Shown here: piece after piece, positions 1 to 64,000 of the stretch | Numbering within the stretch: the first letter of the stretch is position 1 | Layout: every line of letters starts with the position of its first letter | Origin: a virus | DNA length: 64,000 nucleotides | IMG/VR virus record: IMGVR_UViG_3300009159_000033 | Strand: one strand, 5' to 3' | The notes under the pieces: generated by a model | Databases searched by the model: none | The model's input: only the letters and a program-made list of their open reading frames with translations | Told to the model about the DNA's origin: nothing | Position numbers and translations under genes: made by a program

Positions 1-2
1 AC

Positions 3-422
3 ACAGTTGTAGTCGCAGTATCCACAGACTATTCCTCTGTAGTCGCCCAGTACCTTAGGCACCAGTTATCTCACGATGGCGAAATATGTGAAGGGTTTGG
101 CATTGATGTTCCCTATCCCGATGAAAAGTTTGATGACAAATTTGTTACCGCTATCTTGGCTTTGTTCTATTTAAACCTTGCAAACATCGGAAACAAGAAA
201 ATCCTTCTTGTAGAAGCGGGTGTTATTCGAGGTGGTAACTACACCAAGGTTCATGAGATAATTAGGCAGCAACTTAAGCTAACTCAAGAGGTATACACCC
301 TTACTTTGTTTGAGAATTTTGGAAGTAAATTCAAGTCTGACTTTGTAGGCAGGTATTACAATGATTTAAAAGAAGATTTAACTTTTTGGTGGGAAAAGCC
401 AAACAAACATTGGCCACTTTAG
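3..422 (+). CDS. Phosphoribosyltransferase-like protein, 5'-truncated by the window edge
   Basis: The frame is open from base 3 (TVVVAVSTDYSSVVAQYLRH...) into the listed 156..422 ORF. ILLVEAGVIRGGNY resembles a PRPP-binding loop. Confidence 0.5.
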   Translation, partial: TVVVAVSTDYSSVVAQYLRHQLSHDGEICEGFGIDVPYPDEKFDDKFVTAILALFYLNLANIGNKKILLVEAGVIRGGNYTKVHEIIRQQLKLTQEVYTLTLFENFGSKFKSDFVGRYYNDLKEDLTFWWEKPNKHWPL

Positions 423-440
423 CAAATAACAAGGATTGCA

Positions 441-1028
441 ATGCGAGTCAGCAAAAAAGCTAAATTGGTCTACATTAACCCGCCTCGTACCGGCACCACA
501 TTAATCGACCAAGTCATGCACGAGTTTTTTGATGATGTATGGCATCCTAAAAAATGCACACAGCATACTACTGTTTGGAACCCTAATTGGCATGATTACT
601 TCATTTTTATCTCAGTAAGAAATCCTTACACTCGTGCAGTTAGTATTTGGCAACGCCAAGCCCAGTACTGGAATCGTAGAAAAGACAGTTGGAAAAAATG
701 GCTCAATAATGGAAAGATATCTTTTGAAGATTTAATCTTACACCCTAGCGAAGAGGTGCAGAATTGGTGGCAATGGCAGGTATGCTCTTCTTTTACGAAA
801 CTTATTCCCCGCATTGACCATGTAGTGCATTTGGAACAACTGCAAGAAGACTTAGAAAAAGTGCCTGGGTTAAAAAAAGAAAAGTATGATTGTGTTAATC
901 CAAGCCATTATTCAAAAGCATGGCAAGCTAACTATCAAAGTGAACGATGTATTTCTGCGGTGAAAAGAATATTCCAGCCTGATTTTGAATCTTATGGGTA
1001 CAGCGACACATTTTCTCAATATCTTTAG
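441..1028 (+). CDS. Sulfotransferase (Sulfotransfer_2-like)
   Basis: 5'-PSB-like YINPPRTGTTLI and 3'-PB-like FISVRNPYTRAVSIW; RBS AAGGA. Confidence 0.75.
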   Translation: MRVSKKAKLVYINPPRTGTTLIDQVMHEFFDDVWHPKKCTQHTTVWNPNWHDYFIFISVRNPYTRAVSIWQRQAQYWNRRKDSWKKWLNNGKISFEDLILHPSEEVQNWWQWQVCSSFTKLIPRIDHVVHLEQLQEDLEKVPGLKKEKYDCVNPSHYSKAWQANYQSERCISAVKRIFQPDFESYGYSDTFSQYL

Positions 1029-1183
1029 CTGCTATAGCCTAGAATTATAATTGGAAGGTATAATGATTTTTTAGGATGGACTCGATTTGTATGTCAAATT
1101 GGGCTGAATCTGTTGACACAGATTACCAACATTAGGTATTACTAATAGTTGATGATACAAGATAAATAACAAGGAGCATTGCA

Positions 1184-2185
1184 ATGCGAAGAAGTTTAGC
1201 AAGTCAGTATCGAGTTAAAACCGCACATCACTTACTTAACATCGTTGCGTTGAAGCGAGAAATGGACACCTACAGTGTAGACGGTCTGTTGAAAGCTGCT
1301 TCTACTGGGCATAGCAAAGAAGCTTGTTTAAGATACGCTGGATTACACGCTGCTTTGTTGATTGAAAAGCGAGCGGTAGACAGCTATAATTTTGGACCAG
1401 ATACAGCTGCATTTAAAAACAATAGTCCAAAACCAGCTGCACCTACAGTAACACCGCCTACAGCAGCACCTGCAGCAAAAATACCAAATCGTGGCTTTGC
1501 TGGCTTATTTGGAGGCGGAAGCGCAGCTCCTAAACCCGCAGCTTCGAGTTCTAGTGGTTCTGGTTACACCGGTGGTAACTATATGATTAACACTCAAGCT
1601 ACAAAGCCTTCCACCGCACCTAGCAACCTTGATGCAAGTATGCTGGATGGACTTCTTGCCCACAGTAAAGCTAATGATGTGCAAGCCCCTGGTTTATCAG
1701 TTCTATCCCCAGCAAGCCCACCACCTGCAATGAATAATGCAGGCACAGCCTCAAGGAGACAAGCTCCGGCACCACTTACCGCAAATGTGATTCCTAAACC
1801 GCAAGGCACGGCTAATGCAACCAGTGGTTTAGGTTATGATCCTACTGGCTCCGGAAGTGCTGGAAGAGTTTCGGGTACTAAGCCTGCTCCAACCCCTCCC
1901 GAAAATGATATGAGCAGCAAAAAGTTTAAACCTACTGCAGACACCGTAGACCCTGTTGAAGAAGCTTACTCCAAGCAATTAAACGAAAGTGCTGCTGCTG
2001 CTGCAAAAACTGACAAAATGCCAAGCCTTTCAGAAAGTTCTGGGGCAGAAGGCGGTGTACCTGCAGCACAAGAAGCAATAGCTGCACAATCTCAAGGTAA
2101 TGGGCGTAGTGGTCGCTTCTTTAATGGACAAGGTATTGGGCAAGGTCTCCAAAACCGTGGTCGCCTATTTGGGCGAGGCCGTTAA
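1184..2185 (+). CDS. Low-complexity Pro/Ala/Ser/Gly-rich protein, putative internal head protein
   Basis: Strong RBS AAGGAG; LIEKRAVDS K-x-A motif followed by a long disordered-looking region. Confidence 0.6.
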   Translation: MRRSLASQYRVKTAHHLLNIVALKREMDTYSVDGLLKAASTGHSKEACLRYAGLHAALLIEKRAVDSYNFGPDTAAFKNNSPKPAAPTVTPPTAAPAAKIPNRGFAGLFGGGSAAPKPAASSSSGSGYTGGNYMINTQATKPSTAPSNLDASMLDGLLAHSKANDVQAPGLSVLSPASPPPAMNNAGTASRRQAPAPLTANVIPKPQGTANATSGLGYDPTGSGSAGRVSGTKPAPTPPENDMSSKKFKPTADTVDPVEEAYSKQLNESAAAAAKTDKMPSLSESSGAEGGVPAAQEAIAAQSQGNGRSGRFFNGQGIGQGLQNRGRLFGRGR

Positions 2186-2190
2186 TTAGT

Positions 2191-2206
2191 TAAAATCTAG
2201 AATTGA
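2191..2206. promoter_or_regulatory. 16-bp palindromic element, copy 1
   Basis: TAAAATC-TA-GAATTGA, intergenic, 1 mismatch to TAAAWTC-YR-GAWTTTA. Confidence 0.6.
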
Positions 2207-2250
2207 ACCTAGGCACTTATTTGTAGCTTAGGTTCAATCTAGTTTCTTTT
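2197..2250 (+). terminator. Probable intrinsic terminator or hairpin
   Basis: ATTGAACCTA...TAGGTTCAAT stem followed by AGTTTCTTTT. Confidence 0.45.
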
Positions 2251-2260
2251 GAGGGATAGC

Positions 2261-3493
2261 ATGGCAAATTATACGAATGAAAAGCTTGCTTGGGAGGCTT
2301 TAACCAACATGTTTGGGGGTTCAAAGCCTACTCCAAATCCAGCTCTTGCACGTATCAATTTACCAGCTCCTGCTCAACCTGATTACTCTGGCGGTTGGTT
2401 AGGTGGTATGCTTGGTATGTCTGGGCCTACTCCTAATACCTTAACTAAAGGTATGCAGGCAGATAGGGCTGCTGGAACAGATACTGCTTCTCGTCATGAA
2501 GCTATGCGCAAAGCTATGCCCGCAAATCTACCAGCTCCACCTCCTCCACCACCTGATCACTCAGGCGGTTGGTTAGGTAATATGCTTGGTATGTCTGGGC
2601 CTACCCCTAATACTACAACTGCAGGTTTTCGTGCAGATCAAGCTGCGGGGACAGATACAGCATCAAGACAAAACGCACAGATGCAAGCTGGAACAAATGT
2701 TGGGGGTGGTACCCCTATAGGCGTAGACGAAGTGGCGGGAACTAATGTTGGCGGTGGAATCCCTGAAGGAGTTAAACAATCCATGGACAAGCAAGCTATA
2801 GCTCTTAGAGCAAATCGTTTACATATTTTGAACACAGAGATTGCTCGATACAATCCTGCCAATTTGATTAAACAAGCTGCAGACTATCCCACTACAAGCA
2901 ATAAGCAAGCATGTGCTTATTACCTTGGGTTGAAGAAGCAAGCAGCGGTAGAGAAGAAAGCTTTTCTTAAAGCATTAGGTAAAATATTAGGTGGTGCTTA
3001 TGGTGTGGCCAAAGGTGCAGTTACTGGGGCAGCTCCTCATGTAGGTGACGCAATGCGTGGAGCAGCAACAGGAGTTAGAAATTACACTGTAGCTAATCCT
3101 CTTAAAGCCGTAGCAGGTGGTGGTGCCCTTGGGCTTACCGGCGAACACTATGTCTTACCATTCTTAGGTGATGTAGCTAACACCGTCAAAGATAGATACA
3201 ACGAGTCCGCAAAAGGATTTGATGAATTCATGCATAGGCTTGGTAGAGGCTACAAAGCAACTACTGCTGACCCGACTTCTGACTTTTCAAGCGATGGTAT
3301 AAACAAAGCCAAAAAAGTAATAGAAAGCGTTACTCCTAAAGCAATTACTTCTGGCATCATACCTTCCAAACCTTCTAGACTGCTTGAAGTAGAAGAAGGC
3401 TCTATTCCTGATGATTTTAAGTCTAGATCTTTGCCTAGGGATAACCCCCAGTGGAGAAGTGGAACACGTGGTCGAGACTACCCCAGATACTAG
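2261..3493 (+). CDS. Putative internal head/ejection protein with an internal duplication and a Gly-rich hydrophobic segment
   Basis: ATG 2261 follows RBS GAGGG (ORF track starts at TTG 2249). K-x-A motifs: NEKLAW, MDKQAI, IKQAAD, NKQAC, KKQAAVEKKAF. Confidence 0.6.
   Translation: MANYTNEKLAWEALTNMFGGSKPTPNPALARINLPAPAQPDYSGGWLGGMLGMSGPTPNTLTKGMQADRAAGTDTASRHEAMRKAMPANLPAPPPPPPDHSGGWLGNMLGMSGPTPNTTTAGFRADQAAGTDTASRQNAQMQAGTNVGGGTPIGVDEVAGTNVGGGIPEGVKQSMDKQAIALRANRLHILNTEIARYNPANLIKQAADYPTTSNKQACAYYLGLKKQAAVEKKAFLKALGKILGGAYGVAKGAVTGAAPHVGDAMRGAATGVRNYTVANPLKAVAGGGALGLTGEHYVLPFLGDVANTVKDRYNESAKGFDEFMHRLGRGYKATTADPTSDFSSDGINKAKKVIESVTPKAITSGIIPSKPSRLLEVEEGSIPDDFKSRSLPRDNPQWRSGTRGRDYPRY
2357..2668 (+). 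repeat. Two-copy in-frame ~46-aa repeat
   Basis: NLPAP..PD(Y/H)SGGWLG(G/N)MLGMSGPTPNT...AD(R/Q)AAGTDTASR at ~2357-2494 and ~2525-2668. Confidence 0.9.
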
Positions 3494-3547
3494 TTTGTAA
3501 GTTTTTTTGATGGAAATGTTGACAACCACTTTGTATGTTAGTTCTTC

Positions 3548-4225
3548 ATGTCAAAGCTTAAACTTATAATCACCGGCTGGTCTCGTGGTGGCTTAGGTTA
3601 TGTTGCTGAGCTATTACGGCTCAGCGGGGCAGAGGTTGGCCAGACATTTGATGAAAATATCTGTTATAAAAATGTCGAAGAGTGGTTACAGAATGCCAAG
3701 GAAATAGAAGTTTCCTCATTTTTTGTACCTTGGTTGGCTTACGAAAAGTTGAAAGGTATTCGTGTAGTTTTTATTACACGAGACCCAATGTGCGTTTTAA
3801 ACAGTTTGTATTTTCATGGGATGTTCCATGATGAAAAGATGTCTAAAATAAAAGAAAAAGCTTATTATGTATTTCATAATTTCAAAAAAACCTATGAAGG
3901 TAAACCTGCACAAGCAGCAGTAGCTTATATTATTGATTGGCATGGCTTAGCTAAACTTCTTTGTCCTACGCTAGTTGAATTGCCGGTAGAAGAAGGCCCT
4001 CATCATTTGTTAAAAATACTTTTATCTCAACAATTTAAAGACACTATCTTTTGTCCGCCTACCGTTAACAGTTCTAATTGTAGACAAGTTTTAGTTCCTT
4101 CTAAACTTCCAAAAAATGCAAAACAAAACATGTTAGAGCTTCTTATTCAGCTAGGTTACCGTGAAAGATTCTGGCTCCCTTGCGGTAACCATGTTTATTA
4201 TGCTAACGCAGATTGGCACTGTTAA
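3548..4225 (+). CDS. Divergent sulfotransferase-like P-loop protein
   Basis: IITGWSRGGLGY and VVFITRDPMCVLNSL occupy the positions of the two PAPS-binding motifs. Confidence 0.5.
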   Translation: MSKLKLIITGWSRGGLGYVAELLRLSGAEVGQTFDENICYKNVEEWLQNAKEIEVSSFFVPWLAYEKLKGIRVVFITRDPMCVLNSLYFHGMFHDEKMSKIKEKAYYVFHNFKKTYEGKPAQAAVAYIIDWHGLAKLLCPTLVELPVEEGPHHLLKILLSQQFKDTIFCPPTVNSSNCRQVLVPSKLPKNAKQNMLELLIQLGYRERFWLPCGNHVYYANADWHC

Positions 4226-5406
4226 TGAACACTATTGTTGTTAATCGATTTAAGCCATATCGTAAATTTAGGTGGATACGATCTAATTATTTATGGCAAG
4301 ATAGCAATCCTTATTTAGCTAAATATAATATTAAAGTAAAACACGAATCTGCGGGGCCTCACGATGTAATGGTCATACCTTGTCCGCACTTGCCCGGTAA
4401 AGAATCTTTTGCGCACCAAGACCATGTCATTGAAATTGAAAGGGGACATCGTGGAATTATGGATTTCCAAGATACCCCATTAATTTGTGACAGTTCTTTA
4501 GATTATGCTTATTTAGACCCTGTTATGCGTAGCTTAATAAGTCACCCTCAAGTTCGTGCATACTTGCCTAATGTTTCTTTTCGAGATCCTATTGTGCAGC
4601 AGCGTGGTTCTCTTAATGGGGAATATTATGGCACAGTTTATGCTGCTCGAGAACTGTATGCTAGTGGACCTTCTTCTCGCCAAAATAATCATCCAATGCC
4701 TGCAGAGCTGTTAGCTAAGATTCAGCCGGTTAGTCGTCCTCCTACTCCTCTTTTTTCAGATACTGTTTTTGAGTACATAGCTAAAAAAATTAAACCATTA
4801 AAAAATCGTAGCGTTGACGCTATGTTTAGTGGTCGAACTTTTTATGGGCAAACACAAAAAGCTACATATATTACAAAGCATCGAAAGCACCTCGAATATT
4901 TGTGGGACAGTTTGCCAGGCTGTAACATTATAAAAAGTTACGACAATTACGAAGGAGATATTAAAAATGGAAAGCCGACAAAGATTTATTCTTATCCTTA
5001 TGAGTATGTAGACGCTTTATTAGAAGCTAAAGTGGTTATCAGCCCTTGGGGTTGGTCTCCTTGGTGCATTAGAGATTTAGAGGCGCTGGCTTGTGGCTGT
5101 ATAGTGATTAAGCCGGAGTGTAGCAATATGTTAATCTACCCAGACATTTATGCCCCACATCGACAATTGATGGTTTGGTGCGACATCGTTTTTGATAGTT
5201 TAAAATCACAGTTATATTACATTTATCGAAGTCTGGATGAAATGCAGGATCGGGCGGACCGAGGTAGGCAATTTGTCACGGATGCCCTATACCCTAATGA
5301 TAAGATTTATGCGAGCTGGACCAAGGATATACGACGCATATTAGAGAATGCGTTAGAGCGTCCTGCTTACAGTGTTGCTGCACAAATGCTGGACTTTAAC
5401 TCTTAA
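4213..5406 (+). CDS. Glycosyltransferase (GT-B fold, Glyco_trans_1-like C-terminus)
   Basis: YVDALLEAKVVISPWG..CIRDLEALACGCIVIKP is a typical GT-B nucleotide-sugar binding segment. Confidence 0.6.
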   Translation: MALLMNTIVVNRFKPYRKFRWIRSNYLWQDSNPYLAKYNIKVKHESAGPHDVMVIPCPHLPGKESFAHQDHVIEIERGHRGIMDFQDTPLICDSSLDYAYLDPVMRSLISHPQVRAYLPNVSFRDPIVQQRGSLNGEYYGTVYAARELYASGPSSRQNNHPMPAELLAKIQPVSRPPTPLFSDTVFEYIAKKIKPLKNRSVDAMFSGRTFYGQTQKATYITKHRKHLEYLWDSLPGCNIIKSYDNYEGDIKNGKPTKIYSYPYEYVDALLEAKVVISPWGWSPWCIRDLEALACGCIVIKPECSNMLIYPDIYAPHRQLMVWCDIVFDSLKSQLYYIYRSLDEMQDRADRGRQFVTDALYPNDKIYASWTKDIRRILENALERPAYSVAAQMLDFNS

Positions 5407-5420
5407 ATCATTTACCGCTG

Positions 5421-5449
5421 TTGCATGATTAAACATATCTGCCCATAAT
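5421..5449 (+). promoter_or_regulatory. Sigma70-like promoter
   Basis: TTGCAT-17 nt-CATAAT upstream of the 5515 gene. Confidence 0.5.
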
Positions 5450-5514
5450 CAAAAAGTTGGAAAAGCTCTATTTGATCGATTTCACTAGCATCGCACCGTC
5501 ATGGAGGACTCTGT

Positions 5515-6873
5515 ATGCCAGTTAAGCCCAAGTATGATATTCCCATTCAAGTCATTTTTGATACGGCAATAAGTTGTGGTGGTAGCTTGGCTAAAACAGC
5601 TATAGCACTAGGCATACCTTATCGTTCCACTGTTGGTGCAAGGCTTAAAAAAGCTGGGCTGATGGCACGCATGCGTGCAATGACTAACACTAAGCAAAAG
5701 ACTGCAACAGCTGCTAAAGAAAAACTAACCATCAACGAACGTGGTCAATTTACTGAAGTTGATTATGTGGGAGACCAAATTAACACTGCGGAAGAACTCC
5801 TCTTAAAATCCGGAATTGACATGGAGTTGTACGAGGTAGAACGCATTACTGTCAACAACTGGGAAGTGGCAGGGGCTAAACCAACCAGTGGGATTTGGAA
5901 GACTGGATTAAAACAGATCAAAGTACAGCTAAGGCGCAAGCGAGACGAAAGAGTGGCGGTAGACCGTGTGCTTCAAAAGCTAGAAGATAACTCACCTATT
6001 AACTTGAAGATTAAATACCCTAAAGACAAGAAGCAGAAAGCTCGTCGTGCCCTCGAAGTGTCGATTATGGATCCTCACTATGGCATGCAATGCTACAAGG
6101 GCGAAAGCGATCACAATTGGAGTTTAGAAGAGTGTAGTCGCATGTGTCTGTGGGCAATTGACTCATTGCTAGCTCAAGCCCATTTGTATGGCAAGTTTGA
6201 AGAGATTGTCTTTCCTTTTGGCAACGACTTCCTTCATCATGATAATGCAATGCACACCACCACGAGGGGAACACTGCAGCCAGAAGGTCTGTCTTTCCAG
6301 CATGTGTATGAAAATGCAATTAAGCTTGCTGTAACTATGGTGGACAAGCTTACGGCACTGGCTCCTGTTCGAGTTATTCAAGTTTCTGGTAATCACGACC
6401 AGCAAGCTTCGTTTAGCTTAGGACAGGTGTTAAAAGCCTACTATCGCAACGATGATAATGTTACAGTAGATGTAACTCCAAGCCCTTATAAGTTTTACCG
6501 GTTTGGTACAAACTTGATTGGGTTTGATCATGGCCATCATATTAAGTCGATTCGGCTAGCTGCTTTGATGGCACACGAATGCCGTGAGCACTGGGCAGAC
6601 ACTAGCTTTAGAGAATGGCATTTAGGAGACCAGCATCGCAAGGGAACTGGAAGTCCTGTGGTAATGGAGGAGCAAGGGGTTGGCGTTGAGTATTTGCCCG
6701 CTTTAACCCCTCCTAATGCTTGGCATCGGTTAAAAGGGTTTAACTGGCAGCAACGTGGTGCTATGGCTTTTATATGGGATCACGACACTGGACCAGTGGC
6801 AAGATTGCAGGTAAACCTTAATAGTTACACGGGGAAGCCTACGGGTGTGGGTTTTCCCCAGAAGGGCAAGTAA
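5515..6873 (+). CDS. Calcineurin-like metallophosphoesterase with a putative N-terminal HTH
   Basis: Motifs MDPHYG, GNDFLHHD, SGNHD, DHGH and LGDQH; N-terminal SLAKTAIALGIPYRSTVGARL. Confidence 0.8.
   Translation: MPVKPKYDIPIQVIFDTAISCGGSLAKTAIALGIPYRSTVGARLKKAGLMARMRAMTNTKQKTATAAKEKLTINERGQFTEVDYVGDQINTAEELLLKSGIDMELYEVERITVNNWEVAGAKPTSGIWKTGLKQIKVQLRRKRDERVAVDRVLQKLEDNSPINLKIKYPKDKKQKARRALEVSIMDPHYGMQCYKGESDHNWSLEECSRMCLWAIDSLLAQAHLYGKFEEIVFPFGNDFLHHDNAMHTTTRGTLQPEGLSFQHVYENAIKLAVTMVDKLTALAPVRVIQVSGNHDQQASFSLGQVLKAYYRNDDNVTVDVTPSPYKFYRFGTNLIGFDHGHHIKSIRLAALMAHECREHWADTSFREWHLGDQHRKGTGSPVVMEEQGVGVEYLPALTPPNAWHRLKGFNWQQRGAMAFIWDHDTGPVARLQVNLNSYTGKPTGVGFPQKGK
5804..5819. promoter_or_regulatory. 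16-bp palindromic element, copy 2 (intragenic)
   Basis: TAAAATC-CG-GAATTGA. Confidence 0.5.
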
Positions 6874-7290
6874 ATGAAGTTCTTCTGGTTAGTATTTTTG
6901 TTGTTTTTTGGCTGTTTATTGGGGTGGGGGATTTTCCCCACCCTCTATGAACTGGAAATTCCGCTAGAGCCAGTTGAACAACAAGCTGAGATGGTATCGC
7001 ATGACCATGCGGTATTTGAGGGCCCTCGCTCGGGGAAGTGGCCTGCGGTGCGTCAGCGATTTATCAAGGCGCACCCTTGCTGTGAAGCTTGCGGCAGCTT
7101 GCAGAACCTAAATGTGCATCATATTTTTAGTTTTAAAAATAATCCCGAGTTGGAGTTGGATCCTGATAATTTAATTACCTTATGTCGCAAGCATCATTTT
7201 TTTCTAGGTCATTCGGGTAACTGGACAATCACTAACAAAAAGTGTCAGGAAGAGGTGAAGGCTTACCGCCAACTACATCCGTGGAAATAA
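6874..7290 (+). CDS. HNH endonuclease with an N-terminal hydrophobic segment
   Basis: CEACG..LNVHHI..NLITLCRKHH; N-terminal FFWLVFLLFFGCLLGWGIF. Confidence 0.8.
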   Translation: MKFFWLVFLLFFGCLLGWGIFPTLYELEIPLEPVEQQAEMVSHDHAVFEGPRSGKWPAVRQRFIKAHPCCEACGSLQNLNVHHIFSFKNNPELELDPDNLITLCRKHHFFLGHSGNWTITNKKCQEEVKAYRQLHPWK

Positions 7291-7326
7291 ACTGTTGTTT
7301 TCTGCCAAAGTGCCAAGGAGGGTGAC

Positions 7327-7677
7327 ATGGCTGAGCGAACAGATGGACAAGGTGCAAAGTTTCGTGCGGTCTTACGCATGTTACGCAAAGAGTGCAAAAT
7401 AGCCCGCCCTATCAAAGTAATTAGCAAAGATTTAAATAGAGAAAAGCTATGCGGTTGCTGCATTGCTTATTTAGATGATAATGGTCAAGTAACTCGTTTC
7501 GCTATTGAAGTAGATAGTAATCTAGCCCCAGTTACCGCTATTGATACTCTTTTACATGAGTGGGCACACGCACTAGATCAAGTGACTAATGGAGTGACCG
7601 GAGAGCCTCATCGTAGTAGCTGGGGTAAATGCTACGCTAGAGTATGGCGAGCTTATGTATCTAAAATAATTGATTAA
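7327..7677 (+). CDS. Small HEXXH zincin-like (SprT-like) protein
   Basis: TLLHEWAHAL followed by a downstream His (EPHRSSW). Confidence 0.6.
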   Translation: MAERTDGQGAKFRAVLRMLRKECKIARPIKVISKDLNREKLCGCCIAYLDDNGQVTRFAIEVDSNLAPVTAIDTLLHEWAHALDQVTNGVTGEPHRSSWGKCYARVWRAYVSKIID

Positions 7678-7683
7678 ATTTAG

Positions 7684-7712
7684 TTGACTATGTCCCCTTA
7701 AGTGGGTACAAA
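7684..7712 (+). promoter_or_regulatory. Possible sigma70-like promoter
   Basis: TTGACT-17 nt-TACAAA. Confidence 0.35.
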
Positions 7713-7755
7713 CCCATCTGCTTAGGATGATCAATGTAAAATCCACGGAGGGTTT

Positions 7756-8532
7756 ATGGCTTGGTACAACCGAGAAAATGCGGAAATTCTTAACTTTATG
7801 GTGATTGGAAATAGGCATTCGGGCTATGGTTTATTGCAGTCTTCGCTCGCAGCTCACCCAGATATAGTTTGTCATGGTGATCTTCTTCACGATGACGATA
7901 AAGTTAGAAAAGTCGAGCACTCCATGTATTTTGGGACTACCGGTAAAATAATCGATCACTTCGACCCAACTCATTTAAGTGTGGAACAATATTTCAATAA
8001 CAAGATATTTGACAACATATTGCACGGCGAAAAAGCTGTGGGTGTAAAAGTAACTTACGATCATCTGCGTCATTATGATTTATGGGATTACACAGACCAG
8101 CGGTGTCGCCGGGGTGACTTCTGTTTAGTACATGTTGTGCGTAACCCTATTGCTTGTTATGTTGCATGGAAACAGCAGCAGCAAAGGGAAGGTAATGCGG
8201 AAATTAGTAGTAGTGATCGCTTGCCTGCAATTTGCATTGAGCCCGCTGAACTAACTCAGTTTGTGAGGGACCATACCGCTGCCATGTCTAAAGTTAATAA
8301 ACTTTGCCCAGACCGAGCTGTTATTCCTTATCATGAGTTACTTTTAGACTTTCGAGGTGTCTTAGAAAATCTGTTAGAGTTTTTGGAGTTAAAGTTCAGC
8401 CCAGCATGTTTGCCCAACCAAAAACGAGTACAGCGTAGAGATGTTCGTAGCCGTGTCATGAATTGGACTGAATTAAAGAATGTAGTACCCCATGATGTTC
8501 TTGAGTACATGAATAGCACCACTTTGTTTTAA
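7756..8532 (+). CDS. Sulfotransferase-like protein (Stf0-like), divergent PAPS loop
   Basis: FMVIGNRHSGYGLLQSSLAAHPDIVCHGDLL and LVHVVRNPIACYVAW. Confidence 0.6.
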   Translation: MAWYNRENAEILNFMVIGNRHSGYGLLQSSLAAHPDIVCHGDLLHDDDKVRKVEHSMYFGTTGKIIDHFDPTHLSVEQYFNNKIFDNILHGEKAVGVKVTYDHLRHYDLWDYTDQRCRRGDFCLVHVVRNPIACYVAWKQQQQREGNAEISSSDRLPAICIEPAELTQFVRDHTAAMSKVNKLCPDRAVIPYHELLLDFRGVLENLLEFLELKFSPACLPNQKRVQRRDVRSRVMNWTELKNVVPHDVLEYMNSTTLF

Positions 8533-8545
8533 TAACGAGGTAGCC

Positions 8546-8659
8546 ATGAGTTTTGAACTTCATTTAATGTGTTGGGGTAGTCTTATTCTTCTTGTGGGAA
8601 TTGTTTTAAATATATGGCTTATTAGTGTATCCGATGACCACGGCACTGATGATTTTTAA
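8546..8659 (+). CDS. 37-aa single-pass membrane peptide (not in the ORF track)
   Basis: RBS GAGG; MSFELHLMCWGSLILLVGIVLNIWLISVSDDHGTDDF; fills the intergenic gap. Confidence 0.5.
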   Translation: MSFELHLMCWGSLILLVGIVLNIWLISVSDDHGTDDF

Positions 8660-8680
8660 TTAGAATGGTAAAATAAAAAC

Positions 8681-8890
8681 ATGCAGCAAGATAAAGGATT
8701 GACGGCACGGGAACGAGAGATAGTCATACTAATCAGCAAAAACTTAAAGTATAAAGACATTGCGATAAAGCTTAATCTTGGCTATGAAACAATTAAGACT
8801 TATGTTAAACGTATTCGTAAAAAACTAAACCTTTCCTCCAAGCTAGAGGTAGGGTTGTGGGGTTACAAACAAGGGTGGACAGAAGGTTAA
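8681..8890 (+). CDS. Stand-alone LuxR/GerE-type HTH regulator
   Basis: LTAREREIVILISKNLKYKDIAIKLNLGYETIKTYVKRIRKKL. Confidence 0.85.
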   Translation: MQQDKGLTAREREIVILISKNLKYKDIAIKLNLGYETIKTYVKRIRKKLNLSSKLEVGLWGYKQGWTEG

Positions 8891-8908
8891 ACTAAAGAAA
8901 GGACCTAC

Positions 8909-9619
8909 ATGAGTAAGTTTAAGAAGGCGGTTATGTTGCATAACAAAGAGGAGTGGCAGCATTATCAGAAAGATATGATAACTGAATTAAATATGCTTTC
9001 TTATGGCCATTCGTTGTCAATACAGTTACCTAAAAGTCCAGAATCTTATCCCTGCCTAGTGTACACAACATTATTACCTTTAAGTCAAAACTCTGAAGCT
9101 ATAGATCACGCTGAAATCGCCTGTTGCTATGTGTATACAGACAATGCAGAAGAACTAGTAAAGTTAATAGGCCCAGAAAATCTGCTTGATTTCTTTTCTT
9201 CGTTGGAAAGCAAACTGGCTACAGATAACACATATACGGAGAAATATAAGGAGTGCCATAACTACGAAGGGCACAAAGGTAGGGAAGGGGTTGAAGGCAA
9301 GGACGAAGATGACGAAGAAGAAATTCTTTTTGATGACGATGCTTATCTTCCAGCTGCAGACTCTTTTGAAGCGGATGAGGATGAGGATGAGATAAAGATG
9401 AAAAAAGGTAAAACAGAAGACTATGTGCCAGCTTCTGCTGGTGTATTACTACTTACCTTGGTATCAGAGCTACGAAGCATAGGAGCTTTGCGGTTAGATC
9501 GAATGCTGGAAACTGCAAAGGAAATAGAAAAGTGGATGGTGGAAAACAAAGAAGAAAATCTACATTCGGATCTGTGGGAACTTTTAAAAAGATTGTGGGA
9601 TAAAAAAGATGCTAGCTAA
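8909..9619 (+). CDS. Hypothetical protein with an acidic tract
   Basis: 236-aa ORF, RBS AAGGA, central D/E-rich stretch. Confidence 0.6.
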   Translation: MSKFKKAVMLHNKEEWQHYQKDMITELNMLSYGHSLSIQLPKSPESYPCLVYTTLLPLSQNSEAIDHAEIACCYVYTDNAEELVKLIGPENLLDFFSSLESKLATDNTYTEKYKECHNYEGHKGREGVEGKDEDDEEEILFDDDAYLPAADSFEADEDEDEIKMKKGKTEDYVPASAGVLLLTLVSELRSIGALRLDRMLETAKEIEKWMVENKEENLHSDLWELLKRLWDKKDAS

Positions 9620-10244
9620 CTTCATAAACCAGTGTTGGTGGTACATGGAGATTCCAAGAACAGGTTCATCTACCATTGATAGAGGCTTGCGTAGGTTTTT
9701 TCCTCATGCACAAGCAATATATCAGAAACATTGGCCAATCACGCCTGCTCCGTTTATGGATAAGGATACAAAAGAAGTTTTTGGTTTTACTTCTATTAGA
9801 AACCCTTACAGTCGGGCAGTAAGCTGTTGGCAGTTTTTTACTCAGCCTGGGAAAATCTCTTTTCTAGACTGGACAAAAGAGCGAAGAGACCAAGGTTTTA
9901 TGGATGTACATATTGAGGCGCGTCCGCAACATTTCTGGTTTAATCTTCATCAGTGGGAAGCTGTTATTCGGCAAGAGCATCTAGAATATGATTTTTGGCA
10001 AATAGCTCAAAAGCTTAACTCTCGTTTGTCTCCCATGCCATTAATTAAATACAATGATATAAATGGACCATGGGTAAACAGAGTGCATGCTAAAACTTCT
10101 CGGGATAAGCCTTGGCAAGACTACTACTGTACAGAAAGTAAGCAAAATGTTCTGCAACTGTACCAAGAAGACTTTAAATGCTTAGCCCCTTGGTATTCTG
10201 TCCAGTTTCCTACTATTGCTGTCACCTCTGCTCAAGAGGTATAA
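9609..10244 (+). CDS. Sulfotransferase (Sulfotransfer_2-like), paralog of 441..1028
   Basis: YMEIPRTGSSTI and FTSIRNPYSRAVSCW. Confidence 0.75.
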   Translation: MLANFINQCWWYMEIPRTGSSTIDRGLRRFFPHAQAIYQKHWPITPAPFMDKDTKEVFGFTSIRNPYSRAVSCWQFFTQPGKISFLDWTKERRDQGFMDVHIEARPQHFWFNLHQWEAVIRQEHLEYDFWQIAQKLNSRLSPMPLIKYNDINGPWVNRVHAKTSRDKPWQDYYCTESKQNVLQLYQEDFKCLAPWYSVQFPTIAVTSAQEV

Positions 10245-10245
10245 T
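10216..10245 (+). promoter_or_regulatory. Sigma70-like promoter for the structured RNA/leader
   Basis: TTGCTG (10216-10221), 18 nt, perfect TATAAT (10240-10245). The predicted start (~10251) coincides with the 5' end of the closing stem. Confidence 0.55.
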
Positions 10246-10250
10246 CAGCC

Positions 10251-10472
10251 CAAGTGGCTTTATCGCAGGTGCCGATAGGTTAGGAAATGCAGTGCAGCTA
10301 GGATAGCCGCAATTTGTATTAGGATTGCTGGGCAAGTGAAAAACAGCCAGCTGGTGGAGTTTCAGTCGCACCTTATGACTGTTACCAGCGGAACGCTTCC
10401 GCACTGGACTTGAGGGAGGGGATCTCAAGGGGCCACTTAGCTATTTCTCTTGCTTACAAGGATGTCACAAGC
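10251..10472 (+). ncRNA. Candidate structured GGA-rich RNA (sRNA or long 5' leader)
   Basis: Closing stem 10252-10260/10430-10438; hairpins 10261-10277, 10297-10307, 10309-10328, 10350-10389 and 10409-10429; inner stem 10290-10295/10401-10406; nine GGA motifs up to 10462. Confidence 0.55.
10454..10465 (+). promoter_or_regulatory. CsrA/RsmA binding site overlapping a Shine-Dalgarno sequence
   Basis: TTACAAGGATGT matches 11/12 positions of the CsrA SELEX consensus RUACARGGAUGU; ACA/UGU stem with an AGGA loop; ATG at 10473. Confidence 0.6.
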
Positions 10473-10814
10473 ATGACAACTACTCAATACCACGCTTTAG
10501 CCTTAACCCAAGAACGATTAATACAGCAAGTGGCATCGGTTGAGGCTAAGGTGGATCATATGAGCCATGATATTGGTATCTTGTGTAAGCTAGTGCGGGA
10601 TGGAAACGGCCAGCCATCTATTATGCAGCGGTTAGCCCAAGTAGAGACAGTGTTAGAAGCTCAAGTTAAAGATTTAGAACAAATTAGCCAATATGCCAAT
10701 TCTATGACTGCGTCCCGCATGCTTACTCGAACACAGTTAGTTGTAGGGTTATCGGGGATGATACTTACTGTGTTGCTTTCTTCATTTTCAGTTTATGCAG
10801 CAATTATGAAATAG
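10473..10814 (+). CDS. Coiled-coil protein with a C-terminal transmembrane helix (holin/XhlA-like?)
   Basis: ATG 10473 with AAGGA RBS is preferred over TTG 10410. GNGQPSI..RL..VE motif; C-terminal LVVGLSGMILTVLLSSFSVYAAI. Confidence 0.5.
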   Translation: MTTTQYHALALTQERLIQQVASVEAKVDHMSHDIGILCKLVRDGNGQPSIMQRLAQVETVLEAQVKDLEQISQYANSMTASRMLTRTQLVVGLSGMILTVLLSSFSVYAAIMK

Positions 10815-10829
10815 GTTAAGGGAGTTTTT

Positions 10830-11414
10830 ATGAGTTTGATTTCTACGGCTGATATTCCAGATTATCGGCATTTATTGCTTTATGATGTTTTACAAATGCC
10901 GGAGAAATGGGCTGAAGTTAAGATGACAGGTTTGTTACAACTCACTAATTCAAAATGTGCAGCTCCTAGCTATTTAATAGTAGGCATACCCACTGCTTTG
11001 GTTCGTGGTGTTTTTGATGCAATGCATGAACCTGGTATTTCTTTACCTGCATCTGTAGACGGAGGGGCTATGCGTGCCGGTATTGTGGTCATGACTCCGG
11101 AAGAACTAAAACAAATAGGTGGTTCTGAAAAGATTAGCGAGCGGGGTAAATCTTTTAGTTATTACCTTGATGGGCTAACAGAAACACCAGCTAAAGGGTG
11201 GCCCGGTGTCTCCACTTGCTGGCACATGAGAATTAAATCACCAGACCTTGGTAAGTTACGCCGTAGCTACGGGTTACCTACCAAAGTTGAAGGTGATTCT
11301 GACTTTTCCATAGTAGTGGCAGTGCGTAAAACTGGAGTACTTACTGCCAATGCTACGAGTAAATCTACGAAGCAGAAGGATTCTCAGGAGCTTCCAAGTT
11401 GGACTCTGCCTTAA
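10830..11414 (+). CDS. 2H-phosphoesterase-like protein lacking both catalytic His
   Basis: Layout VRGVFDAMHEPG..AGIVVM..ERGKSFSY..SPDLGKLRRSYGL..FSIVVAVRK resembles phage 2H proteins, but GIVV and SIVV replace the HxS/T motifs. Confidence 0.45.
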   Translation: MSLISTADIPDYRHLLLYDVLQMPEKWAEVKMTGLLQLTNSKCAAPSYLIVGIPTALVRGVFDAMHEPGISLPASVDGGAMRAGIVVMTPEELKQIGGSEKISERGKSFSYYLDGLTETPAKGWPGVSTCWHMRIKSPDLGKLRRSYGLPTKVEGDSDFSIVVAVRKTGVLTANATSKSTKQKDSQELPSWTLP

Positions 11415-11577
11415 GCTTATTCTCAATTAACTTTGCGATTTCGCTGCGGTGAACAGCAACTTCACGGGGAGCTGCTATCCCAATTTGAATTTTGTCACCA
11501 CGGATGTCAACAATGGTGATAGTGATGTTATCACTGATTTTAATGCTCTCGCCTTTTTTTCTACTTAATACTAGCAT
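11365..11577 (-). CDS. csrA: Carbon storage regulator CsrA/RsmA (RNA-binding translational regulator)
   Basis: MLVLSRKKGESIKISDNITITIVDIRGDKIQIGIAAPREVAVHRSEI; RBS AAGGAAGGA. Confidence 0.97.
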   Translation of the reverse strand: MLVLSRKKGESIKISDNITITIVDIRGDKIQIGIAAPREVAVHRSEIAKLIENKLKAESNLEAPENPSAS

Positions 11578-11620
11578 TTGAATCGTCCTTCCTTGAAGTT
11601 AAAATGCTTGGAATTCGACC

Positions 11621-11649
11621 ACCATACTTATTTTATACAAGCAAGTCAA
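11621..11649 (-). promoter_or_regulatory. Sigma70-like promoter of csrA
   Basis: On the minus strand, TTGACT-17 nt-TATGGT. Confidence 0.55.
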
Positions 11650-11661
11650 TAAGGAGTTATC

Positions 11662-12096
11662 ATGGAAGCTTTTCTTCAACGTTTACCTGCAATATTTAAC
11701 AATAAAACGGCAGCTAACAGCAATGGCTGGTACATTGCGGAATCAAATATAAAAGGTAAAGGCATATTTGCTGACAAGGATTACAAGGAAGGGGAGATCA
11801 TTGGCAGTGGGGGTACAGCGGGCGGAGAAGATGAATTCGGTTCTAAAATCTGGAATTTAACAGAACTGGCTCGTTATTGTAACCATCAATGGAAATCGAA
11901 TGTTGACATAAAGAAAGATAATGATCAAATTGATTTAGTGGCAAAACGAGAAATTAGCAAGGATCAAGAAATTGTAGCGGATTACGCACAAGTTTCTCGA
12001 GAGCTTGGAGCTCGTTCACGCATGATGTGGAATGGCAAAGATGTACCATCTACCGACTTTTCTGACTATGTGGAAAAAAACAACGAAGATGAATAA
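11662..12096 (+). CDS. SET-domain protein (putative lysine methyltransferase)
   Basis: ESNIKGKGIFA, RYCNHQ and EIVADY SET signatures; N-terminal NNKTAANS motif. Confidence 0.85.
   Translation: MEAFLQRLPAIFNNKTAANSNGWYIAESNIKGKGIFADKDYKEGEIIGSGGTAGGEDEFGSKIWNLTELARYCNHQWKSNVDIKKDNDQIDLVAKREISKDQEIVADYAQVSRELGARSRMMWNGKDVPSTDFSDYVEKNNEDE
11844..11859. promoter_or_regulatory. 16-bp palindromic element, copy 3 (intragenic, exact consensus)
   Basis: TAAAATC-TG-GAATTTA. Confidence 0.55.
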
Positions 12097-12107
12097 GAAA
12101 GTTAAAA

Positions 12108-12968
12108 ATGAATTTTATCAGTTTAGCAGAGCTTTACCGAGATATAGCGGTATGGGAGAGACAGTTACCGCAATTCGACGCAGTGTGTGGTGTACCTCGC
12201 AGCGGATTGATTCCTTCCACTTACATTGCGCTGCGTCGTAATATTCGGTTAGTGGAGCTTTCCGACTTACTACGACAACCCGAAGGAGCAATTGATAGGG
12301 CGCACTTACGCCCTAATAATCCTGTTTGCCGTTATAACATACCTTATGGTAACAGACTTTTAATCGTAGACGATTCTTCTAGTTCGGACAGTGTCACTTT
12401 TACCGGTTTGCGTGAGCAACTAGAAACACAAACTAGCTTACAGATTGCCTATGGGGCGGTGTATCGAAGCTCAGAAAAAAGCAAAGTTAATTACTACTAT
12501 CGAGAAGTCACACAACCTCGCATGTTTGAATGGAACTGGTGGCGTAACTGGTGGACACAATTCGCACTATGTGATCTAGATGGTGTGTTGTGTGAAGATT
12601 GGAAAGGTAAAAGTGAAGTAACTGACGATCTTGAGTTTGCTAGACATGTGAGAGAAGTTGCTCCTTTGTACATTCCTCAGATGCCAATTAAAGCTGTGGT
12701 GACTAGCCGGATTGAAAAATACCGTAAAGAGACAGAGAAGTGGCTGGCTAAGCACAATGTTATGTATTCTAAATTGATCATGCACCCAGCCTCTACGCCA
12801 GAGCTGCGAAGGCAAATGAACGACCACGCAATTCGAAAAGCCGAAGCTTACATGCAGATTCCAGAAGGTAATCTTTTTATTGAAAGTGATGTGAAACAAG
12901 CTGCTCAAATTTTTAAGTTGACGCAACGTCCTGTGCTGTGTATCGATAGTATGACTATGTTTAAATAA
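12108..12968 (+). CDS. Phosphoribosyltransferase::HAD phosphatase fusion
   Basis: VCGVPRSGLIP and LLIVDD (PRTase); CDLDGVL, VVTSR and IESD (HAD motifs). Confidence 0.75.
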   Translation: MNFISLAELYRDIAVWERQLPQFDAVCGVPRSGLIPSTYIALRRNIRLVELSDLLRQPEGAIDRAHLRPNNPVCRYNIPYGNRLLIVDDSSSSDSVTFTGLREQLETQTSLQIAYGAVYRSSEKSKVNYYYREVTQPRMFEWNWWRNWWTQFALCDLDGVLCEDWKGKSEVTDDLEFARHVREVAPLYIPQMPIKAVVTSRIEKYRKETEKWLAKHNVMYSKLIMHPASTPELRRQMNDHAIRKAEAYMQIPEGNLFIESDVKQAAQIFKLTQRPVLCIDSMTMFK

Positions 12969-12979
12969 AGGAGCAAACC

Positions 12980-13543
12980 ATGTTATCCGATTATATTGAA
13001 GAAGATTTTAGGTTTGCTACTTCGCTGCAGATTAGGCATTATACTCCCACAGAATTGGTATTTAAACCACATTGTAATGGGTATGCACTCTCGCAGCTAA
13101 TAGATCAGATTGATGGGCAAGTCTTAAGGCATTGCCCTCAGTCAACCATATTCTATTTACGGGCTCCTGGAGGTACGGCATTGTGGTTAGCTCGTCACTT
13201 ACATGTATTTGCGAGTAAATTTGAACTTTTTTTATCTATTGAACCTCAGCATTGTACGGAGCAGGTACTCATCGAATTACAAAGCATACCTAATGTAAGA
13301 CAAGCGATAGCAGAATCAGCGCCCTCTAATAATAACGATTTACAGGAAATAGACTGTGTAATATTAGCAAATAGTGTGGATTTGTTAGCGTGGGTAAATT
13401 GGGTGCAGACACGCACAGATTTACGAAGGGCAACTATGTTAGGTTATGATCCTCAGCGACAGTTACAGCCGACTAAAGCTGGGTATTATTTCATGAACTC
13501 TTCCATTTGGGTGGACAATAGACAGCGGTCTAAAAGTGTTTGA
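12980..13543 (+). CDS. Hypothetical protein
   Basis: 187-aa ORF with AAGGAG RBS; no motif recognised. Confidence 0.6.
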   Translation: MLSDYIEEDFRFATSLQIRHYTPTELVFKPHCNGYALSQLIDQIDGQVLRHCPQSTIFYLRAPGGTALWLARHLHVFASKFELFLSIEPQHCTEQVLIELQSIPNVRQAIAESAPSNNNDLQEIDCVILANSVDLLAWVNWVQTRTDLRRATMLGYDPQRQLQPTKAGYYFMNSSIWVDNRQRSKSV

Positions 13544-13584
13544 ATTGTAGGTTTGTAACAGTTTTAATTTACTAGGAGATAGGT

Positions 13585-15864
13585 GTGCAAATTACTTCTT
13601 TTAAAAAAGATGCTTCAGCTCGTAGTCATGTAGATTTAACGGTCAAGAAGCGAAGTGGCAAAGTGGTGAACTTCGATCAAGCTCGTATTTACACTGCTTT
13701 ACATCGTTGTTTGGTAAGTGAGCTGAAATACGATGAAGCCGAGGCAGCTCGCATCAGCAAACTAGTTGGTGAGCAGGTATACAACATTGTATGCAGCAGC
13801 AACAAAGTAGTAGATGTGGAAGAGATTCAGAATCTGGTGGAAACTCAATTGATGGCTAATGGGTTATACCTTGTGGCCAAGCAGTACATTCTCTTTCGAG
13901 AAGTAAAAAGACAGCAACGAGAAAACGCACCACTGCCAGAAGAAGTAATTGTCGCATTCCAAGAAAACGACACTTATTTTGATAATGAGTTACAGAAGTT
14001 TCAAGCATTAGACAAATTCGCACGCTTTGTCCCCGAGCTGGGTCGCAGAGAGACTTGGCCTGAAACAGTGGATCGGGTTATCGGATTTTTTCAAACACAT
14101 TGCAAGCGTGAAAACCACAATGTAACTGAAGAAGAATGGGGTAATCTTAAGCAAAGTCTTTTGCGGTTAGAGTCTGCTCCTTCCATGCGTTGTGTGCAAA
14201 TGGCTGGACCTGCTTTAGAACGATGTCATGTCGGAGTATACAACTGTTCTTTTCAAATGCTGCAGAATACTACAGATTTGGCAGAGGAACTCTATGTACT
14301 TATGCAGGGCACGGGTGTTGGATTTTCAGTGGAAAAAGAGTTTAGCGTAGAAGAGTTTCCTCGAGTTAAACGACAAAAGAAGCATAGTGAGCCTACTACC
14401 TATGTAATTGAAGACAGTACAGAAGGCTGGTGTGATGCATACAAGGCAGGGTTAGATGCATGGTGGGCGGGTGAAGATATTCATTTCGATTATAGTCATA
14501 TCCGAGAATCAGGTGCTCCACTTAAAATCAAAGGTGGAAGAGCTTCTGGCCCAGGCCCATTAAAAGACTTGTTAGAGTTTTCTAAAGCTCGAATCTTAGC
14601 AAGACAAGGACGGTATCTGTCTAGCTTGGATCTTCATGACATTAATTGTTTTGCTCATCGAATTGTGCGTATGGGTGGGGTGCGTAGGGCTAGTGGTATC
14701 TCTCTATCGGATCTGCATGATCGTGAAATGCGAGATTGCAAGCAACAAGATTTTTGGACTACTAATGAACAACGCAATCAAGCTAATAACTCTGCTGTTT
14801 ATAATGAAAAACCTGATCAATTGATTTGGATGGAAGAATGGCTATCGATGGCCAAGTCAAACTCGGGTGAGCGGGGTATTTTCAATCGAGGCGGGTTGAA
14901 AAGTCAATTCCCTAAACGTCGCAAACACCATGGTCACCTTTTTGGGACTAATCCTTGTGGTGAAATTATTCTGAGACACAAGCAGTTCTGCAACCTATCC
15001 ATTGCAGTTATTCGTGTCACAGACACTTATGAAGAGATTGCTCGTAAAGTGGAGTTAGCTACAATTTGGGGCACGCTTCAGTCTACGATGACTCGCTTTA
15101 AGTACATTGGAGAAGAGTGGAAAAAGAATAGTGAAGAAGAGAGGTTACTAGGCGTAGACTTGCTTGGTTTTCTTGATCATCCGCTATTCCAAGACAACGC
15201 AAAAGCTGGTGGAACCTTGGATAAGCTATTAAGCTTAGTCAACGAAGTTAATGCTAAATGGGCAGCACGATTTGGTATCAATGTATCTGCTGCTACAACT
15301 TGTATTAAGCCTTCGGGAGACAGCAGCGTGTTCTTCAATACGCCTGCTGGGTTCAAAGGACATCATGGGGAATGGTATGTTAGACGAGTTAGGGCAAACT
15401 CTACTAATCCAGTAGCGCAGATGTTGAAAGATGAAGGTGTACCTTGCCTTACGGATTACGATGGCAGTGGCTTGGTATTAGAGTTTCCTATGAAGGCTCC
15501 TAAAGGTGGCGTGTTGTTAGAAACTCAAACAGCGCTTAGCCAGTTGGAAAAATGGAAAACTTTTAAAGTACACTGGACTGAGCATAACCCTAGCGTGACG
15601 ATCTATATTCGACCCACTGAATGGCTGGAAGTTGGTAAGTGGGTTTATGACAACTGGGATATTGTCGGAGGGTTAAGCTTCTTACCTTTTGATGGGGGTA
15701 TGTATCACTTAGCACCTTATGAAGCGATTTCTCAAGAAGAGTTCGACCGTAGAACTGCAGCTATGCCTAAGATCAACTGGGCTAAACTGGTTCGTTATGA
15801 ACGCTCTGACATGACAGATCTACACCAGCAGACTGCGTGTGCCGGTGGTGCTTGTGCTTTGTAA
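13585..15864 (+). CDS. nrdJ: Class II (adenosylcobalamin-dependent) ribonucleotide reductase with an N-terminal ATP cone
   Basis: VKKRSGKVVNFD ATP cone; YNCS, GTNPCGEI, TCIKPSG and C-terminal CAGGAC; resembles monomeric RTPR-type enzymes. Confidence 0.92.
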   Translation: MQITSFKKDASARSHVDLTVKKRSGKVVNFDQARIYTALHRCLVSELKYDEAEAARISKLVGEQVYNIVCSSNKVVDVEEIQNLVETQLMANGLYLVAKQYILFREVKRQQRENAPLPEEVIVAFQENDTYFDNELQKFQALDKFARFVPELGRRETWPETVDRVIGFFQTHCKRENHNVTEEEWGNLKQSLLRLESAPSMRCVQMAGPALERCHVGVYNCSFQMLQNTTDLAEELYVLMQGTGVGFSVEKEFSVEEFPRVKRQKKHSEPTTYVIEDSTEGWCDAYKAGLDAWWAGEDIHFDYSHIRESGAPLKIKGGRASGPGPLKDLLEFSKARILARQGRYLSSLDLHDINCFAHRIVRMGGVRRASGISLSDLHDREMRDCKQQDFWTTNEQRNQANNSAVYNEKPDQLIWMEEWLSMAKSNSGERGIFNRGGLKSQFPKRRKHHGHLFGTNPCGEIILRHKQFCNLSIAVIRVTDTYEEIARKVELATIWGTLQSTMTRFKYIGEEWKKNSEEERLLGVDLLGFLDHPLFQDNAKAGGTLDKLLSLVNEVNAKWAARFGINVSAATTCIKPSGDSSVFFNTPAGFKGHHGEWYVRRVRANSTNPVAQMLKDEGVPCLTDYDGSGLVLEFPMKAPKGGVLLETQTALSQLEKWKTFKVHWTEHNPSVTIYIRPTEWLEVGKWVYDNWDIVGGLSFLPFDGGMYHLAPYEAISQEEFDRRTAAMPKINWAKLVRYERSDMTDLHQQTACAGGACAL

Positions 15865-15910
15865 ACCTAGCTTAGTCTAGCTATGCAGGGTATAAATGGA
15901 GTAAGATAGT

Positions 15911-15940
15911 AAGCCATGTGTCGTTTTTGGCACATGGCTT
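15911..15940 (+). terminator. Hairpin terminator after nrdJ
   Basis: Perfect 10-bp stem AAGCCATGTG/CACATGGCTT. Confidence 0.65.
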
Positions 15941-15955
15941 TGTGATTGTAACTCA

Positions 15956-17071
15956 ATGGATAAGCATGTGGCATACGATAGCGAGTTACCTAATTTAAAT
16001 GTTGAACAGACTCTAGATTTAGGGCTCTACGCTGATTTTCCCGGCACTATTGATTACTTGGCCGAGAAGTGTGCTGCCCCTGCTCAAATCATAAGACGGA
16101 TAGTTTCTCCTTTATACACAAAAACAGATATAGGTATTTACTGGAATCCAGCACTTGAAAAGGCTGGCATGTATGTGAGACCAGTATTAAATCAAGAAGA
16201 GTTTGATTGGGGACTGCAGCTTTTAACGGAGAAGCTTGGTGCAGACCGAGTGCATTCCGAACCTTTGACACCTTACGATTTACATGACTGGTGGGTAAAG
16301 GTAGCTTACTCTCCAACTATACGACGATTAGGAGAACTAGCTCAATTCTTTCCAAGCAAGGACATTCCCGGCTATGGTGGACGACCTATTGCAGCTATGG
16401 TTGCCAGCGGGCTCATAGGTACAGGTCTTGGCTATGGCGCAGGTTGGTTAGGAGAAAAGGTATTGCCAGAGTGGGCACAGACCAAAGGCACACTGCGTAA
16501 GCGTTTAGCGTTGCTTGGTGGTGTAGGCGGAGCTTTAGTAGGTTCAATGCCTGGGTTAGTAAATTTGCATGAAGGTCGAGAATTTAACGATCCAACTCTT
16601 TTTAAAGGTTTTCCCGAAGATGGGTTTGAGGATAAGTTACCTACCTCTGTAAGGTATAAAGAAGCAGTGGCCAACTTTATATCAAAGCAAGCTGATACTG
16701 CTTTTGGAAGCATCGGCGGGCCATCTTTTGCAGAGATGCCTCTAATTCGTACAAATGAGCTTGGACAAGTGCTTTGGGGGACTAACGCAAGCCCTCAAAC
16801 CACCGCTATGACAATGGGTGCAGTATATGGGGCAGGGCAGATGCAAGATCCCAATTCAAGACCCGGAATAGTAACTCCGCACCAAGTTGGGTTGTTTGGT
16901 ATGGCCATGGGGGCCGCAGGTGGCGGGCTCCAAGGCTATTTAACAGGACGTACAGTTGGCTATGGGCTTGGACTGCTAACTGGAATGCCTGGCGGAACGC
17001 AAGCTACATTAGGGCAAACTGGGGCTACCCTAGGTGTAATTAATAGTATAGTGCCTCGACTTTTTAACTAA
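15956..17071 (+). CDS. Putative head/ejection protein with glycine-zipper hydrophobic helices
   Basis: WVKVAYS and ISKQADT motifs; several GxxxG-rich apolar segments. Confidence 0.55.
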   Translation: MDKHVAYDSELPNLNVEQTLDLGLYADFPGTIDYLAEKCAAPAQIIRRIVSPLYTKTDIGIYWNPALEKAGMYVRPVLNQEEFDWGLQLLTEKLGADRVHSEPLTPYDLHDWWVKVAYSPTIRRLGELAQFFPSKDIPGYGGRPIAAMVASGLIGTGLGYGAGWLGEKVLPEWAQTKGTLRKRLALLGGVGGALVGSMPGLVNLHEGREFNDPTLFKGFPEDGFEDKLPTSVRYKEAVANFISKQADTAFGSIGGPSFAEMPLIRTNELGQVLWGTNASPQTTAMTMGAVYGAGQMQDPNSRPGIVTPHQVGLFGMAMGAAGGGLQGYLTGRTVGYGLGLLTGMPGGTQATLGQTGATLGVINSIVPRLFN

Positions 17072-17087
17072 GTATAAGGAGATAGTT

Positions 17088-17519
17088 ATGGCTACAGTAC
17101 AAGAACAATTGGAACAAACAATCCTTGCAATGATTGATCGTTACAAAGAATACACAGCAGACGGAAAAATAACTTATTCAGAAGTGCTTGGGTTGTTGTA
17201 CAACGGGGCAGCAACCCTTGTGCGACTTGTAGAAATAGCTGGGCAGGGCAGCCGTGCAGAAAAAAAGCAGCTAGTGTTAGCAGGGCTTGATAAGTTTTAC
17301 GATACCGTAATTGCTCCAATCGACATCATTGGTGTTCCTAATATGCTTGAGCCCATGGTTGATTCCACTATAAAGTCATTGTTACTTTCTACAGTTGATG
17401 GGGCTACTGATTCTATATTTAATGTGTTTGAAAAGATGGGCTGGATAGCTGAAGATAGCGGTAATGAGCCTCATGCTGTTAAAATGGCAGCAAGGGCTAA
17501 GCCTGTTATGATTTTTTAA
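17088..17519 (+). CDS. Hypothetical protein
   Basis: 143-aa ORF, RBS AAGGAG. Confidence 0.65.
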   Translation: MATVQEQLEQTILAMIDRYKEYTADGKITYSEVLGLLYNGAATLVRLVEIAGQGSRAEKKQLVLAGLDKFYDTVIAPIDIIGVPNMLEPMVDSTIKSLLLSTVDGATDSIFNVFEKMGWIAEDSGNEPHAVKMAARAKPVMIF

Positions 17520-17532
17520 ATTCTAGATTTTA
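17517..17532. promoter_or_regulatory. 16-bp palindromic element, copy 4 (begins at the stop codon; exact)
   Basis: TAAATTC-TA-GATTTTA. Confidence 0.65.
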
Positions 17533-17541
17533 AGGTGTGAT

Positions 17542-17940
17542 ATGACTGTATTGCTTGGAATGAGTGGCGGAGTTGTTTTCTTTGGTCCTCGGACTAATCC
17601 AAAAGCGGTTCGTTGGTGGGCTGAACGAGGACAACTCCACTGGGAAGATTCTCGAGACAACAACTATGGAGTGGTGTCTATTCGAGAATTTCTTCTGCGG
17701 TTGCAAGGCATTAACGATATGATGTCTAATGGACGCAGTAAGGATAATGAAGGTTTTATGCACCAAGATGAGTTGGAACGGCATATGCGTTTCATCGAAC
17801 AAGCATTAGACTTAGTACATAAAGCAAGGGAGCAAGGTGCTCCTGATGATCCTACGGCGCAGAGACACAAGGCAATGAGTTTGCCTGTTACTGTAGTCAT
17901 GCCGTCTTGTTTAACTAGTGGCAAAAGTGTTGCGTTCTAG
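17542..17940 (+). CDS. Hypothetical protein in the RNAP-proximal cluster
   Basis: 132-aa ORF in a co-directional, tightly packed cluster. Confidence 0.6.
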   Translation: MTVLLGMSGGVVFFGPRTNPKAVRWWAERGQLHWEDSRDNNYGVVSIREFLLRLQGINDMMSNGRSKDNEGFMHQDELERHMRFIEQALDLVHKAREQGAPDDPTAQRHKAMSLPVTVVMPSCLTSGKSVAF

Positions 17941-17951
17941 GAGATTATTTA

Positions 17952-18332
17952 ATGCAAGTACATGAAGCATTTAAACTTGGGTTTTTATCTAGGTGTGTCG
18001 AAGAGGGAATGAATCCCGAGCAGACACATGGTTTGTCTAAAATGGCTGCAAGCTTATTTAGCCCAATGGGTGAAGTGCGTAACGCTGTTGGAACTCTTGG
18101 GGACATGGCCCCGTATTTAGCGGCAGGATTGGCAATTCCGCCTGCCCTTGGCGGTCTTGCTGCCTACTTTGCTAACCAAGCTACAGACACAGAAAGCAGT
18201 CAAGGCGTAGATAATATTAAGCGGCAGGAATTGCAAGAAACTTATGAAAGAATGGCTGGGCAGCTGCAAAGGCAGAAAGAACGACAAGATTATAAAGCAA
18301 AGCGTAAGAGTACTGGGCGTATTTTCCTGTAA
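17952..18332 (+). CDS. K-x-A motif protein with a hydrophobic helix
   Basis: AFKLGF and LSKMAAS; YLAAGLAIPPALGGLAAYF. Confidence 0.6.
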   Translation: MQVHEAFKLGFLSRCVEEGMNPEQTHGLSKMAASLFSPMGEVRNAVGTLGDMAPYLAAGLAIPPALGGLAAYFANQATDTESSQGVDNIKRQELQETYERMAGQLQRQKERQDYKAKRKSTGRIFL

Positions 18333-18347
18333 CCGGAAGAGGCTAAG

Positions 18348-18722
18348 ATGGCTAATAGTTTAGTGAAGTTTACCAACCGAAAAGAAGGTAACGAGCGAGG
18401 CCAATTGTTTTGGGATCGTGCGGATGTAGATGGTCTGCCTTTCCGAGGACATCAAGCACCCCTATACCGCAACGAAGAGTATGAAGACAGACTAGTACGA
18501 GTAGCTGACCCAAAAAACGCTACTTTCTACACTGGGGATAACGAACAGAACTTGGCCTATTTAAAAGTCATGGATGGTGTGGCAAATTCTTGGTATCAGT
18601 TGGTGTTTATCGAAAGATGGCGAGAAGAGAAAGATAAGCATCATTACATCTACGCAGAGTGGCTCGAATATTTCTTAGAAGATGGTAATCCCTGCTTGAT
18701 GCCTTCTTCCTCTACCCCATAA
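18348..18722 (+). CDS. Hypothetical protein in the RNAP-proximal cluster
   Basis: 124-aa ORF, RBS GAGG. Confidence 0.6.
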   Translation: MANSLVKFTNRKEGNERGQLFWDRADVDGLPFRGHQAPLYRNEEYEDRLVRVADPKNATFYTGDNEQNLAYLKVMDGVANSWYQLVFIERWREEKDKHHYIYAEWLEYFLEDGNPCLMPSSSTP

Positions 18723-18726
18723 GGAT

Positions 18727-19509
18727 ATGGACATGAATAAGACAAGCGCAAAAAAGTTATTGAAACAAATTAAAGTTGAAAAATCTGCAGCAACACCAAT
18801 TGGTGCGCTCGGTGATGATCTTAGAACGCAAGTTAATCAACAAATGCAATCTGATGCAATTAAAACTATTCTTAAGGCAGTAGCATTTGCAGCAGGAACT
18901 GGAGCTGCAGTTAGAGGAGTTACCGGACTTTTTGAAGGGCCAAGAAACCCTAAAAAAGGCCCGCGCGTAATTGATATGCCGGTAGCATATCCAAAAGAAA
19001 AGAATGCAATAGATTCAAATTCTAGAGCGACTTCTCCTTATGGTTTAGACTACTTTTTACCTAGCCTTGTGGTAGGTGCTCCACTCGCTGCTTATGGTGG
19101 CTGGAAAGGTGTAGATCTTTTGCTAAACAAAGTAAAGGAACGAGAAAGCAAAGCAAAGCTTGAATCTTCAAAAAAGAAATACGAGGAAGCTTTACTTGGA
19201 GCATACAAGCAAGGAACTGATGATTGCTTAGACCAGGCATTTTCTGGATATAGTCAAAAAGCGGCATTAGATCCTATTGGTGCCATTTCTGACAAATTTA
19301 ATTCTACTTTTCCAAATGCTTCTGGGCTTGGTAAAGGACTAGCTTTAACTTGGTTGTTGTCTAGTGTTCCTGCTGGTTACTACTTGGTCAACAAAGCTAT
19401 GAAAAAGAATAGTAGGCGCGCCATATTGGAAGAGGCTGTCGAAGAAAGAGCACGTCGGCAAGCATTGACACAACCTCCTGAAATTTACGCTACTCCGCAT
19501 GCCGTATAA
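18727..19509 (+). CDS. K-x-A motif protein with three hydrophobic/amphipathic helices
   Basis: VEKSAAT and SQKAALD; FAAGTGAAVRG, LVVGAPLAAYGG and LALTWLLSSVPAGYYL. Confidence 0.6.
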   Translation: MDMNKTSAKKLLKQIKVEKSAATPIGALGDDLRTQVNQQMQSDAIKTILKAVAFAAGTGAAVRGVTGLFEGPRNPKKGPRVIDMPVAYPKEKNAIDSNSRATSPYGLDYFLPSLVVGAPLAAYGGWKGVDLLLNKVKERESKAKLESSKKKYEEALLGAYKQGTDDCLDQAFSGYSQKAALDPIGAISDKFNSTFPNASGLGKGLALTWLLSSVPAGYYLVNKAMKKNSRRAILEEAVEERARRQALTQPPEIYATPHAV

Positions 19510-19529
19510 TCTTATTTAGAGTTTTATGA

Positions 19530-22500
19530 ATGCTTCCACTTTCATCTAATTTGTTTGATTCTTCTAATCTCTCGTTGCTAGGGAATACACCTCCTTTAGC
19601 ACAGCCGATGCAGCCATTGCCACCCGCAACTCCATTGCCTAGCTTTCATGAATTTCATGACACTAAGAAGGTCAGATCTATTATCTACGATAGAGTGCTG
19701 CAAGCAGCTCAGCAGCTACAGCCTATGGCTAATGATCGGCATACGCTTAGTTTAACTGGAGTAAATTACCGTGATGGTGATACCGCTAGCAAACAGGAGC
19801 AGAAAGCTGCCATTCTTAATGGTAGATCCCAAGGACGTAGGCTAGAAGGTACTTGGGAGTTAATGGATAACGCAACACAACAAGTAATCGCTTCTAAGAA
19901 ATCAGTTCTTGCCACTGTGCCTCACTTGACGGATCGTGGCACCTTTATCAACAACGGCACTGAGTACATTCTAAGAAATCAACAGCGGTTATTGCCCGGA
20001 GTTTACACCCGCACACGGAACAATGGTGAAATTGAATCCCATGTTAATGTGATGCCTGGGAAAGGTGTATCACAGCGTTATTTCTTAGATCCCGAGAAAG
20101 GCAAATTTAAGCTTAAGGTTGGGCAAGCTTCAGTTGGATTAACTCCTTTGTTAAAAGCTATGGGAGTTACCTCGGAGCAGGCGCAGGAAGCTTGGGGTAA
20201 AGATCTATTCGCTTCTAATTACAATTCGGATGATGCATCCGAATACACACGGCTTAAAGGCATGTTTCTTTCTTCTAAAGAACTAGCTGAGCCAGAAGAA
20301 AAACAAAAACAAGCATTGCTTGCTAAGTTTTCTAAGATGGAAATGGATCCCGAGGTAAATCGTCGCACGCTGGGAAACCCACATTCAGGTGTCACACTAG
20401 ACACATTGATGGACATTACTAAAAAGCTGATAAAGGTTAATAGGAAAGAAGCGGATCCGGATGACAGAGATGCACTTCACTTTCAGCAATTTGTAGGTCC
20501 AGAAGATTTGTTTTCAGAGCGTATTGCCCGAGATAAAGGCGGGGTACGACGTAACCTACTTTGGAAGATGTCGGGCAAAGGTGATTTAAACTCAATGCCA
20601 TCTTCTGCTTTAGACAAACAGGTGAAAAGTGCTTTGCTTGGCAGCGGGCTGGGACAAGCTATTGAAGAAATTAATCCTACAGACATTTATGAAAAGACAA
20701 TGTCTGTTACTCGAGTAGGTGAGGGTGGTATTGGTTCTATGGATGCAATTCCCATGGAATCCAGAAATGTACAGTCAAGTATGCTGGGTTATGTCGATCC
20801 TGTGCGTACTCCCGAGTCGGGTCGTGTTGGGGTGGACACTTATCTGGCTAGGGGATCTCGTAAGGGAAGTGATGGTAAGCTCTATGCTCAGTTTAAGGAT
20901 ATGCGTAACGGGGAAATGACTTTTAAAACTCCTCAAGATGTAGCAGACCTAACTGTCGGTTTTCCCGGAAGCCAAGAAGGCGAAGATGGCCGTGTAGTGG
21001 CGATGCGTGGCGGTAAGATGTTACATGTACCTAAATCAAGCATTGATTTAGAGCTTCCTGACATGGAAGAAGCATTTAATCCTCTTTCCAATGTTATCCC
21101 TATGAAGAGTCAGGTAAAGGGTCAGCGATTAGTTATGGCATCTCGTATGACTACACAAGCATTACCTTTAGCTTCTCCCGAAGCTCCTTTAGTACAGTCA
21201 GCGGTTCCCCGCACAGGTGGCAAACAAAGTTATGAAGAGCTATACTCGGCTGGGATGGGAGCTTTAAGAGCTTCCCAAGGGGGCACAGTTACCTCCGTGA
21301 CAGATGAAGAGATTAAAGTGCGGAATGAAGATGGAACCGAGGAAACGCACGAACTTTATCACAACTTTCCTTTTAATCGTAAAACCTTTTTTCATCAAAC
21401 CGCTGCAGTTCAACCTGGCGACACATTTAAGCCAAACCAGTTGTTAGCAAGTTCTAACTTTACAAACAAGACAGGAACAATGGCTTTAGGTACAAATGCA
21501 CGTACCGCTTATATCCCATGGCAGGGTAAGAACTTTGAAGATGCAATTGTCATCTCAGAAAGTTTTGCAAAGAAGACAGCCTCTTCTCATATGTATCAGC
21601 ATGAGCTGGAAGTGGATGACAAAACACAAGTTGGTAAAAGACAATTTATTCAAGCATTTCCAGCTACATTCAAGAAAGACATATTAGCGAACATAGATGA
21701 TCAAGGAGTGATCAAACCAGGCACAGTAGTTAATTTTGGAGATCCTTTGGTACTAGGGATTACACAAAAGGAAAATGCATACAACAAGGTACATAAGAAG
21801 GGTCAAGCCGGGTTCAACGATGCAGCCGTACTTTGGCAGCATCACGATACTGGTGTTGTTACTGATGTGGTGATGGGTAAGAAGGGTCCGGTCGTTGTAG
21901 TTAAAGCAGAATCTCCAACGCAAGTTGGTGATAAGTTATCTGGTCGTTATGGGGACAAAGGTGTTATTGCGGACATTATTCCAGATAGCGAAATGCCACA
22001 CGATTCAAATAAGTTACCTTTTGAAGTGCTGCTTAACCCTCTTGGTATTATTAGTCGAACTAACCCTGCTCAAATGTCTGAATTGTTTCTAGGTAAAATA
22101 GCGGCTAAGCGTGGTATGCCGATTAAAGTAGATGATTTTGATACTAAAAAAGATATGACTCAATGGGTCATGCAAGAACTGGCTAAAGAAGGTTTGTCGG
22201 ACTTAGAAGACATTATAGACCCATCTAAAGAACAAAAAATTAAAAATATAGCAACTGGTAGTCGTTTCTTTATGAAGCTACATCATACTTCTGAGTCTAA
22301 AGGACAAGGTAGGAGCGGTGGTGCTTACACGATGGAAGATGCCCCAGCCAAAGGTGGCATTGAAGGTTCTAAGCGTATTGGGCTAATGGATGCTAATGCC
22401 TTGCTATCTCACGGAGCCACGGACACACTGCAAGATATCTTCACAGTTAGAAGGCAGAAGAATGATCAGTATTGGATGCAGTACATGTCGGGGTATAACC

Positions 22501-23996
22501 CTAAAGTTACTAAGGTTCCTTTTGCTTATCAGAAGTTTGTAGCCCAGTTACAATCTGCTGGTGTTAATGTAGTCAAGCAGGGAACGCAGACTCAGATTAT
22601 GGCATTAACGGACAAGGATATCGATAACTTAGCTGGGGATCGTGAGCTTAGCAGTGCCGATGGAGTGGAGTGGGGCAACCAGCTTAAAGAGATTAATGGT
22701 GGCTTGTTTGACAAGGCTAAGACCGGCGGGCATGGTGGCACTCGATGGTCGTTTATGCGTTTGCACGAACCTTTACCTAACCCAGTAATGGAAGAACCTA
22801 TCCGTCATATGCTTGGGCTAACACAGAAAAAGTTTGAAGGTATTGTGGCTGGCACAGAATTTTTAGAGAAATATGGAACCGGTACGAAAGCGTTACAAAA
22901 AGCATTAGCAGATCTTAATCCTGCTGCAGAAATTCCTAAAGCTCGGGCTATTATTGCGGCGGGTAGAGGGGCTCAGCGGGATGAGGCAATTCGTAAACTT
23001 GGTTATTTTAAATCGGCACAGAAACTTAATTTGCAGCCTGCAGACTACATGCTGACCAAAGTTCCAGTTCTTCCCCCAATGTTTCGTCCAGTTAGCTTGA
23101 TGAGCAACGGCATGCCATTGGTTAACGATGCTAATCACCTTTACAAAGAACTGTTTGAGGCTAATCAGAATTTTAGCAAAATGCAGCAAGAAGTAGGGGA
23201 AGAGGCTTCGGGATCGGAGCGTCTTTCCACCTATCAAGCATTTAAAGCGGTGACTGGTCTAGGAGATCCGATTAGTGCAAAAAGCCAAGAGAAGAATGTT
23301 CGTGGGGCTTTAAAAAATGTGTTTGGTGCAAGTCCTAAGTTTGGGATTGTGCAACGTAAACTGATTTCTTCTACAGTAGACAATGTGGGCCGAGCGGTAA
23401 TTACTCCAAATCCGGAATTGGACATGGACTCGGTAGGGCTACCCGAAGACAAGGCATTTAAGGTCTATGAGAAATTTGTTACTAGAAGATTGGTGCGACA
23501 AGGCATGTCTATGCTACAGGCTCGTACTCAATTAGAAGATAAGACTCCAGTAGCACGCAAGTTCTTGCTTGAAGAGATGGAGCATCGTCCTGTATATATT
23601 AGTCGTGCTCCTGTTTTGCATAAGTTTGGGATTATGGCAATGAGACCAAGATTGACTAAAGGAAATACCTTACAAGTGAGCCCTTTAATTGTAAAAGGGT
23701 TTGGTGCTGACTTTGATGGCGACACCATGAACTATCATGTGCCAAGTACGGAAAAAGCTAGGCAAGAGGCTTTTGATCGTTTGTTACCTAGTCGTAATCT
23801 TTTTAGCATAGGGGATATGAAATCTGTTATGCATGCCCCTGCTAATGAATACATTGGGGGTTTGTTTATGGGTACAGATCCTTCTCGTAAATCTGATCGA
23901 CCAGTACGGATTTTTCAGAACATACAAGATGTAAGGCGAGCACATGCGCGCGGAGATATTTCAATCAACGATCCGGTACGAATTTTAAATGGGTAG
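19530..23996 (+). CDS. rpoB-rpoC: Phage multisubunit RNA polymerase: beta subunit fused to the N-terminal half of beta'
   Basis: beta motifs TDRGTFINNGTEY, DPVRTPES, PWQGKNFEDAIVISE, GDKLSGRYGDKG, LNPLGIISR and MKLHH; junction near 22575; beta' motifs VPVLPPMFRP, GRAVITP, RAPVLH and catalytic GADFDGD at 23703-23723. Confidence 0.95.
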   Translation: MLPLSSNLFDSSNLSLLGNTPPLAQPMQPLPPATPLPSFHEFHDTKKVRSIIYDRVLQAAQQLQPMANDRHTLSLTGVNYRDGDTASKQEQKAAILNGRSQGRRLEGTWELMDNATQQVIASKKSVLATVPHLTDRGTFINNGTEYILRNQQRLLPGVYTRTRNNGEIESHVNVMPGKGVSQRYFLDPEKGKFKLKVGQASVGLTPLLKAMGVTSEQAQEAWGKDLFASNYNSDDASEYTRLKGMFLSSKELAEPEEKQKQALLAKFSKMEMDPEVNRRTLGNPHSGVTLDTLMDITKKLIKVNRKEADPDDRDALHFQQFVGPEDLFSERIARDKGGVRRNLLWKMSGKGDLNSMPSSALDKQVKSALLGSGLGQAIEEINPTDIYEKTMSVTRVGEGGIGSMDAIPMESRNVQSSMLGYVDPVRTPESGRVGVDTYLARGSRKGSDGKLYAQFKDMRNGEMTFKTPQDVADLTVGFPGSQEGEDGRVVAMRGGKMLHVPKSSIDLELPDMEEAFNPLSNVIPMKSQVKGQRLVMASRMTTQALPLASPEAPLVQSAVPRTGGKQSYEELYSAGMGALRASQGGTVTSVTDEEIKVRNEDGTEETHELYHNFPFNRKTFFHQTAAVQPGDTFKPNQLLASSNFTNKTGTMALGTNARTAYIPWQGKNFEDAIVISESFAKKTASSHMYQHELEVDDKTQVGKRQFIQAFPATFKKDILANIDDQGVIKPGTVVNFGDPLVLGITQKENAYNKVHKKGQAGFNDAAVLWQHHDTGVVTDVVMGKKGPVVVVKAESPTQVGDKLSGRYGDKGVIADIIPDSEMPHDSNKLPFEVLLNPLGIISRTNPAQMSELFLGKIAAKRGMPIKVDDFDTKKDMTQWVMQELAKEGLSDLEDIIDPSKEQKIKNIATGSRFFMKLHHTSESKGQGRSGGAYTMEDAPAKGGIEGSKRIGLMDANALLSHGATDTLQDIFTVRRQKNDQYWMQYMSGYNPKVTKVPFAYQKFVAQLQSAGVNVVKQGTQTQIMALTDKDIDNLAGDRELSSADGVEWGNQLKEINGGLFDKAKTGGHGGTRWSFMRLHEPLPNPVMEEPIRHMLGLTQKKFEGIVAGTEFLEKYGTGTKALQKALADLNPAAEIPKARAIIAAGRGAQRDEAIRKLGYFKSAQKLNLQPADYMLTKVPVLPPMFRPVSLMSNGMPLVNDANHLYKELFEANQNFSKMQQEVGEEASGSERLSTYQAFKAVTGLGDPISAKSQEKNVRGALKNVFGASPKFGIVQRKLISSTVDNVGRAVITPNPELDMDSVGLPEDKAFKVYEKFVTRRLVRQGMSMLQARTQLEDKTPVARKFLLEEMEHRPVYISRAPVLHKFGIMAMRPRLTKGNTLQVSPLIVKGFGADFDGDTMNYHVPSTEKARQEAFDRLLPSRNLFSIGDMKSVMHAPANEYIGGLFMGTDPSRKSDRPVRIFQNIQDVRRAHARGDISINDPVRILNG

Positions 23997-24062
23997 GCAA
24001 TATATCTCTATCCTAGATTTTGATTAGAACTTAGAATCATAAGATGAGATCACACAAGGAGT

Positions 24063-24791
24063 ATGTTTATGGCAGTTAATTTGGAATTGTTAAAGATGGC
24101 CCGACAACATGTAGGAAAACGCCATCTATCTAAATATGCATTTGTTGCAGCAGGTGACCCAGCTATGGGTGCTCCTATGCCTTCTGGCGGTGCTCCTCCT
24201 ATGGATCCTTCCATGGGTGGCGGTGCTCCACCTCCTGACCCTTCAATGGGTGGTGCTCCTCCTATGGATCCTTCTATGGGCGGTGGTGCTCCTCCTATGG
24301 ATCCTTCTATGGGTGGTGGTGCTCCACCTCCTCCCCCTATGGACCCAATGGCAGCAATTATGCCAATGGTTCAACAGGCAGTACAACAAGCAATGTCGGC
24401 TAATGGTGGTGGGCAACCGCAAGGTGCGGGCCCTGGGCTTAAACCTAAAATTGACATAAATGTTGAAATTGTACAAATTAAAAAGATGCTTGCTAAAATT
24501 ATTGATGCTCTTGGTATCCATGTGCCTGTGTCTGATATGGTGGTAACACCCGAAGATTTAAACCAGATTGCACAAGGTGGACCAGGCTTGGCAGCAGCTA
24601 CTCCCGATGGTAAGTCGGGTGGCGGTCTTGGGCAGATTGCCCCTATTTCTCCGATCAAGGCTGCTGAAGCGTGGGAAAGTGGCACAGCTTTTAGTTTATC
24701 AGCTGACTACTATCCTCAGCAGCCTTCTAATAAAAATGGCAGTGTAGCTGCAATGGCTACTGCTCTTTTAATGCGTAATAATAACAAGTAA
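24063..24791 (+). CDS. Pro/Met/Gly-repeat protein lying between the two RNAP genes
   Basis: LSKYAF near the N-terminus and PIKAAEAW later; GGAPPMDPSM repeats. The start may be ATG 24069. Confidence 0.65.
   Translation: MFMAVNLELLKMARQHVGKRHLSKYAFVAAGDPAMGAPMPSGGAPPMDPSMGGGAPPPDPSMGGAPPMDPSMGGGAPPMDPSMGGGAPPPPPMDPMAAIMPMVQQAVQQAMSANGGGQPQGAGPGLKPKIDINVEIVQIKKMLAKIIDALGIHVPVSDMVVTPEDLNQIAQGGPGLAAATPDGKSGGGLGQIAPISPIKAAEAWESGTAFSLSADYYPQQPSNKNGSVAAMATALLMRNNNK
24186..24350 (+). repeat. In-frame ~30-33-nt tandem repeat (GGAPP(M/P)DPSMG x4-5)
   Basis: Repeated ggtgctcctcctatggatccttc.atgggt units. Confidence 0.9.
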
Positions 24792-24804
24792 AGGGGTTCA
24801 GCGT

Positions 24805-25029
24805 ATGTTCATCGTGGAGGTTATTGAAAGTATTGGTAAGCCTCCACTTAGGATACCTGCTTCGCAGGTTGTAGTTCGAATGCAAGATGGTACTCCAGTA
24901 AGTGTAGCTGCACTTTTTGGAAGTGCTACTAGTGTGATGGTATCTCATTGTGAAGATGCTAATTTCAATGATAATTTGCGTAAACTAGGTATCAACGAAA
25001 CCGTTATTTCTACTAAAGTACAGGTGTAA
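24805..25029 (+). CDS. Small hypothetical protein
   Basis: 74-aa ORF in a co-directional cluster. Confidence 0.55.
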   Translation: MFIVEVIESIGKPPLRIPASQVVVRMQDGTPVSVAALFGSATSVMVSHCEDANFNDNLRKLGINETVISTKVQV

Positions 25030-25030
25030 T

Positions 25031-25603
25031 ATGGACTCTTCTTTACGATCTTCTGACTACTACTACCGAGACCGAAAACCAGAGGTTATTCCCGAGATTG
25101 TTCCTACTCCTACTTATCAACAATCCTCTAGTATAAACTCTTCTAACAATAAGTATTATGCCGAGATGGGACCACTTGTTGCAGAAGATGTCCCTCTTAT
25201 TGCTAAGCTTCAGATGCCTCCGAAAGAAGTAGAATTGGAGATACTTGATGGTTGCTATGGCCTAGCTACCATACAAGCTGCATTTGAAGACGGAGCCACC
25301 CGCATCATAGTTAAAGCCTATGACTATGTAGTGACTCAACTGCAAGTTGCTGTAGACATGTCAGTGGGTCGTGGAGAATTAACACGAGAGCAAACAGACT
25401 CTATAGTTTTTGTTGTCTTAGCCCCAGAAGCTATTCTTAGCCCAGAAGAAGTAGCTCTACCTATTGTAGATATGCCAGAGGCGACTGCTGTTTTAAACGA
25501 GGCTCCTAAGCCATCTCGTAAAAAAGCAAAGCGTGGCAAGAGTGAGGAAATTACTCTTAAAGATATCGAAGCTGCCTTTGGTGGTGACGATAGTGACGAC
25601 TAA
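25031..25603 (+). CDS. Hypothetical protein
   Basis: 190-aa ORF. Confidence 0.6.
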   Translation: MDSSLRSSDYYYRDRKPEVIPEIVPTPTYQQSSSINSSNNKYYAEMGPLVAEDVPLIAKLQMPPKEVELEILDGCYGLATIQAAFEDGATRIIVKAYDYVVTQLQVAVDMSVGRGELTREQTDSIVFVVLAPEAILSPEEVALPIVDMPEATAVLNEAPKPSRKKAKRGKSEEITLKDIEAAFGGDDSDD

Positions 25604-25616
25604 AATCCAGATTTTA
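25601..25616. promoter_or_regulatory. 16-bp palindromic element, copy 5 (begins at the stop codon; perfect arms)
   Basis: TAAAATC-CA-GATTTTA, upstream of the beta'-C gene. Confidence 0.65.
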
Positions 25617-25644
25617 AATAATTTGCACACTCTGAGAACTATCC

Positions 25645-28600
25645 ATGTTGAATACGACCGTTGGACAACTGTTAATTAATGATGTCCTTCCGGAAGAGTT
25701 GAGAGACTCCCATCGTGTGCTAGACAAAAAAGGGTTGCAATCTTTACTACAGCAAGTGGCGCGGCAGCACCCAGAGAATTACCGAGATATATCTTTTAAG
25801 CTAAGTAATCTTGGTCAAAGTATAGCACAAGAGCAGGGTGGTATGTCGTTTGGGCTTCGTCACATGCAAGTAAGTAAATCTGCAATAGCTTCCCGCCAGA
25901 AGGTTAGAGCTTCTCTTACTAATATCCTAGCTGACGATTCTTTGACAGACCAAGAGCGAAACGAGCAGATTATTCGTGCAGTTGGCAAGGAAAGTCCAGA
26001 ACAGCAAAAACAAATACTTGCAGAAGCGTTAAAAGACAAGAACCCTCTCGGTATGCAGGTTATGTCGGGTACCCGTGGTAAGTCTATGAATCTAACTAGT
26101 TTGTTAGGTTCAGACATGCTGTATTCGGACCAGCGTGACGATGTAATTCCAATTCCTGTGCTGCGAAGTTACAGCGAGGGGCTGTCTCCTGCCGAGTACT
26201 GGGCTGGAACCTACGGAGCACGCAAAGGCATTATGGCAACTAAGTTTGCCACACAAGATGCTGGATTCTTTAACAAACAACTTAATCAAACTAGTCATAG
26301 ATTGGTAGTCACCGGAGAAGATGCCGAAGAGGCAGACGACGCACCTATCCGTGGATTAGTGGTGGATACTGATGATCCAGACAATGAAGGGGCATTGCTA
26401 GCTCGTAATGTTGGTCCTTACGCTAGAAATACTCCACTTACTCCAAAAATACTGAATCATTTAAAACGGCTTGGTACACCTAAAATCTTAGTGAGATCTG
26501 CCCTAGTGGGCGGGTCTCCCGATGGCGGTGTTTATTCTAGAGATGTAGGTATTAGAGAAACTGGAAAGCTGCCTGGGCTTGGCGAGCAAGTTGGGTTACA
26601 GGCTGCCCACGCTTTAAGTGAACCGATTAGCCAAGGTCAGTTATCTGCAAAGCATTCGGGGGGCGTGGCCGGACAAGAAAAAGCTGTTAGCGGTTTTCAG
26701 TATTTAAACCAATTAGTACAAGTTCCTAAGAAAATGCAAGGAGGGGCAGCCCACTCGTTAATGGATGGAGTGGTGCAGCGTATTGAAGAAGCCCCTGCGG
26801 GCGGGAGCTATGTCACCATTGGGGATAAACAACATTATGTAGGGGCTGGGTTTGAGCTTAAAGTAAAAAAAGGAGATGAGGTAGAGGCTGGTGATGTAAT
26901 TAGTTCAGGAATTCCTAACCCAGCAACTATTACCGAACATAAAGGAATTGGAGAGGGTAGGCGGTATTTTGTTAATGAGTTCCGCAAGGCGATGGGTGAC
27001 AGCGGAATGTTTGGGCACAGACGTAATATTGAGGTGTTAGCCCGAGGTCTTATCAACCATGTAAGGCTGACAGAAGAAACAGATGACCATGTGCCTGACG
27101 ATGTTGTTCCTTACTCTACGCTTGAACACACATACAAGCCACGAGAAGACCACCAGCGGTTAACTCCTAAGCGTGCATTAGGACAGTATCTAGAGCGCCC
27201 TGTACTGCACTACACTATTGGGACCAAGATTCGACCTTCTATGCTTAAGAATTTTGAAGATTTTGAAATTAATGAAATTCCAGTGCATAAGAACCCACCG
27301 CCATTTGAACCAAACATGGTTCGTGGGTTGTATCAAATGCAACATGATCCCGATTGGATGACACAAATGTATGGGTCTGGTCTAAAGAAAAGCTTCTTAG
27401 ACTCTGTGACTCATGGGGCTATCAGCGAAGAACGAGGTACAAGCTTTGTTCCAAGCTTAGCAATGGGTCTTGATTTTGGAGAAGGTAAAAACCATGCGGT
27501 AATAAAACCTCAGCCTAGTTATGAGCTACCGGCATTACCTCCACTTCCTCCCCCTATTCCTTCTACTCCTGCTGCGGCAAAGCCTACAGCTCCTAGCAGT
27601 GCTCCTTTTTTTGGCGGGCGTTTTACCCCTGGGCAAACTAAGCTAGGATTAGATAGCACACCTTCTGTGTCTAAGCCACCTTCTGTCTCTAAGCCACCTG
27701 CTGTAACCAGTATGTCACCAGTTTCTAAGCCTCTTAATACAAACATTATGCCTTCTCCTACTCCAGCCCCCAAAACTGCACCGACTACCCCAAGTTCAAA
27801 CCAATTTAGTAACTTGATGCAAAACGATACTTTTGCACAGCAAACTGGTCAGATGTTAAACGGAGCAGATCCTACAAGTGCACTTATGATGCTAGGAGGC
27901 ATGGCAGGGGGTAGTAATAACATGTCTCAGTTATTTAACTCTGGGCCTTCGCAGCGATTAGCCACAAGCGGTAGTGGCGGTGGAATGTTTGGTAATTTGT
28001 TTAATATGTTTGGGAATAACAATCAAAATGGGCAATCAATTATGCCCAGTGGAGATTACAACTCAGCTACAAATCAAGGCGGGATGTTGAGTAGTAACAC
28101 ATCTGCGGAATCTGCACCCGCATCTTCAGCAGAAGCAGTTCCTGCAGAGGCTACATCAAAAGCTGGTCCAGATATATTTACAGCTGTAGATCATGCACCG
28201 GCGGCCTATACCGCTATAAAAAATACAATCGTACCGCCTAAGGCATTACCTACTCCCCCTGCGCCTACTGCACTAGTGCCTAAAGCACCGCTACCTACAG
28301 CTCCAGCACCTATTACCCCTACTCCACCGATACCCAAAGCACCAATACCCAAAGCACCAATGCCAGCTGCACCAATACCAGCTGCACCCGGAGGTTTACT
28401 TAGTAAAGTAATGCCAGCAGTTTCCACGACTTACAAAACATTGGCTAAAGCAGCCCCTGGTATTGGAATAGCTTTAGAAACTGGGAGTGTCGGTTACGAT
28501 GTTTACAATAAGGGTTGGGATAACACAACTAACGACGCAGCACAAAATATAAGAAACATTGCTTCAGGTAAAGATGGGTTGCACACATTGTGGCAAGCTC

Positions 28601-29364
28601 CTGTTCAAATTTTAAACCCAGTGGCTAACGCACAGCTAATAGCAGGCGGTACAACTCAGACTGCACAGATGATTGGGGAGCAAGCTGGGATAGGTGCTGA
28701 AGCTATTCGAGATAAAGTAACTGGAACTGATGCTATTTCTCGTGCATCGGTTGTGGACAAATCAAAAGTTAACGCAATGGAAGTAGCAAAGCAAAAAGAT
28801 TTAGAAGCACAAAAAGCTAAGCTTCAGCAAGAGTCGCAAAATACAAATATCATGGCTCCCTCCATGATAGAACAAAATAAACAAGAGCAAGCTGGCATCG
28901 ATGCACAAATAGGAGACGCTAAAACTAGACAAGAAAATACGGCAGACGAAACAGCTAAGTGGAGATTAGGTCAGCAGAATTGGTTTGGGAGTGGCGGACA
29001 CAAATTCCGAGATGCCATGCAAAATTCGGTTGCAGCTACGGACACAGAGCTAGCAGATTTAAAAGCTAAAGGTGAATTAGATGCAGTAGGTCAAGCACGG
29101 CAGGAGCAGTTATTAAATAGACAGGCGCAGCGTAAGGCAATGCTGGGTACTTATGACCGAGAAAGCGGTTCCTCGGGTAAGGGATTATTCAGCAAGGATA
29201 TACGCAATCGGGTTAGCGGTCTTAAAGAAAACATTGTGGCAGTTACTGCACAGCTTCGAGATACTTCTCTTCCTCCTGAACAAAGGGCAAAGCTAGAAGC
29301 CCAATTGAAAACTAATAACGAGGACCTTGCTGAGTACCGAGGATGGGCAGAAAGTTCTAAATAA
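25645..29364 (+). CDS. rpoC: RNA polymerase beta' C-terminal half (bridge helix, trigger loop, jaw) fused to a ~620-aa low-complexity extension
   Basis: TTVGQLLIN, SGTRG, EGLSPAEY..TYGARKG (bridge helix), VGLQAAHALSEP..AKHSGG (trigger loop), RRNIEVLARGL. RNAP similarity ends near 27480. Confidence 0.93.
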   Translation: MLNTTVGQLLINDVLPEELRDSHRVLDKKGLQSLLQQVARQHPENYRDISFKLSNLGQSIAQEQGGMSFGLRHMQVSKSAIASRQKVRASLTNILADDSLTDQERNEQIIRAVGKESPEQQKQILAEALKDKNPLGMQVMSGTRGKSMNLTSLLGSDMLYSDQRDDVIPIPVLRSYSEGLSPAEYWAGTYGARKGIMATKFATQDAGFFNKQLNQTSHRLVVTGEDAEEADDAPIRGLVVDTDDPDNEGALLARNVGPYARNTPLTPKILNHLKRLGTPKILVRSALVGGSPDGGVYSRDVGIRETGKLPGLGEQVGLQAAHALSEPISQGQLSAKHSGGVAGQEKAVSGFQYLNQLVQVPKKMQGGAAHSLMDGVVQRIEEAPAGGSYVTIGDKQHYVGAGFELKVKKGDEVEAGDVISSGIPNPATITEHKGIGEGRRYFVNEFRKAMGDSGMFGHRRNIEVLARGLINHVRLTEETDDHVPDDVVPYSTLEHTYKPREDHQRLTPKRALGQYLERPVLHYTIGTKIRPSMLKNFEDFEINEIPVHKNPPPFEPNMVRGLYQMQHDPDWMTQMYGSGLKKSFLDSVTHGAISEERGTSFVPSLAMGLDFGEGKNHAVIKPQPSYELPALPPLPPPIPSTPAAAKPTAPSSAPFFGGRFTPGQTKLGLDSTPSVSKPPSVSKPPAVTSMSPVSKPLNTNIMPSPTPAPKTAPTTPSSNQFSNLMQNDTFAQQTGQMLNGADPTSALMMLGGMAGGSNNMSQLFNSGPSQRLATSGSGGGMFGNLFNMFGNNNQNGQSIMPSGDYNSATNQGGMLSSNTSAESAPASSAEAVPAEATSKAGPDIFTAVDHAPAAYTAIKNTIVPPKALPTPPAPTALVPKAPLPTAPAPITPTPPIPKAPIPKAPMPAAPIPAAPGGLLSKVMPAVSTTYKTLAKAAPGIGIALETGSVGYDVYNKGWDNTTNDAAQNIRNIASGKDGLHTLWQAPVQILNPVANAQLIAGGTTQTAQMIGEQAGIGAEAIRDKVTGTDAISRASVVDKSKVNAMEVAKQKDLEAQKAKLQQESQNTNIMAPSMIEQNKQEQAGIDAQIGDAKTRQENTADETAKWRLGQQNWFGSGGHKFRDAMQNSVAATDTELADLKAKGELDAVGQARQEQLLNRQAQRKAMLGTYDRESGSSGKGLFSKDIRNRVSGLKENIVAVTAQLRDTSLPPEQRAKLEAQLKTNNEDLAEYRGWAESSK

Positions 29365-29451
29365 TATTAGTTGTGTGCTTGTATTGCGGTATAGGCCCCT
29401 ATATGGCTAAACTGGTCTAATAATTTCAAGTTTTAAACTTAGGTGAATATT

Positions 29452-29661
29452 ATGTGGAATAAACCGCTGCTTGGTGGGCTTGACATAAAATATGCTGCAG
29501 CATACTTGTTGCCTCCGACTACCATGAAGAAAAAGAAAAAGAAAACGCCACTAGAGGAAGAAGAAACGGATGTGGAAAAGGTGGCAGCTGCCTTGGGTGA
29601 TGCTATTGTAAATGCCCGCCTTTCTTTACTTAGACAGCAGATGCGCTCTAATAATCGGTAA
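29452..29661 (+). CDS. Small basic/acidic K-x-A motif protein
   Basis: DIKYAAA, VEKVAAA and a KKKKKK run; ATG 29452 is preferred over GTG 29443. Confidence 0.5.
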   Translation: MWNKPLLGGLDIKYAAAYLLPPTTMKKKKKKTPLEEEETDVEKVAAALGDAIVNARLSLLRQQMRSNNR

Positions 29662-29677
29662 GTAATACAATCGAGGA

Positions 29678-32209
29678 ATGTTGCTCATGGAAATGCCTAG
29701 ACAAAATAATTTATTGAAGAATGCTAGTATCGGCGGTAAGGGAGGAGAAACTGAATTTGAACAAGCTTTCTCTAGCTTGGCTTATGCTTATTTAAAAGAT
29801 AAGGCACCCCGCCTCCTTGATTACATGTTAGGCTTCCAGCTAATTGATCGAAATGAAGATAACACTAAAGCTATTGGTGTCTTTGGTTTTCAAGTCGGCA
29901 AGCAATGGTTGTACGCTCCTGTATTTTTCTTAAATGGTGATTTAAAAGGACACGAGTTACTCTACATAAAAAATAATGATTCGTTTGTTCCTATGAAGGA
30001 AAACTGGATCAACTATCTTATGAGTCGAAAACCTCATATTTTAGGGGAGTCTTCCGTAGGTAAATTACAAGAGTTAGGAGGAATCGCTCCTGATATCAAT
30101 TCTTTATCTATTTCTCCCCAAGGCCACAAGCACGCAAGTGATTCCCAGTGGTTACAGCCCGTTCTACCTATGCTAGCGGCCTTCAAAGTAAAACTTGCGG
30201 GCTCTTTGTACCGTGGTGCCGGCAGCCGTAAGCTGGATCAAAAGGCAGTTGTTCGAGTGCCATTCACAGCAGCATTAACCAAGACAGCTTCAAATCTGGA
30301 TTTTAACCAAGTGCTGCCTAAAAGCTTGGCATTACTTGAAGCAGCTTACGACTTAGCAGAACGCTATCCCACCATTAAAAAAGCTACTAGTGACTTCTAT
30401 GGTGTGGATTGTTTTTCACGCTGGGCTAAAGAACTTCGAAGTAACACAATCAAGCAGGCTAGCAGCATTCTTCCTACGCCTACTACTGTCACACTTGTGC
30501 CCAACACCTTGCTAAGCTCACTATCCCAGCCACTTCCTATTACCGACCACATTAAGGAAGGTAAGTTAGAAGTCTATATGTCAGCTTCTGTGGTAACTAA
30601 TAAAGATGAGCTAAACACCCTAGATCGAGAAAGGTTATTACAAGGCAAAGTAGTCATCAAAGATCGTAGAGAAGATACAGAAGTAAGTAAGCTTTACACC
30701 ACTGAAAATGATATTAGCCTCACCAACCCCTCTGAAACTGAATTGTATTCTGTTTTAGAGAGCTCTGGTGAATTTAGTAAAATGTTGGTGGTCTTGAATG
30801 GTATCAGCAGTCGTGGAGCAGAGTCCATGACCACAGTTGTACGGATAGATAAAAAGGATGGGGCTAACAAAAGCTGGTTAAATGCCGACAGCACGTCAGT
30901 TTTTGCTACACAAGTTTCTGACAAAGACGAGTGGAAAGATTGGTTTGATGGCTTATCCTCTGATACAGACTTGGACGAGGATGCAGAATATATTGCTATA
31001 AACTACAGTCGTTCAGCTACTGCTCCTTTCCGTGTAACTACGGACATGGGTGATGGTGAGTACAAAGTAGATTTTCGCACGAATAAAGATTATTCAGCTT
31101 CACGTAGCGAGCTGATGCCTAAGATACAAGATCGGTATGCTCCTTCTAGGCGGGGCATGGCAGCAGGTGCTAATCTAATAAGTTCTTTCAATAGTAATAG
31201 TAATTATGGGGCTACTCTAATCATTGGCAAAGAAGATAAGAGCGGCCTTAGACTTAGACCTGTCTCCGGACAACTTCGTGTGCCAGCTTCTTTCAAGTTC
31301 ATCAAATTGTCGGATGGTTCTTCTTCCAGCATCTTTGGCGGGTGTGGCTGTTCACCTTTTGACGATGAATCAAATCCTATTAAGTTAGGTGGCTTAGCTG
31401 ACATCAAACGCTTATTAGTTGAAAAGACAGCTAGGCTCAAGATATTTAATAACGGAACTGATGTGTACCTAGACTCTGTAATCGGTGCCGTTCAATTAAG
31501 CAAAAAAGCAGCACTATGCCGCTTGGTAGACACACATGGACTTCGTGAAAAAGTTGCCGTGGATATGCTGCAACAAGCAGAGAAAAAAGGTCATGCAATT
31601 TATCGTGTGCTTTATGCTGCTGGTTATGGGACCGAGAAACAAGCTGAGCCTAATACCAGCGTGTTAGCTGGAGGCCCATCCTTCCCCCTTGATACGGATA
31701 CTTCTGGGGATCGTGGCAGTGAAACCTATGGCCCAAGCACCTCTGCCCTAACTCGATATTCTACCGAGAAAAACTCGCCTATCCCTTCAATGAGCGGTAA
31801 GAACACAAATAGGTCTAAGTGGGACAACTGGCAGAACTTTGAAGCTAAAGATTTTCAACAAAATCTGCAATCTGCTCAAACTGCTGGCAAAGATGGGCAG
31901 AAAGAAGTATTTGATGTTTCAATGATGGCAGGTATGTTAAAAACAGTAAGACAAGATTCACTAGTAGATCGCCACTTGGGCGACTTAATGGCAGCCTTGG
32001 ATTCGCTAGGCCGGTTGTTAATGAATTTCTACTGGCATCAAGAAGAATTTGAAGATAGATATGGCAAAAGTGATCTTCCAGAGTTAGAAGATAGTTTGCG
32101 CAATGCTTTTGAAGCTCTTGGTGATATTACACTCTTCTTGAAAGAGAAGACTATTGAGTCATCATTTGATAAAGGTGACATTAACTTAGACGAAGTTTCA
32201 AGGAACTAA
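29678..32209 (+). CDS. Large head-module protein of unknown function
   Basis: 843 aa; LLKNASI, GHKHASD, LTKTASN, IKQASS, VEKTAR and TEKQAE. The start may be 29687. Confidence 0.65.
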   Translation: MLLMEMPRQNNLLKNASIGGKGGETEFEQAFSSLAYAYLKDKAPRLLDYMLGFQLIDRNEDNTKAIGVFGFQVGKQWLYAPVFFLNGDLKGHELLYIKNNDSFVPMKENWINYLMSRKPHILGESSVGKLQELGGIAPDINSLSISPQGHKHASDSQWLQPVLPMLAAFKVKLAGSLYRGAGSRKLDQKAVVRVPFTAALTKTASNLDFNQVLPKSLALLEAAYDLAERYPTIKKATSDFYGVDCFSRWAKELRSNTIKQASSILPTPTTVTLVPNTLLSSLSQPLPITDHIKEGKLEVYMSASVVTNKDELNTLDRERLLQGKVVIKDRREDTEVSKLYTTENDISLTNPSETELYSVLESSGEFSKMLVVLNGISSRGAESMTTVVRIDKKDGANKSWLNADSTSVFATQVSDKDEWKDWFDGLSSDTDLDEDAEYIAINYSRSATAPFRVTTDMGDGEYKVDFRTNKDYSASRSELMPKIQDRYAPSRRGMAAGANLISSFNSNSNYGATLIIGKEDKSGLRLRPVSGQLRVPASFKFIKLSDGSSSSIFGGCGCSPFDDESNPIKLGGLADIKRLLVEKTARLKIFNNGTDVYLDSVIGAVQLSKKAALCRLVDTHGLREKVAVDMLQQAEKKGHAIYRVLYAAGYGTEKQAEPNTSVLAGGPSFPLDTDTSGDRGSETYGPSTSALTRYSTEKNSPIPSMSGKNTNRSKWDNWQNFEAKDFQQNLQSAQTAGKDGQKEVFDVSMMAGMLKTVRQDSLVDRHLGDLMAALDSLGRLLMNFYWHQEEFEDRYGKSDLPELEDSLRNAFEALGDITLFLKEKTIESSFDKGDINLDEVSRN
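30290..30305. promoter_or_regulatory. 16-bp palindromic element, copy 6 (intragenic)
   Basis: TCAAATC-TG-GATTTTA. Confidence 0.5.
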
Positions 32210-32212
32210 AAC

Positions 32213-33361
32213 ATGGCTTCAGAATATTCTCGTGTAGTTGCATTTTCTGGCAACTCAAATGCGATCCAAGCTTTGGAACTCCCTGCTCCATCTTATGGAA
32301 CGCTGGACCGCTTTATTATTACGCAGACTAGCCCTGCAAGTAATACTGGTAGCGGTACCTTCAAAGTGTATGATCGCAGATCTGCATGCATAGGATTGAC
32401 TGATCTTAATGTAGTAGACTCGGGAACTATTGCTAGTATTTCGGTGGCTACTGCTAACTTTATCGGGGAATACGATGCTGGAGCTTCTTATAAGATTGGA
32501 GACATTGTAACCTACACTGGGGGTGCTTTGTGGCAGCGAAAAATCGCATCTGTCCCAGTTACTGTGGATCCCTATTGTGTTTCCGGTGCTGGTTTGGCAA
32601 TCGTTAATGGAACTTATACTTATGTGGCTGGACCTAGATCTCCGCACTCAGGATCAGGGCGATGGGAAAAAGTTGGTGATGACAATATAAGGATGGGTTA
32701 CACGCCAGCTCGGGGTGATTACACGATAACACAAGGTTCTTCATTCCCATCAAATGTAAAATATACGGCAGCATGGGCGAGTTCTCCAGCAACTGCTTTA
32801 ACTTCTACTTGGTCACGATGGGGTGGTGCGGATCCTGCCCCAACAGTAGTAGCTGGAACTTGTGAACCTGCTGGACCAGAAGGTCCGAGCACCCCAGGTA
32901 GTGCTTACTGGGAACCTGCACCCATCAATGTAAATCTTACTGTAACTTTTAGTGCTCCACATGTTTTAACAGTAGGGTCTTCATTTTTTATTAAAGACTG
33001 CAATGTAGCCCTTTATAACAAAACTTACACAGTCACAGCTGTTGTTTCTGCAACTGCTGTAACAGTTTCTAGCTCTACTTTTTCATCTACGGCAATTACT
33101 TCTGGTGTCTGGCAGACAGATCCATTTAATCCCAGAACTTCACCTCCAACTAGCTTGGTCTATTCTGGTACTGTAACTGCTGGAACAACTTTTCAAGCAT
33201 TTGATTTAAATCGTGGATATGAGAACAAGGATAACCAAGACATTAATCTGCGTAGTCGCCACACAGGTCTTTGGTTAGAATTTACATCAGCTTCCCTAGG
33301 TGATGAAATAATGTTGGGATGGGAAGTTGCTTACACCTGCAAAACTAATAGCGTTGATTAG
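32213..33361 (+). CDS. Beta-rich virion surface/decoration protein with a CBM5/12-like module
   Basis: Thr/Ser/Gly/Val-rich; EYDAGASYKIGDIVTYTGGALW. Confidence 0.5.
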   Translation: MASEYSRVVAFSGNSNAIQALELPAPSYGTLDRFIITQTSPASNTGSGTFKVYDRRSACIGLTDLNVVDSGTIASISVATANFIGEYDAGASYKIGDIVTYTGGALWQRKIASVPVTVDPYCVSGAGLAIVNGTYTYVAGPRSPHSGSGRWEKVGDDNIRMGYTPARGDYTITQGSSFPSNVKYTAAWASSPATALTSTWSRWGGADPAPTVVAGTCEPAGPEGPSTPGSAYWEPAPINVNLTVTFSAPHVLTVGSSFFIKDCNVALYNKTYTVTAVVSATAVTVSSSTFSSTAITSGVWQTDPFNPRTSPPTSLVYSGTVTAGTTFQAFDLNRGYENKDNQDINLRSRHTGLWLEFTSASLGDEIMLGWEVAYTCKTNSVD

Positions 33362-33367
33362 GAGTTA

Positions 33368-34390
33368 GTGTTGAAAAGCTACAAGGACGTACGCCTCGCT
33401 GACCCATTTCTTCGCCCCTACTGGAGGCATGAGCGGGTACTCCGTATGCTTCGAAGTGTTCCTCCTGAGCGATGTAAACGATTTGATGATCAATGGATTC
33501 AAGAATATAAGAAGTTCTTGTTTTTCTGGAACAAAGGTGAAGGGCATAGAGAAAAGCTTCTCTATGAAAACCCTGGCTTATACTTTGCTTATAGTTTGTA
33601 TGACCGATTAGCTGTTGAACCTGAGTTGACATTGATGATCGAGGCTAGACTACTAGCTGGGGCATCTATCGAGAGCATAGCTAATGATTGCAAAACTATA
33701 CCTGAAACTATCCAATGGTATGAGCGATTATTCTTTAATGTATCTGATTTCTTGTCTCATCATGATTGGATTGTAAAGAATGTGCTTCTGCCAGCATCTG
33801 ACCGCTTTGTTGAGCAAGCACCACATGACAGTGATGAAGCATCTCAGCCGATTATAGCTGCTGGGCTTATGCGTTCGCAGCTAGATCTGCCTTTAAAATT
33901 CTTTGCATATTTTGGCGGGCCTTTAGTATGTGATGTGATGATTAGTGGGTTTCGTCGTAATAATCATGTATTAAATACAGATAATTTGGCGGAGTTCTTT
34001 AACAGTCAGTTCACACTTCAAGTACAGCGTCGCAGCGCACAAGCAGCGGGTCAGTTTGAAGTGAATAAGTACAATGTGATGGAATTGCTTAATACACATG
34101 CACGACTGATGGAATTACAGCGATCAGACAAGAGCCAAGAAGTAAGGCACAATGAGTTTGAGAAAAATGTCAGTGCAATGATGTTAGAAATTCCTTGGAG
34201 TATTGGGAAAAACGGGGAACAGTTATATCAAGGAACCCCTGTTGGTAAGTATGATATGGGACCAGTTGAGTTGAATTCAGAAGAAGCTATTTTGATCGCA
34301 GCTGGAACTAACTTACCTGTGTTGGAACACGATACAGGTGTTGATGTTTATAAACGGGAGGAGCCAGAAAAAAATGCAAGCACTAAGTAA
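33368..34390 (+). CDS. Hypothetical head-module protein
   Basis: 340-aa ORF, co-directional, overlapping the next gene. Confidence 0.65.
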   Translation: MLKSYKDVRLADPFLRPYWRHERVLRMLRSVPPERCKRFDDQWIQEYKKFLFFWNKGEGHREKLLYENPGLYFAYSLYDRLAVEPELTLMIEARLLAGASIESIANDCKTIPETIQWYERLFFNVSDFLSHHDWIVKNVLLPASDRFVEQAPHDSDEASQPIIAAGLMRSQLDLPLKFFAYFGGPLVCDVMISGFRRNNHVLNTDNLAEFFNSQFTLQVQRRSAQAAGQFEVNKYNVMELLNTHARLMELQRSDKSQEVRHNEFEKNVSAMMLEIPWSIGKNGEQLYQGTPVGKYDMGPVELNSEEAILIAAGTNLPVLEHDTGVDVYKREEPEKNASTK

Positions 34391-35753
34391 GTCAGACGAA
34401 CAGCAGCTACTAGATGGCGTTAAAATGGCCGTGGATTTGGTGGATAACCAAAACATGCTGCCTAATGATGCCATGCATAAGGTAGCTAAACATATGCAGT
34501 TTTCCCCAGGCTTTTTAAAAGCAGCTTGCAACGCTTTTAATACTGGGAGACAGCTAGCACAGTGGAATGCTAATGATTCCGTGCTGGATAAGCTCGCTAG
34601 TTTTAGTCTAGCGGACTACGCTACTGTTCATGATCAGATCTGGGGGCAAAAGGTAGAGAAAGTTGCTTCGGTATCTTTCTTTCCTCCTACTTTTGATTCG
34701 TATGAAGAACAAGCAAGACAACAATTGCTCCGCATGGATTTAACTACATTAGAGAAATCAGCAGCAGCAGTGGAACCGCATCCACTAGCAGCAGCAGAAC
34801 ATGCCACCAATAAAATTGCAAAAAGCTATTCAAACTTTGACTACTGTCGTCGAATGGCTGAAGAAGCTAGACGAGAAAAGTCAGCAAATGAAGATAGGCT
34901 AAACCTTAAGCTTCATTTGTTGGAAAGCTACTTCCGTAAGTTTGCTCAAGATCGTTTGCCTTTGGCACAAGTGGAACACGCAGTTTCTGTCTGTCGTGGT
35001 GCTGTAGGTAAGTCGCTTATGGACCATGTTGCAGGGCAGTTTACTAAAGAAAAAAGAGCCACAGACCATAAAGCTAGTTGGGCAGGGTTTCAGCAAGAAG
35101 CAGATTGGAAGAAAGAACCCTACACTTTAATTGATGCCACGATAAAACAAGCTAAAGACTATTACAAAGCTTCTGAAGCTTTGCAAAAAGCCGAAATTAA
35201 ATTAGCAGAAGCCAAAGAGCTTACAGCTTCTTTTTACCAGCCGTACTCCAATAGCGAACCTTGTTTACCTCTCCATTCTAATATTATGGGAGAAAAACAA
35301 GGGGGCACGGCCACAAATATGTTTGCTAGTGGAGCTGGCTTAGGGCTAGCACGCAACTTATCGGATACTTTAGGTCATGGGCATGAAAAAGATGTAGAAC
35401 GACAAATAAATAAGTTAGATAGCCCTGAGCATATTAACGAATTGCGTAAGATTAGAGCACAGACGGTACTTACTCAGTTGATGAGTGATCCTGATAACCC
35501 TTTGAGCCAGTATGATCCTGAGGATGTACTGAGCAAATACAATGAAATGGTTCAGTTGTCACCTCGTCTAGCCGATCAGTCTGGCGGTATTGGGCCATTG
35601 CTGAACAAGCGGATGATAGGCAATACAGAACCTTTTGAAGTTGCTGAGCTACTCAAAATGGAAGGAAGTCTTAAAGACACTCAAAGTAGTCCTGCTGGTT
35701 CAAGCCAAGCACCTAAAGCAAAGGTAAAAAATGAAACCGATATCATTAGGTAG
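34374..35753 (+). CDS. Coiled-coil K-x-A motif head-module protein
   Basis: ATG 34374 follows GGAGGAG (ORF track starts at 34338); VEKVASV, LEKSAAA and GEKQGG. Confidence 0.65.
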   Translation: MQALSKSDEQQLLDGVKMAVDLVDNQNMLPNDAMHKVAKHMQFSPGFLKAACNAFNTGRQLAQWNANDSVLDKLASFSLADYATVHDQIWGQKVEKVASVSFFPPTFDSYEEQARQQLLRMDLTTLEKSAAAVEPHPLAAAEHATNKIAKSYSNFDYCRRMAEEARREKSANEDRLNLKLHLLESYFRKFAQDRLPLAQVEHAVSVCRGAVGKSLMDHVAGQFTKEKRATDHKASWAGFQQEADWKKEPYTLIDATIKQAKDYYKASEALQKAEIKLAEAKELTASFYQPYSNSEPCLPLHSNIMGEKQGGTATNMFASGAGLGLARNLSDTLGHGHEKDVERQINKLDSPEHINELRKIRAQTVLTQLMSDPDNPLSQYDPEDVLSKYNEMVQLSPRLADQSGGIGPLLNKRMIGNTEPFEVAELLKMEGSLKDTQSSPAGSSQAPKAKVKNETDIIR

Positions 35754-36879
35754 CATTACTTATTCACAAGGTTTGCAGCTTCTGGCTGCTAGAAAGCAAG
35801 CTTTAGACTCTGGGCATATTCCTCGTATGTCCAAAGAGGCTATGGCCACTTCTTTTCCTTTAAGAGACATCGGTGCGGACTACTCCGAAAAGATTGCAGA
35901 AGCGGGTTTGCTTGATTCTTTAAAATCCGGATTTGGCAGAATGGATAGCTCTACTCGTAATGTGCTGTTATCCGGGCTAGCTGGCGCAGGAGTTGGAGCA
36001 GGTACTGGAGCAGCTTCTGCTTTATTGAATGGCGAGGAAGGCGCAGGCTGGAAGGCATTAAAAGGCGGGCTAGCTGGAGGTGCTATCGGTGGTGGTCTTG
36101 GATTAGCCTTCAATCCTGATGTGTTAAGCAAAGCTCTGCATTTTGAAAAGAGCCCTGGAATCACTTCTTCATTGCCGCTGCCACGTAATGCTTCAAATGC
36201 ACAGCGTAGCGCTACTCAAATTAAAAGTAGAACTCCAGCAGAACAACTAGCTGAAATAAATAAATTACAAGGTGTGGCCGATAGCAGCATGCCTGAAGTT
36301 ACTAATTACGCTGCACACGGACTAAATACAGCAGCTGCCGGCGGGGCTGGTGCTTATATAGCCAACAAGGCAACATACGACCCCGATGTAGTTGCAAAAT
36401 CATTAAGAGCAGAAATTGCAAACGCAGTGCCTATTAATGGCAAAGCTCCTAAAAGTGCAATTAACTTAAACAAGCTTAATTCTGCACTGCGCAACGGAGC
36501 CGTTCCACCGGGTGGCGATTTAGGTCATTTTTATAGTAATTTAACCGAAGAGCAGCTTAAGAATCTTTTACCTAAATCTTATATATCTGGTATGACTCCT
36601 TCTAGGTTAAAAGCTACACTAGCCACTGGATTAGATGAAGCTTTAGCTAAAAGTATCTTAGAGCGTTCTCAGCTTTCTGGAATGCGAACTATGGCAGGTA
36701 AAATACGTCCTGGAAAACTAGGTTTATTAGGGCTGTTAGCGGGTGGTTGGGGGCTTGGTCGTGGTGCGATAAGCCGGAAGTATCAACAAGATTCAGCTAA
36801 TCGTAATGAGGCTAAAGACACGCTAAACGCACTACGCACTGCGATTATGCCAGATCAAACATCTAACACAATGCAGTAA
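35731..36879 (+). CDS. Glycine-zipper protein, putative ejected/membrane-active head protein
   Basis: GLAGAGVGAGTGAASALL, GGLAGGAIGGGLGLAF and LGLLGLLAGGWGLG; MSKEAM and SEKIAEA. Confidence 0.6.
   Translation: MKPISLGSITYSQGLQLLAARKQALDSGHIPRMSKEAMATSFPLRDIGADYSEKIAEAGLLDSLKSGFGRMDSSTRNVLLSGLAGAGVGAGTGAASALLNGEEGAGWKALKGGLAGGAIGGGLGLAFNPDVLSKALHFEKSPGITSSLPLPRNASNAQRSATQIKSRTPAEQLAEINKLQGVADSSMPEVTNYAAHGLNTAAAGGAGAYIANKATYDPDVVAKSLRAEIANAVPINGKAPKSAINLNKLNSALRNGAVPPGGDLGHFYSNLTEEQLKNLLPKSYISGMTPSRLKATLATGLDEALAKSILERSQLSGMRTMAGKIRPGKLGLLGLLAGGWGLGRGAISRKYQQDSANRNEAKDTLNALRTAIMPDQTSNTMQ
35921..35936. promoter_or_regulatory. 16-bp palindromic element, copy 7 (intragenic)
   Basis: TAAAATC-CG-GATTTGG. 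Confidence 0.45.
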
Positions 36880-36891
36880 TGGAGGATAGCT

Positions 36892-38370
36892 ATGGCACTA
36901 ATTAAACTTGTTTCTCCAGCTGGCTGGGATTTTGATCAACGAATTGTTTCCCCAATCAAGGTGAGCAGTCGTGGGTTGATTGGTAATGATCGTCAAGAGT
37001 TTTTAAAAAGAGCCAGCCATACCTTCTTACCTCAGTTAGATAATGTCAAGTTTGCCAAAGACGAAGTTCCTATTCATTTAATTGCGTTAGGTGCCAGCGA
37101 AGCTTACGGCCCTAACCGCAATGGCGATGGGTTTAAAGAAGCTACTTGTCGGGATCACCATGGCACCTTCGTTAAATTTGCTAAGTTCTTCCGCAATCAT
37201 AAAAACAAAGCAGAACGAGGCGACCCTTTCTATGGTGTAGTTAAAGCTTCCGCATACAACGAGGATATGCGTAGAGTAGAGTTGCTTTGTGCATTGAATG
37301 CCAGCAAGTCAGCAGCGGATCGAAATGGTGGCTTTATTGCAGATACAGAATTAGAAAAGATTGCAAGAGGGGACGACATAGCTGTGAGCATGGCTTGCCG
37401 TGTTCCACACGATGTTTGTTCATTCTGCAAACATGCCGCTAAAACTAGAGATGAATATTGCACAAGAGAAAAGTGTGCAGCGGGTGGCTGTAAAGAAAAT
37501 CTTACTAGATTAGTAAAAGTTGGTAGCGATGTTCACCACCTGCATGTAGACAATCCCGACCCAGTCTGGTTTGATATTAGTCGAGTGTTCCGTCCAGCAG
37601 ATCGTATTGCCTACGGAGCTAAGGCTAATTACTTAACAAAAGCAGCAGCAGATTCTGGCATATTTGAGTTTCAAGATTATATCAAGTTAGCTTCTGCTTC
37701 GACTGCTCCACTAGAAGTTGTTCTTTATCAATCGGGACGACATGGGTTATGGTCAGAGAAAAATACTGCTCAAGTTAAATTAGGATATGGGCTAGCTGCT
37801 CTTGAAAAATTTGCTGAAATGGGTGATGCTAATACTTACCGAGCGGTAGAAACCTCTGCTTTCCCTATAGAAATGCTGGCAAAACTGGGCTCGGAGCAAT
37901 GTAGCAAACAGTTAGCTGCGTTAGCAGATAATAAAATATTTTTAACATTATTTGATTATGCACGATTGGCAGGACACGAAGAGCACATGAAATCTGCAGC
38001 CTTAATACTTCCAGAAATATATACGCTAATGGCTGCGGATGAATCTTTGCCTCTCGAGATTGAGCGAGGTGCATGCTCATTTATTGACAAGACAGCTAAT
38101 GAAAGTTCTAAGGCATTCGCTGCTACTTTGACTGCGAGTCACTCGCTTCAAAGCTCAGCAACGAAGGACCGAAGTTTCTTGAGTTGTATCCGGGGGCAGG
38201 CTGCTCCTGTGATCCGCCAAAAAGCAGCTGCATGTAATTTGGAAGGTGAAAGCCTAGCCAAAGAATATGCAATGTATAAGCTAGCAGGATTGTGGAGGCT
38301 AGCTGCAACAGACAACGACTTTACCTCAACAGTTAAGTTAAGTCTGCGACAGAATCGAATATTTAACTAG
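36892..38370 (+). CDS. Prohead (capsid maturation) serine protease
   Basis: NRNGDGF, FFRNHKN (His) and VSMACRVPHDVCSFC (Ser plus Cys cluster); lies upstream of scaffold and capsid. Confidence 0.7.
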   Translation: MALIKLVSPAGWDFDQRIVSPIKVSSRGLIGNDRQEFLKRASHTFLPQLDNVKFAKDEVPIHLIALGASEAYGPNRNGDGFKEATCRDHHGTFVKFAKFFRNHKNKAERGDPFYGVVKASAYNEDMRRVELLCALNASKSAADRNGGFIADTELEKIARGDDIAVSMACRVPHDVCSFCKHAAKTRDEYCTREKCAAGGCKENLTRLVKVGSDVHHLHVDNPDPVWFDISRVFRPADRIAYGAKANYLTKAAADSGIFEFQDYIKLASASTAPLEVVLYQSGRHGLWSEKNTAQVKLGYGLAALEKFAEMGDANTYRAVETSAFPIEMLAKLGSEQCSKQLAALADNKIFLTLFDYARLAGHEEHMKSAALILPEIYTLMAADESLPLEIERGACSFIDKTANESSKAFAATLTASHSLQSSATKDRSFLSCIRGQAAPVIRQKAAACNLEGESLAKEYAMYKLAGLWRLAATDNDFTSTVKLSLRQNRIFN

Positions 38371-38411
38371 GTCATCGAAACTCGGTGCCGTTTTGTAAGG
38401 AGTATTTTTAA

Positions 38412-39611
38412 ATGGCGACAACAGTTAAGAATCAAATAGACTCTATTGATCGCTTTCTGAAGGCGGTTGGTTATTCCGAAAAGAATGCAGCGGCTAATAC
38501 AGAGCCAGGTGCTATTGGCGGAGATACCACCCATCCTGTGAAAGATGTGGATGATTCTACGGAAGATGCCACAACAGGTGCACGATCCGCAGAAAACACA
38601 GCAGATGTAAAGGCCGATCAAGGCCCAGCCTCTGTTGAAAATGCTAAAAAAGCTGCAGCTAAGAAGCGAGCTTCTGCAAACAAGTGGGCTGCTGAAAAGG
38701 ATCCTACTGGATCTGCTTCAGACGACCAGATGCAGATTGGAACTAACAAAAAACCAACCGGAGAGGATCCTTCAGTGGAAACCTCTTCAGTAAAAGCTGA
38801 AAAAGACGATGTGGACACTTCACATCCTGCTAGCACTGATAACAGTGAACTAGATGGCAACAAGTATGCCTCTATGTCTACTGCAGCATTGCACAAGCTT
38901 TCTAACGATCTTGGAAACCGTGTTCTTGTCTCTTTGACAAAGAATGCAGAATTCCATGATGATGACGAAGAAGCCCGCAAATCTGACTCAGACTCAGGCT
39001 CTGACTCTGCATCTGACATGATGGAAGAAAAAGGTGCAGTAGATCTTGCCGGCCAAGCTGGCTGGGAACTTGCAGGGTTGTTGAGTGGTCAGTTTGATAA
39101 ACGAGCTGCTGACTCCCTTGTATACTCCACTTTGACTGAAATCATTAAGACTGCTAATGATGATGCAGACAAGACTGCAGCTTACTTGCACAGCTATCAA
39201 AACGAATTGCAAAAGCAAGCTGAAGGCGAAGAGATGATGCCTCCAGAAATGGATCCTTCCGCTGCTGGTGGTGACGAAGCTGCTATGGCTGGTGCTATGG
39301 GTGGTGGCGAAGCTCCAGAAGGCGAAGGCGGTGACGACGTAGAACAGTTGGCAGCTGTTTTAGATCACCTCGGTATTTCTGCTGAAGAACTAGAAGCAGC
39401 TATGGCTGGTCATGGTTCTGAAAGTGGCATTCCTGAGGAAGGTGGCGGTGCTCCTCCAGAAATGGGCGGTGGTGCTCCTCCAGAAACTGCAGGTGCTGCC
39501 CCTAACATGGAAGTTGAAGCAGCTTATAAACAAGCAGCAGCTAAAAAAGGTGCAGCTAACAAAAATGTGCGGGATTACATTCAAGAAGTTCTAGAGCGTT
39601 CCCGCCGTTAA
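38412..39611 (+). CDS. Acidic scaffold/head-core protein with many K-x-A sites
   Basis: D/E/A/G-rich; lies between protease and capsid; SEKNAA, NKWAA, NKYAS, TKNAE, DKRAA, IKTAN, QKQAE and YKQAA. Confidence 0.65.
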   Translation: MATTVKNQIDSIDRFLKAVGYSEKNAAANTEPGAIGGDTTHPVKDVDDSTEDATTGARSAENTADVKADQGPASVENAKKAAAKKRASANKWAAEKDPTGSASDDQMQIGTNKKPTGEDPSVETSSVKAEKDDVDTSHPASTDNSELDGNKYASMSTAALHKLSNDLGNRVLVSLTKNAEFHDDDEEARKSDSDSGSDSASDMMEEKGAVDLAGQAGWELAGLLSGQFDKRAADSLVYSTLTEIIKTANDDADKTAAYLHSYQNELQKQAEGEEMMPPEMDPSAAGGDEAAMAGAMGGGEAPEGEGGDDVEQLAAVLDHLGISAEELEAAMAGHGSESGIPEEGGGAPPEMGGGAPPETAGAAPNMEVEAAYKQAAAKKGAANKNVRDYIQEVLERSRR

Positions 39612-39647
39612 TCTTTCTTTAAAATTTATTCTTGGAGGATTTATACA

Positions 39648-40088
39648 GTGAACACAAAGCTAGCCGCTCAAATGATCGAATACATTGCTGTCACCTCGAC
39701 GCTAAATGATCGATTGTTGAAGCAAGCACAAGCACGACATGTGCAAGATAAGCAAGCTGCCGATAAACAGTCTGCTGTTCTTGCTCAGTTGGAGCGAACT
39801 GGTTGTGTTGCTCCCCATCAAAAACAGGCAGCTGTTTCGATGTTGAGCAATCATGCCCAAAGTTTAGACTTGTTGGTCAATGCCGTTGACAAAATGTATC
39901 AGTTTAAAACTGCTGCTGAGAAAACTGGCTCTGACCTTGGACAAGCTGTTTCGGATAGAGAGGCAGGCATTAAGCCAGGTCTCAAAGGCCGTACCAGTTT
40001 AAATGATCCGTATGTAGGTCGCCGTTCTTCTGAAAAGAAGGCATCGGATGAGGCGATTTGGGCAGTAATGCGCGCCCCTGGTTCTTAA
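39648..40088 (+). CDS. Small helical head-core/scaffold-like protein
   Basis: GTG start with GGAGG; NTKLAA, LLKQAQ, DKQAAD and FKTAAEKTG. Confidence 0.6.
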   Translation: MNTKLAAQMIEYIAVTSTLNDRLLKQAQARHVQDKQAADKQSAVLAQLERTGCVAPHQKQAAVSMLSNHAQSLDLLVNAVDKMYQFKTAAEKTGSDLGQAVSDREAGIKPGLKGRTSLNDPYVGRRSSEKKASDEAIWAVMRAPGS

Positions 40089-40144
40089 CTACTTTAACAC
40101 TATAGACTCATTACGAGTCTTAATTTGGTCTTAGGAGGACAATT

Positions 40145-40675
40145 ATGGCTGCTCCACGGCAAATGACTGCCAACACTCTCAATGCGTTGAAGGGTTGGCC
40201 AAATATGAACGCAGTAGATTATACCGCAGCACTTGATGCTAGCGTAACTACTGTTGTTCCTGCAGGCTCTGTCGTTTCTTTGAATTCTTCTGGTAAATTC
40301 ATTCTTGGCGTTGGCAACCTTAAGGTTATGCCTATGTTTCTCTTCGCCAATTCTGATGACCCAGATATTGTTAACGATGGTGGCGATGCCTCCACTGTTA
40401 AGGGTGTATTCATCCCAATTGGCCCCACCGGTCAATCCTTGGCATTGGTTGGAACTGGTGCGTATGAGTTGGTAACAACTTCGTATGTGTCTGGTTCTTA
40501 CCTTCCCAACGCTGCTTTAACCTCTGCTACCACTGGTGGTAACGCAGGCAAGCTTTCTGCTGGTACGATGGGTACCAATATGATTGTTGGTCTTGTTTCC
40601 CGTGGTGTTGTGGACAATGGTTACGGCAAGAATGCTTTGGCATTCTGGCCTTGCCCTGTGTTCCCTTGGAATTAA
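40145..40675 (+). CDS. Capsid decoration/stabilising protein
   Basis: 176 aa, small-residue beta-rich, immediately upstream of the major capsid gene; strong AGGAGG RBS. Confidence 0.6.
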   Translation: MAAPRQMTANTLNALKGWPNMNAVDYTAALDASVTTVVPAGSVVSLNSSGKFILGVGNLKVMPMFLFANSDDPDIVNDGGDASTVKGVFIPIGPTGQSLALVGTGAYELVTTSYVSGSYLPNAALTSATTGGNAGKLSAGTMGTNMIVGLVSRGVVDNGYGKNALAFWPCPVFPWN

Positions 40676-40697
40676 TAACTTTTCTCTTAATCTTGAC

Positions 40698-40722
40698 TCA
40701 GTTAAGCTTGCAGCTTGACTGA
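40698..40722 (+). other. Hairpin in the capsid mRNA leader
   Basis: TCAGTTAAGCT/AGCTTGACTGA 11-bp stem just upstream of the AAGGAGG RBS. Confidence 0.5.
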
Positions 40723-40744
40723 TATAACAAGGAGGTTCTTATAA

Positions 40745-41692
40745 ATGGCTAATTCTAGTATCATGACTCAAGAAGAAAGCAAACTTCTTAGTCAAACGAT
40801 TTTTGAAAAATTGGCTTCCCGTGACTCTAACCTAGAAAAGCAAGCTGTTGACGCTGTCAACGACTTCACTAGGACCAAGATGCGTGAAGATGGCTTTTAC
40901 AGACGTATTATGCCACCAATCCCACTTAGCAATGATGATCTTGATCGTCAAGTCGATACCGACAAACCTGTAAAGATCGTGGACAAAGAACCAGATTCTC
41001 CAGCAGCAATCTCGATTCCTTTTGCCACGCTTCCTACCAACTTGTACATCCGTGGTGATAGGTACCGAGTTACCTTTGACCGCATCGTGACCCCTAAATT
41101 CACGAAGGATGTGGATGAACTTCGTACATGGCATATGGATATAAGACAAATCCTATCCGATAATGCCATAAAGGATATGTTAGCGGAAGAAGATGGCAAA
41201 TTTATTTCTGCGGTCAACACTGCTCTTGTTGGCGCAGGAACAACTGTTCCTACTTCTGGAGTAATCCAGTACAAGCAGCTTAGCGGTGGGGTAACCCGCA
41301 GCAACCTGTGGGACAGCTTTAAGATTATGCCAGGCACTCCTTCTAATCTTGAAGTTCATTCCGTTTTGCTTAATAACATCACTATCAAAGAAGTTGCCAA
41401 ACTCAATCGTAATGATATGGGTGGCGATCTTAGTGAAGAGATTATGCGTAATGGTTGGACCTACAGCGAATTTATGGGTGTTCAGTGGATCATCACTATT
41501 AAGAAGGGACTTGTCCCAACTGGTACGATGTATCATTTCGCTGACCCTAAATTTATCGGCAAGAGCTACCTCATTGAAGACACCACGATGTACATCCGTC
41601 GTGAAGCTTACTTCATTGAATTCTTTGCTTATGAAACCTTAGGTGGCACCATTGGTCATACCTCTGGTCTTGCTAGGGTTGACTTTACCTAA
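40745..41692 (+). CDS. Major capsid protein (compact HK97/encapsulin-like fold)
   Basis: Position after protease, scaffold and decoration; strongest RBS; followed by a terminator; RTKMREDGFYRRIMPP; N-terminal FEKLAS and LEKQAV. Confidence 0.8.
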   Translation: MANSSIMTQEESKLLSQTIFEKLASRDSNLEKQAVDAVNDFTRTKMREDGFYRRIMPPIPLSNDDLDRQVDTDKPVKIVDKEPDSPAAISIPFATLPTNLYIRGDRYRVTFDRIVTPKFTKDVDELRTWHMDIRQILSDNAIKDMLAEEDGKFISAVNTALVGAGTTVPTSGVIQYKQLSGGVTRSNLWDSFKIMPGTPSNLEVHSVLLNNITIKEVAKLNRNDMGGDLSEEIMRNGWTYSEFMGVQWIITIKKGLVPTGTMYHFADPKFIGKSYLIEDTTMYIRREAYFIEFFAYETLGGTIGHTSGLARVDFT

Positions 41693-41702
41693 CCACAAGT
41701 CT

Positions 41703-41736
41703 AAGTTAGCCCTGCATAGGCGGGGCTAACTTACTT
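41703..41736 (+). terminator. Terminator after the capsid gene
   Basis: 12-bp stem AAGTTAGCCCTG/CGGGGCTAACTT. Confidence 0.7.
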
Positions 41737-41752
41737 TAAAATCCAGAATTGG
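41737..41752. promoter_or_regulatory. 16-bp palindromic element, copy 8 (intergenic)
   Basis: TAAAATC-CA-GAATTGG, between the terminator and the next RBS. Confidence 0.55.
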
Positions 41753-41762
41753 AGAAATTAAC

Positions 41763-42134
41763 ATGGCTAACTCGAATGGTCTACCTAATCCTACTGATGC
41801 TTACAACTATTTGTTTAGCAATGTGCATGCTGAAGTATTTATGAACAAGTTGGCCGGTTACGGTATTGTTCCTAGTACTGAAGCAGAAGTCTCAGACTTA
41901 TTTGCACTTGCCGGACAACTTCGTCACATTGACAGTCCTACGAAGCAAGCTGCAGATCATAGCCGTTTCGGCTCTGCTGTTGCTGGGCTTAATGCCGCTT
42001 TGACTTCTACACCAGAAGCACAGGATTACGCAGTAAAACAAGCAACATATGACTTAGCAAATGATCCTGCTATCTATAACTCGATCCTTGCTTTGAAAGC
42101 TCACGAAGCTGCTGTTTTAGCTGGCAATAGCTAA
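41763..42134 (+). CDS. Small K-x-A motif head-associated protein
   Basis: PTKQAAD and AVKQATY. Confidence 0.65.
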   Translation: MANSNGLPNPTDAYNYLFSNVHAEVFMNKLAGYGIVPSTEAEVSDLFALAGQLRHIDSPTKQAADHSRFGSAVAGLNAALTSTPEAQDYAVKQATYDLANDPAIYNSILALKAHEAAVLAGNS

Positions 42135-42175
42135 GACATCTACTTAGAAAAACTTTCTATAAATGTGTGCAATTT

Positions 42176-42210
42176 AAGATCGACTGGTTACAATATGACC
42201 GGTCGATCTT
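42176..42210. terminator. Strong intergenic hairpin
   Basis: AAGATCGACTGGT/ACCGGTCGATCTT stem. Confidence 0.55.
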
Positions 42211-42231
42211 CTATTTTAGAAAGTAGTAGTT

Positions 42232-43464
42232 ATGAAACTAAGCTTGTTCACGCCCACGCACAAACCTGCCTATCTAGTTGAGGCTTACACCTCCTTAAAA
42301 TTGCAGACACTTACCGATTGGGAATGGGTTATTCTGCCTAATGGCAAAAATGTCACAATCCCCGAGGTTATACGCAAGGATCCAAGAGTAAAGCTGGTAA
42401 CTACTAATAATAACTCGCACAATATTGGGGCCTTAAAAAGAAGTGCCTGCGACGCTGCTACTGGAGATATCTTTGTTGAGTTCGATCACGATGACTTATT
42501 TGCACCGGGTAATAGTCTGCAGATAATACACGATAAGTTTAAATCTGGTGCTGATTTTGTTTATTCAGATACTGCGGTATTTAGACAAAAAGATGTAGTC
42601 AAAAATGACATTAAGTTTAGCCCTTTTACTTACTCTTCGCAGCATGGTTGGCAAGAATACGATATTAAAGTTTATGGTCACAAGTTAAAAGCTACTCGTT
42701 GCTTTTCAATATCTCCTCGGTCTTTATGTGAAATATATTATTGTCCCGACCATGTGCGTAGTTGGTCTCGCAAAGCTTATTACAAGGCAGGTGGGCACAA
42801 CCCAGAGCTGTCGGTATGTGATGATCATGAGTTGATGATCAAGACCTACATAAGTGGGGCTAAATTTGAGCATACGGGTGGTTGTCATTACCTATATCGG
42901 ATGTTTTCTGACAATACGGTGTGGGCACGAAATCAATTAATTCAAGACACTAGCCTAAGTTTACGTAAGCAATACATGCCACAGCTGATACAAGCTTGGT
43001 TGAAGCAAAATAACTTGGCAGTACTAGACATTACTAAGCTTAAATCAGAAGGTTGGAATGCGGATAGGCAGCTGTTGCAAGGCTTTGGCGAAGATAGTTA
43101 TGGGCATATTGTTGCAGATACTGAATTACAGTGGTTGACTGGTGTTCAAGTTCGAGAGTTTATGAATGTGGCCTATGCTGCTTTAGTCCCCGGCGGGTAT
43201 CTGACAATTACTGTACCCGAGGTGCATTCTGGAATGGGTTATGGAGATGTAGAGTGGCAGTCCCATTTTAGTGCGGTAAGTATGTACCCATACACCCGCA
43301 ATAACTTTGCTAAAAGTAATGGCAATATTGATTGTAGATTCCAGCAGATTAATTGTTTAGAAGTTTTTCCTTCAGACTGGCACAGAGACAATAACTTTAA
43401 ATTTCTACGCTTTGAGCTTGTAGCTTTAAAAGGGCAGCGACACCCCGGCTTACAGCATATTTAG
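42232..43464 (+). CDS. GT2-family glycosyltransferase with a C-terminal degenerate methyltransferase-like domain
   Basis: SLFTPTH, GDIFVEFDHDD (DxD) and CDDHEL; C-terminal ALVPGGYLTITVP. Confidence 0.75.
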   Translation: MKLSLFTPTHKPAYLVEAYTSLKLQTLTDWEWVILPNGKNVTIPEVIRKDPRVKLVTTNNNSHNIGALKRSACDAATGDIFVEFDHDDLFAPGNSLQIIHDKFKSGADFVYSDTAVFRQKDVVKNDIKFSPFTYSSQHGWQEYDIKVYGHKLKATRCFSISPRSLCEIYYCPDHVRSWSRKAYYKAGGHNPELSVCDDHELMIKTYISGAKFEHTGGCHYLYRMFSDNTVWARNQLIQDTSLSLRKQYMPQLIQAWLKQNNLAVLDITKLKSEGWNADRQLLQGFGEDSYGHIVADTELQWLTGVQVREFMNVAYAALVPGGYLTITVPEVHSGMGYGDVEWQSHFSAVSMYPYTRNNFAKSNGNIDCRFQQINCLEVFPSDWHRDNNFKFLRFELVALKGQRHPGLQHI

Positions 43465-43535
43465 GTTGAAGTCTAGGACTCCTATTCAGATTTCTTGCCT
43501 GACAAATTACAATGATATAAACTGGAGTACCTACT

Positions 43536-44486
43536 ATGCCGAATGAAAGTATTAATCAAAATAATCTTAGACCCAAACAGACTTTGGTAGATGGCTGCCC
43601 TGTGCTGGCTAAAATTCAGTGCCATGAAATTCAAATGGGGCAGTATGCTCGTTTGCTCTGGAATTTAAAAGATCCGCAAGGAATCGTTGTAGATTTATCC
43701 GCAGTTGCAAGTTGTTCCGATAGTGCTGCGATTAGCCAGCCTAATGTTTCTTTCGATGATGTTGGTAACCCACCTTGTGGTGTTACTTTGCGTATGCGGG
43801 AGTTGACAGGCATTGACCCAGTTAACGACCCAATTTATTCCATAGATGTTACTATCCTCAACCCTGCTACTGGGCTGGTGCGTGCGGATGCCCTACCTGA
43901 TGACATTGTACGAAATCCTGGAGTGTACATGGAGGAGTGGGCGGTATTTGATTCTAATGGCAACATGCTATTTAGTAATCAAAGCTGTGCTTTTGTAAGG
44001 CGTGGTTTGTTTGGTGTAAGCGATGATATGACTAAGCGAACGCTAGGGCCTCCTACAATTGAAGAAATACGCTTGTCTATGCGAGATAATGGCCCAGCAG
44101 ATAACTCTTTGTTAGACGATGTAGAGTTTGATGCAGCTGAAATTACACAAGCGGTTTTGCGACCAATTATGTATTGGAATGAAACTCCACCACCTATCCA
44201 GCCTTTGCTTACTACAAAAACATTTCCTTTTAGAGAGATGTGGATGGTTGGGATTCAGTCGTATCTATTCGATATGGTATCTAGCCACTATCGTCGTAAT
44301 CAGCTTGCCTACAACGCAGGTGGGTTATCTATTGACGATAAGAATAAAGAACAACAATACCGAGCAGCAAGCAATCAGCTGACCCAGCAATTTAGAGAAA
44401 TGCTCCGTGCTAAGAAGATGGAAATTAATATCGGGTTGTTTTCTGGCAACTTAAATTCAAGTTATTCTGGCATCTTCTATAACTAA
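43536..44486 (+). CDS. Putative head-tail adaptor (neck) protein
   Basis: Position between head and tail modules; helical C-terminal domain. Confidence 0.45.
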   Translation: MPNESINQNNLRPKQTLVDGCPVLAKIQCHEIQMGQYARLLWNLKDPQGIVVDLSAVASCSDSAAISQPNVSFDDVGNPPCGVTLRMRELTGIDPVNDPIYSIDVTILNPATGLVRADALPDDIVRNPGVYMEEWAVFDSNGNMLFSNQSCAFVRRGLFGVSDDMTKRTLGPPTIEEIRLSMRDNGPADNSLLDDVEFDAAEITQAVLRPIMYWNETPPPIQPLLTTKTFPFREMWMVGIQSYLFDMVSSHYRRNQLAYNAGGLSIDDKNKEQQYRAASNQLTQQFREMLRAKKMEINIGLFSGNLNSSYSGIFYN

Positions 44487-44502
44487 CACAGCGGAGCTTG
44501 AT

Positions 44503-45369
44503 ATGTATAACAACTGCGAAACAGATCAATGCCCGCCTTCCTGTGAAAATGTTTTTGATATGGTGCATGTCTCGTATTTAATACGAGGTGGCACCCATGT
44601 TATGTGGTCACTGCTCCCCACTTTTTTAGACCCCACCCCTTGGACTTTTCAATTACAAGTAGGTCATGGTGGCACTTCGACTGCGGATGACTGGGAGAAT
44701 GTTGGGCTTCCTCTCGTTAATGCCTGCTACGCAATTGATCCAGGGCAAGCAACCTACAGTGTTATAACTTTACCCGTTTATTATAGGGTTAAGCTAACCA
44801 CCTCTGTTGGAGTCTACTATTCCGATCCAGTTGCAAAAGCGGGTATTCTGTCTGTTAGAGACTGGAGAATAGCAAAAGAAATTGTGAGGAAAGAAAAGCT
44901 AAGGTTTAAACATATTTCACAAGATGGGTATTTGTTAAAGCGTAGAGCAATGGGAGATAATTGCCCCATATGTTCTGATTTTCAAACTTTAGAAGTTACC
45001 AACCCTTACTGCCCTCAATGCTGGGGAACCGGCAAAGAGTGCGGTTATTTTTATCCAGTTGGTTGCATTTGGGCTGACTTTTCTCCGCAATCACAGAACA
45101 TGAATATAGATGACCAAGGTATGCGAGGTACGATTCAAGACATTAAAGTATCCGCACGAATGCTAATGTTACCTTTAATTAGTGAACAGGATGTATGGGT
45201 CAATCGTAAAACAGATGACCGCTATTACATACAGTCTATTCAACACACTGCTGAGATAAGAGGCGTACCCTTAATTGCTAATGTAGAACTACGCCCTGCC
45301 CCATTTTCGGATGTGGTTTATAAAATTGCGATACCGCAGCAAGATGAATGGTTAGAATCCTTAACCTGA
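44503..45369 (+). CDS. Putative head-closure protein with a CxxC..CxxCxGTG zinc finger
   Basis: CPICSD..YCPQCWGTG; neck position. Confidence 0.45.
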   Translation: MYNNCETDQCPPSCENVFDMVHVSYLIRGGTHVMWSLLPTFLDPTPWTFQLQVGHGGTSTADDWENVGLPLVNACYAIDPGQATYSVITLPVYYRVKLTTSVGVYYSDPVAKAGILSVRDWRIAKEIVRKEKLRFKHISQDGYLLKRRAMGDNCPICSDFQTLEVTNPYCPQCWGTGKECGYFYPVGCIWADFSPQSQNMNIDDQGMRGTIQDIKVSARMLMLPLISEQDVWVNRKTDDRYYIQSIQHTAEIRGVPLIANVELRPAPFSDVVYKIAIPQQDEWLESLT

Positions 45370-45376
45370 GATACTT

Positions 45377-45646
45377 ATGCCATATATACCAAGATCAATA
45401 TCACCCAGCACTCCTGACTTTGGTAATGCACCCCGTGCCCCTTCTCGAGCAAGTGCAGAGAAGCCAGCTGTGCCTTATATTAAACCCGAGGTTGCTACCG
45501 ATAGAAAACCAAGCTCACTAATAGGTAGGCTGAGTATGCTGAAATTTGATGTTCCAGCAACTAAGATTTACAAACACATAACTAGTAAGGAGTTAGACAT
45601 CGATGAATACAGCAGAATGGTGTCCACCAAGCGTACCCCCTCCTGA
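45377..45646 (+). CDS. Small hypothetical protein
   Basis: 89-aa ORF overlapping the next gene. Confidence 0.5.
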   Translation: MPYIPRSISPSTPDFGNAPRAPSRASAEKPAVPYIKPEVATDRKPSSLIGRLSMLKFDVPATKIYKHITSKELDIDEYSRMVSTKRTPS

Positions 45647-46334
45647 GCGAGATGCTCAAAAAGTCCAGAGCACAGTTGATATTAGCTACTTATGTGACAA
45701 TGGGTGGCAGCCTTTACTTATCACCGGTTTTCTGCGTGATTTGTTAATTAGGCAATGGTCTAATCCTACAAACATTATTAGTCCAGAAATGAAACAATAT
45801 GTATGGAAAGAACAAGTCAACTCGGGTATACTCATCGAAAGTGTGTATCGTTATAGACCTGACCTTGTTGAAAAACGACCAGCTATAATGATAAAACGCA
45901 ATGCTTTTAAGGATACGCCCCTTGGTTTAGGCGGTGGGTTTATCTTTGGAGGCGGAGAAGCGGCATACGAAACCGAAAAGGGTGCGATTACTCGGCATGC
46001 AACAATGTTTGTTGGGTCGCATACTCTTTTCTGCATCCATGGAACGGGTGCTTCAACAGAGATTCTGGCTGCGGAGGTCCTAGGGCAACTGATTGCCTGC
46101 ATGTGGCCGATTCGCCAGAACCTTGGACTGAGAAACTTCTCGGTCACCGATGTAGGGGCTATTCAAGAACTTGAAGAGTCCACGGAAAATTATGTGATTC
46201 CTATAACTGTTGGATGGGCTTACGAGCACGTCTGGCAGCTTAAAAACGAATCACTGCCGATGCAAGGTTTTTCTTTCACTGGATCACTGGACGGGGGTCA
46301 AGTCAATCTAAGCTCTCGGTACCAAGGACCATAA
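45603..46334 (+). CDS. Putative tail terminator/completion protein
   Basis: Directly upstream of the sheath gene; size and beta-rich C-terminus fit. Confidence 0.45.
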   Translation: MNTAEWCPPSVPPPERDAQKVQSTVDISYLCDNGWQPLLITGFLRDLLIRQWSNPTNIISPEMKQYVWKEQVNSGILIESVYRYRPDLVEKRPAIMIKRNAFKDTPLGLGGGFIFGGGEAAYETEKGAITRHATMFVGSHTLFCIHGTGASTEILAAEVLGQLIACMWPIRQNLGLRNFSVTDVGAIQELEESTENYVIPITVGWAYEHVWQLKNESLPMQGFSFTGSLDGGQVNLSSRYQGP

Positions 46335-46365
46335 CTCTTATACATTCTTAGGCAGGAGGCCACTA

Positions 46366-49173
46366 ATGGCAACTTATGTTCTTCCGCAAGTTCTTGTTTT
46401 CCAAGATTTTACTATTCAACCCGCTGCAGCAGCTAACCCGCTGTCAGCACATATCTCTGGCGGTCATGCCAAACTCGTTCGTTACAGCGATGAAAACGAA
46501 AGAGAATTTGGTAACTTAGGCTTTTATGACGAAGGCACATCCGCTGCTTTCCCTTGGCCTGAGCGTCCAGCTGGTGCCGTGGTTGACGAAAGCTATACCA
46601 AACTATTTATCAAAGATGCTTTGTTAAAGTATTTTTCTGATCCAGCTACCAGCGGTTTCTACTTGGCAAAAGTACATAACTACCGTAACCGAATTCACTC
46701 AAGCTGTGTGAATTTTGTTTCCAGCGGTAGCTATGCACGCAATGCTGTGTTTGGCAACCGTGATGTAAAAATTGGTGATGTTATTCGAGTGCGTGGAGTT
46801 GCAGATGGTCCCGGAGCTACTGCTGATGTACTTACCTTATGGACTTATGTCCGTGGGTTTGTTGCAAATGTAGTTGCCTCTTCCATCGATACTCCAATCG
46901 CAGCCTCTACCAATAAAGCCACTCAAAGTGGTTCTTCCGTTGCAGTACGCACCACTGGTGTGGCTAACTCTATCACTATCACACCTTCTGGTACCTACAA
47001 TGGATTACCTTCCGGTGTAATCAACGAAGTCTACACTCTTACGGTTTTAGATGGTTCCATCGGTGGAGACTTGTCTACCGCACGTTTCCGTGTAACTTCT
47101 GCAAGTGGTACTGATAATCAGTCCTCCTTGTCAGTAGATGGTGCAACTGCAGTTGGAACACGTGGTTTGCTTGTAACTTTTGGTAGCACCGTTACTATCC
47201 CTTCTGCCGCAGCTTCTGCAGCAGCTGGCGTTAGCGATGTTGATATCCTTGAGGGGCAAGTGTTTACCATGACAGTTTCACAGACATTCGATGCTCCTAC
47301 ATCGACATCTTGCGGAACTTATGTAAGCAACTCAGACACCAATTATGTAGTAACAGTTACTAAAGGTGGTGCTTGGTCTGCTCATCCTGAGATTTCTGTT
47401 TCTACCACTGATGGTGTTGATCAAAGTGGCCCTTCCGTAATCGCTGACAACACCTGTCTTGCGATTGGAACTCGTGGTGTGTCATTCAAATTGACTAGCA
47501 CTGCAGGTTTACGCAAAGGCGACAAATTTTATGTTCAAGCCAATGGCACCAGCGATGGTCCAATTCGCACCATTATACTTGGGGATAATCTAGATCAGAC
47601 CTTTGGCGGTTGTGAAGAAGTTGGAGTTGATCTGTACATTCGCAAGCCACTTCTTGAAGTGACTGCAAATCGTACTGGTATGGCTCCTCTTACCAACTGG
47701 GAACAGTCTGATGTTGAGTTTACTGTAAAATCCGGAATTGTAGCTTACGATGCTGAAATCGGTACTGCTACACCTTTGGATGTCTACTCTTCTGCAGAAG
47801 CAGGCTATGGTGAACTGTATCTTGAATATCGTTGTTGGTTACCCGACTTGGCTGGCATGGTAAACAGCATTGCTGATGTAGGTAACATTGATGATATCTA
47901 TGGTTCTTTGACTCCTGACAATCCTCTTAAATGGGGCGTGTTCAAGGCTCTATCCAACAGCAATGGTACTCCTGTGCTTTACACCGCAGTTAACGATCCT
48001 AACAATGTTAACTACTGGGATGAAGTGCTAGAAGTGTTGTTAAGCCGAGATGATGCCTACAACTTGGTGCCATTGACCAACAACGCAACAGTACTTGACT
48101 TGTTCCAAGCTCATGTTAGTAGTTGCTCCTCCGCCTCCGAAGGACTTTGGCGAGTGCTTTGGGCAAACTTGCAAGGCATTCCTGAAGTTCCAATCGTGGC
48201 AGCTGGCTCTACCATACCTAACCATATGGAAGCAACCAGCATCGATGGGGAACTTGTTTTAGCTAGATTTGAAGCTGATCCCACTACTGTTGCAGTTGAT
48301 TACACCATTGTTTATGTTCCCGCAGGTAACGCTGGGTTCGAAAGAAATGGCGTAAGACCTGGTGACATCGTGCGTGGGTTGTACACTGGCGATGGCTTCG
48401 GCAACTACACCTACAGCGAATTTGTTGTAGATGAAGTTCAGTCTGAAGGTCAACTTCGAATTAAGACTGGTCCTGCTGTAGAACAGTTGGTCCCATCCAA
48501 AATCGAAGTTTGGCGCAATCTTTCTAACAGCGAAGAAGCTGTAGAAATCGCTAAGAGTGCAGGTGCTTATGGTGACCGACGTGTTAGAGCCACATGGCCT
48601 GACCGCATCGAATCATCGGGTACCATTCAATCAGGTTACTTTTTGAATGCAGCACTTGCTGGCTTGTCTTCTGCCGTGCTTCCACAACAAGGTTTGACCA
48701 ATGTGGAAATTTCTGGATTTTCCAGCACACAACGGACAAACGACAAGTTTAACAAGCCTCAGCGAGATATCTTAGCTCTTTCTGGTGTATGGGTTGTACA
48801 ACAGGATGCTGTTGGCCAAATTCATACTCGTCATGCTGTAACCACTGGTGACTACGCAGACATCAATCAGCGTGAAGAAATGCTTACTCGCAATGTGGAT
48901 AGCATTAGCTATCGCTTCAAGGATTACTTTGCTCCATTTATTGGTGTTACTAATGTAACCCCATCAATGGAAGATATTATCCTTGGTGGCATGGGCAAGC
49001 TAATTCGTACTTTGCGAATTGAGCGAACTACCCCCAATCTTGGTGGTCAGTTGATTAGCGCAACGGTTGAACGGTTCTTTGTTTCTGAATTGTTTAAAGA
49101 TCGTTATGTTGCTTACATTAACTTGGAAGTACCATACGCATTAAACAACATTGAATTACACCTTGTAGTTTAA
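46366..49173 (+). CDS. Contractile tail sheath protein
   Basis: 935 aa; sheath-type C-terminus TRNVDSISY..FIG..NVT..LEVPYALNNIELHLVV; followed by a terminator and the tube gene. Confidence 0.85.
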   Translation: MATYVLPQVLVFQDFTIQPAAAANPLSAHISGGHAKLVRYSDENEREFGNLGFYDEGTSAAFPWPERPAGAVVDESYTKLFIKDALLKYFSDPATSGFYLAKVHNYRNRIHSSCVNFVSSGSYARNAVFGNRDVKIGDVIRVRGVADGPGATADVLTLWTYVRGFVANVVASSIDTPIAASTNKATQSGSSVAVRTTGVANSITITPSGTYNGLPSGVINEVYTLTVLDGSIGGDLSTARFRVTSASGTDNQSSLSVDGATAVGTRGLLVTFGSTVTIPSAAASAAAGVSDVDILEGQVFTMTVSQTFDAPTSTSCGTYVSNSDTNYVVTVTKGGAWSAHPEISVSTTDGVDQSGPSVIADNTCLAIGTRGVSFKLTSTAGLRKGDKFYVQANGTSDGPIRTIILGDNLDQTFGGCEEVGVDLYIRKPLLEVTANRTGMAPLTNWEQSDVEFTVKSGIVAYDAEIGTATPLDVYSSAEAGYGELYLEYRCWLPDLAGMVNSIADVGNIDDIYGSLTPDNPLKWGVFKALSNSNGTPVLYTAVNDPNNVNYWDEVLEVLLSRDDAYNLVPLTNNATVLDLFQAHVSSCSSASEGLWRVLWANLQGIPEVPIVAAGSTIPNHMEATSIDGELVLARFEADPTTVAVDYTIVYVPAGNAGFERNGVRPGDIVRGLYTGDGFGNYTYSEFVVDEVQSEGQLRIKTGPAVEQLVPSKIEVWRNLSNSEEAVEIAKSAGAYGDRRVRATWPDRIESSGTIQSGYFLNAALAGLSSAVLPQQGLTNVEISGFSSTQRTNDKFNKPQRDILALSGVWVVQQDAVGQIHTRHAVTTGDYADINQREEMLTRNVDSISYRFKDYFAPFIGVTNVTPSMEDIILGGMGKLIRTLRIERTTPNLGGQLISATVERFFVSELFKDRYVAYINLEVPYALNNIELHLVV
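47726..47741. promoter_or_regulatory. 16-bp palindromic element, copy 9 (intragenic)
   Basis: TAAAATC-CG-GAATTGT. Confidence 0.45.
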
Positions 49174-49183
49174 TGTGGCCTTT

Positions 49184-49213
49184 ACTAGGGGGCCAGCCAG
49201 CCCCCTAGTTTTT
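49184..49213 (+). terminator. Intrinsic terminator after the sheath gene
   Basis: ACTAGGGGGC/GCCCCCTAGT stem plus T-run. Confidence 0.75.
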
Positions 49214-49274
49214 CCCTAGTGGCTAACCGCTATGAGTGGCTTTATAGCTTTATAATTTCAAGGAGTAATTTAAT

Positions 49275-49832
49275 ATGTCAGATATCTATCAAAGACAGAA
49301 GACGCAATTTGCTGGAGCTTTCGCATCGGATGTGGCTGCTCTTACATTTGCAGGTGCTACCACCGGACTAGGTATTGTGCAGAATGTTCAAATCTCATTT
49401 GCACAACAAGTCGCACGCATCTATGATGTTTCAAATGGTGGCTCCGCAGGTGGGCTAGGTGCGGGTACTGTTCCTGTGTTCTATGTGGGAGGTCGTACAC
49501 AAGGCCAAGGAACGATTGCTCGAATACTTGGACCACAGTCAGGAGCACTTTGCGATTTTTACCTAGCAATGGGTAATGTTTGTGCCCCCCAAGATTTGAC
49601 ATTCACCTTTGCGGGTGGCTGTGGTCTTACGGGCGTGGGAAAGCAAGATAAGCCTACTCCTCCTGTAGCACTTAAAAATGCTGTTGGTACTGGTACTTTT
49701 AACAAAGTGGCTTACACCATCTCGGGTGCGCTGATGACTAACATTGGCGTTACTGTAGGTTCGCAGGACATGCTTGTAAATGAAAATATTACACTCATGT
49801 TTGCAAACCTAGATTGTGCAGTCGCTAAGTAA
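49275..49832 (+). CDS. Tail tube protein
   Basis: 185 aa after the sheath; VQNVQISFAQQVARIYDV..GRTQGQGTIARILG. Confidence 0.75.
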   Translation: MSDIYQRQKTQFAGAFASDVAALTFAGATTGLGIVQNVQISFAQQVARIYDVSNGGSAGGLGAGTVPVFYVGGRTQGQGTIARILGPQSGALCDFYLAMGNVCAPQDLTFTFAGGCGLTGVGKQDKPTPPVALKNAVGTGTFNKVAYTISGALMTNIGVTVGSQDMLVNENITLMFANLDCAVAK

Positions 49833-49845
49833 ATTCCGGATTTTA
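49830..49845. promoter_or_regulatory. 16-bp palindromic element, copy 10 (begins at the stop codon; exact)
   Basis: TAAATTC-CG-GATTTTA. Confidence 0.65.
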
Positions 49846-49850
49846 AACCG

Positions 49851-49881
49851 ACTGGCTCAACTTCGGTTGGGCCAGTTTTTT
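49851..49881 (+). terminator. Intrinsic terminator with a cUUCGg tetraloop
   Basis: ACTGGCTCAAC-TTCG-GTTGGGCCAGT followed by a T-run. Confidence 0.85.
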
Positions 49882-49920
49882 GAGCTTTAAGCTCCAAACG
49901 CACCATAAGGTGAGACACAT

Positions 49921-52716
49921 ATGACATACAATGCAGGTTCTTCCGTTGATAATAAACCCGCAGTGTACAATGAAAAGTCCACGGGGGCTAATGCCGGAGA
50001 CCTTGGTTTACTTTCTGCAATCCAATCTAAAGTGGATGCAGCTTCTCCTTGGGATCAGTTACTAAATGGCGGGCAAGTCAGTGACCCCAAAAATAATGCA
50101 GCCAACTACACAACTCCTTTAAACTCCGACTCACCTTTGCGCGTTGGTCGTGTGATCTTAGCCCTTCCTTATGTTCACTGTTACAAAGTTCAATTAACTG
50201 GAAGGCAAGGCACTTGCATCGCAACTGCTGTCTCTAACCATTCTCGAACCCCGCTGGGGGTACGCTCAGGCGAAGTAATCCCACCTAATTCTAATGTGTT
50301 GATTTGGAAACCAGATACAGCTGAGCTAGCTTACATCTTAGCAATTATTCCTTCCCCTGTAATGCACGACGATTTTAATGCGTCAGATCATGTTCAGCAG
50401 GGTGGTAACTCTGGTGTCAAGAAGGTAGAAGCTTATCGCAATATTCCAAAATCAACGGCAATGGCTCATGGCTGGGTTTCCCAATCTTGTGGTAGGCCAA
50501 TGGATGGGACTATCGGTGAATATGTCCGCATGTCTGAAACAGGTATTGGGCTTCTAATTGATTCTTTTCAGACTTATCTACGAGTAAACGAAGCTTGTGG
50601 ACTGTGGTTAAACTACTTTGATAATTACACCAAATTAGCTGGCTTGTCTTTAAACATCATGTCGTATTGCACCCATAATATACAGCAGTACGATGAAGGT
50701 GAAAACTTATCTATGATTGGGCATGCAACCTATCCGTGGGAAGCCACAGGAATGTATGCACCACAGCAAAGATTCACTAAAACCAACAGCCCAGAAGATG
50801 TTCAGTTAGACAGAGAATTCCCATTTGGAACAGAAGAAGTACAAGACCAAAGCCAAACTCCAATCTATCGCTTAACGGATTACACTGGTTATCTAGGGCA
50901 AGGGTTTAACCGCACATTAATGAAACCAGCTAAGAATAGTGGCAAAAGATTAATGACGGAGGCAGAGGCAGATAAAGATGTAGGGTTATTCCAAGAACTA
51001 ATAGCACTAGATGGCAGTTATTCGGTAAGGTCTGCAAAACAGATTCTATTGGCCAAATACCCATTAATTCCCAACCCTAGGCGCAAGCGGTTAGCGGAAG
51101 ACGCTAAAGGTGATGATTATTTAGAAAGACCCGGTAAAGAGGAATACAAGTTTAGTGGAGTATATGGAGAGGGACCTGAGCACAAGGTTCGAGACTGGAA
51201 AGACCAAGATGTTTCTTTGCTTAAAAATATGCTACGACCCGCCGGCATTATGGATTTGCTTACACATCATTACAACTGGAAGTCTACTCATCCCTTTTCT
51301 TACCATAAAAGAGATTACGATTACCCAGAAGAAGGTGACAACAATAGCCCGCTAACAGAGATTCGTTTTTACCGTGGGAGAATGTCTACAGCCTATGTTG
51401 AAATTAGCCCTAAGGTTATGAGGATTGATAGCCGATACCAAAATGTAAACTACTACAACACCGCAGCATTTATCACAATTGCAGAGGATGGCAGCATTGT
51501 TCTTGGTGACGGATATGGTTCGCAGCTTCTGATGGGTGGCGGACAAATTAGATTGGAGGCTGGTGGTGACATAATGTTGATGTCAGGTTCTCGTGTAGTG
51601 ACATTAGCAAAAGAAGCAATAATTAGAGCTAAAGGCAGCGTAGATATTTCTTCAAATGAAAACGATGTTAGGATTAAAGCTGAGAATAATATGCAGCTGC
51701 TTGCCGGTAATTCTGGATCTGGTGGCATGCTTTTAGAATCTAAAGGGCAAGGGTCTTCACAACTGTATGAAGGGCTTATTGGAGAGGAGGTTATAGCATC
51801 TGGAATCACACTGCTTAGCCGAGGTGGTTCGGTTAATGCTATGTCAAAAACTGCCTACATTCGCACAGGGGTAGAAGAAGGTGATCCAGAAGGCAGCGGG
51901 GATTTCATCATAGACTGTGCTAATGGGCGATCACGTGTAGTGTGCTATGGTAAAGCGTTTGACTTTTTCTGCTCAGAAGGGGTGGGTATATGGCATTCGC
52001 CGGTAGGCCAAGGGGCTACCCAGATGTCTTCATCTCACTATTTTGGTCCTAGTTTTTCTAAGGTCCATGGTCCAACTGTTATGGATCGTAATGTGTGTAT
52101 CGTTCAAAGAGGTAATCTTGGTGTAGACGGCAGCGTATATGCTATAGGAGGCATGTACTGTCTTGAAAAAATGGCATGTTACAAAGCCATAGTTGGGGAT
52201 AGCGATGAAGAAAAATTTATACGAGATATTAATAAATTTATTAATGAATACGAGGTATTTTCTGAAAATGCTACCGACGCAGGAAACCCGATATTTCAAG
52301 GGTACTACCCTAACTATGCTTGGCTTCCTAAACAGCCGGGCGACAATAATTTACTAGGTAATCAAATTGGTTTTTCTTATAGGGATGAAGACAAAGCGGG
52401 CGGGACTTATGGTTATTCTACATTTTTTCTATTAGAAACTAGATGGCAGCAATTAGAGCGTATGGGTATGCTGCAGTCTGCTGGGGAGCATTGGGCTGAA
52501 AATCCAGTGTTGTACCAAGGTGAGGATTTATACCCATGGCCTGGTAAAGCTAACTGGGTATCTGGGGATAAATTTGTAAGGTATAGTGCCGAAGATAAGT
52601 TTAAATTGTTTGGAACTAGTGCAGCAAAGAGTCGGGAAGGTTACAAAGAAGACTACGAAGAACCTAATTTTCCTGACTGGAAACTAGAACCATGTGACGG
52701 AAATTATTCACTCTAA
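49921..52716 (+). CDS. Baseplate central spike/hub (gp5/VgrG-like)
   Basis: N-terminal OB-fold-like segment; beta-helix-like repeats ITIAEDGSIVL..IRLEAGGDIML..IRAKGSVDISS..RIKAENNMQL. Confidence 0.6.
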   Translation: MTYNAGSSVDNKPAVYNEKSTGANAGDLGLLSAIQSKVDAASPWDQLLNGGQVSDPKNNAANYTTPLNSDSPLRVGRVILALPYVHCYKVQLTGRQGTCIATAVSNHSRTPLGVRSGEVIPPNSNVLIWKPDTAELAYILAIIPSPVMHDDFNASDHVQQGGNSGVKKVEAYRNIPKSTAMAHGWVSQSCGRPMDGTIGEYVRMSETGIGLLIDSFQTYLRVNEACGLWLNYFDNYTKLAGLSLNIMSYCTHNIQQYDEGENLSMIGHATYPWEATGMYAPQQRFTKTNSPEDVQLDREFPFGTEEVQDQSQTPIYRLTDYTGYLGQGFNRTLMKPAKNSGKRLMTEAEADKDVGLFQELIALDGSYSVRSAKQILLAKYPLIPNPRRKRLAEDAKGDDYLERPGKEEYKFSGVYGEGPEHKVRDWKDQDVSLLKNMLRPAGIMDLLTHHYNWKSTHPFSYHKRDYDYPEEGDNNSPLTEIRFYRGRMSTAYVEISPKVMRIDSRYQNVNYYNTAAFITIAEDGSIVLGDGYGSQLLMGGGQIRLEAGGDIMLMSGSRVVTLAKEAIIRAKGSVDISSNENDVRIKAENNMQLLAGNSGSGGMLLESKGQGSSQLYEGLIGEEVIASGITLLSRGGSVNAMSKTAYIRTGVEEGDPEGSGDFIIDCANGRSRVVCYGKAFDFFCSEGVGIWHSPVGQGATQMSSSHYFGPSFSKVHGPTVMDRNVCIVQRGNLGVDGSVYAIGGMYCLEKMACYKAIVGDSDEEKFIRDINKFINEYEVFSENATDAGNPIFQGYYPNYAWLPKQPGDNNLLGNQIGFSYRDEDKAGGTYGYSTFFLLETRWQQLERMGMLQSAGEHWAENPVLYQGEDLYPWPGKANWVSGDKFVRYSAEDKFKLFGTSAAKSREGYKEDYEEPNFPDWKLEPCDGNYSL

Positions 52717-52725
52717 GGAGCAACG

Positions 52726-53682
52726 ATGATTGATTTGAGCAGAATTTCTGAAGATGAACGACAGCTATTAGAAGAAGTAGCTAAGGCTAAAGGCCAGACT
52801 TTAGAAGAGGCATTGATTTCTCTTGGGCATGTTCCACCACCTAAGCAAGATGTAAAGCTAAAAGATGTAAAGGTAGAATTCGTAGGGGTTAATGTTACAG
52901 AAGATACCGCTGAATCCCCTCCAATGGTTCTTGAGCCACCTTTGCAAGTACAAACAGAAACTAGTGCAGCTATTGAAGATGCAGTTCCCAGCTTACCTAG
53001 TGATTTTGCCATACCTGAACCGCCTATGGCAGCCGATACAGAACCAGAAGAAGATAAAACAGACGATGGACAATTAGGTTCTGCTCTGCATATTTGTCCT
53101 CAATGTGGCTGGGATTGTAACATGCCAGTTATTGAAGCTCCTAGCCACACAGATAAGCTTGGTTTTCTCCATATGCTGTTGGGACAAAAAGTATTTACCA
53201 AGCGTTACCTACTATACTCCGGTCATTTGCGCTTATCGTTACGATCATTAACACTGCGTGAAATCGATGTGCTATACCAAGAAACATTTAGGGCACAGAA
53301 GATGGGTGTTATAGCCACAGATCACGATTATTATGAATATTTAAATAGGCTTAGACTTTACCTCCAGCTTACTAGCCTATCTGCACAACAAAGTGCCTTA
53401 CACATTACATTACCAGATGGCTTAACTAAAGAAACGCACCCTACTGCAGAATCGTTCTGGGATGTTTTCTTAAAAGAAAAAGGTTATTACAAGGAAGAAA
53501 CAGACAATGGTCCAAGTCTTATAGACCAGATAAAAGACTATGTTCTTACCAATGTATTATGCACAGAGCATCTTCATCGTATAGTTTCAAATACTTGCAG
53601 CAAATTTAATCGTTTAGTTGTCAAGCTGGAGGTGTGCGTTGACGACCCAAATTTTATGAACGAGATCGAGCAGCCATCCTAA
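52726..53682 (+). CDS. Tail assembly chaperone (gpG-like) with a CxxC motif
   Basis: Lies two ORFs upstream of the tape measure; CPQCGW; slippery site near its end. Confidence 0.6.
   Translation: MIDLSRISEDERQLLEEVAKAKGQTLEEALISLGHVPPPKQDVKLKDVKVEFVGVNVTEDTAESPPMVLEPPLQVQTETSAAIEDAVPSLPSDFAIPEPPMAADTEPEEDKTDDGQLGSALHICPQCGWDCNMPVIEAPSHTDKLGFLHMLLGQKVFTKRYLLYSGHLRLSLRSLTLREIDVLYQETFRAQKMGVIATDHDYYEYLNRLRLYLQLTSLSAQQSALHITLPDGLTKETHPTAESFWDVFLKEKGYYKEETDNGPSLIDQIKDYVLTNVLCTEHLHRIVSNTCSKFNRLVVKLEVCVDDPNFMNEIEQPS
53646..53655 (+). other. Programmed -1 ribosomal frameshift site
   Basis: In-frame X-XXY-YYZ heptamers C-CCA-AAT and A-AAT-TTT overlap; the -1 frame is open from 53643 to 54191. Confidence 0.75.
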
Positions 53683-54191
53683 CTGTTCGGTCGGCATTGC
53701 AGGGAATAATCGACTACAGTAAGGCAGACTTACACAGTAATATGTGGTGGACTCGTTGGAAATACTTAATTCGAGCAATGGAAGAATCCTCTCGAGAAAA
53801 ACTTCTGCATCATGCCTATGAGTTTCAATTAGCATTAGTCTCTAGTTCAAAGCTTTCTTCCGAAGATTTCTCTAAGTTACAAAAAGAATGTAAAGAACTT
53901 TTTGCAGATTTAGAAGGAAGTTTGCGACCTTGGCTTGGTCGTTCTTCAGAAGATCGTCATACTAAGGATGTTGGAAGTTTTAAAGAACAGTGGAAAGCTT
54001 TAATGGGCTTTGACCCTGACGATTTAGAAGCTAAAGCAAAGTGGGAAAAGGAAGTAGGAGAAGCAGCAGAGTCCGTGACTAGCCGAGTGGTGGCGGCTCA
54101 AAATGAAGCGGCAGCACAGGAAGCTTCGTTTTACACCAAGTTAGAGAATATAAGGTTAAAGCGGCTTAGACAGCAAGGACGCATAAAATGA
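53652..54191 (+). CDS. gpT-like C-terminal part of the frameshifted tail chaperone (gpGT-like, ~488 aa in total)
   Basis: The listed ORF has only a TTG start (53697) with no clear RBS; the frame extends back to the slippery site (..PKFYERDRAAILTVRSALQG..). Confidence 0.65.
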   Translation, partial: FYERDRAAILTVRSALQGIIDYSKADLHSNMWWTRWKYLIRAMEESSREKLLHHAYEFQLALVSSSKLSSEDFSKLQKECKELFADLEGSLRPWLGRSSEDRHTKDVGSFKEQWKALMGFDPDDLEAKAKWEKEVGEAAESVTSRVVAAQNEAAAQEASFYTKLENIRLKRLRQQGRIK

Positions 54192-57100
54192 CCATGGATC
54201 CCAGCCAACTATCGTGGATGCAGGATGCAACACAAGGACTGCTGCCTGGTGGGCAATTTAGCCCGCATCCCTCGGGTGGTGCGGGGTATTTAGCACAATT
54301 AGCTAAAGGGTATAGTCCTGCGATACAAGGTAACTCACTCCCTGACACATCTCCCTTAGCCCCTCTTAACTTACAGCAGTATGGCATAGGTGGCATGCTA
54401 GCAGGTGCTGTTGGTAACTCTTACCTATCAGGACAGATGCAGCAGCAAGGCTTGCTGCCGATGGGCAATGCTGGTTCTTACATGCAAGCACATCGTACTC
54501 GTGAACATTTACGGATGAAGAACGATGTTAGCGCAGGAGTAGCGAGTCAAGACGCTGATGGTATCTATCGATCTTTCCGTGGAGCTGCAGCCTTGGCTGG
54601 AGTTCCGTTTGACCGTAAACAGCGAGAAGCAGCTCGTAATATATCCGATACCGTTGCTTCGCTTGGGCCTACTCTTTCAATGGTTGCTCCTGATTTTATG
54701 GATGCAATTTCTGGAGAAAAAGGTAGCGTACAAGCGATGGCCGGTCAGATGATGGAAGCAAATCGTTACCGCGCAGATCCTATCACAGGCAAAATGGGTT
54801 ACAGCACTGAATCAAATAAAAACCTAGTTAACAATGTTTTTGAAAACATGTTTTCTAAAGATAACATGGCTCAGATGAATGGCATGCGTGCCGGAGACAT
54901 GGGACAAGCATACCGGCAGTTGTCTTCAGAAGGATTAGTTGGACCTACCGGAAGTTTGCGTGATCGCACCATCCAATCGCTGCAAGAAGGCAGAGAGCAG
55001 GGGATGGATTTAAAAGCTATAGGTAAAAAGGCTGGAGTTGAGATTAATGATGATACCAACCTCTCTAACTTATCTAATGAAGCATTAACTAAACTACGCA
55101 AGGATTCCACTGTCTCCGCTAAAATGGGCAAGGACGACGCTAGACAAGTGGCAGACCAGTTACAAGGCTATGTTGGGTCACTCTCTGCTATCCGTGAAGT
55201 GTTTGGAGAAAATGGAGACGCAAACGCACCTGTACCTAAATTGATAAATGCGCTTAAAGCCATGACCTCAGGACAAATGCAAAAATTTAGTCCAGGGCAG
55301 CTTACCTCGATGGTTCGAGATATGCAGGCTATGTCTCAACTTTCGGGTAAAAGTATCGACCAACTAGCTGCAATGAATCAGTATGCTAACACGCAGAACT
55401 CTCAGATGATGGGTGGGTATGGGGTTCATTTTAATCCTGCATCACTTAAGGTTGGAACTACTACGGGTATGGCTTTCGCTGAGCATGGCGGAGCTACCGG
55501 ATTTGGTGCATTAAACCGAGAACAAGCAGAACAAGCATCCATGGGTTTATTCTCTCGTGGTATGGGCTCACAGATGAATAACGCTTTAGGTGCTTTAACA
55601 CGCATCGAAGAAGCTGGAGGGTTTGCTGAGAATGAGGCTGGGCGGGAAATGAAAGCTGTGTTGGCAGCTGCCGACTCGGGAGCACACACTTACACATTTG
55701 TAGATGATAATGGTAAATCTAAGACAAAGAATACCCCAACTAAAGAAAGTGAATTTAGAAGTATAGTTGGTAGGGGTGCTGTGGAAGGTATGAGCACCTC
55801 TGACTTTAATATGATGCTAGGAGATACCACTTCCAATTTACGTGCTTTGTCTACTAACGAGGAAAGACAACAGGCGGCACTGCGCCAGCAGCCAGCTGAG
55901 GTTGCTAGAGAAATTGAAAGAAGCACAGCTAATCGATTATCTTCAAACAAAGCACTTAAAGACCAAGTTTCAAGCCCTAAGGAGCGTGCAGAAATTGCTG
56001 CAGCATTAGGTAAAGCAGCTACAACGGCTACCGATGAACTGACCATGGAGCAGCTACAAGATCCAAAACAAAGAAATCAAGCCATTGCAGATGCCCTACA
56101 ATCAGAGGCGGGTAATCGTGGGGTAACTTTAACCGATGCAGAAGCTCAAAACATGGCTGCTACTTCCTTTGGACAAAGGGAGTCAGTACTACGCACAAGA
56201 CTAGACATGGATGCAACTTCTTATGCTCAAACTCACGGCAAGGCTGTAAGAGAAAGTCGGGAAGACAAGCAAGCTGAAGTATCCGCACGCGCAGGTATAA
56301 ACGAAGCGATGTCGGGATTAGGGCCAAAAGGTAGCTTCTTACAGCGGGCTTCCACTGCATTGCAGAAGCAGGGAGATCGAGGCGGAGAAGCTAATCTAGA
56401 TACAATGCTGGGAGATATGTTTGCTGGGGACATGGACGAAGCCTCTAAACAATTAAACAAACCTTTGGAAAGTGTGCGGGCTAGCCAGTCTAAGATTGAA
56501 AGTTTAACTAATCAGCTACAAGGTGCCAGCCCCGAAGATAAAAAGAGAATTCAAAAAGAGATTAAAGAAGAGACAGTAATGCTGAAGAAGCATGTGACAG
56601 CTAGTCGGGAGCTGGCAGATAGTCTTGGGCTTACAGATAAAGAAGGAGAATTTAATCAAGCCGATATTGCTAAAGGTAAAGAAGCTGCACGAGAATTAGA
56701 TCACTTCAACCGAATAGAGCAAGTGCGGGTAAGCGGTGCGACTGCTACTGTGACAGATCTAGAAAGAAAAGGAGCTAGCACAACAAAACTTACAGACAAT
56801 GACTTACGAGTAATTGCTGAAAAAGATCGCACTAACAAATTACAAGAAGCGGATAAAATAGCAGCTGGCGATATAAAAAAGATGTCTCCAGAAGCTAAAG
56901 AAACTTACGATAAAGCGATTGCCAGCGGGGCTACGGAAGAGGCGGCACGCGCACGAGTAAAGGAAAAGTTAAGAAGTAATGTAGCTTCCGTAGATTCCCG
57001 AGCTAGGGAGATGAGGGAAGAACTAGGAACAGAAGCCACGGTTGGTGGTTTAAAAGATAAAGAAGTCCAAGATGCAATTATTCAAAAGCGACGCAGTGAT

Positions 57101-60100
57101 GTAGAAATGAAGCCGACAGCTAAAGCGGTTGAAGACCGAACAGAGAAGATGCGGACAGAGATGGAAGGACAACAAAAGAAAGCTACTACAGAAGAAATTA
57201 ATGCCCTTACTCCCGCTGCCCGCAAAGAATATAAAGAGAATGAAAAGCAGTTAAGCCGAAAAGCTGAAGATCAATTAATTGCGGAGAATCAGTTACGCAG
57301 TCTAGGAATACTTGGAGCAGAAGAAACTTTGAGTGGTAAGGGTGCAGATATTGCCAAGTTTGAAGGGTTAAAAGGTAAAGATAAAGATCAGCTTCGCAAA
57401 GACCTAGCTGCAGCCAAAACTGAAGACAGAGCAGCAATTGTCAGCAAGTATATTGACAACAAACAAGTTGAGCAGTTTTATGGGAAAACCGAAGCAGAAG
57501 TTACAAAGAAAAGAGATTCTGCAAATACCTACGCAACATCTTCCGAAGGCCAGCGAGCAGCTCAAGACACCGAATCCCGAATAGGTAGTCTTTCTGACAC
57601 AAGACGAGAATTTCTATCTGATGCCAAAGCGGTTAGTCGTGGAGGTGCCCGCTCAATAATAGCTGCAAAGCAAAGTCGAGAAGCTGAAGAAGAACTTCAG
57701 ACTATGGCGAATAAGTATTTTGATGGGAATGTTGGCAAGATGGTTAGCAGTGGCGGGGCTGCGATGACAGAAGAAAACTATGCCAAGGTTAAAACCGACC
57801 TTGGTAAATTGTCTGACGCAGAAAAGACCACAGTAACTGAGCGGTTAAAAGCTGCGGGTCAAGACATAGGCGGGTCAAAGAATCTTAACGAAAAGCATTA
57901 TGCTGCTTACCTTTCGCTTAAATCCAAAGACCTAGTTGGAACGATGAAAGATTCGATAGAGGGTATGTCTGGCGGAGCGGGGCAGACCTATGCCGAGCTA
58001 CTTAAGCCAACAGATGCAACTAAGACAATGGCAAAAGAGATGATGGGTAAGGATGTATCAAGTGCACAAGAAACAGGGCTACAAGCTATTAGTTCTGCTG
58101 CCACTTTAAACAACATAGATGTTAAGAAGGCTACGGCTGGTTTAGATATGAAAAAAATCACTAGCCAAATTGCAGCTGGTGCAAAAATTGATACATCAAA
58201 AATGACGGAAGAACAAAAAACTTTAATCAAATCGGCAGAAGGAATGAAAGGGTTATCGAGTCTAACTAAGGAACAGATTAAATCCTTAGAGACTATTTCT
58301 AAAGAAGAAACAAAAGATATTAAAAAGGAAGCAGAAGCTTTAGGTATGACGGAAGAAGAATACCGCAAAGCTGCTAAAGATGGGGTTATTGATCCTAAAC
58401 TTAAACTGTTTAAGGATGAGACCACGAAAGGTGTTACTGGGGCAGAAAAGCTTGAAATAGCAAGGAAAGGGGAAGTAACCTTAACTGATACGAAAAACCA
58501 ATTAAAAGAAGCACAGGCAGCATTAGCAAAAGATCCAAAATCTAAAGAAGCCAAGGCAGAAGTAGATCGATTACAAGGATCAGTAGCAGAGCAGACTGAA
58601 ATAAAATCTGCTCGCATGAAAGAGGCTGGGTTAGATAGCAAAAAAGCCGAAGATGTTAAGAAGTATGAGCAACGCTTAGCAACTGAAGGTAAAGCAACTA
58701 CCCCTAACATGTTCAAAGACGACCCAGAAAAGAAGGGCATTACTGCAGTAGAAAAGCTTGAAACAGCAAAGAAAGAAGAAGCATCATTAACTGATACAAA
58801 AACTGAATTAGAAAAAGCAAAAGAAGAACTAGCAAAAGATCCGGAATCAAAAAGTGTTAAAGCAAAAGTAGATCATTTGCAAGGTCTTGTAACAAAGAAG
58901 ACTGAAGATAAATCTGCACGCATGAAAGAAGCGGGGCTGGATAGTAGCAAAGCTGAAGATGTTAAAAAGTATGAAGAAGGTTTAAAAGACGAAGGTAAAG
59001 CAGCTGACCCTAATCTTAGGTTGTTTAAAGATGATCCAGCTAAGAAAGGTAAAACTGCTACAGAAAAGCTTGAAATAGCAAAGAAAGAAGAAGTGGAATT
59101 AAAGGGCACAAAAGATCAATTAGCAAAAGCAAAAGAAGTATTAGCAAAAGATCCAGAATCGGAAAAGGCAAAAGAAGATGTAGCTAAGTTAGAGAATGTC
59201 TTGGCAATTAGGAATAAAGATAAATCAGAACGAATGAAAGAAGTAGGTTTAGACAGTAGCAAAGCTGAAGATGTTAAGAAGTACGAAGAAGGCTTAAAGG
59301 ACGAAAGTAAAGAAGCTGATCCTAATCTTAGATTGTTTAAAGATGATCCAGACAAGGTGGGTGGTAAGGGTAGAGGCACGGCTAAGGAGCAGTTACAAAA
59401 AGCAAGACAAGAAGAAGCATCATTAAAATCTACAAAAGAGCAACTGCGAAAAGCAGAAATTGCATTAGAGAAAAGGCCAGAAAATCCTGGGGCACAAAAG
59501 GAAGTAGAAAGGTTACGAGGACTCGTAACAAAGAAGACTGACGATAAAGCAGAAAAGATGAAAGAAGCTGGTTTAGATATAAACAAACCAGAAGATGTTA
59601 AAAAGTATGGTCAACTTTTAGATAATCAAGGTAAATTAGAACAGCTTGAAAAAAGTAAAGCGATCATAGCTGCAGAAGATAAAAAGTTAAAAGATAGCGG
59701 TATGTCTGATGAAGACATCGTTAAGTATAGAGGTATTCAAAAGGAGCAAGAAATAGCTGGCAAAAAACAGGCTAAAGAGCTTGCTGACAAAGATTTAGGC
59801 AGCGATGCCATGAATACTCTAGCTGATTCTTTCGGTAAGACATCTAAAGAAGATCGTCAGAAGTTTAAGGAAGAGATGGGTAAAGGTGGCGGTAAGGGTG
59901 AGTCTGGAGACCGCAACAAGCAGATGGTTGCTAATGTCCTTAAAGATGTAGGCAAGTTAACCACAATCGGAGATAGCAAAACTTCAGCCATTGATAAGCT
60001 GGACATGCTTACGGATGAATATGCTGCAGCTAAAACACCAGACGCAAAAAAAGCATTAGCAAAGAAGCATGGTATGTCTGAGGATGCCTTAGAAAGCACA

Positions 60101-60322
60101 ATGAAGAAGACTGAGTTTTTAGGTATGAAAGATAAAAAAGACAAGTACACAGAAAAAGATTTGAATGAGTCTTTAGGTCGAGTTGGCAAGCGAGATGTGG
60201 AAACAGAAGTTAAAAAGGAAGCTGATCGCACCATGAAGCTAACTGGTACACTACAAGTTAAAGGCACAATCAATGGTGAAGGAACTTTAAACGATACTAC
60301 TTCAACTGGTGGTACCCGCTAA
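54188..60322 (+). CDS. Tape measure protein
   Basis: 2044 aa, helical and A/K/E-rich, follows the chaperone pair and precedes baseplate genes. Confidence 0.85.
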   Translation: MTMDPSQLSWMQDATQGLLPGGQFSPHPSGGAGYLAQLAKGYSPAIQGNSLPDTSPLAPLNLQQYGIGGMLAGAVGNSYLSGQMQQQGLLPMGNAGSYMQAHRTREHLRMKNDVSAGVASQDADGIYRSFRGAAALAGVPFDRKQREAARNISDTVASLGPTLSMVAPDFMDAISGEKGSVQAMAGQMMEANRYRADPITGKMGYSTESNKNLVNNVFENMFSKDNMAQMNGMRAGDMGQAYRQLSSEGLVGPTGSLRDRTIQSLQEGREQGMDLKAIGKKAGVEINDDTNLSNLSNEALTKLRKDSTVSAKMGKDDARQVADQLQGYVGSLSAIREVFGENGDANAPVPKLINALKAMTSGQMQKFSPGQLTSMVRDMQAMSQLSGKSIDQLAAMNQYANTQNSQMMGGYGVHFNPASLKVGTTTGMAFAEHGGATGFGALNREQAEQASMGLFSRGMGSQMNNALGALTRIEEAGGFAENEAGREMKAVLAAADSGAHTYTFVDDNGKSKTKNTPTKESEFRSIVGRGAVEGMSTSDFNMMLGDTTSNLRALSTNEERQQAALRQQPAEVAREIERSTANRLSSNKALKDQVSSPKERAEIAAALGKAATTATDELTMEQLQDPKQRNQAIADALQSEAGNRGVTLTDAEAQNMAATSFGQRESVLRTRLDMDATSYAQTHGKAVRESREDKQAEVSARAGINEAMSGLGPKGSFLQRASTALQKQGDRGGEANLDTMLGDMFAGDMDEASKQLNKPLESVRASQSKIESLTNQLQGASPEDKKRIQKEIKEETVMLKKHVTASRELADSLGLTDKEGEFNQADIAKGKEAARELDHFNRIEQVRVSGATATVTDLERKGASTTKLTDNDLRVIAEKDRTNKLQEADKIAAGDIKKMSPEAKETYDKAIASGATEEAARARVKEKLRSNVASVDSRAREMREELGTEATVGGLKDKEVQDAIIQKRRSDVEMKPTAKAVEDRTEKMRTEMEGQQKKATTEEINALTPAARKEYKENEKQLSRKAEDQLIAENQLRSLGILGAEETLSGKGADIAKFEGLKGKDKDQLRKDLAAAKTEDRAAIVSKYIDNKQVEQFYGKTEAEVTKKRDSANTYATSSEGQRAAQDTESRIGSLSDTRREFLSDAKAVSRGGARSIIAAKQSREAEEELQTMANKYFDGNVGKMVSSGGAAMTEENYAKVKTDLGKLSDAEKTTVTERLKAAGQDIGGSKNLNEKHYAAYLSLKSKDLVGTMKDSIEGMSGGAGQTYAELLKPTDATKTMAKEMMGKDVSSAQETGLQAISSAATLNNIDVKKATAGLDMKKITSQIAAGAKIDTSKMTEEQKTLIKSAEGMKGLSSLTKEQIKSLETISKEETKDIKKEAEALGMTEEEYRKAAKDGVIDPKLKLFKDETTKGVTGAEKLEIARKGEVTLTDTKNQLKEAQAALAKDPKSKEAKAEVDRLQGSVAEQTEIKSARMKEAGLDSKKAEDVKKYEQRLATEGKATTPNMFKDDPEKKGITAVEKLETAKKEEASLTDTKTELEKAKEELAKDPESKSVKAKVDHLQGLVTKKTEDKSARMKEAGLDSSKAEDVKKYEEGLKDEGKAADPNLRLFKDDPAKKGKTATEKLEIAKKEEVELKGTKDQLAKAKEVLAKDPESEKAKEDVAKLENVLAIRNKDKSERMKEVGLDSSKAEDVKKYEEGLKDESKEADPNLRLFKDDPDKVGGKGRGTAKEQLQKARQEEASLKSTKEQLRKAEIALEKRPENPGAQKEVERLRGLVTKKTDDKAEKMKEAGLDINKPEDVKKYGQLLDNQGKLEQLEKSKAIIAAEDKKLKDSGMSDEDIVKYRGIQKEQEIAGKKQAKELADKDLGSDAMNTLADSFGKTSKEDRQKFKEEMGKGGGKGESGDRNKQMVANVLKDVGKLTTIGDSKTSAIDKLDMLTDEYAAAKTPDAKKALAKKHGMSEDALESTMKKTEFLGMKDKKDKYTEKDLNESLGRVGKRDVETEVKKEADRTMKLTGTLQVKGTINGEGTLNDTTSTGGTR
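58406..59640 (+). repeat. Four tandem ~101-104-aa repeats in the tape measure
   Basis: Units start at 58406, 58709, 59021 and 59333: (L/M)FKD..EKLE.A.KEE..L..TK..L..A...LAKDP....RMKE.GLD..KAEDVKKYE. Confidence 0.92.
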
Positions 60323-60332
60323 GGAGTAAGAT

Positions 60333-60818
60333 ATGCCAGTCGTTTTTTCGAGAAATACTGGTCGAGTATTCCTGCTTCCTGATGCGGTTGCGGAAGGAGC
60401 TATTTCTATGGGGAATGTAGTTGGAAACACTCCAATTACATTTACGCAGCATACTACTATTATCACTCGAATCGGCGTTGCTGCTGCAGGAAATTTTCAA
60501 TTTCTGCACACAATTGGTAATGATGTGTATATTTATGTTTTTGGAGATAGGATGGGGCAGGTAGATCTTCATGGCATATGCTTTGCACAACCTTGTGCCA
60601 ATGGTGGAGTCAGTGCTCCTGAACATGGTTTTGAAAAATTATTTAAATGGTACGAGACAAATCGTATATCGGTACGCAAAGAACCTGTAGTGGTGACCAT
60701 CGGAGTTAACAAGTCTTTTCAAGGTTTTGTTACTGCTTTGACTGGGGATGCACAAGACTCACAGACTAGAACGATTAATTTTAATCTAACTATTTCTTTA
60801 CTACCCCCAACAGATTAA
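60333..60818 (+). CDS. Tube-fold baseplate/tube-initiator protein
   Basis: 161 aa after the tape measure; YIYVFGDRMGQVDLHG. Confidence 0.5.
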   Translation: MPVVFSRNTGRVFLLPDAVAEGAISMGNVVGNTPITFTQHTTIITRIGVAAAGNFQFLHTIGNDVYIYVFGDRMGQVDLHGICFAQPCANGGVSAPEHGFEKLFKWYETNRISVRKEPVVVTIGVNKSFQGFVTALTGDAQDSQTRTINFNLTISLLPPTD

Positions 60819-60826
60819 GGCTACTT

Positions 60827-61621
60827 ATGTTCAATCACGCACGCACATTACTTTTGAATATAGATGGAGGGCCAGGATATTTCCCTGAGTGTCCTGGTGA
60901 AGAACTGATTCCGAGAGGCTATGAAAAGTTAGAACTTCCCACTTACCTCGATGTGTTTCGCTCTCGTTTCTTTGGTGCAGACCCTGACCGTGCTATGCTG
61001 AATTATCGTTCTTGGCAGTTGTTGCAATTGGTTGAAGCTACGGAGTTACAATCCCATATCCTTGCATTAGATCCTCGCATTACTTATGACTTAAATGTTA
61101 ATAGACTTAGTCTGCAGAACACATTTTTACCTAAGGTTACACAACAAGGCGGAACCTCGTCACAGACCCTTACTTTGGCTGGAACCCCAATCAAACCAGA
61201 TGTTTCGGGAAAAGCTACTTTTGATTATCAAATTAGCATACTTGAAGGCGAAATCATTAAAGTACAAAGGCTTACTTTTCCTTTAATAGATGTACAGCAT
61301 CTACTAACTTTAACTGATGGGATCAGTCCATACTTTACACTGCCTTTATCTGGTTATAGGTTTTGTGTGAGCACAACAGATCCCACAATATCTTGGCGGA
61401 TACAAGGATACCTTAGGCCACAAAATAGCTTATCTGAAATTGAGAAAGGGTTTCGTAGTATTGGAGAGCCTTACTTACTTCAACTCTTTGGTACATCTCC
61501 CGATGAGCCTTATGCTACTTTCCGAAATTGCTGGGAAAAACATCCTGAGTTTGCTTATCGGCTAGGAAGCGTGGTACTTGCAATGATTTACCGTACGGAA
61601 GAAATATATAATGGCAGATAA
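60827..61621 (+). CDS. Putative baseplate protein
   Basis: Assigned by position only. Confidence 0.45.
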   Translation: MFNHARTLLLNIDGGPGYFPECPGEELIPRGYEKLELPTYLDVFRSRFFGADPDRAMLNYRSWQLLQLVEATELQSHILALDPRITYDLNVNRLSLQNTFLPKVTQQGGTSSQTLTLAGTPIKPDVSGKATFDYQISILEGEIIKVQRLTFPLIDVQHLLTLTDGISPYFTLPLSGYRFCVSTTDPTISWRIQGYLRPQNSLSEIEKGFRSIGEPYLLQLFGTSPDEPYATFRNCWEKHPEFAYRLGSVVLAMIYRTEEIYNGR

Positions 61622-63680
61622 ATCAACTAACTGGGCAATGGTGGACTTATCTGCACGAGATGGCGGAGCATCATTAGTACTACGCATTGGAGGCGATCAA
61701 ATTCCAGTATCTCAGTTTAGTATGAGTTATGGGCAAAACGATATTCCAAAGGCTACGGCACTAGTGGCACTTGGGCGAGATGCTAGGACTGGAGATGTCT
61801 CGTCCATCTATCCGCAGATAAACGCAATTAAACAGATGGCGGCAGTGCGCGTATTTATCCGAGGTAATCTAGGGGATTGGTCTCCTCGTGGGATAGATGG
61901 TACAAAAGAATCTTTTCCAATTGCTAACGATGCCACTATTTTTATTGGATATGTTTCAGGCATAAGCTATCGCCGTTCGGCGGGTCGTGTCAGTTTAGTT
62001 TTGAATTTGGTAAATCAATTAGTAGATTTGGCTCTTTCTTCCGGTGGAAGTAAAGATGTAGTGCCAGGATCTCCTAGCGATCTTATGCTGCCTATACACC
62101 TTGAAGGGTCAGGGGCCGGAAGGGCTGCAGATAAATTTATAAATACGCTCAAAGTTGATTTAGAAACCGATTTTAGTGCGGCTGTGCTTAAAGTTTTAAA
62201 AAATGTTTCCAAAGAAAATCAGCTCCAAACCCACGAGGGTACAGCTTGGTGTCAAGGAGTCGATGGTCCAAAAGCTGATATAGAAGCTAATGAAATGGCA
62301 GCGTCAGTAATTGATGGCAAAGGTAGATGGCAAGGTATTTCTAATGCTGCAACTGGAACAGAAGTAGACAAGTATCTTGATGATTACCCTTTGTTAGTGC
62401 CTGGAGCACAAACACAAAAAGCAGCCACAGCTATTGGAGAACATGTTGCAGCTTCGCTTTCTGGTACAAGTATGTGGAGTATGATGATTGGTTCAATGTT
62501 AACAGATTTTGGCTGCGGGGTTATTCCTTGGGCATCTGGAGCAATTGTGGCTCCTATTCTTCCTATGGCAAAAGAGGCGCAGGTAATACTTAAAGCAGGA
62601 GAATATGTAGATTTTGATTTATCTACACAATGTCAGCGACCTCTCTATGGGGTAGGTGTTATGGGTAATTTTCAAATGGGAACTCTTAACAGATCTCAAG
62701 ATCCAAAGGTTTGCTGTGGTGCTACCTATGTGGCTAAAACTGCAGATAATTTTCCAGCAAATGATGGTATGTGGATATTTGTAAAAGCTCCGAGTTGGCT
62801 AGATGATTGGGTTAACCAAGATCCGCAAGCTGCGGATGGTAACGCAGATATAATAAAAACGATGAATGAACCTTCGCACGACGCAACTGGTATTGATGAG
62901 GTAGCAATAAATCGGGATATAGGTACTGAAGCAGATGACTGGAATGACGCAATGGCGGAATATGCAAAACTTATATATGCCATTAATGCCTTGCGTGGTA
63001 GAGAAGGCACTGTAGTAGGTAAGCTTAGGTTTGATATTACCCCTGGTACGACCATAATGATAGAAGCCAAAGGAGATAAATACCTATCAGCTGGCGTGGA
63101 TACCTTGGCAACGAATATGTATGGGCTTGTAGCTAAGGTACATATATCTATTAATGCAGAACAAGCTTCAGCCACTACCGCTTTTGAATTAACTAATCTA
63201 CGCACAGAAGTTGAAAATAATTCAGCGGACGGAAGATTTTCAATGCAGCGACATCCATTCTTTGGAAACAATTATTTTAAGTATGCACCACTAGTTCCAG
63301 GACTCACAGTGCCTAAAAAAGAGCCGGTAGCTGGGGCATTACCTAATCCTAGCGTTGGAGTAGGTAGCGAAGGAGCTGAAACAACTCCGAGTGCAAGTTC
63401 TGTTGATGCAACAGGATTAGCCCGCATATTGGGGCCTATCGCTGGAGGAATTTTTGATCCCTTGGACGCTTTCCCCTCCGATGATGTAGGTACGCAGCGA
63501 ACCTTAAGCCCCGCAGATGTATTAGCTTCGCAACTATCCCCACCATATAACCCTGCCCTAGATGTTGAAAATAATCCTCAACCTGTAGATGAAACAGGTA
63601 ACTTATATGTAGGAACAGGTGGTGGTTTTCCACTACCTGAAAAAGACAGTGGAGAAGCAGGACAAACTACAATAATTTAA
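61611..63680 (+). CDS. Putative baseplate hub protein (gp27/gp44-like)
   Basis: N-terminal beta-barrel-like IFIGYVSGISY; C-terminal LRFDITPGTTI..YGLVAKV; disordered tail. Confidence 0.5.
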   Translation: MADKSTNWAMVDLSARDGGASLVLRIGGDQIPVSQFSMSYGQNDIPKATALVALGRDARTGDVSSIYPQINAIKQMAAVRVFIRGNLGDWSPRGIDGTKESFPIANDATIFIGYVSGISYRRSAGRVSLVLNLVNQLVDLALSSGGSKDVVPGSPSDLMLPIHLEGSGAGRAADKFINTLKVDLETDFSAAVLKVLKNVSKENQLQTHEGTAWCQGVDGPKADIEANEMAASVIDGKGRWQGISNAATGTEVDKYLDDYPLLVPGAQTQKAATAIGEHVAASLSGTSMWSMMIGSMLTDFGCGVIPWASGAIVAPILPMAKEAQVILKAGEYVDFDLSTQCQRPLYGVGVMGNFQMGTLNRSQDPKVCCGATYVAKTADNFPANDGMWIFVKAPSWLDDWVNQDPQAADGNADIIKTMNEPSHDATGIDEVAINRDIGTEADDWNDAMAEYAKLIYAINALRGREGTVVGKLRFDITPGTTIMIEAKGDKYLSAGVDTLATNMYGLVAKVHISINAEQASATTAFELTNLRTEVENNSADGRFSMQRHPFFGNNYFKYAPLVPGLTVPKKEPVAGALPNPSVGVGSEGAETTPSASSVDATGLARILGPIAGGIFDPLDAFPSDDVGTQRTLSPADVLASQLSPPYNPALDVENNPQPVDETGNLYVGTGGGFPLPEKDSGEAGQTTII

Positions 63681-63696
63681 CAAGGAGTACCTAATC

Positions 63697-64000
63697 ATGA
63701 TGGACGATTATTTAGAAGACGAATATAAACCAGCATTTCAAAGCTGGCAGCAGAATCAAACACCAGAAGGCAACGCTGCCTTACTGAAAGCACTTGATCC
63801 AATAGTACAAAAGGGGGTCAAGATGTATGGGGCAGATAGCCCATTAACTTCTAGCCGTGCCAAGCTTTTAACATTGGACGCAGTGCGTAAGTACGATCCT
63901 AAGCGGTCTCGGTTACAGTCTCATTTATTAAACCAAATGCAAGGGCTGCGTAGGATCAACCAACAGCAACATCAAGTAATAAGCGTACCCGAACGCATAT
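63697..64000 (+). CDS. Sigma70-family-like factor, 3'-truncated by the window edge (not in the ORF track)
   Basis: RBS AAGGAG; MMDDYLEDEY..LDAVRKYDPKRSRLQSHLLNQMQGLRR..VISVPERI resembles sigma regions 2.2-2.4. Confidence 0.7.
   Translation, partial: MMDDYLEDEYKPAFQSWQQNQTPEGNAALLKALDPIVQKGVKMYGADSPLTSSRAKLLTLDAVRKYDPKRSRLQSHLLNQMQGLRRINQQQHQVISVPERI

Follow-up and report, generated by a model that had tools for sequence, protein, structure and literature searches.

The sRNAs CsrB/CsrC and RsmX/Y/Z titrate CsrA-family proteins in the Gammaproteobacteria, and CsrA or RsmE represses mRNA leaders such as those of hcnA in Pseudomonas and glgC in E. coli, the RsmE/CsrA (Rsm) consensus being quoted as A/U-CANGGANG-U/A (PMC4353343). 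Alleles of csrA are also known on mobile elements, namely in 30 of 2517 phage genomes, as RsmQ on a plasmid and as the ICE paralogues of Legionella, and PHROGs holds families named ‘CsrA-like regulator’. For phage csrA a review (PMC7366521) gives no function and no partner RNA, and none was described in the literature searched, this review included.

Like these mobile-element alleles, the gene described here is a CsrA-family gene on a phage, of a kind that we found in more than 200 IMG/VR contigs; unlike them, it is accompanied by a dedicated and conserved RNA. Judging by its seven fixed GGA motifs and the neighbouring phage csrA, this RNA probably represents the first partner of CsrA among viral RNAs. 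It resembles CsrB/CsrC and RsmX/Y/Z in presenting many GGA motifs in hairpin loops and single-stranded linkers, and in being genetically tied to a CsrA-family protein. It differs from them in lacking sequence or covariance-model similarity to any of them, in its compact build (with a closing long-range helix and a kissing loop that locks the fold), in being phage-encoded and contiguous with an ORF, with no terminator detected, and in persisting, with fewer GGAs, where csrA is absent; it is also far more constrained than the known Csr/Rsm RNAs. With the hcnA and glgC leaders it shares a hairpin that offers A/U-CANGGANG-U/A at the ribosome-binding site (RBS) and additional upstream GGA sites within reach of a CsrA dimer. 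In contrast to those leaders, it has a 185-nt conserved tertiary domain with six more sites, its regulator and target are adjacent, and in one subgroup the motif lies apart from the true Shine-Dalgarno (SD) sequence.

The locus lies within the window (the whole stretch of viral DNA analysed, 64,000 nucleotides) and is composed of the following elements:

10216-10245, plus strand: sigma70-type promoter, with -35 TTGCTG (10216-10221), an 18-nt spacer and -10 TATAAT (10240-10245)
10253-10437, plus strand: core of the structured RNA, from the 5' to the 3' strand of helix P1
10452-10472, plus strand: RBS hairpin, stem GCTT (10452-10455) with AAGC (10469-10472), its flanks complementary across lineages
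10473-10814, plus strand: first gene of the operon, 113 aa, with 42 homologues
10830-11414, plus strand: second gene, weakly 2H-phosphoesterase-like (Pfam 2H-SAK, 9.6e-5, below the cut-off)
11365-11577, minus strand: csrA, 70 aa, convergent with the RNA operon (Pfam CsrA, PF02599, 2.8e-23)
11586-11595, minus strand: tandem GGA motif CAAGGAAGGA over the csrA RBS, from the sequence
11621-11649, minus strand: csrA promoter TTGACT-17-TATGGT, from the promoter scan

Members of the RNA family are invariably found downstream of a conserved sigma70-type promoter and head an operon. The TTGCTG/TATAAT promoter proposed in the first-pass annotation is present at its place, and its position and spacing are kept in 68 relatives, where a -35 of CTCGAC, CTTGAT or TTGCTG is combined at constant spacing with a -10 of TATAAT, TAGAAT or TATGAT that ends 6-8 nt upstream of P1. 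The predicted transcription start (around 10252) is the last base ahead of this helix. Owing to its weak -35, the TTGCTG promoter escaped the promoter scan. Further downstream, the second gene and csrA overlap by 50 nt at their 3' ends, and a marine subgroup is without the second gene, so that csrA there comes straight after the first gene. A SET gene travels with the RNA too. A search of the window found no tRNA or tmRNA, and the RNA is present as one copy only in the 173-kb genome. Its bearers are uncultured phages of 170-215 kb from lakes and oceans; among 50,697 records of cultured phages no DNA or protein match was found.

The identity of csrA is well marked, with 82.1 bits against Pfam CsrA (cut-off 27) and a match to a PHROG ‘CsrA-like regulator’ (1.2e-19), and the Pfam and promoter-scan results agree with the earlier proposal of a csrA near the RNA with its own sigma70-like promoter and two GGA in its RBS. 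Its nearest solved structure is RsmE (2JPP, 1e-15), determined with an RBS hairpin RNA of the kind found in CsrA/RsmE-repressed leaders, and the N-terminal MLxLxRK (MLvLsRK) and VAVHRxEI (VAVHRsEI) segments of the two proteins align identically. The csrA RBS itself reads CANGGAAGGA, and 58 of the 62 unique relatives carry CA[N]GGAAGGA there, with two or more GGA no farther than 30 nt from the csrA start, while TTGACTTGTCCCC...TATAGT-like sequences recur upstream of the relatives' csrA genes. By alignment, the phage protein keeps the conserved RNA-binding residues, namely L2, L4 and R6 of the N-terminal strand and the VxVHRxEI segment with R44.

The RNA is about 190 bases long, phage contigs from lakes and oceans carry 71 distinct variants of it, and nhmmer located the core at 94 loci (69 unique) at E values from 1e-19 to 1e-57. 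Rfam returned no match, either for the whole window at gathering score or for 10150-10550 at E<=10. The consensus structure comprises seven helices and a pseudoknot, all on the plus strand:

10253-10260 with 10430-10437, plus strand: helix P1
10261-10265 with 10273-10277, plus strand: helix P2
10267-10272, plus strand: P2 loop AGGTGC, one side of the 6-bp kissing loop, from covariation with the P5 loop
10286-10320, plus strand: P3 arm, folding independently in 66 of 68 sequences
10327-10331 with 10347-10351, plus strand: helix P4
10359-10366 with 10378-10385, plus strand: helix P5
10368-10373, plus strand: P5 loop GCACCT, kissing partner of the P2 loop, from covariation
10388-10402, plus strand: helix P6
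10409-10414 with 10424-10429, plus strand: helix P7

All six pairs of the P2-P5 kissing loop change on both sides, with 97.5% of cells paired; one of them, for example, is split evenly between C-G and U-A, with 34 sequences each. RNAalifold found compensatory changes in 28 of 32 pairs, and over the seven helices and the kissing loop together double changes occur in 34 of 38. Pair counts gave 96.4% paired cells versus 34-48% in slid controls. The MFE z-score of the single sequence is only -0.75, and the case for more than chance rests on comparative data rather than on single-sequence statistics. The covariation shows that the non-coding RNA suspected behind the promoter is real, and 10253-10437 is a new, previously undescribed family of structured RNA that combines a pseudoknot and an invariant loop with seven helices. 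Between this phage and the relative L004 the RNA is about 93% identical and the flanking protein 71%. A coding reading was rejected for the minus-strand ORF 10222-10428, which is conserved in the open state: it shows 10 replacements in 64 aa against L004 and is therefore free of protein selection. Two other candidates were likewise set aside. A strict pattern scan of prokaryote genomes gave a single match, in a Nitrospirota MAG, which we attribute to chance since it has neither a model match nor neighbouring homologues. A non-coding stretch 12 kb off (window -2065 to -1735; L222), considered as a complement of the RNA, shares 8 complementary 8-mers with it versus 0.8 in shuffles, but is not special since about ten other places in the genome reach an equal count; it has no Rfam match.

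Between 10245 and 10472 there are nine GGA and one TCC, the GGA starting, as the first-pass annotation had them, at 10283, 10301, 10322, 10356, 10390, 10406, 10415, 10420 and 10460. Nine GGA place this stretch in the top 0.9% of 228-nt windows on the same strand of the 173-kb genome, and the count is reached in 2.2% of mononucleotide shuffles. Their expected conservation among relatives holds for seven of the nine and fails at 10390, which lies in the stem of P6, and at 10415, a loop position that varies. The conserved sites, with their GGA frequencies among 68 unique RNAs, are:

10283-10285, plus strand: site S1, in the P2/P3 junction (invariant, AGGTTAGGA), GGA in 88%
10301-10303, plus strand: site S2, in the P3 apical loop, GGA in 85%
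10322-10324, plus strand: site S3, in the P3/P4 junction, GGA in 76%
10356-10358, plus strand: site S4, within GGnGGAG in the P4/P5 junction, GGA in 88%, the four G invariant
10406-10408, plus strand: site S5, in the P6/P7 junction, GGA in 57%, the GG invariant
10415-10423, plus strand: P7 apical loop GGnAGGGGAT, containing site S6 (10420-10422), GGA in 97%, with AGGGGATC nearly invariant
10457-10464, plus strand: site S7, CAAGGATG, in the RBS hairpin, with CANGGANG in 59 of 65 relatives

Counting places kept in at least 70% of the 68 diverse sequences, GGA alone among trinucleotides reaches six to seven; AGG comes next with three, which overlap GGA, and none of the conserved GGA sites lies inside a helix of the consensus structure. 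When the 68 sequences were folded independently, 66 placed S2 at the apical loop of P3, and the P7 apical loop is the most conserved stretch of the RNA. Two hairpins noticed earlier, GCTA-GGA-TAGC (10297-10307) and CTTGAG-GGAGGGGAT-CTCAAG (10409-10429), were both recovered.

The RBS hairpin ends at 10472 and the ATG start codon follows immediately at 10473. A near-perfect CsrA site had been proposed at this RBS; TTACAAGGATGT is indeed in place at 10454-10465, and the match to the consensus extends across about 60 diverged relatives. Within it, ACAAGGATGT at 10456-10465 fits A/U-CANGGANG-U/A, with the GGA in the hairpin loop at or overlapping the SD. In the relatives with this motif it is the N positions that vary, and the flanking stems differ by lineage and stay complementary (CTTCTC/GAGAAG, CTCTT/AAGAG, TGAC/GTCG). 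The motif is conserved not merely as an SD, because in the marine group it lies 17 nt ahead of the AUG and a separate AGGAGG serves as the SD. Genome-wide there are 88 CANGGANG sites versus 62 +/- 8 in shuffles, most of the RBS matches being ordinary AAGGAGG SDs. CsrA dimers bridge sites tens of nucleotides apart, and the GGA at 10420 in the P7 loop is 40 nt upstream of the one at 10460.

The 113-aa protein of the first gene contains two long helices with a conserved VRDGNGQPS turn between them and a hydrophobic C-terminal tail, and has no Pfam or PHROG family match. Its AlphaFold model, again two long helices, is weak (mean pLDDT 65), which makes it unsuited to fold searches. The suggestion that the RNA times the expression of a holin-like gene found no support: neither Pfam nor PHROG gave a holin match, XhlA was matched by only 2 of 20 members, at E 0.02 or worse and amid numerous false leads to coiled coils, the Atlas lead for this reading (score 0.91) stood only at rank 14, and marine relatives have a trypsin-like protease gene in first place after the RNA.

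The co-occurrence with csrA anticipated for related phages is found in 59 of 62 informative unique loci, where csrA lies 0.4-2.2 kb downstream of the RNA and is always convergent, and the linkage survives turnover of the intervening genes. Adjacency alone is weak evidence, since the whole gene block is syntenic. In clade A (L104 and L224-L227), which includes a complete 205-kb genome with csrA nowhere in it, the RNA fold, the P7 apical loop and the GG doublets are kept, S1 is GAG throughout, S3 is missing throughout, and the RBS is a plain GAGG SD without a hairpin. The total of GGA in this clade is 3-6 versus 8-10 in four csrA-bearing relatives; L104 keeps GGA at just 2 of the 7 sites, the smallest number among the 68 (its relatives have about 3 by eye), and in its gap another gene occupies the spot and no remnant of csrA was found. 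In clade B (L151 and L228/L229), which is of independent origin (ORF identity 73% within the clade and 42% to clade A), the RNA and csrA (for L151, in the part of its record covered) have both been lost and the promoter is retained, in L151 and L228 despite the deletion of the RNA. GGA motifs or the entire RNA vanish where csrA is gone, a pattern that amounts to two evolutionary events. In two RNA-bearing relatives csrA was not found: L105, whose record is 82% complete, and L217, where 5.3 kb were examined and the RNA is still GGA-rich. The distant relative L221 has csrA without the large RNA, so the pairing is not obligatory; inspection by eye shows a small hairpin-like GCAGGACGC motif right ahead of its SD.

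We lean, with some caution, towards a reading of the RNA as a CsrA-operated leader that also acts as a CsrA sink; binding of CsrA, repression and titration by the leader are all inferred from sequence comparisons. The stretch 10253-10472 would be the 5' leader of an early phage operon transcribed by the host RNA polymerase, its fold displaying in most lineages six or seven GGA in apical loops and junction strands, and its terminal hairpin offering CANGGANG at or just upstream of the RBS. CsrA dimers would take the RBS hairpin together with nearby loop sites, such as the P7 loop 40 nt upstream, and so block translation of the first gene, while through its surplus GGA sites an abundant leader could form a high-avidity sink that buffers free CsrA. 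CsrA may in addition curb its own synthesis via CANGGAAGGA at the csrA RBS. Beyond this, the folded core serves some purpose independent of phage CsrA, because the csrA-less clade retains the fold.

This last point also speaks for a structured cis-regulator that has no need of CsrA, be it a riboswitch-like aptamer or the site of another factor, with the G-rich junctions as its tertiary core and with CsrA acting at most on the small RBS hairpin, or linked through plain synteny. We consider such an account rather unlikely. Like riboswitch aptamers and other large leaders, the RNA stands 5' of regulated genes, has a P1-closed multi-helix junction and a pseudoknot, shows strong conservation of its junction nucleotides and is followed by differing first genes (membrane protein or trypsin-like protease). 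The compact fold with its covarying kissing loop would fit, as would the persistence of fold, P7 loop and GGs across a diverged clade devoid of csrA. Several conserved stretches lack GGA, and the invariant AGGTTAG, the P4 loop GTGAAAAAC, the P6 loop CTTAGCRG and AGGGGATC are unexplained by CsrA binding. Moreover, the GG doublets are invariant, while at four sites no more than 57-88% of the sequences have the A that follows; as GG exceeds A in conservation and outlasts csrA, part of the GGA signal may be tertiary structure. On the other hand the RNA matches no riboswitch or other Rfam class, its gene context (downstream genes encoding a protease or having no assigned function) suggests no ligand, alternative pairing of the expression-platform kind was not observed, and one protein-binding trinucleotide dominates the conserved positions, seven unpaired repeats of which are unexpected for an aptamer. 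Nor does a CsrA-independent regulator explain the CANGGANG hairpin, the parallel loss of GGA adenines and of this hairpin exactly where csrA is absent, or why clade B lost the RNA and csrA together.

A further reading is a two-input switch, in which a tertiary core built by the invariant GG doublets has a function of its own (e.g. ligand sensing, mRNA stabilisation or a G-rich core) and phage CsrA competes for the same guanines, displayed as GGA, and remodels the fold. We hold this to be unlikely too. If true, a protein would operate this structured RNA, through which both the expression of an early operon and the amount of free CsrA in the infected cell would be controlled, and the locus would be the first self-contained viral Csr system, with a regulator, autoregulation and a dedicated RNA.

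That the RNA is instead a free, trans-acting sponge, a discrete molecule of about 190 nt that ends after P1, titrates host CsrA and reprograms the infected cell, we regard as quite unlikely. Its GGA density (about 1 per 27 nt) is in the range of CsrC, the promoter is strong, conserved and of host type, and a U-rich tract often comes after the P1 3' strand. The sole RNA-library contig over the RNA, 166 nt from a lake metatranscriptome and identical to 10265-10430, gives a weak hint of transcription and stops before the ORF, but the ends of an RNA cannot be read from contigs, and gaps in the cover of the window in metatranscriptome run X24 carry no weight as evidence. From P1 to the ORF (10437-10473) the terminator scan gave no hit, the conserved RBS hairpin couples the RNA to the start codon in nearly all lineages, and a sponge encoded alongside one or two csrA genes in the same phage would be self-defeating unless it served the phage protein. 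Of the CsrB/RsmZ-type sponge proposed in the first-pass annotation, the GGA-rich RNA linked to csrA stands, whereas the compact pseudoknotted fold that persists without csrA does not suit such a sponge, and the freely acting form gives way to an RNA that is physically the 5' leader of an operon. It is very improbable that the purine-rich, SD-like motifs (AGGAG, GGAGGA, GGGGATC) are directed at the ribosome as standby sites, an enhancer or an anti-SD decoy: several sites do read AGGAG or GGAGG, and the P7 loop GGGGATC fits at 6 of 7 positions what we take to be the complement of the 16S 3' end (of a 16S that may not be the host's), but the RBS motif varies as CANGGANG, poor SDs such as CATGGACG and CACGGACG included, and the motifs erode upon loss of csrA, when ribosomes are unchanged.

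With a well-defined and widespread RNA whose structure is backed by covariation, a clear candidate protein ligand next door and natural variants that fit the hypothesis, the long-standing question of why mobile elements carry CsrA, and of how their own expression stays undisturbed by it, can be put to a direct test using a 230-nt transcript and a 70-aa protein. Whatever its ligand, the new family of large structured RNA stands.

All of the elements listed by the first-pass annotation (a promoter, a GGA-rich stretch, two hairpins, the TTACAAGGATGT motif and a csrA gene) were found where it had placed them, in a virus record (IMG/VR) of 172.7 kb that is estimated to be 84% complete.

Elements present in the window
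10216-10245, plus strand: promoter (TTGCTG, 18-nt spacer, TATAAT)
228 nt, plus strand: GGA-rich non-coding stretch, no credible ORF, nine GGA and one TCC
within the 228-nt stretch, plus strand: hairpin GCTA-GGA-TAGC, from sequence
within the 228-nt stretch, plus strand: hairpin CTTGAG-GGAGGGGAT-CTCAAG, from sequence
10454-10465, plus strand: TTACAAGGATGT, shortly ahead of the ATG at 10473
11365-11577, minus strand: csrA (Pfam CsrA, 82 bits versus a cut-off of 27)

Taken alone, the window sequence would make only a modest case. Nine GGAs place the stretch in the top 0.9% of same-size windows on the same strand, and its single-sequence fold is unremarkable (z = -0.75).

The protein encoded by ORF 10473 has 42 homologues, and every retrieved context shares a common layout: a gap of 250-370 nt, the ORF 10473 homologue, in most cases a 2H-like gene, then csrA in convergent orientation and a SET-domain gene. 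A protein-alignment search of viral and metagenome contigs yielded approximately 120 more loci from lake and ocean samples. Using an iterated nucleotide profile, the RNA element was found in 94 of the loci (69 unique), where it invariably heads the operon and occupies the same strand, with E-values of 1e-19 to 1e-57 even where the adjoining protein was only 33-45% identical; a covariance model added three high-GC relatives. Relative to locus L004 the RNA is ~93% identical, versus 71% for the adjoining protein. Nothing similar was found in Rfam 15, even at E<=10, nor in the cultured phages searched, and a strict pattern run against 185,000 prokaryote species genomes returned none besides one chance match. 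An open frame on the opposite strand was rejected as a gene, as it displays no protein selection. Judged from these alignments, the stretch specifies a structured RNA that is conserved and does not code for protein. The minimal SET-domain gene (11662-12096; Pfam SET, 2.3e-8), divergent from csrA across an 84-nt spacer, accompanies the module in almost all relatives.

From 68 unique sequences RNAalifold recovered the closing helix P1 together with P2, P4, P5 and P7, with compensatory changes in 28 of 32 pairs. The P3 arm sits in a length-variable region of the alignment; with each sequence folded separately, 66 of 68 form a hairpin here whose apical loop carries GGA. Complementarity between the P2 and P5 loops was tested on the alignment: each of the six pairs covaries, one of them being split evenly between C-G and U-A (34 sequences each), and pairing holds in 97.5% of cells. 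Over the structure as a whole, pairing holds in 96.4% of cells, and both sides have changed in 34 of 38 pairs; no shuffle matched the observed values, and slid partners were 34-48% paired. On this covariation the RNA is a compact, pseudoknotted fold rather than a string of independent hairpins. Two conserved loops lack both GGA and any identified partner: that of P4 (10332-10346, GTGAAAAAC), and the P6 loop CTTAGCRG, found in most relatives, whose P6 is longer; the window's own clade has lost this P6 loop.

Among the 68 sequences, six fixed GGA positions are occupied in at least 70% and a seventh is occupied in 57%. AGG comes next among trinucleotides, with three fixed places that overlap GGA, and the rest have one or two.

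Conserved GGA sites (plus strand)
S1, 10283: junction P2/P3
S2, 10301: P3 apical loop
S3, 10322: junction P3/P4
S4, 10356: junction P4/P5
S5, 10406: junction P6/P7
S6, 10420: P7 loop
S7, 10460: RBS hairpin

GGA motifs are, on this alignment, the conserved feature of the RNA; seven of the nine originally counted (S1-S7) lie at conserved sites, and the other two (10390 and 10415) do not. The RBS motif is CANGGANG in 59 of 65 sequences, all four bases being observed at the first N, and agrees with the published Rsm/CsrA consensus A/U-CANGGANG-U/A (PMC4353343). It is placed in a small hairpin loop whose stem varies by lineage with its complementarity kept. One marine subgroup has the motif 17 nt ahead of the start codon and uses a separate AGGAGG as its SD, so the motif is not conserved merely as an SD.

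Among solved structures the phage CsrA is closest to RsmE, with the N-terminal and VAVHRxEI segments aligning identically. The window's csrA has the RBS CAAGGAAGGA, and CA[N]GGAAGGA occurs at this position in 58 of 62 relatives, which fits autoregulation of the kind known for CsrA in E. coli. Co-occurrence with csrA in related phages, proposed earlier as a check, is borne out: of the 62 unique loci that carry the RNA and extend far enough downstream, 59 have csrA 0.4-2.2 kb away, convergent in every case. This link outlasts turnover of the genes in between: the marine subgroup lacks the 2H-like gene, and some members have the RNA separated from the membrane-protein gene by an inserted trypsin-like protease gene and a further ORF. 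In a marine subgroup (L193:809-1777, L203:1456-2409) the first gene after the RNA is a trypsin-like serine protease (Pfam Trypsin_2, ~1e-15), followed by an ORF of ~210 aa and then the membrane-protein gene. The convergent 2H-like gene and csrA share ~50 nt at their 3' ends (11365-11414), as they do in all relatives with both genes, so antisense effects or transcriptional interference may occur. Outside the window (G000:C1:167233-167385, minus strand; L002) lies a second csrA paralogue, divergent and 62 aa long, with VKVRRGEL for the usual VxVHRxEI and a single ACAGGAG at its RBS; two csrA genes are likewise present in G004, a related genome.

In clade A (L104, L224-L227) the 2H-like and SET genes have no csrA between them, and one member, a complete 205-kb genome with terminal repeats, contains none anywhere. 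Clade A retains the RNA with every helix, its kissing loop and P7 loop, and the GG doublets; GGA is left at S2 and S6 alone, in some cases with one further site (total GGA 3-6, versus 8-10 in four aligned relatives that have csrA). L104, with GGA at 2 of 7 sites, is the minimum among the 68 sequences, and a plain GAGG SD replaces the CANGGANG hairpin in this clade. At csrA's usual place L104 has a plus-strand 117-aa ORF (L104:3356-3709); in other members the 2H-like and SET genes abut. Clade B (L151, L228/L229) has lost both RNA and csrA and kept the promoter and genes, and is by protein identity independent of clade A (73% within clade B, 42% to clade A). The distant, high-GC L221 has csrA without the large RNA, and a small GCAGGACGC hairpin-like motif, read by eye, shortly ahead of the SD. 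Two RNA-bearing loci with no csrA seen are uninformative (L105, record 82% complete; L217, only 5.3 kb of sequence).

These conservation, linkage and loss patterns are as expected if CsrA binds the GGA sites and RBS hairpin, and by the same comparison the folded core is shown to have a role independent of phage CsrA. The main rival, a CsrA-independent structured regulator whose G-rich junctions make tertiary contacts, would account for GG doublets being better conserved than the A and for several invariant stretches without GGA; we regard it as rather unlikely.

All relatives carry a -35 (CTCGAC, CTTGAT or TTGCTG) and a -10 (TATAAT, TAGAAT or TATGAT) that end 6-8 nt ahead of the first P1 base. 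Because this distance and the promoter spacing are conserved, the annotated promoter counts as real by comparison, and the RNA would start at P1. A free species of ~190 nt is possible. A 166-nt lake metatranscriptome contig is identical to 10265-10430 and none covers the ORF; contigs hide RNA ends and DNA contamination is possible. A scan between P1 and ORF 10473 found no terminator. A reading of the element as a CsrB-type free sponge was not adopted. The sole other piece of the 4-kb stretch in that assembly is a 153-nt contig (9264-9416) within the ORF of the acidic protein (8909-9619). A sulfotransferase-like gene (9609-10244), which the window shares with L087 and L089, adjoins the promoter on its upstream side; L003 and L004, though closely related, lack it and have the acidic-protein gene next to the promoter, which suggests that the gene was gained or lost recently. 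Another non-coding gap, ~340 nt long (window -2070 to -1729; G000:C1 ~83.9-84.2 kb; L222) and flanked by two long ORFs, starts with AAGTGGCT as does the RNA; it has no Rfam match, and its complementarity to the RNA is not above genome background.

The predicted structure for ORF 10473 is a pair of long helices with a conserved VRDGNGQPS turn between them and a hydrophobic C-terminal tail. It matched no holin or other family, XhlA being a weak lead, and the idea of a holin timer found no support.

A 2020 review counted csrA in 30 of 2517 phage genomes, with no role known and no partner RNA reported (PMC7366521), and the literature searched contained no subsequent report of a phage Csr RNA. Because the patterns fit CsrA binding together with a core role without phage CsrA, we lean towards reading the element as a CsrA-operated leader, in which CsrA would bind the GGA sites and RBS hairpin and the multiple sites would also buffer CsrA.

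Follow-up and report, generated by a model that had tools for sequence, protein, structure and literature searches.

Cellular bacterial RNA polymerase (RNAP) has the composition alpha2-beta-beta'-omega. The fused RpoBC enzymes of Helicobacter and Wolbachia work with alpha and omega, and the RNAP of cyanobacteria and plastids, in which beta is a separate chain, likewise includes alpha and omega. Among phages, deep-branching, RNAP-encoding Caudovirales had been invoked as a precedent in the original prediction for the locus described here. These, the mReC phages (uncultured tailed phages of up to >200 kb), have a bacterial-like multisubunit RNAP placed outside the cellular clades, but of a different architecture: beta (~1000-1400 aa) and beta' (~890-1300 aa) are tabulated as separate chains (Weinheimer & Aylward 2020, PMC7481178). 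Since the mReC filter demanded NADxDGD in a separate beta' of 800 aa or more, a fused-and-split architecture cannot satisfy it, and the paper uses 'fusion' or 'fused' only of crAssphage (PMC7481178). The work on Salmonella phage Arash names the polymerase proteins plain 'beta' and 'beta'' and does not describe their partition (PMC10585845); in GenBank, both chains are labelled 'subunit beta' in Arash and 'hypothetical protein' in Vibrio phage D69. No description of a fused-and-split layout was found in the published literature.

The locus lies in IMG/VR record IMGVR_UViG_3300009159_000033 (172,719 bp, 84% complete according to CheckV), of which a stretch of 64,000 nt, hereafter the window, was analysed. 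Nearly all genes of the 173-kb contig are on one strand, and homologues of portal, capsid and virion proteins are present. The features of the window are as follows; fractions of loci refer to 80 related IMG/VR loci that were fetched.

19530..23996, + strand: beta::beta'-N fusion gene P0001 (1488 aa, 0 Cys; Pfam, NCBIfam and PDB matches)
19530..22595, + strand: beta moiety, aa 1-1022 (phmmer and hmmsearch against E. coli RpoB)
21927..21962, + strand: beta active-site loop GDKLSGRYGDKG, aa 800-811 (invariant residues in alignment A1)
22596..23993, + strand: beta'-N moiety, aa 1023-1488 (alignments to E. coli beta')
22722..22748, + strand: zinc-ribbon remnant TGGHGGTRW (MAFFT alignment)
23703..23723, + strand: catalytic Mg-binding motif GADFDGD, aa 1392-1398 (invariance in A1)
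24063..24791, + strand: P0123, a Pro/Gly/Met repeat protein (242 aa, 0 Cys; gap homologue in 76/80 loci)
24805..25029, + strand: P0124, a small beta-rich protein (74 aa; gap homologue in 79/80 loci)
25031..25603, + strand: P0125, a clade-specific gap gene (190 aa; homologues in 11 loci)
25645..29364, + strand: beta'-C gene with C-terminal extension, P0002 (1239 aa, 0 Cys; TIGR02386 and PDB matches)
25645..27492, + strand: beta'-C core, aa 1-616 (alignments; invariant residues in alignment A4)
27493..28392, + strand: low-complexity linker of beta'-C, aa ~617-916 (composition per 100-aa block)
28393..29361, + strand: C-terminal domain of beta'-C, aa ~917-1239 (identity to closest relatives)
29678..32209, + strand: P0126, a conserved gene directly 3' of beta'-C (843 aa; homologue in 65 loci)
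36892..38370, + strand: Arash gp222 homologue (tblastn 40% identity over 202 aa, E 8e-25)
40745..41692, + strand: homologue of the major capsid protein (315 aa without Cys; matched by Arash gp226 in tblastn at E 5e-33 and weakly by phrog_2522, major head protein)
63697..64000, + strand: start of the sigma-70-family gene P0127 (245 aa, 0 Cys; Pfam, NCBIfam and PHROG matches), which extends 434 bases beyond the window end (L089:17718-18455:-)

The prediction of a beta::beta'-N fusion in one ORF is thus borne out by Pfam and NCBIfam matches to both subunits, as is that of a separate beta'-C starting with MLNTTVGQLL three genes on, the intervening ORFs being of 242, 74 and 190 aa; the end that had been given for the region, 27480, was wrong, as it cuts the beta'-C ORF, which ends at 29364 (1239 aa).

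In the fusion chain, Rpb2_3 and Rpb2_6 of beta (Pfam, E 1.4e-50) are followed by Rpb1_1 and Rpb1_2 of beta' (E 1.2e-23). NCBIfam rpoB matches aa 285-751 and rpoC aa 1113-1485 (profile 158-533), the NCBIfam models of Helicobacter/Wolbachia beta/beta' fusions also match, and PDB matches comprise beta chains over aa 101-1058 and beta'/gamma chains over aa 1110-1486. At its C-terminus (QLQSAGVNVV, aa 1006-1015), beta can be aligned with E. coli RpoB up to residue 1337 of 1342, the linker between beta and beta'-N is at most 7 residues long, and the beta'-N span corresponds to E. coli beta' ~19 to ~553. Beta is complete in P0001 and joined head-to-tail to beta'-N. The chain ends in ...DISINDPVRILNG, and the earlier reading of this C-terminus was confirmed in the ORF translation. 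The loop GDKLSGRYGDKG is the counterpart of bacterial GDKxxxRHGNKG; the 14 sequences of family alignment A1 all share its G800, D801, K802, R806, G808, D809, K810 and G811, and likewise D1394, F1395, D1396, G1397 and D1398 of GADFDGD. Because the whole of beta and N-terminal beta' lie in one chain, both double-psi beta-barrels and DFDGD are on one polypeptide.

Profile positions 548-1066 of TIGR02386 (rpoC) match P0002 aa 2-495, and PDB beta' matches span aa 1-494. The landmarks TTVG (aa 4-7, equivalent to E. coli T572-G575), the bridge helix (aa 191-213) and the trigger-loop helix (aa 325-340) can be recognised, and residues of the bridge helix and trigger loop are invariant in alignment A4. 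The core (aa 1-616) corresponds to the entire Arash gp216 (606 aa); beyond it, P0002 carries a clade-specific tail of ~620 aa. In the linker of this tail, Pro/Ala/Ser/Thr make up 35-62% of each 100-aa block, and a Gly/Asn/Gln-rich block lies midway; Pfam and PHROG searches gave no match for it. The C-terminal domain is charged and probably helical; its identity is 60-75% in L009, L011 and L090 and 35% in L008, it has no counterpart in other long beta'-C proteins, and it is absent from the ~60 loci in which the beta'-C ORF is complete and ~613-680 aa long.

No alpha or omega subunit had been noticed in the window, and this observation can be extended: alpha (PF01000) and omega (PF01192) were not found in the whole 172,719-bp record (84% complete), and a search with PF01000, PF01193 and PF01192 was empty for the source genome, Arash, D69 and two 100%-complete IMG/VR relatives, whereas all 14 of 14 control genomes were positive. 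A very divergent alpha or omega analogue beyond Pfam-level matching could exist, e.g., among the neighbours P0123, P0124 and P0126. The source genome has only one polymerase set. The sigma P0127 matches Pfam Sigma70_r3 at 26.7 bits (cut-off 25.3) with weak region-4 matches, NCBIfam sigma models at E 1e-7 to 1e-4, and phrog_351 (sigma factor); it is homologous to Arash gp10, and homologues occur in every complete relative searched. Rather than serving the phage enzyme, such a sigma could redirect the host polymerase.

Two further properties distinguish these chains from bacterial ones. The beta' zinc ribbon is missing in all seven phage-lineage members aligned (MAFFT, 7 phage and 5 bacterial sequences); bacterial beta' has a ~32-residue Cys4 zinc ribbon at this position (E. 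coli C70, C72, C85 and C88). Moreover, P0001, P0002 and P0127 (1488, 1239 and 245 aa) contain 0 Cys against a genome mean of 1.27%, and 87 of 94 normal-length homologues are likewise free of Cys, whereas bacterial beta and beta' pairs have 17-40, with the exception of one Patescibacteria MAG with 4.

For the gap protein P0123, the Pfam search gave only a sub-threshold 'Mucin-like' match; homologues of P0123 and P0124 were not detected in Arash and D69, nor those of P0123 in L097 and L098. The AF2 model of P0124 has a mean pLDDT of 91 and gave no significant match in a fold search, and P0125 had no match in Pfam and PHROG searches. P0126 starts within ~100 bp of the beta'-C stop in loci with a short beta'-C; the sole fold match of its AF2 model (pLDDT 64) is an uncharacterised Caudovirales protein. 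The polymerase genes had been described as embedded among head genes, which holds on one side. A structural block with homologues of Arash gp222 (a virion protein by mass spectrometry according to the Arash annotation), the major capsid protein gp226, gp233 and gp236 lies 3', but a class II ribonucleotide reductase and small genes with no assigned function lie 5', and the portal homologue is ~45 kb 5' of the polymerase, whereas it adjoins the polymerase gene in Arash, L097 and L098.

The explanation that we consider probable is that the phage has its own, sole bacterial-type RNAP, which comprises two chains, uses a phage sigma, assembles without alpha, is delivered by the virion, and derives from an ancestral fusion followed by one split. 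Chain 1 (1488 aa) holds the whole of beta and N-terminal beta', with the catalytic barrels together, and chain 2 the remaining beta' (bridge helix, trigger loop and jaw), extended in this clade by the low-complexity tail and the small conserved end domain. The covalent beta-beta' link would replace the alpha dimer as the assembly platform, and promoters would be recognised through the phage sigma. The polymerase might be made late, together with the structural genes, and packed into the head, and its delivery with the DNA would render early transcription independent of the host. The Cys-free, zinc-free, two-chain design may be adaptive for transit through the tail and the oxidising periplasm.

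Packaging of the polymerase in the virion, as originally proposed, is plausible, on indirect evidence. In the LC-MS of Arash virions, the fusion Gp206 ranked first with 3516 spectra, ahead of the major capsid protein, and Gp216 and the sigma Gp10 gave 1210 and 467, respectively (PMC10585845). N4 vRNAP (3500 aa) and the co-ejected gp51 and gp52 contain 0 Cys. The Arash proteome and the Cys-free signature seen in ejected N4 vRNAP both speak for packaging, but the Arash homologue is only about 29-30% identical and, because the Arash chains are not Cys-free (they retain 1 and 4 Cys), the two arguments rest on different members of the lineage. Alternatively, the active polymerase might not be virion-delivered: made during infection, it would run middle/late or all post-early transcription with the phage sigma, and its detection in Arash would represent carry-over. 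Indeed, ribonucleotide reductases and kinases are among the 116 proteins of the Arash 'virion' proteome, which may therefore include abundant proteins that were carried over, as its authors also mention (PMC10585845). Likewise, the upstream neighbours here are nucleotide-metabolism and unassigned genes rather than head genes, and a single polymerase set is present, in contrast to the distinct virion and non-virion enzymes of phiKZ-type phages (PMC7598289). We nonetheless regard this alternative as rather unlikely. The fusion homologue tops the Arash spectra, and the absence of Cys from 2,727 residues, conserved in the family and matching the ejected N4 proteins, is hard to explain for a purely cytoplasmic enzyme. 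Furthermore, the portal adjoins the polymerase in Arash, L097 and L098, and the polymerase genes here head a co-oriented block with capsid and virion-protein homologues, directly upstream of the structural genes.

The position of the beta' break bears on its origin. The break falls in the loop before TTVG, equivalent to E. coli beta' 553-571. It had been predicted to lie near, but not at, the cyanobacterial site, and alignment with L100, a cyanobacterial-type rpoC1/rpoC2 pair split 18 residues after TTVGR, agrees, placing the phage break ~20 aligned residues upstream. Unsplit beta::beta' ORFs of 2060-2873 aa occur in L097, L098, L166, L167, L168 and L170, where a short loop, e.g., GTG or DGK, occupies the position of the break. 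In trees that contain no archaeal, eukaryotic, true cyanobacterial or mReC sequences and whose root is assumed, the viruses form a clade with 100% support, at whose base the full fusions lie, and L100 falls among bacteria. All 17 split forms constitute one clade (SH-aLRT 91 and 89), although the data do not reject an alternative topology in which Arash and Vibrio D69 join the unsplit fusions (delta lnL 1.9, p-AU 0.42). On this evidence, the fusion is ancestral to the phage lineage, and the beta' break most likely arose once, within an already fused gene and independently of cyanobacteria. As the deeper phage relatives are unsplit, the best tree implies fusion first and one later split, an order that is moderately supported.

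Inheritance of the split from an ancestor with cyanobacterial-type rpoC1/rpoC2 is very improbable. Both breaks lie in the same region, just past the beta' double-psi barrel, the best beta'-type PDB chain for beta'-N is cyanobacterial gamma (156 vs 142 bits for the next beta'), and phiKZ-type phage polymerases have been reported with the cyanobacterial break site (PMC7598289). However, the two breaks differ in position, rpoC_TIGR beats the cyanobacterial models on both halves (169 vs 146 and 195 vs 81 bits), L100 groups far from the phage clade, and the sister phages are unsplit. The lack of special affinity to cyanobacterial models, together with these unsplit fusions, upholds the convergence that had been suggested.

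It should be noted that the arrangement is confirmed as genuine and not an assembly error. The fusion is one contiguous match in 80/80 IMG/VR loci fetched, the start of beta'-C falls at query residue 1-4 in every one of the 74 loci where the downstream flank includes it, and the isolates Arash and D69 have the same beta' break. At least 120 protein clusters (90% identity) combine PF00562 and PF00623 in chains of ~1470-1500 aa, and among the best 150 representatives at 50% identity every score exceeds 787 bits. The layout is, by such matches, common to at least 80 related phage contigs and hundreds of sequence clusters, besides Arash and D69. An artefact of assembly, frameshift or gene calling as the source of the fusion, or bacterial contamination of the region, has a negligible probability: the sequence is known from a single metagenomic contig and close relatives are sometimes binned in bacterial MAGs (Gemmataceae, Nanopelagicales, Aquaspirillum and others), but the uninterrupted beta/beta' junction recurs in all 80 contigs, in independently sequenced isolates and in those hundreds of clusters, and the contig, nearly all of whose genes share one strand, carries portal, capsid and virion-protein homologues.

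Compared with known systems, the RNAPs of N4 (gp50), crAss-like phages (gp66) and Thermus phage P23-45 embody the same functional idea, i.e., an in-particle polymerase for early transcription, and N4 gp50 is also Cys-free; however, they have unrelated or very distant folds, are single chains and have no sigma. The P23-45 RNAP is fused to the tape-measure protein, a structural/ejection module (PMC10770324), a possible parallel to the beta'-C tail. The phiKZ/AR9-type jumbo-phage RNAPs are phage beta/beta' relatives without alpha and omega, with beta' split after the barrel and one set packaged (PMC7598289). They differ in that beta, too, is split (2-3 pieces), fusions are lacking, there are two paralogous sets and a sigma-70 homologue is absent; they are also too divergent for ordinary alignment, whereas the enzyme described here aligns readily to bacterial models. 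Cyanobacteria and plastids (RpoC1 gamma and RpoC2; TIGR02387/TIGR02388) similarly encode beta' in two genes shortly past the catalytic barrel, but with the break ~20 residues further downstream and no specific sequence affinity. The Helicobacter/Wolbachia RpoBC proteins (NF007172, NF011417) likewise join the beta C-terminus to the beta' N-terminus and are the top NCBIfam matches for the fusion, although at 326 bits P0001 scores far below their cut-off of 5372. Such cellular fusions, including a Rickettsiales one recovered here (L151, 2827 aa), retain an entire beta', the two zinc sites and many Cys (40 in L151), and lie inside the bacterial clade. The phages with unsplit fusions (L097, L165-L168 and L170; L098 = L171) belong to the same viral clade (100%) and share the head-to-tail beta-beta' junction, the zinc-ribbon deletion and a low Cys content (3-16 Cys), and a portal homologue lies immediately 5' of the polymerase gene. 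Unlike the source phage, they have a continuous beta'. The closest match is offered by Arash (Gp206 of 1525 aa, Gp216 of 606 aa and sigma Gp10; OQ632216, PMC10585845) and Vibrio phages D69/D148/D181, which have the same fusion and the same aligned beta' break. In Arash and D69, as here, the zinc ribbon is deleted, the sigma is homologous and no alpha or omega was found. These polymerases are only about 29-30% identical to that of the source phage, and the Arash beta'-C ends without the C-terminal extension. Portal, capsid, helicase and virion-protein homologues are also held in common with Arash.

The window comes from the minus strand of one linear IMG/VR virus record of 172,719 bp (CheckV completeness 84%), nearly all genes of which lie on a single strand. 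The genome holds one polymerase set, laid out as follows:

19530-23996, plus strand: P0001, beta::beta'-N fusion, 1488 aa, with Pfam Rpb2_3 and Rpb2_6 followed by Rpb1_1 and Rpb1_2
after P0001: three small gap ORFs of 242, 74 and 190 aa
25645-29364, plus strand: P0002, beta'-C, 1239 aa, matching rpoC profile positions 548-1066 over aa 2-495
27493-29361, plus strand: beta'-C tail (aa ~617-1239 of P0002), a low-complexity Pro/Ala/Ser/Thr and Gly/Asn/Gln linker followed by a conserved C-terminal domain

Pfam, NCBIfam and PDB matches bear out the original prediction that one ORF runs from beta through the catalytic GADFDGD and that the rest of beta' begins three genes later, at MLNTTVG. The polymerase region had been placed at 19530-27480; its start is correct, but its end falls inside P0002, which runs to 29364. 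P0001 matches the NCBIfam models for rpoB and rpoC (the latter at aa 1113-1485, profile positions 158-533), with the Helicobacter/Wolbachia beta/beta' fusion models on top, all at scores well under the equivalog cut-offs; in the PDB, beta chains match aa 101-1058 and beta'/gamma chains aa 1110-1486. Rpb2 domain 6 is recognised at aa 581-935 (PF00562, 172.9 bits against a cut-off of 23.4), and the active-site loop GDKLSGRYGDKG, the counterpart of beta GDKxxxRHGNKG, is invariant across the family. The scores against stand-alone beta equivalogs stay below the cut-offs (TIGR02013, 276.5 bits vs. 801; NF001616, 299 vs. 896), and the chain runs on past beta into beta'. GADFDGD, corresponding to bacterial beta' NADFDGD, occupies aa 1392-1398 of P0001, and P0002 carries the bridge helix (aa 191-213) and the trigger-loop helix (aa 325-340) of beta'; the catalytic motifs of both chains are invariant in the family alignments. 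Beta' is not one polypeptide, as TIGR02386 positions 158-533 are found on P0001 and positions 548-1066 on P0002, with three genes separating them.

The beta moiety is complete, with E. coli RpoB residue 1337 of 1342 aligning to P0001 residue 1014, and beta' homology begins at about aa 1023 (E. coli beta' residue ~19); no more than 7 linker residues separate the two moieties, which are tightly fused head to tail. The C-terminal end of P0001 corresponds to E. coli beta' ~553 and the TTVG of the P0002 N-terminus (MLNTTVG) to T572-G575; thus, the gene break takes the place of the E. coli 554-571 hairpin loop. The split had been predicted to lie just before TTVG, close to but not at the cyanobacterial site. 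Indeed, in L100, a cyanobacterial-type rpoB/rpoC1/rpoC2 locus recovered by chance (TIGR02388, 1252 bits), beta' breaks 18 residues past TTVGR, whereas the phage break precedes TTVG, and profile coordinates concur (P0002 residue 23 aligns to RpoC2 position 4-5). Against the cyanobacterial models TIGR02387 and TIGR02388, P0001 and P0002 reach 146 bits (cut-off 976) and 81 bits (cut-off 467), and the generic rpoC model outscores the rpoC1/rpoC2 models on both beta' halves. Helicobacter/Wolbachia RpoBC (NF007172, NF011417) is alike in joining the beta C-terminus to the beta' N-terminus in one ORF; however, it holds the whole of beta', whereas P0001 stops at approximately residue 553, and P0001 scores 326.5 bits (cut-off 5372) and 271 bits (cut-off 4632) against these equivalogs.

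An assembly error at the beta/beta' junction can be dismissed, as the fusion is a single contiguous match in 80 of the 80 IMG/VR loci fetched and recurs in isolates. Wherever the flank includes the start of beta'-C (74 of 74 loci), this gene lies 0.9-5 kb downstream in the same orientation, and its match opens at query residue 1-4. The same partition, broken at the same aligned position, occurs at ~30% identity in Salmonella phage Arash (gp206, 1525 aa; gp216, 606 aa) and in Vibrio phages D69, D148, and D181, and P0001/P0002 share with the Arash type the fusion, the break before TTVG, the deleted zinc ribbon, and the companion sigma. The layout is widespread: at 90% identity, more than 120 clusters came up in a word-indexed search, the majority ~1470-1500 aa long with PF00562 and PF00623, and in an exhaustive HMMER scan the best 150 cluster representatives at 50% identity all exceeded 787 bits, many being lengthened by inteins. 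Many fusion homologues measure 1800-3350 aa and are matched in 2-6 stretches (P0054, P0055, P0078, P0086, P0096, P0103, P0109, and many of P0128-P0271), several matches of the word-indexed search carry intein/LAGLIDADG domains (PF14528, PF14890, PF03161), and in Vibrio phages D181 and D148 a homing endonuclease is annotated beneath the fusion match, which is broken into two pieces. Inteins and homing elements appear to have a hotspot in the polymerase gene.

A scan of bacterial and archaeal genome contigs turned up phage contigs among unrelated MAGs. Those of this lineage (L090-L098), whole phage contigs of 50-204 kb, were deposited in bins of Gemmataceae, Nanopelagicales, Aquaspirillum, Thermoguttaceae, Methylococcales, Anaerolineales, and Bacteroidales; their placement in unrelated phyla is probably a binning error, which makes the bins unusable for host assignment. 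Two of these contigs, L097 (2262 aa) and L098 (2873 aa), encode an unsplit beta::beta' in one ORF with a portal homologue just upstream, and IMG/VR holds both contigs together with four more full-fusion relatives of 2060-2188 aa. The phylogeny called for in the original prediction, with phage, bacterial and archaeal polymerases, was run with phage and bacterial rows (IQ-TREE, LG+C20 PMSF, ~1960 columns, 34 and 37 rows), its sampling leaving aside archaea, true cyanobacteria, and mReC, the uncultured phages with bacterial-like RNAP. Fifteen bacterial rows, including L100 and the Rickettsiales fusion L151, fall on one side with 100% support, and the viral rows form a clade, also at 100%, that divides into L098, the L097 group, and a branch uniting all 17 split forms (SH-aLRT 91 in the 34-row tree, 89 in the 37-row tree). 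Since the unsplit fusions lie outside a single clade of split forms, these sequence trees favour fusion in the ancestor and one later split. The alternative, in which Arash and Vibrio phage D69 join the full fusions, was not rejected by the AU test (p 0.42); thus, fusion followed by one split is the best tree, its order being unproven. The anticipated convergence with cyanobacteria is supported by the different break position, the absence of special affinity to the cyanobacterial models, the place of L100 among bacteria, and the unsplit sister phages.

The absence of recognisable alpha and omega, noted for the window, extends to the whole record and five relatives. Neither PF01000 (alpha) nor PF01192 (omega) matches this genome at E<=1, and PF01000, PF01193, and PF01192 are likewise without a match in Arash, Vibrio phage D69, and three IMG/VR relatives (G001-G003, of which two are 100% complete); the 14 control genomes all gave matches. 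The phage enzyme may use host alpha. A sigma-70-family gene is present at the window end, which it straddles (P0127, 245 aa): it has a Sigma70_r3 match (26.7 bits, cut-off 25.3), weak region-4 and NCBIfam sigma matches, and a phrog_351 match. It was found solely through its Arash homologue, gp10, and the region-3/4 matches, as a Sigma70_r2 Pfam search of the genome gave none, and it is kept in every complete relative searched, unsplit-fusion contigs included.

Cysteine is absent from P0001, P0002, and P0127 (genome mean, 1.27%) and from 87 of 94 normal-length homologues. Both beta' Cys4 zinc sites (E. coli C70/72/85/88 and C814/888/895/898) are accordingly missing, and all seven aligned lineage members have lost the N-terminal zinc ribbon, with TGGxxG in place of ~32 residues. 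Bacterial beta plus beta' pairs in the comparison set have 17-40 cysteines, the exception being one Patescibacteria MAG with 4. This MAG, L153 (Candidatus Nanoperiomorbaceae, JBAQVB010000001.1), has its 4 cysteines in 2440 aa of beta plus beta', and its beta' zinc ribbon keeps its length without Cys; judging from its sequence, it may represent a cellular zinc-free beta'.

In purified Arash particles, Gp206 ranked first of all proteins by spectra (3516), with 1210 for Gp216 and 467 for the sigma Gp10; 116 proteins are listed as "virion" proteins, and the authors grant that abundant proteins may have been carried over (PMC10585845). The ejected proteins of phage N4 provide a cysteine control: the virion RNAP gp50 (3500 aa), gp51, and gp52 all lack cysteine, whereas N4 replication proteins have ~1%. 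Regarding gene context, the predicted location among head genes stands for the downstream side, where the polymerase genes head a co-oriented block encoding homologues of the Arash major capsid protein (gp226) and of three Arash virion proteins (gp222, gp233, and gp236), but not for the upstream side, which holds a class II ribonucleotide reductase and genes without known function. The portal homologue lies ~45 kb upstream here and adjoins the polymerase gene in Arash, L097, and L098. By analogy with Arash and N4, and given this context, the polymerase is likely packaged in the virion of this phage. Other Cys-free proteins of at least 150 aa in the window are those at 54188-60322 (2044 aa), 35731-36879 and 38412-39611 (~380-400 aa each, beside the capsid gene), and the capsid protein at 40745-41692; genome-wide, 15 of 122 plus-strand ORFs of at least 150 aa are Cys-free. 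From composition, part of the virion module seems to be characterised by avoidance of cysteine.

The cassette order (L008-L096; in the window, 24063-25029 and 29678-32209) is fusion, P0123-like, P0124-like, beta'-C, and P0126-like. The P0123-like repeat protein occurs in 76 of 80 loci and the P0124-like ~75-aa beta-rich protein in 79 of 80, and a P0126-like protein of ~800 aa follows beta'-C in 65. HMM searches with P0123 and P0124 drew a blank in Arash, Vibrio phage D69, L097, and L098, which makes the two unlikely candidates for core subunits of the entire lineage. None of P0123, P0124, and P0126 belongs to a recognisable known family or fold. The AF2 model of P0126 has a pLDDT of 64; its best BFVD match is an uncharacterised Caudovirales protein, Foldseek against the PDB gave nothing at E<=0.001, and the ESM Atlas had no usable match. 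P0124 is modelled confidently (pLDDT 91), with no Foldseek match and a best VIA Z of 2.8 (FHA-like, not meaningful); its appearance is unlike that of the helical omega subunit. Among 20 neighbouring ORFs, PHROGs and Pfam identified only the ribonucleotide reductase, with otherwise faint sub-threshold matches. This class II (B12-type) enzyme, with an N-terminal ATP cone (13585-15864; phrog_367, E 8e-135), lies a few genes upstream of the polymerase. Scanning 13000-32500 gave 30 sigma-70-type promoter sites (33.5 expected) and 23 terminator-like sites (16.1 expected, sd 3.9), no site being informative, and the window has no tRNAs. The beta'-C tail is modular: its C-terminal domain is confined to the nearest relatives, unrelated tails extend the protein to 918-1453 aa in other subclades, and most relatives are tailless (~625 aa). 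By analogy, it recalls the low-complexity tail of the eukaryotic beta' homologue and the tape-measure fusion of the phage P23-45 polymerase.

These features could be read as a minimal injectable bacterial-type holoenzyme, a speculative proposal that we regard as less likely than not. The holoenzyme would consist of beta::beta'N, beta'C, and sigma, without alpha, omega, zinc, or cysteine, and the covalent beta-beta' link would stand in for the alpha dimer as an assembly platform. The subsequent break behind the catalytic barrel might reflect head packing and threading through the tail as two unfolded chains that would re-associate in the host. Exchangeable modules for delivery or capsid targeting that are specific to a clade, the 620-aa tail being one, could then dock at the free beta'-C C-terminus, and the near-universal neighbours P0123, P0124, and P0126 might be assembly or ejection helpers. 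To our knowledge, cellular multisubunit RNAPs are all assembled on an alpha-type platform and all contain structural zinc; a widespread phage lineage appears to dispense with both, using two chains and sigma. Separate genes in cells, the full fusion, and the fusion with a split form a three-state series that bears on the evolution of subunit boundaries. Because the enzyme is alignable and is carried by a cultivable Salmonella phage (Arash) as well as by Vibrio phages, direct tests become possible of how a minimal polymerase assembles, how a clamp can function without zinc, how specific the sigma is, and how proteins are delivered through a phage tail. The polymerase genes of the lineage are mis-annotated or unannotated in public records; for example, Arash (OQ632216) gp206 and gp216 are both labelled "subunit beta", and D69 (OZ195729) VPHD69_0261 and _0264 "hypothetical protein".

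A literature search found no paper describing the fused-and-split partition, and no PHROGs family has the fused layout, the best matches being separate beta-like and beta'-like families. The mReC polymerases are described as separate beta and beta' proteins, each of at least 800 aa, with NADxDGD in beta', a filter that, compared by description, would exclude the P0001/P0002 layout; "fused" is used in that paper solely of crAssphage (PMC7481178). Among ejected virion RNAPs (N4 gp50, phiKZ vRNAP, crAss gp66), N4 gp50 shares the Cys-free composition of P0001/P0002, for which we infer packaging. In phiKZ/AR9-type phages, beta is split into two or three chains, there is no sigma-70 homologue, and paralogous virion and non-virion sets occur (PMC7598289), whereas the present genome has an unbroken beta within a fusion, a sigma-70-like gene, and a single polymerase set. 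Unlike the phiKZ or crAss polymerases, the present enzyme is near enough to bacterial ones to be aligned and modelled. The phiKZ-type beta' break is said to match the cyanobacterial one (jumbo-phage polymerase reviews; PMC7598289), and splitting beta' behind its barrel has recurred as a solution in cyanobacteria, phiKZ-type phages, and the P0001/P0002 lineage.
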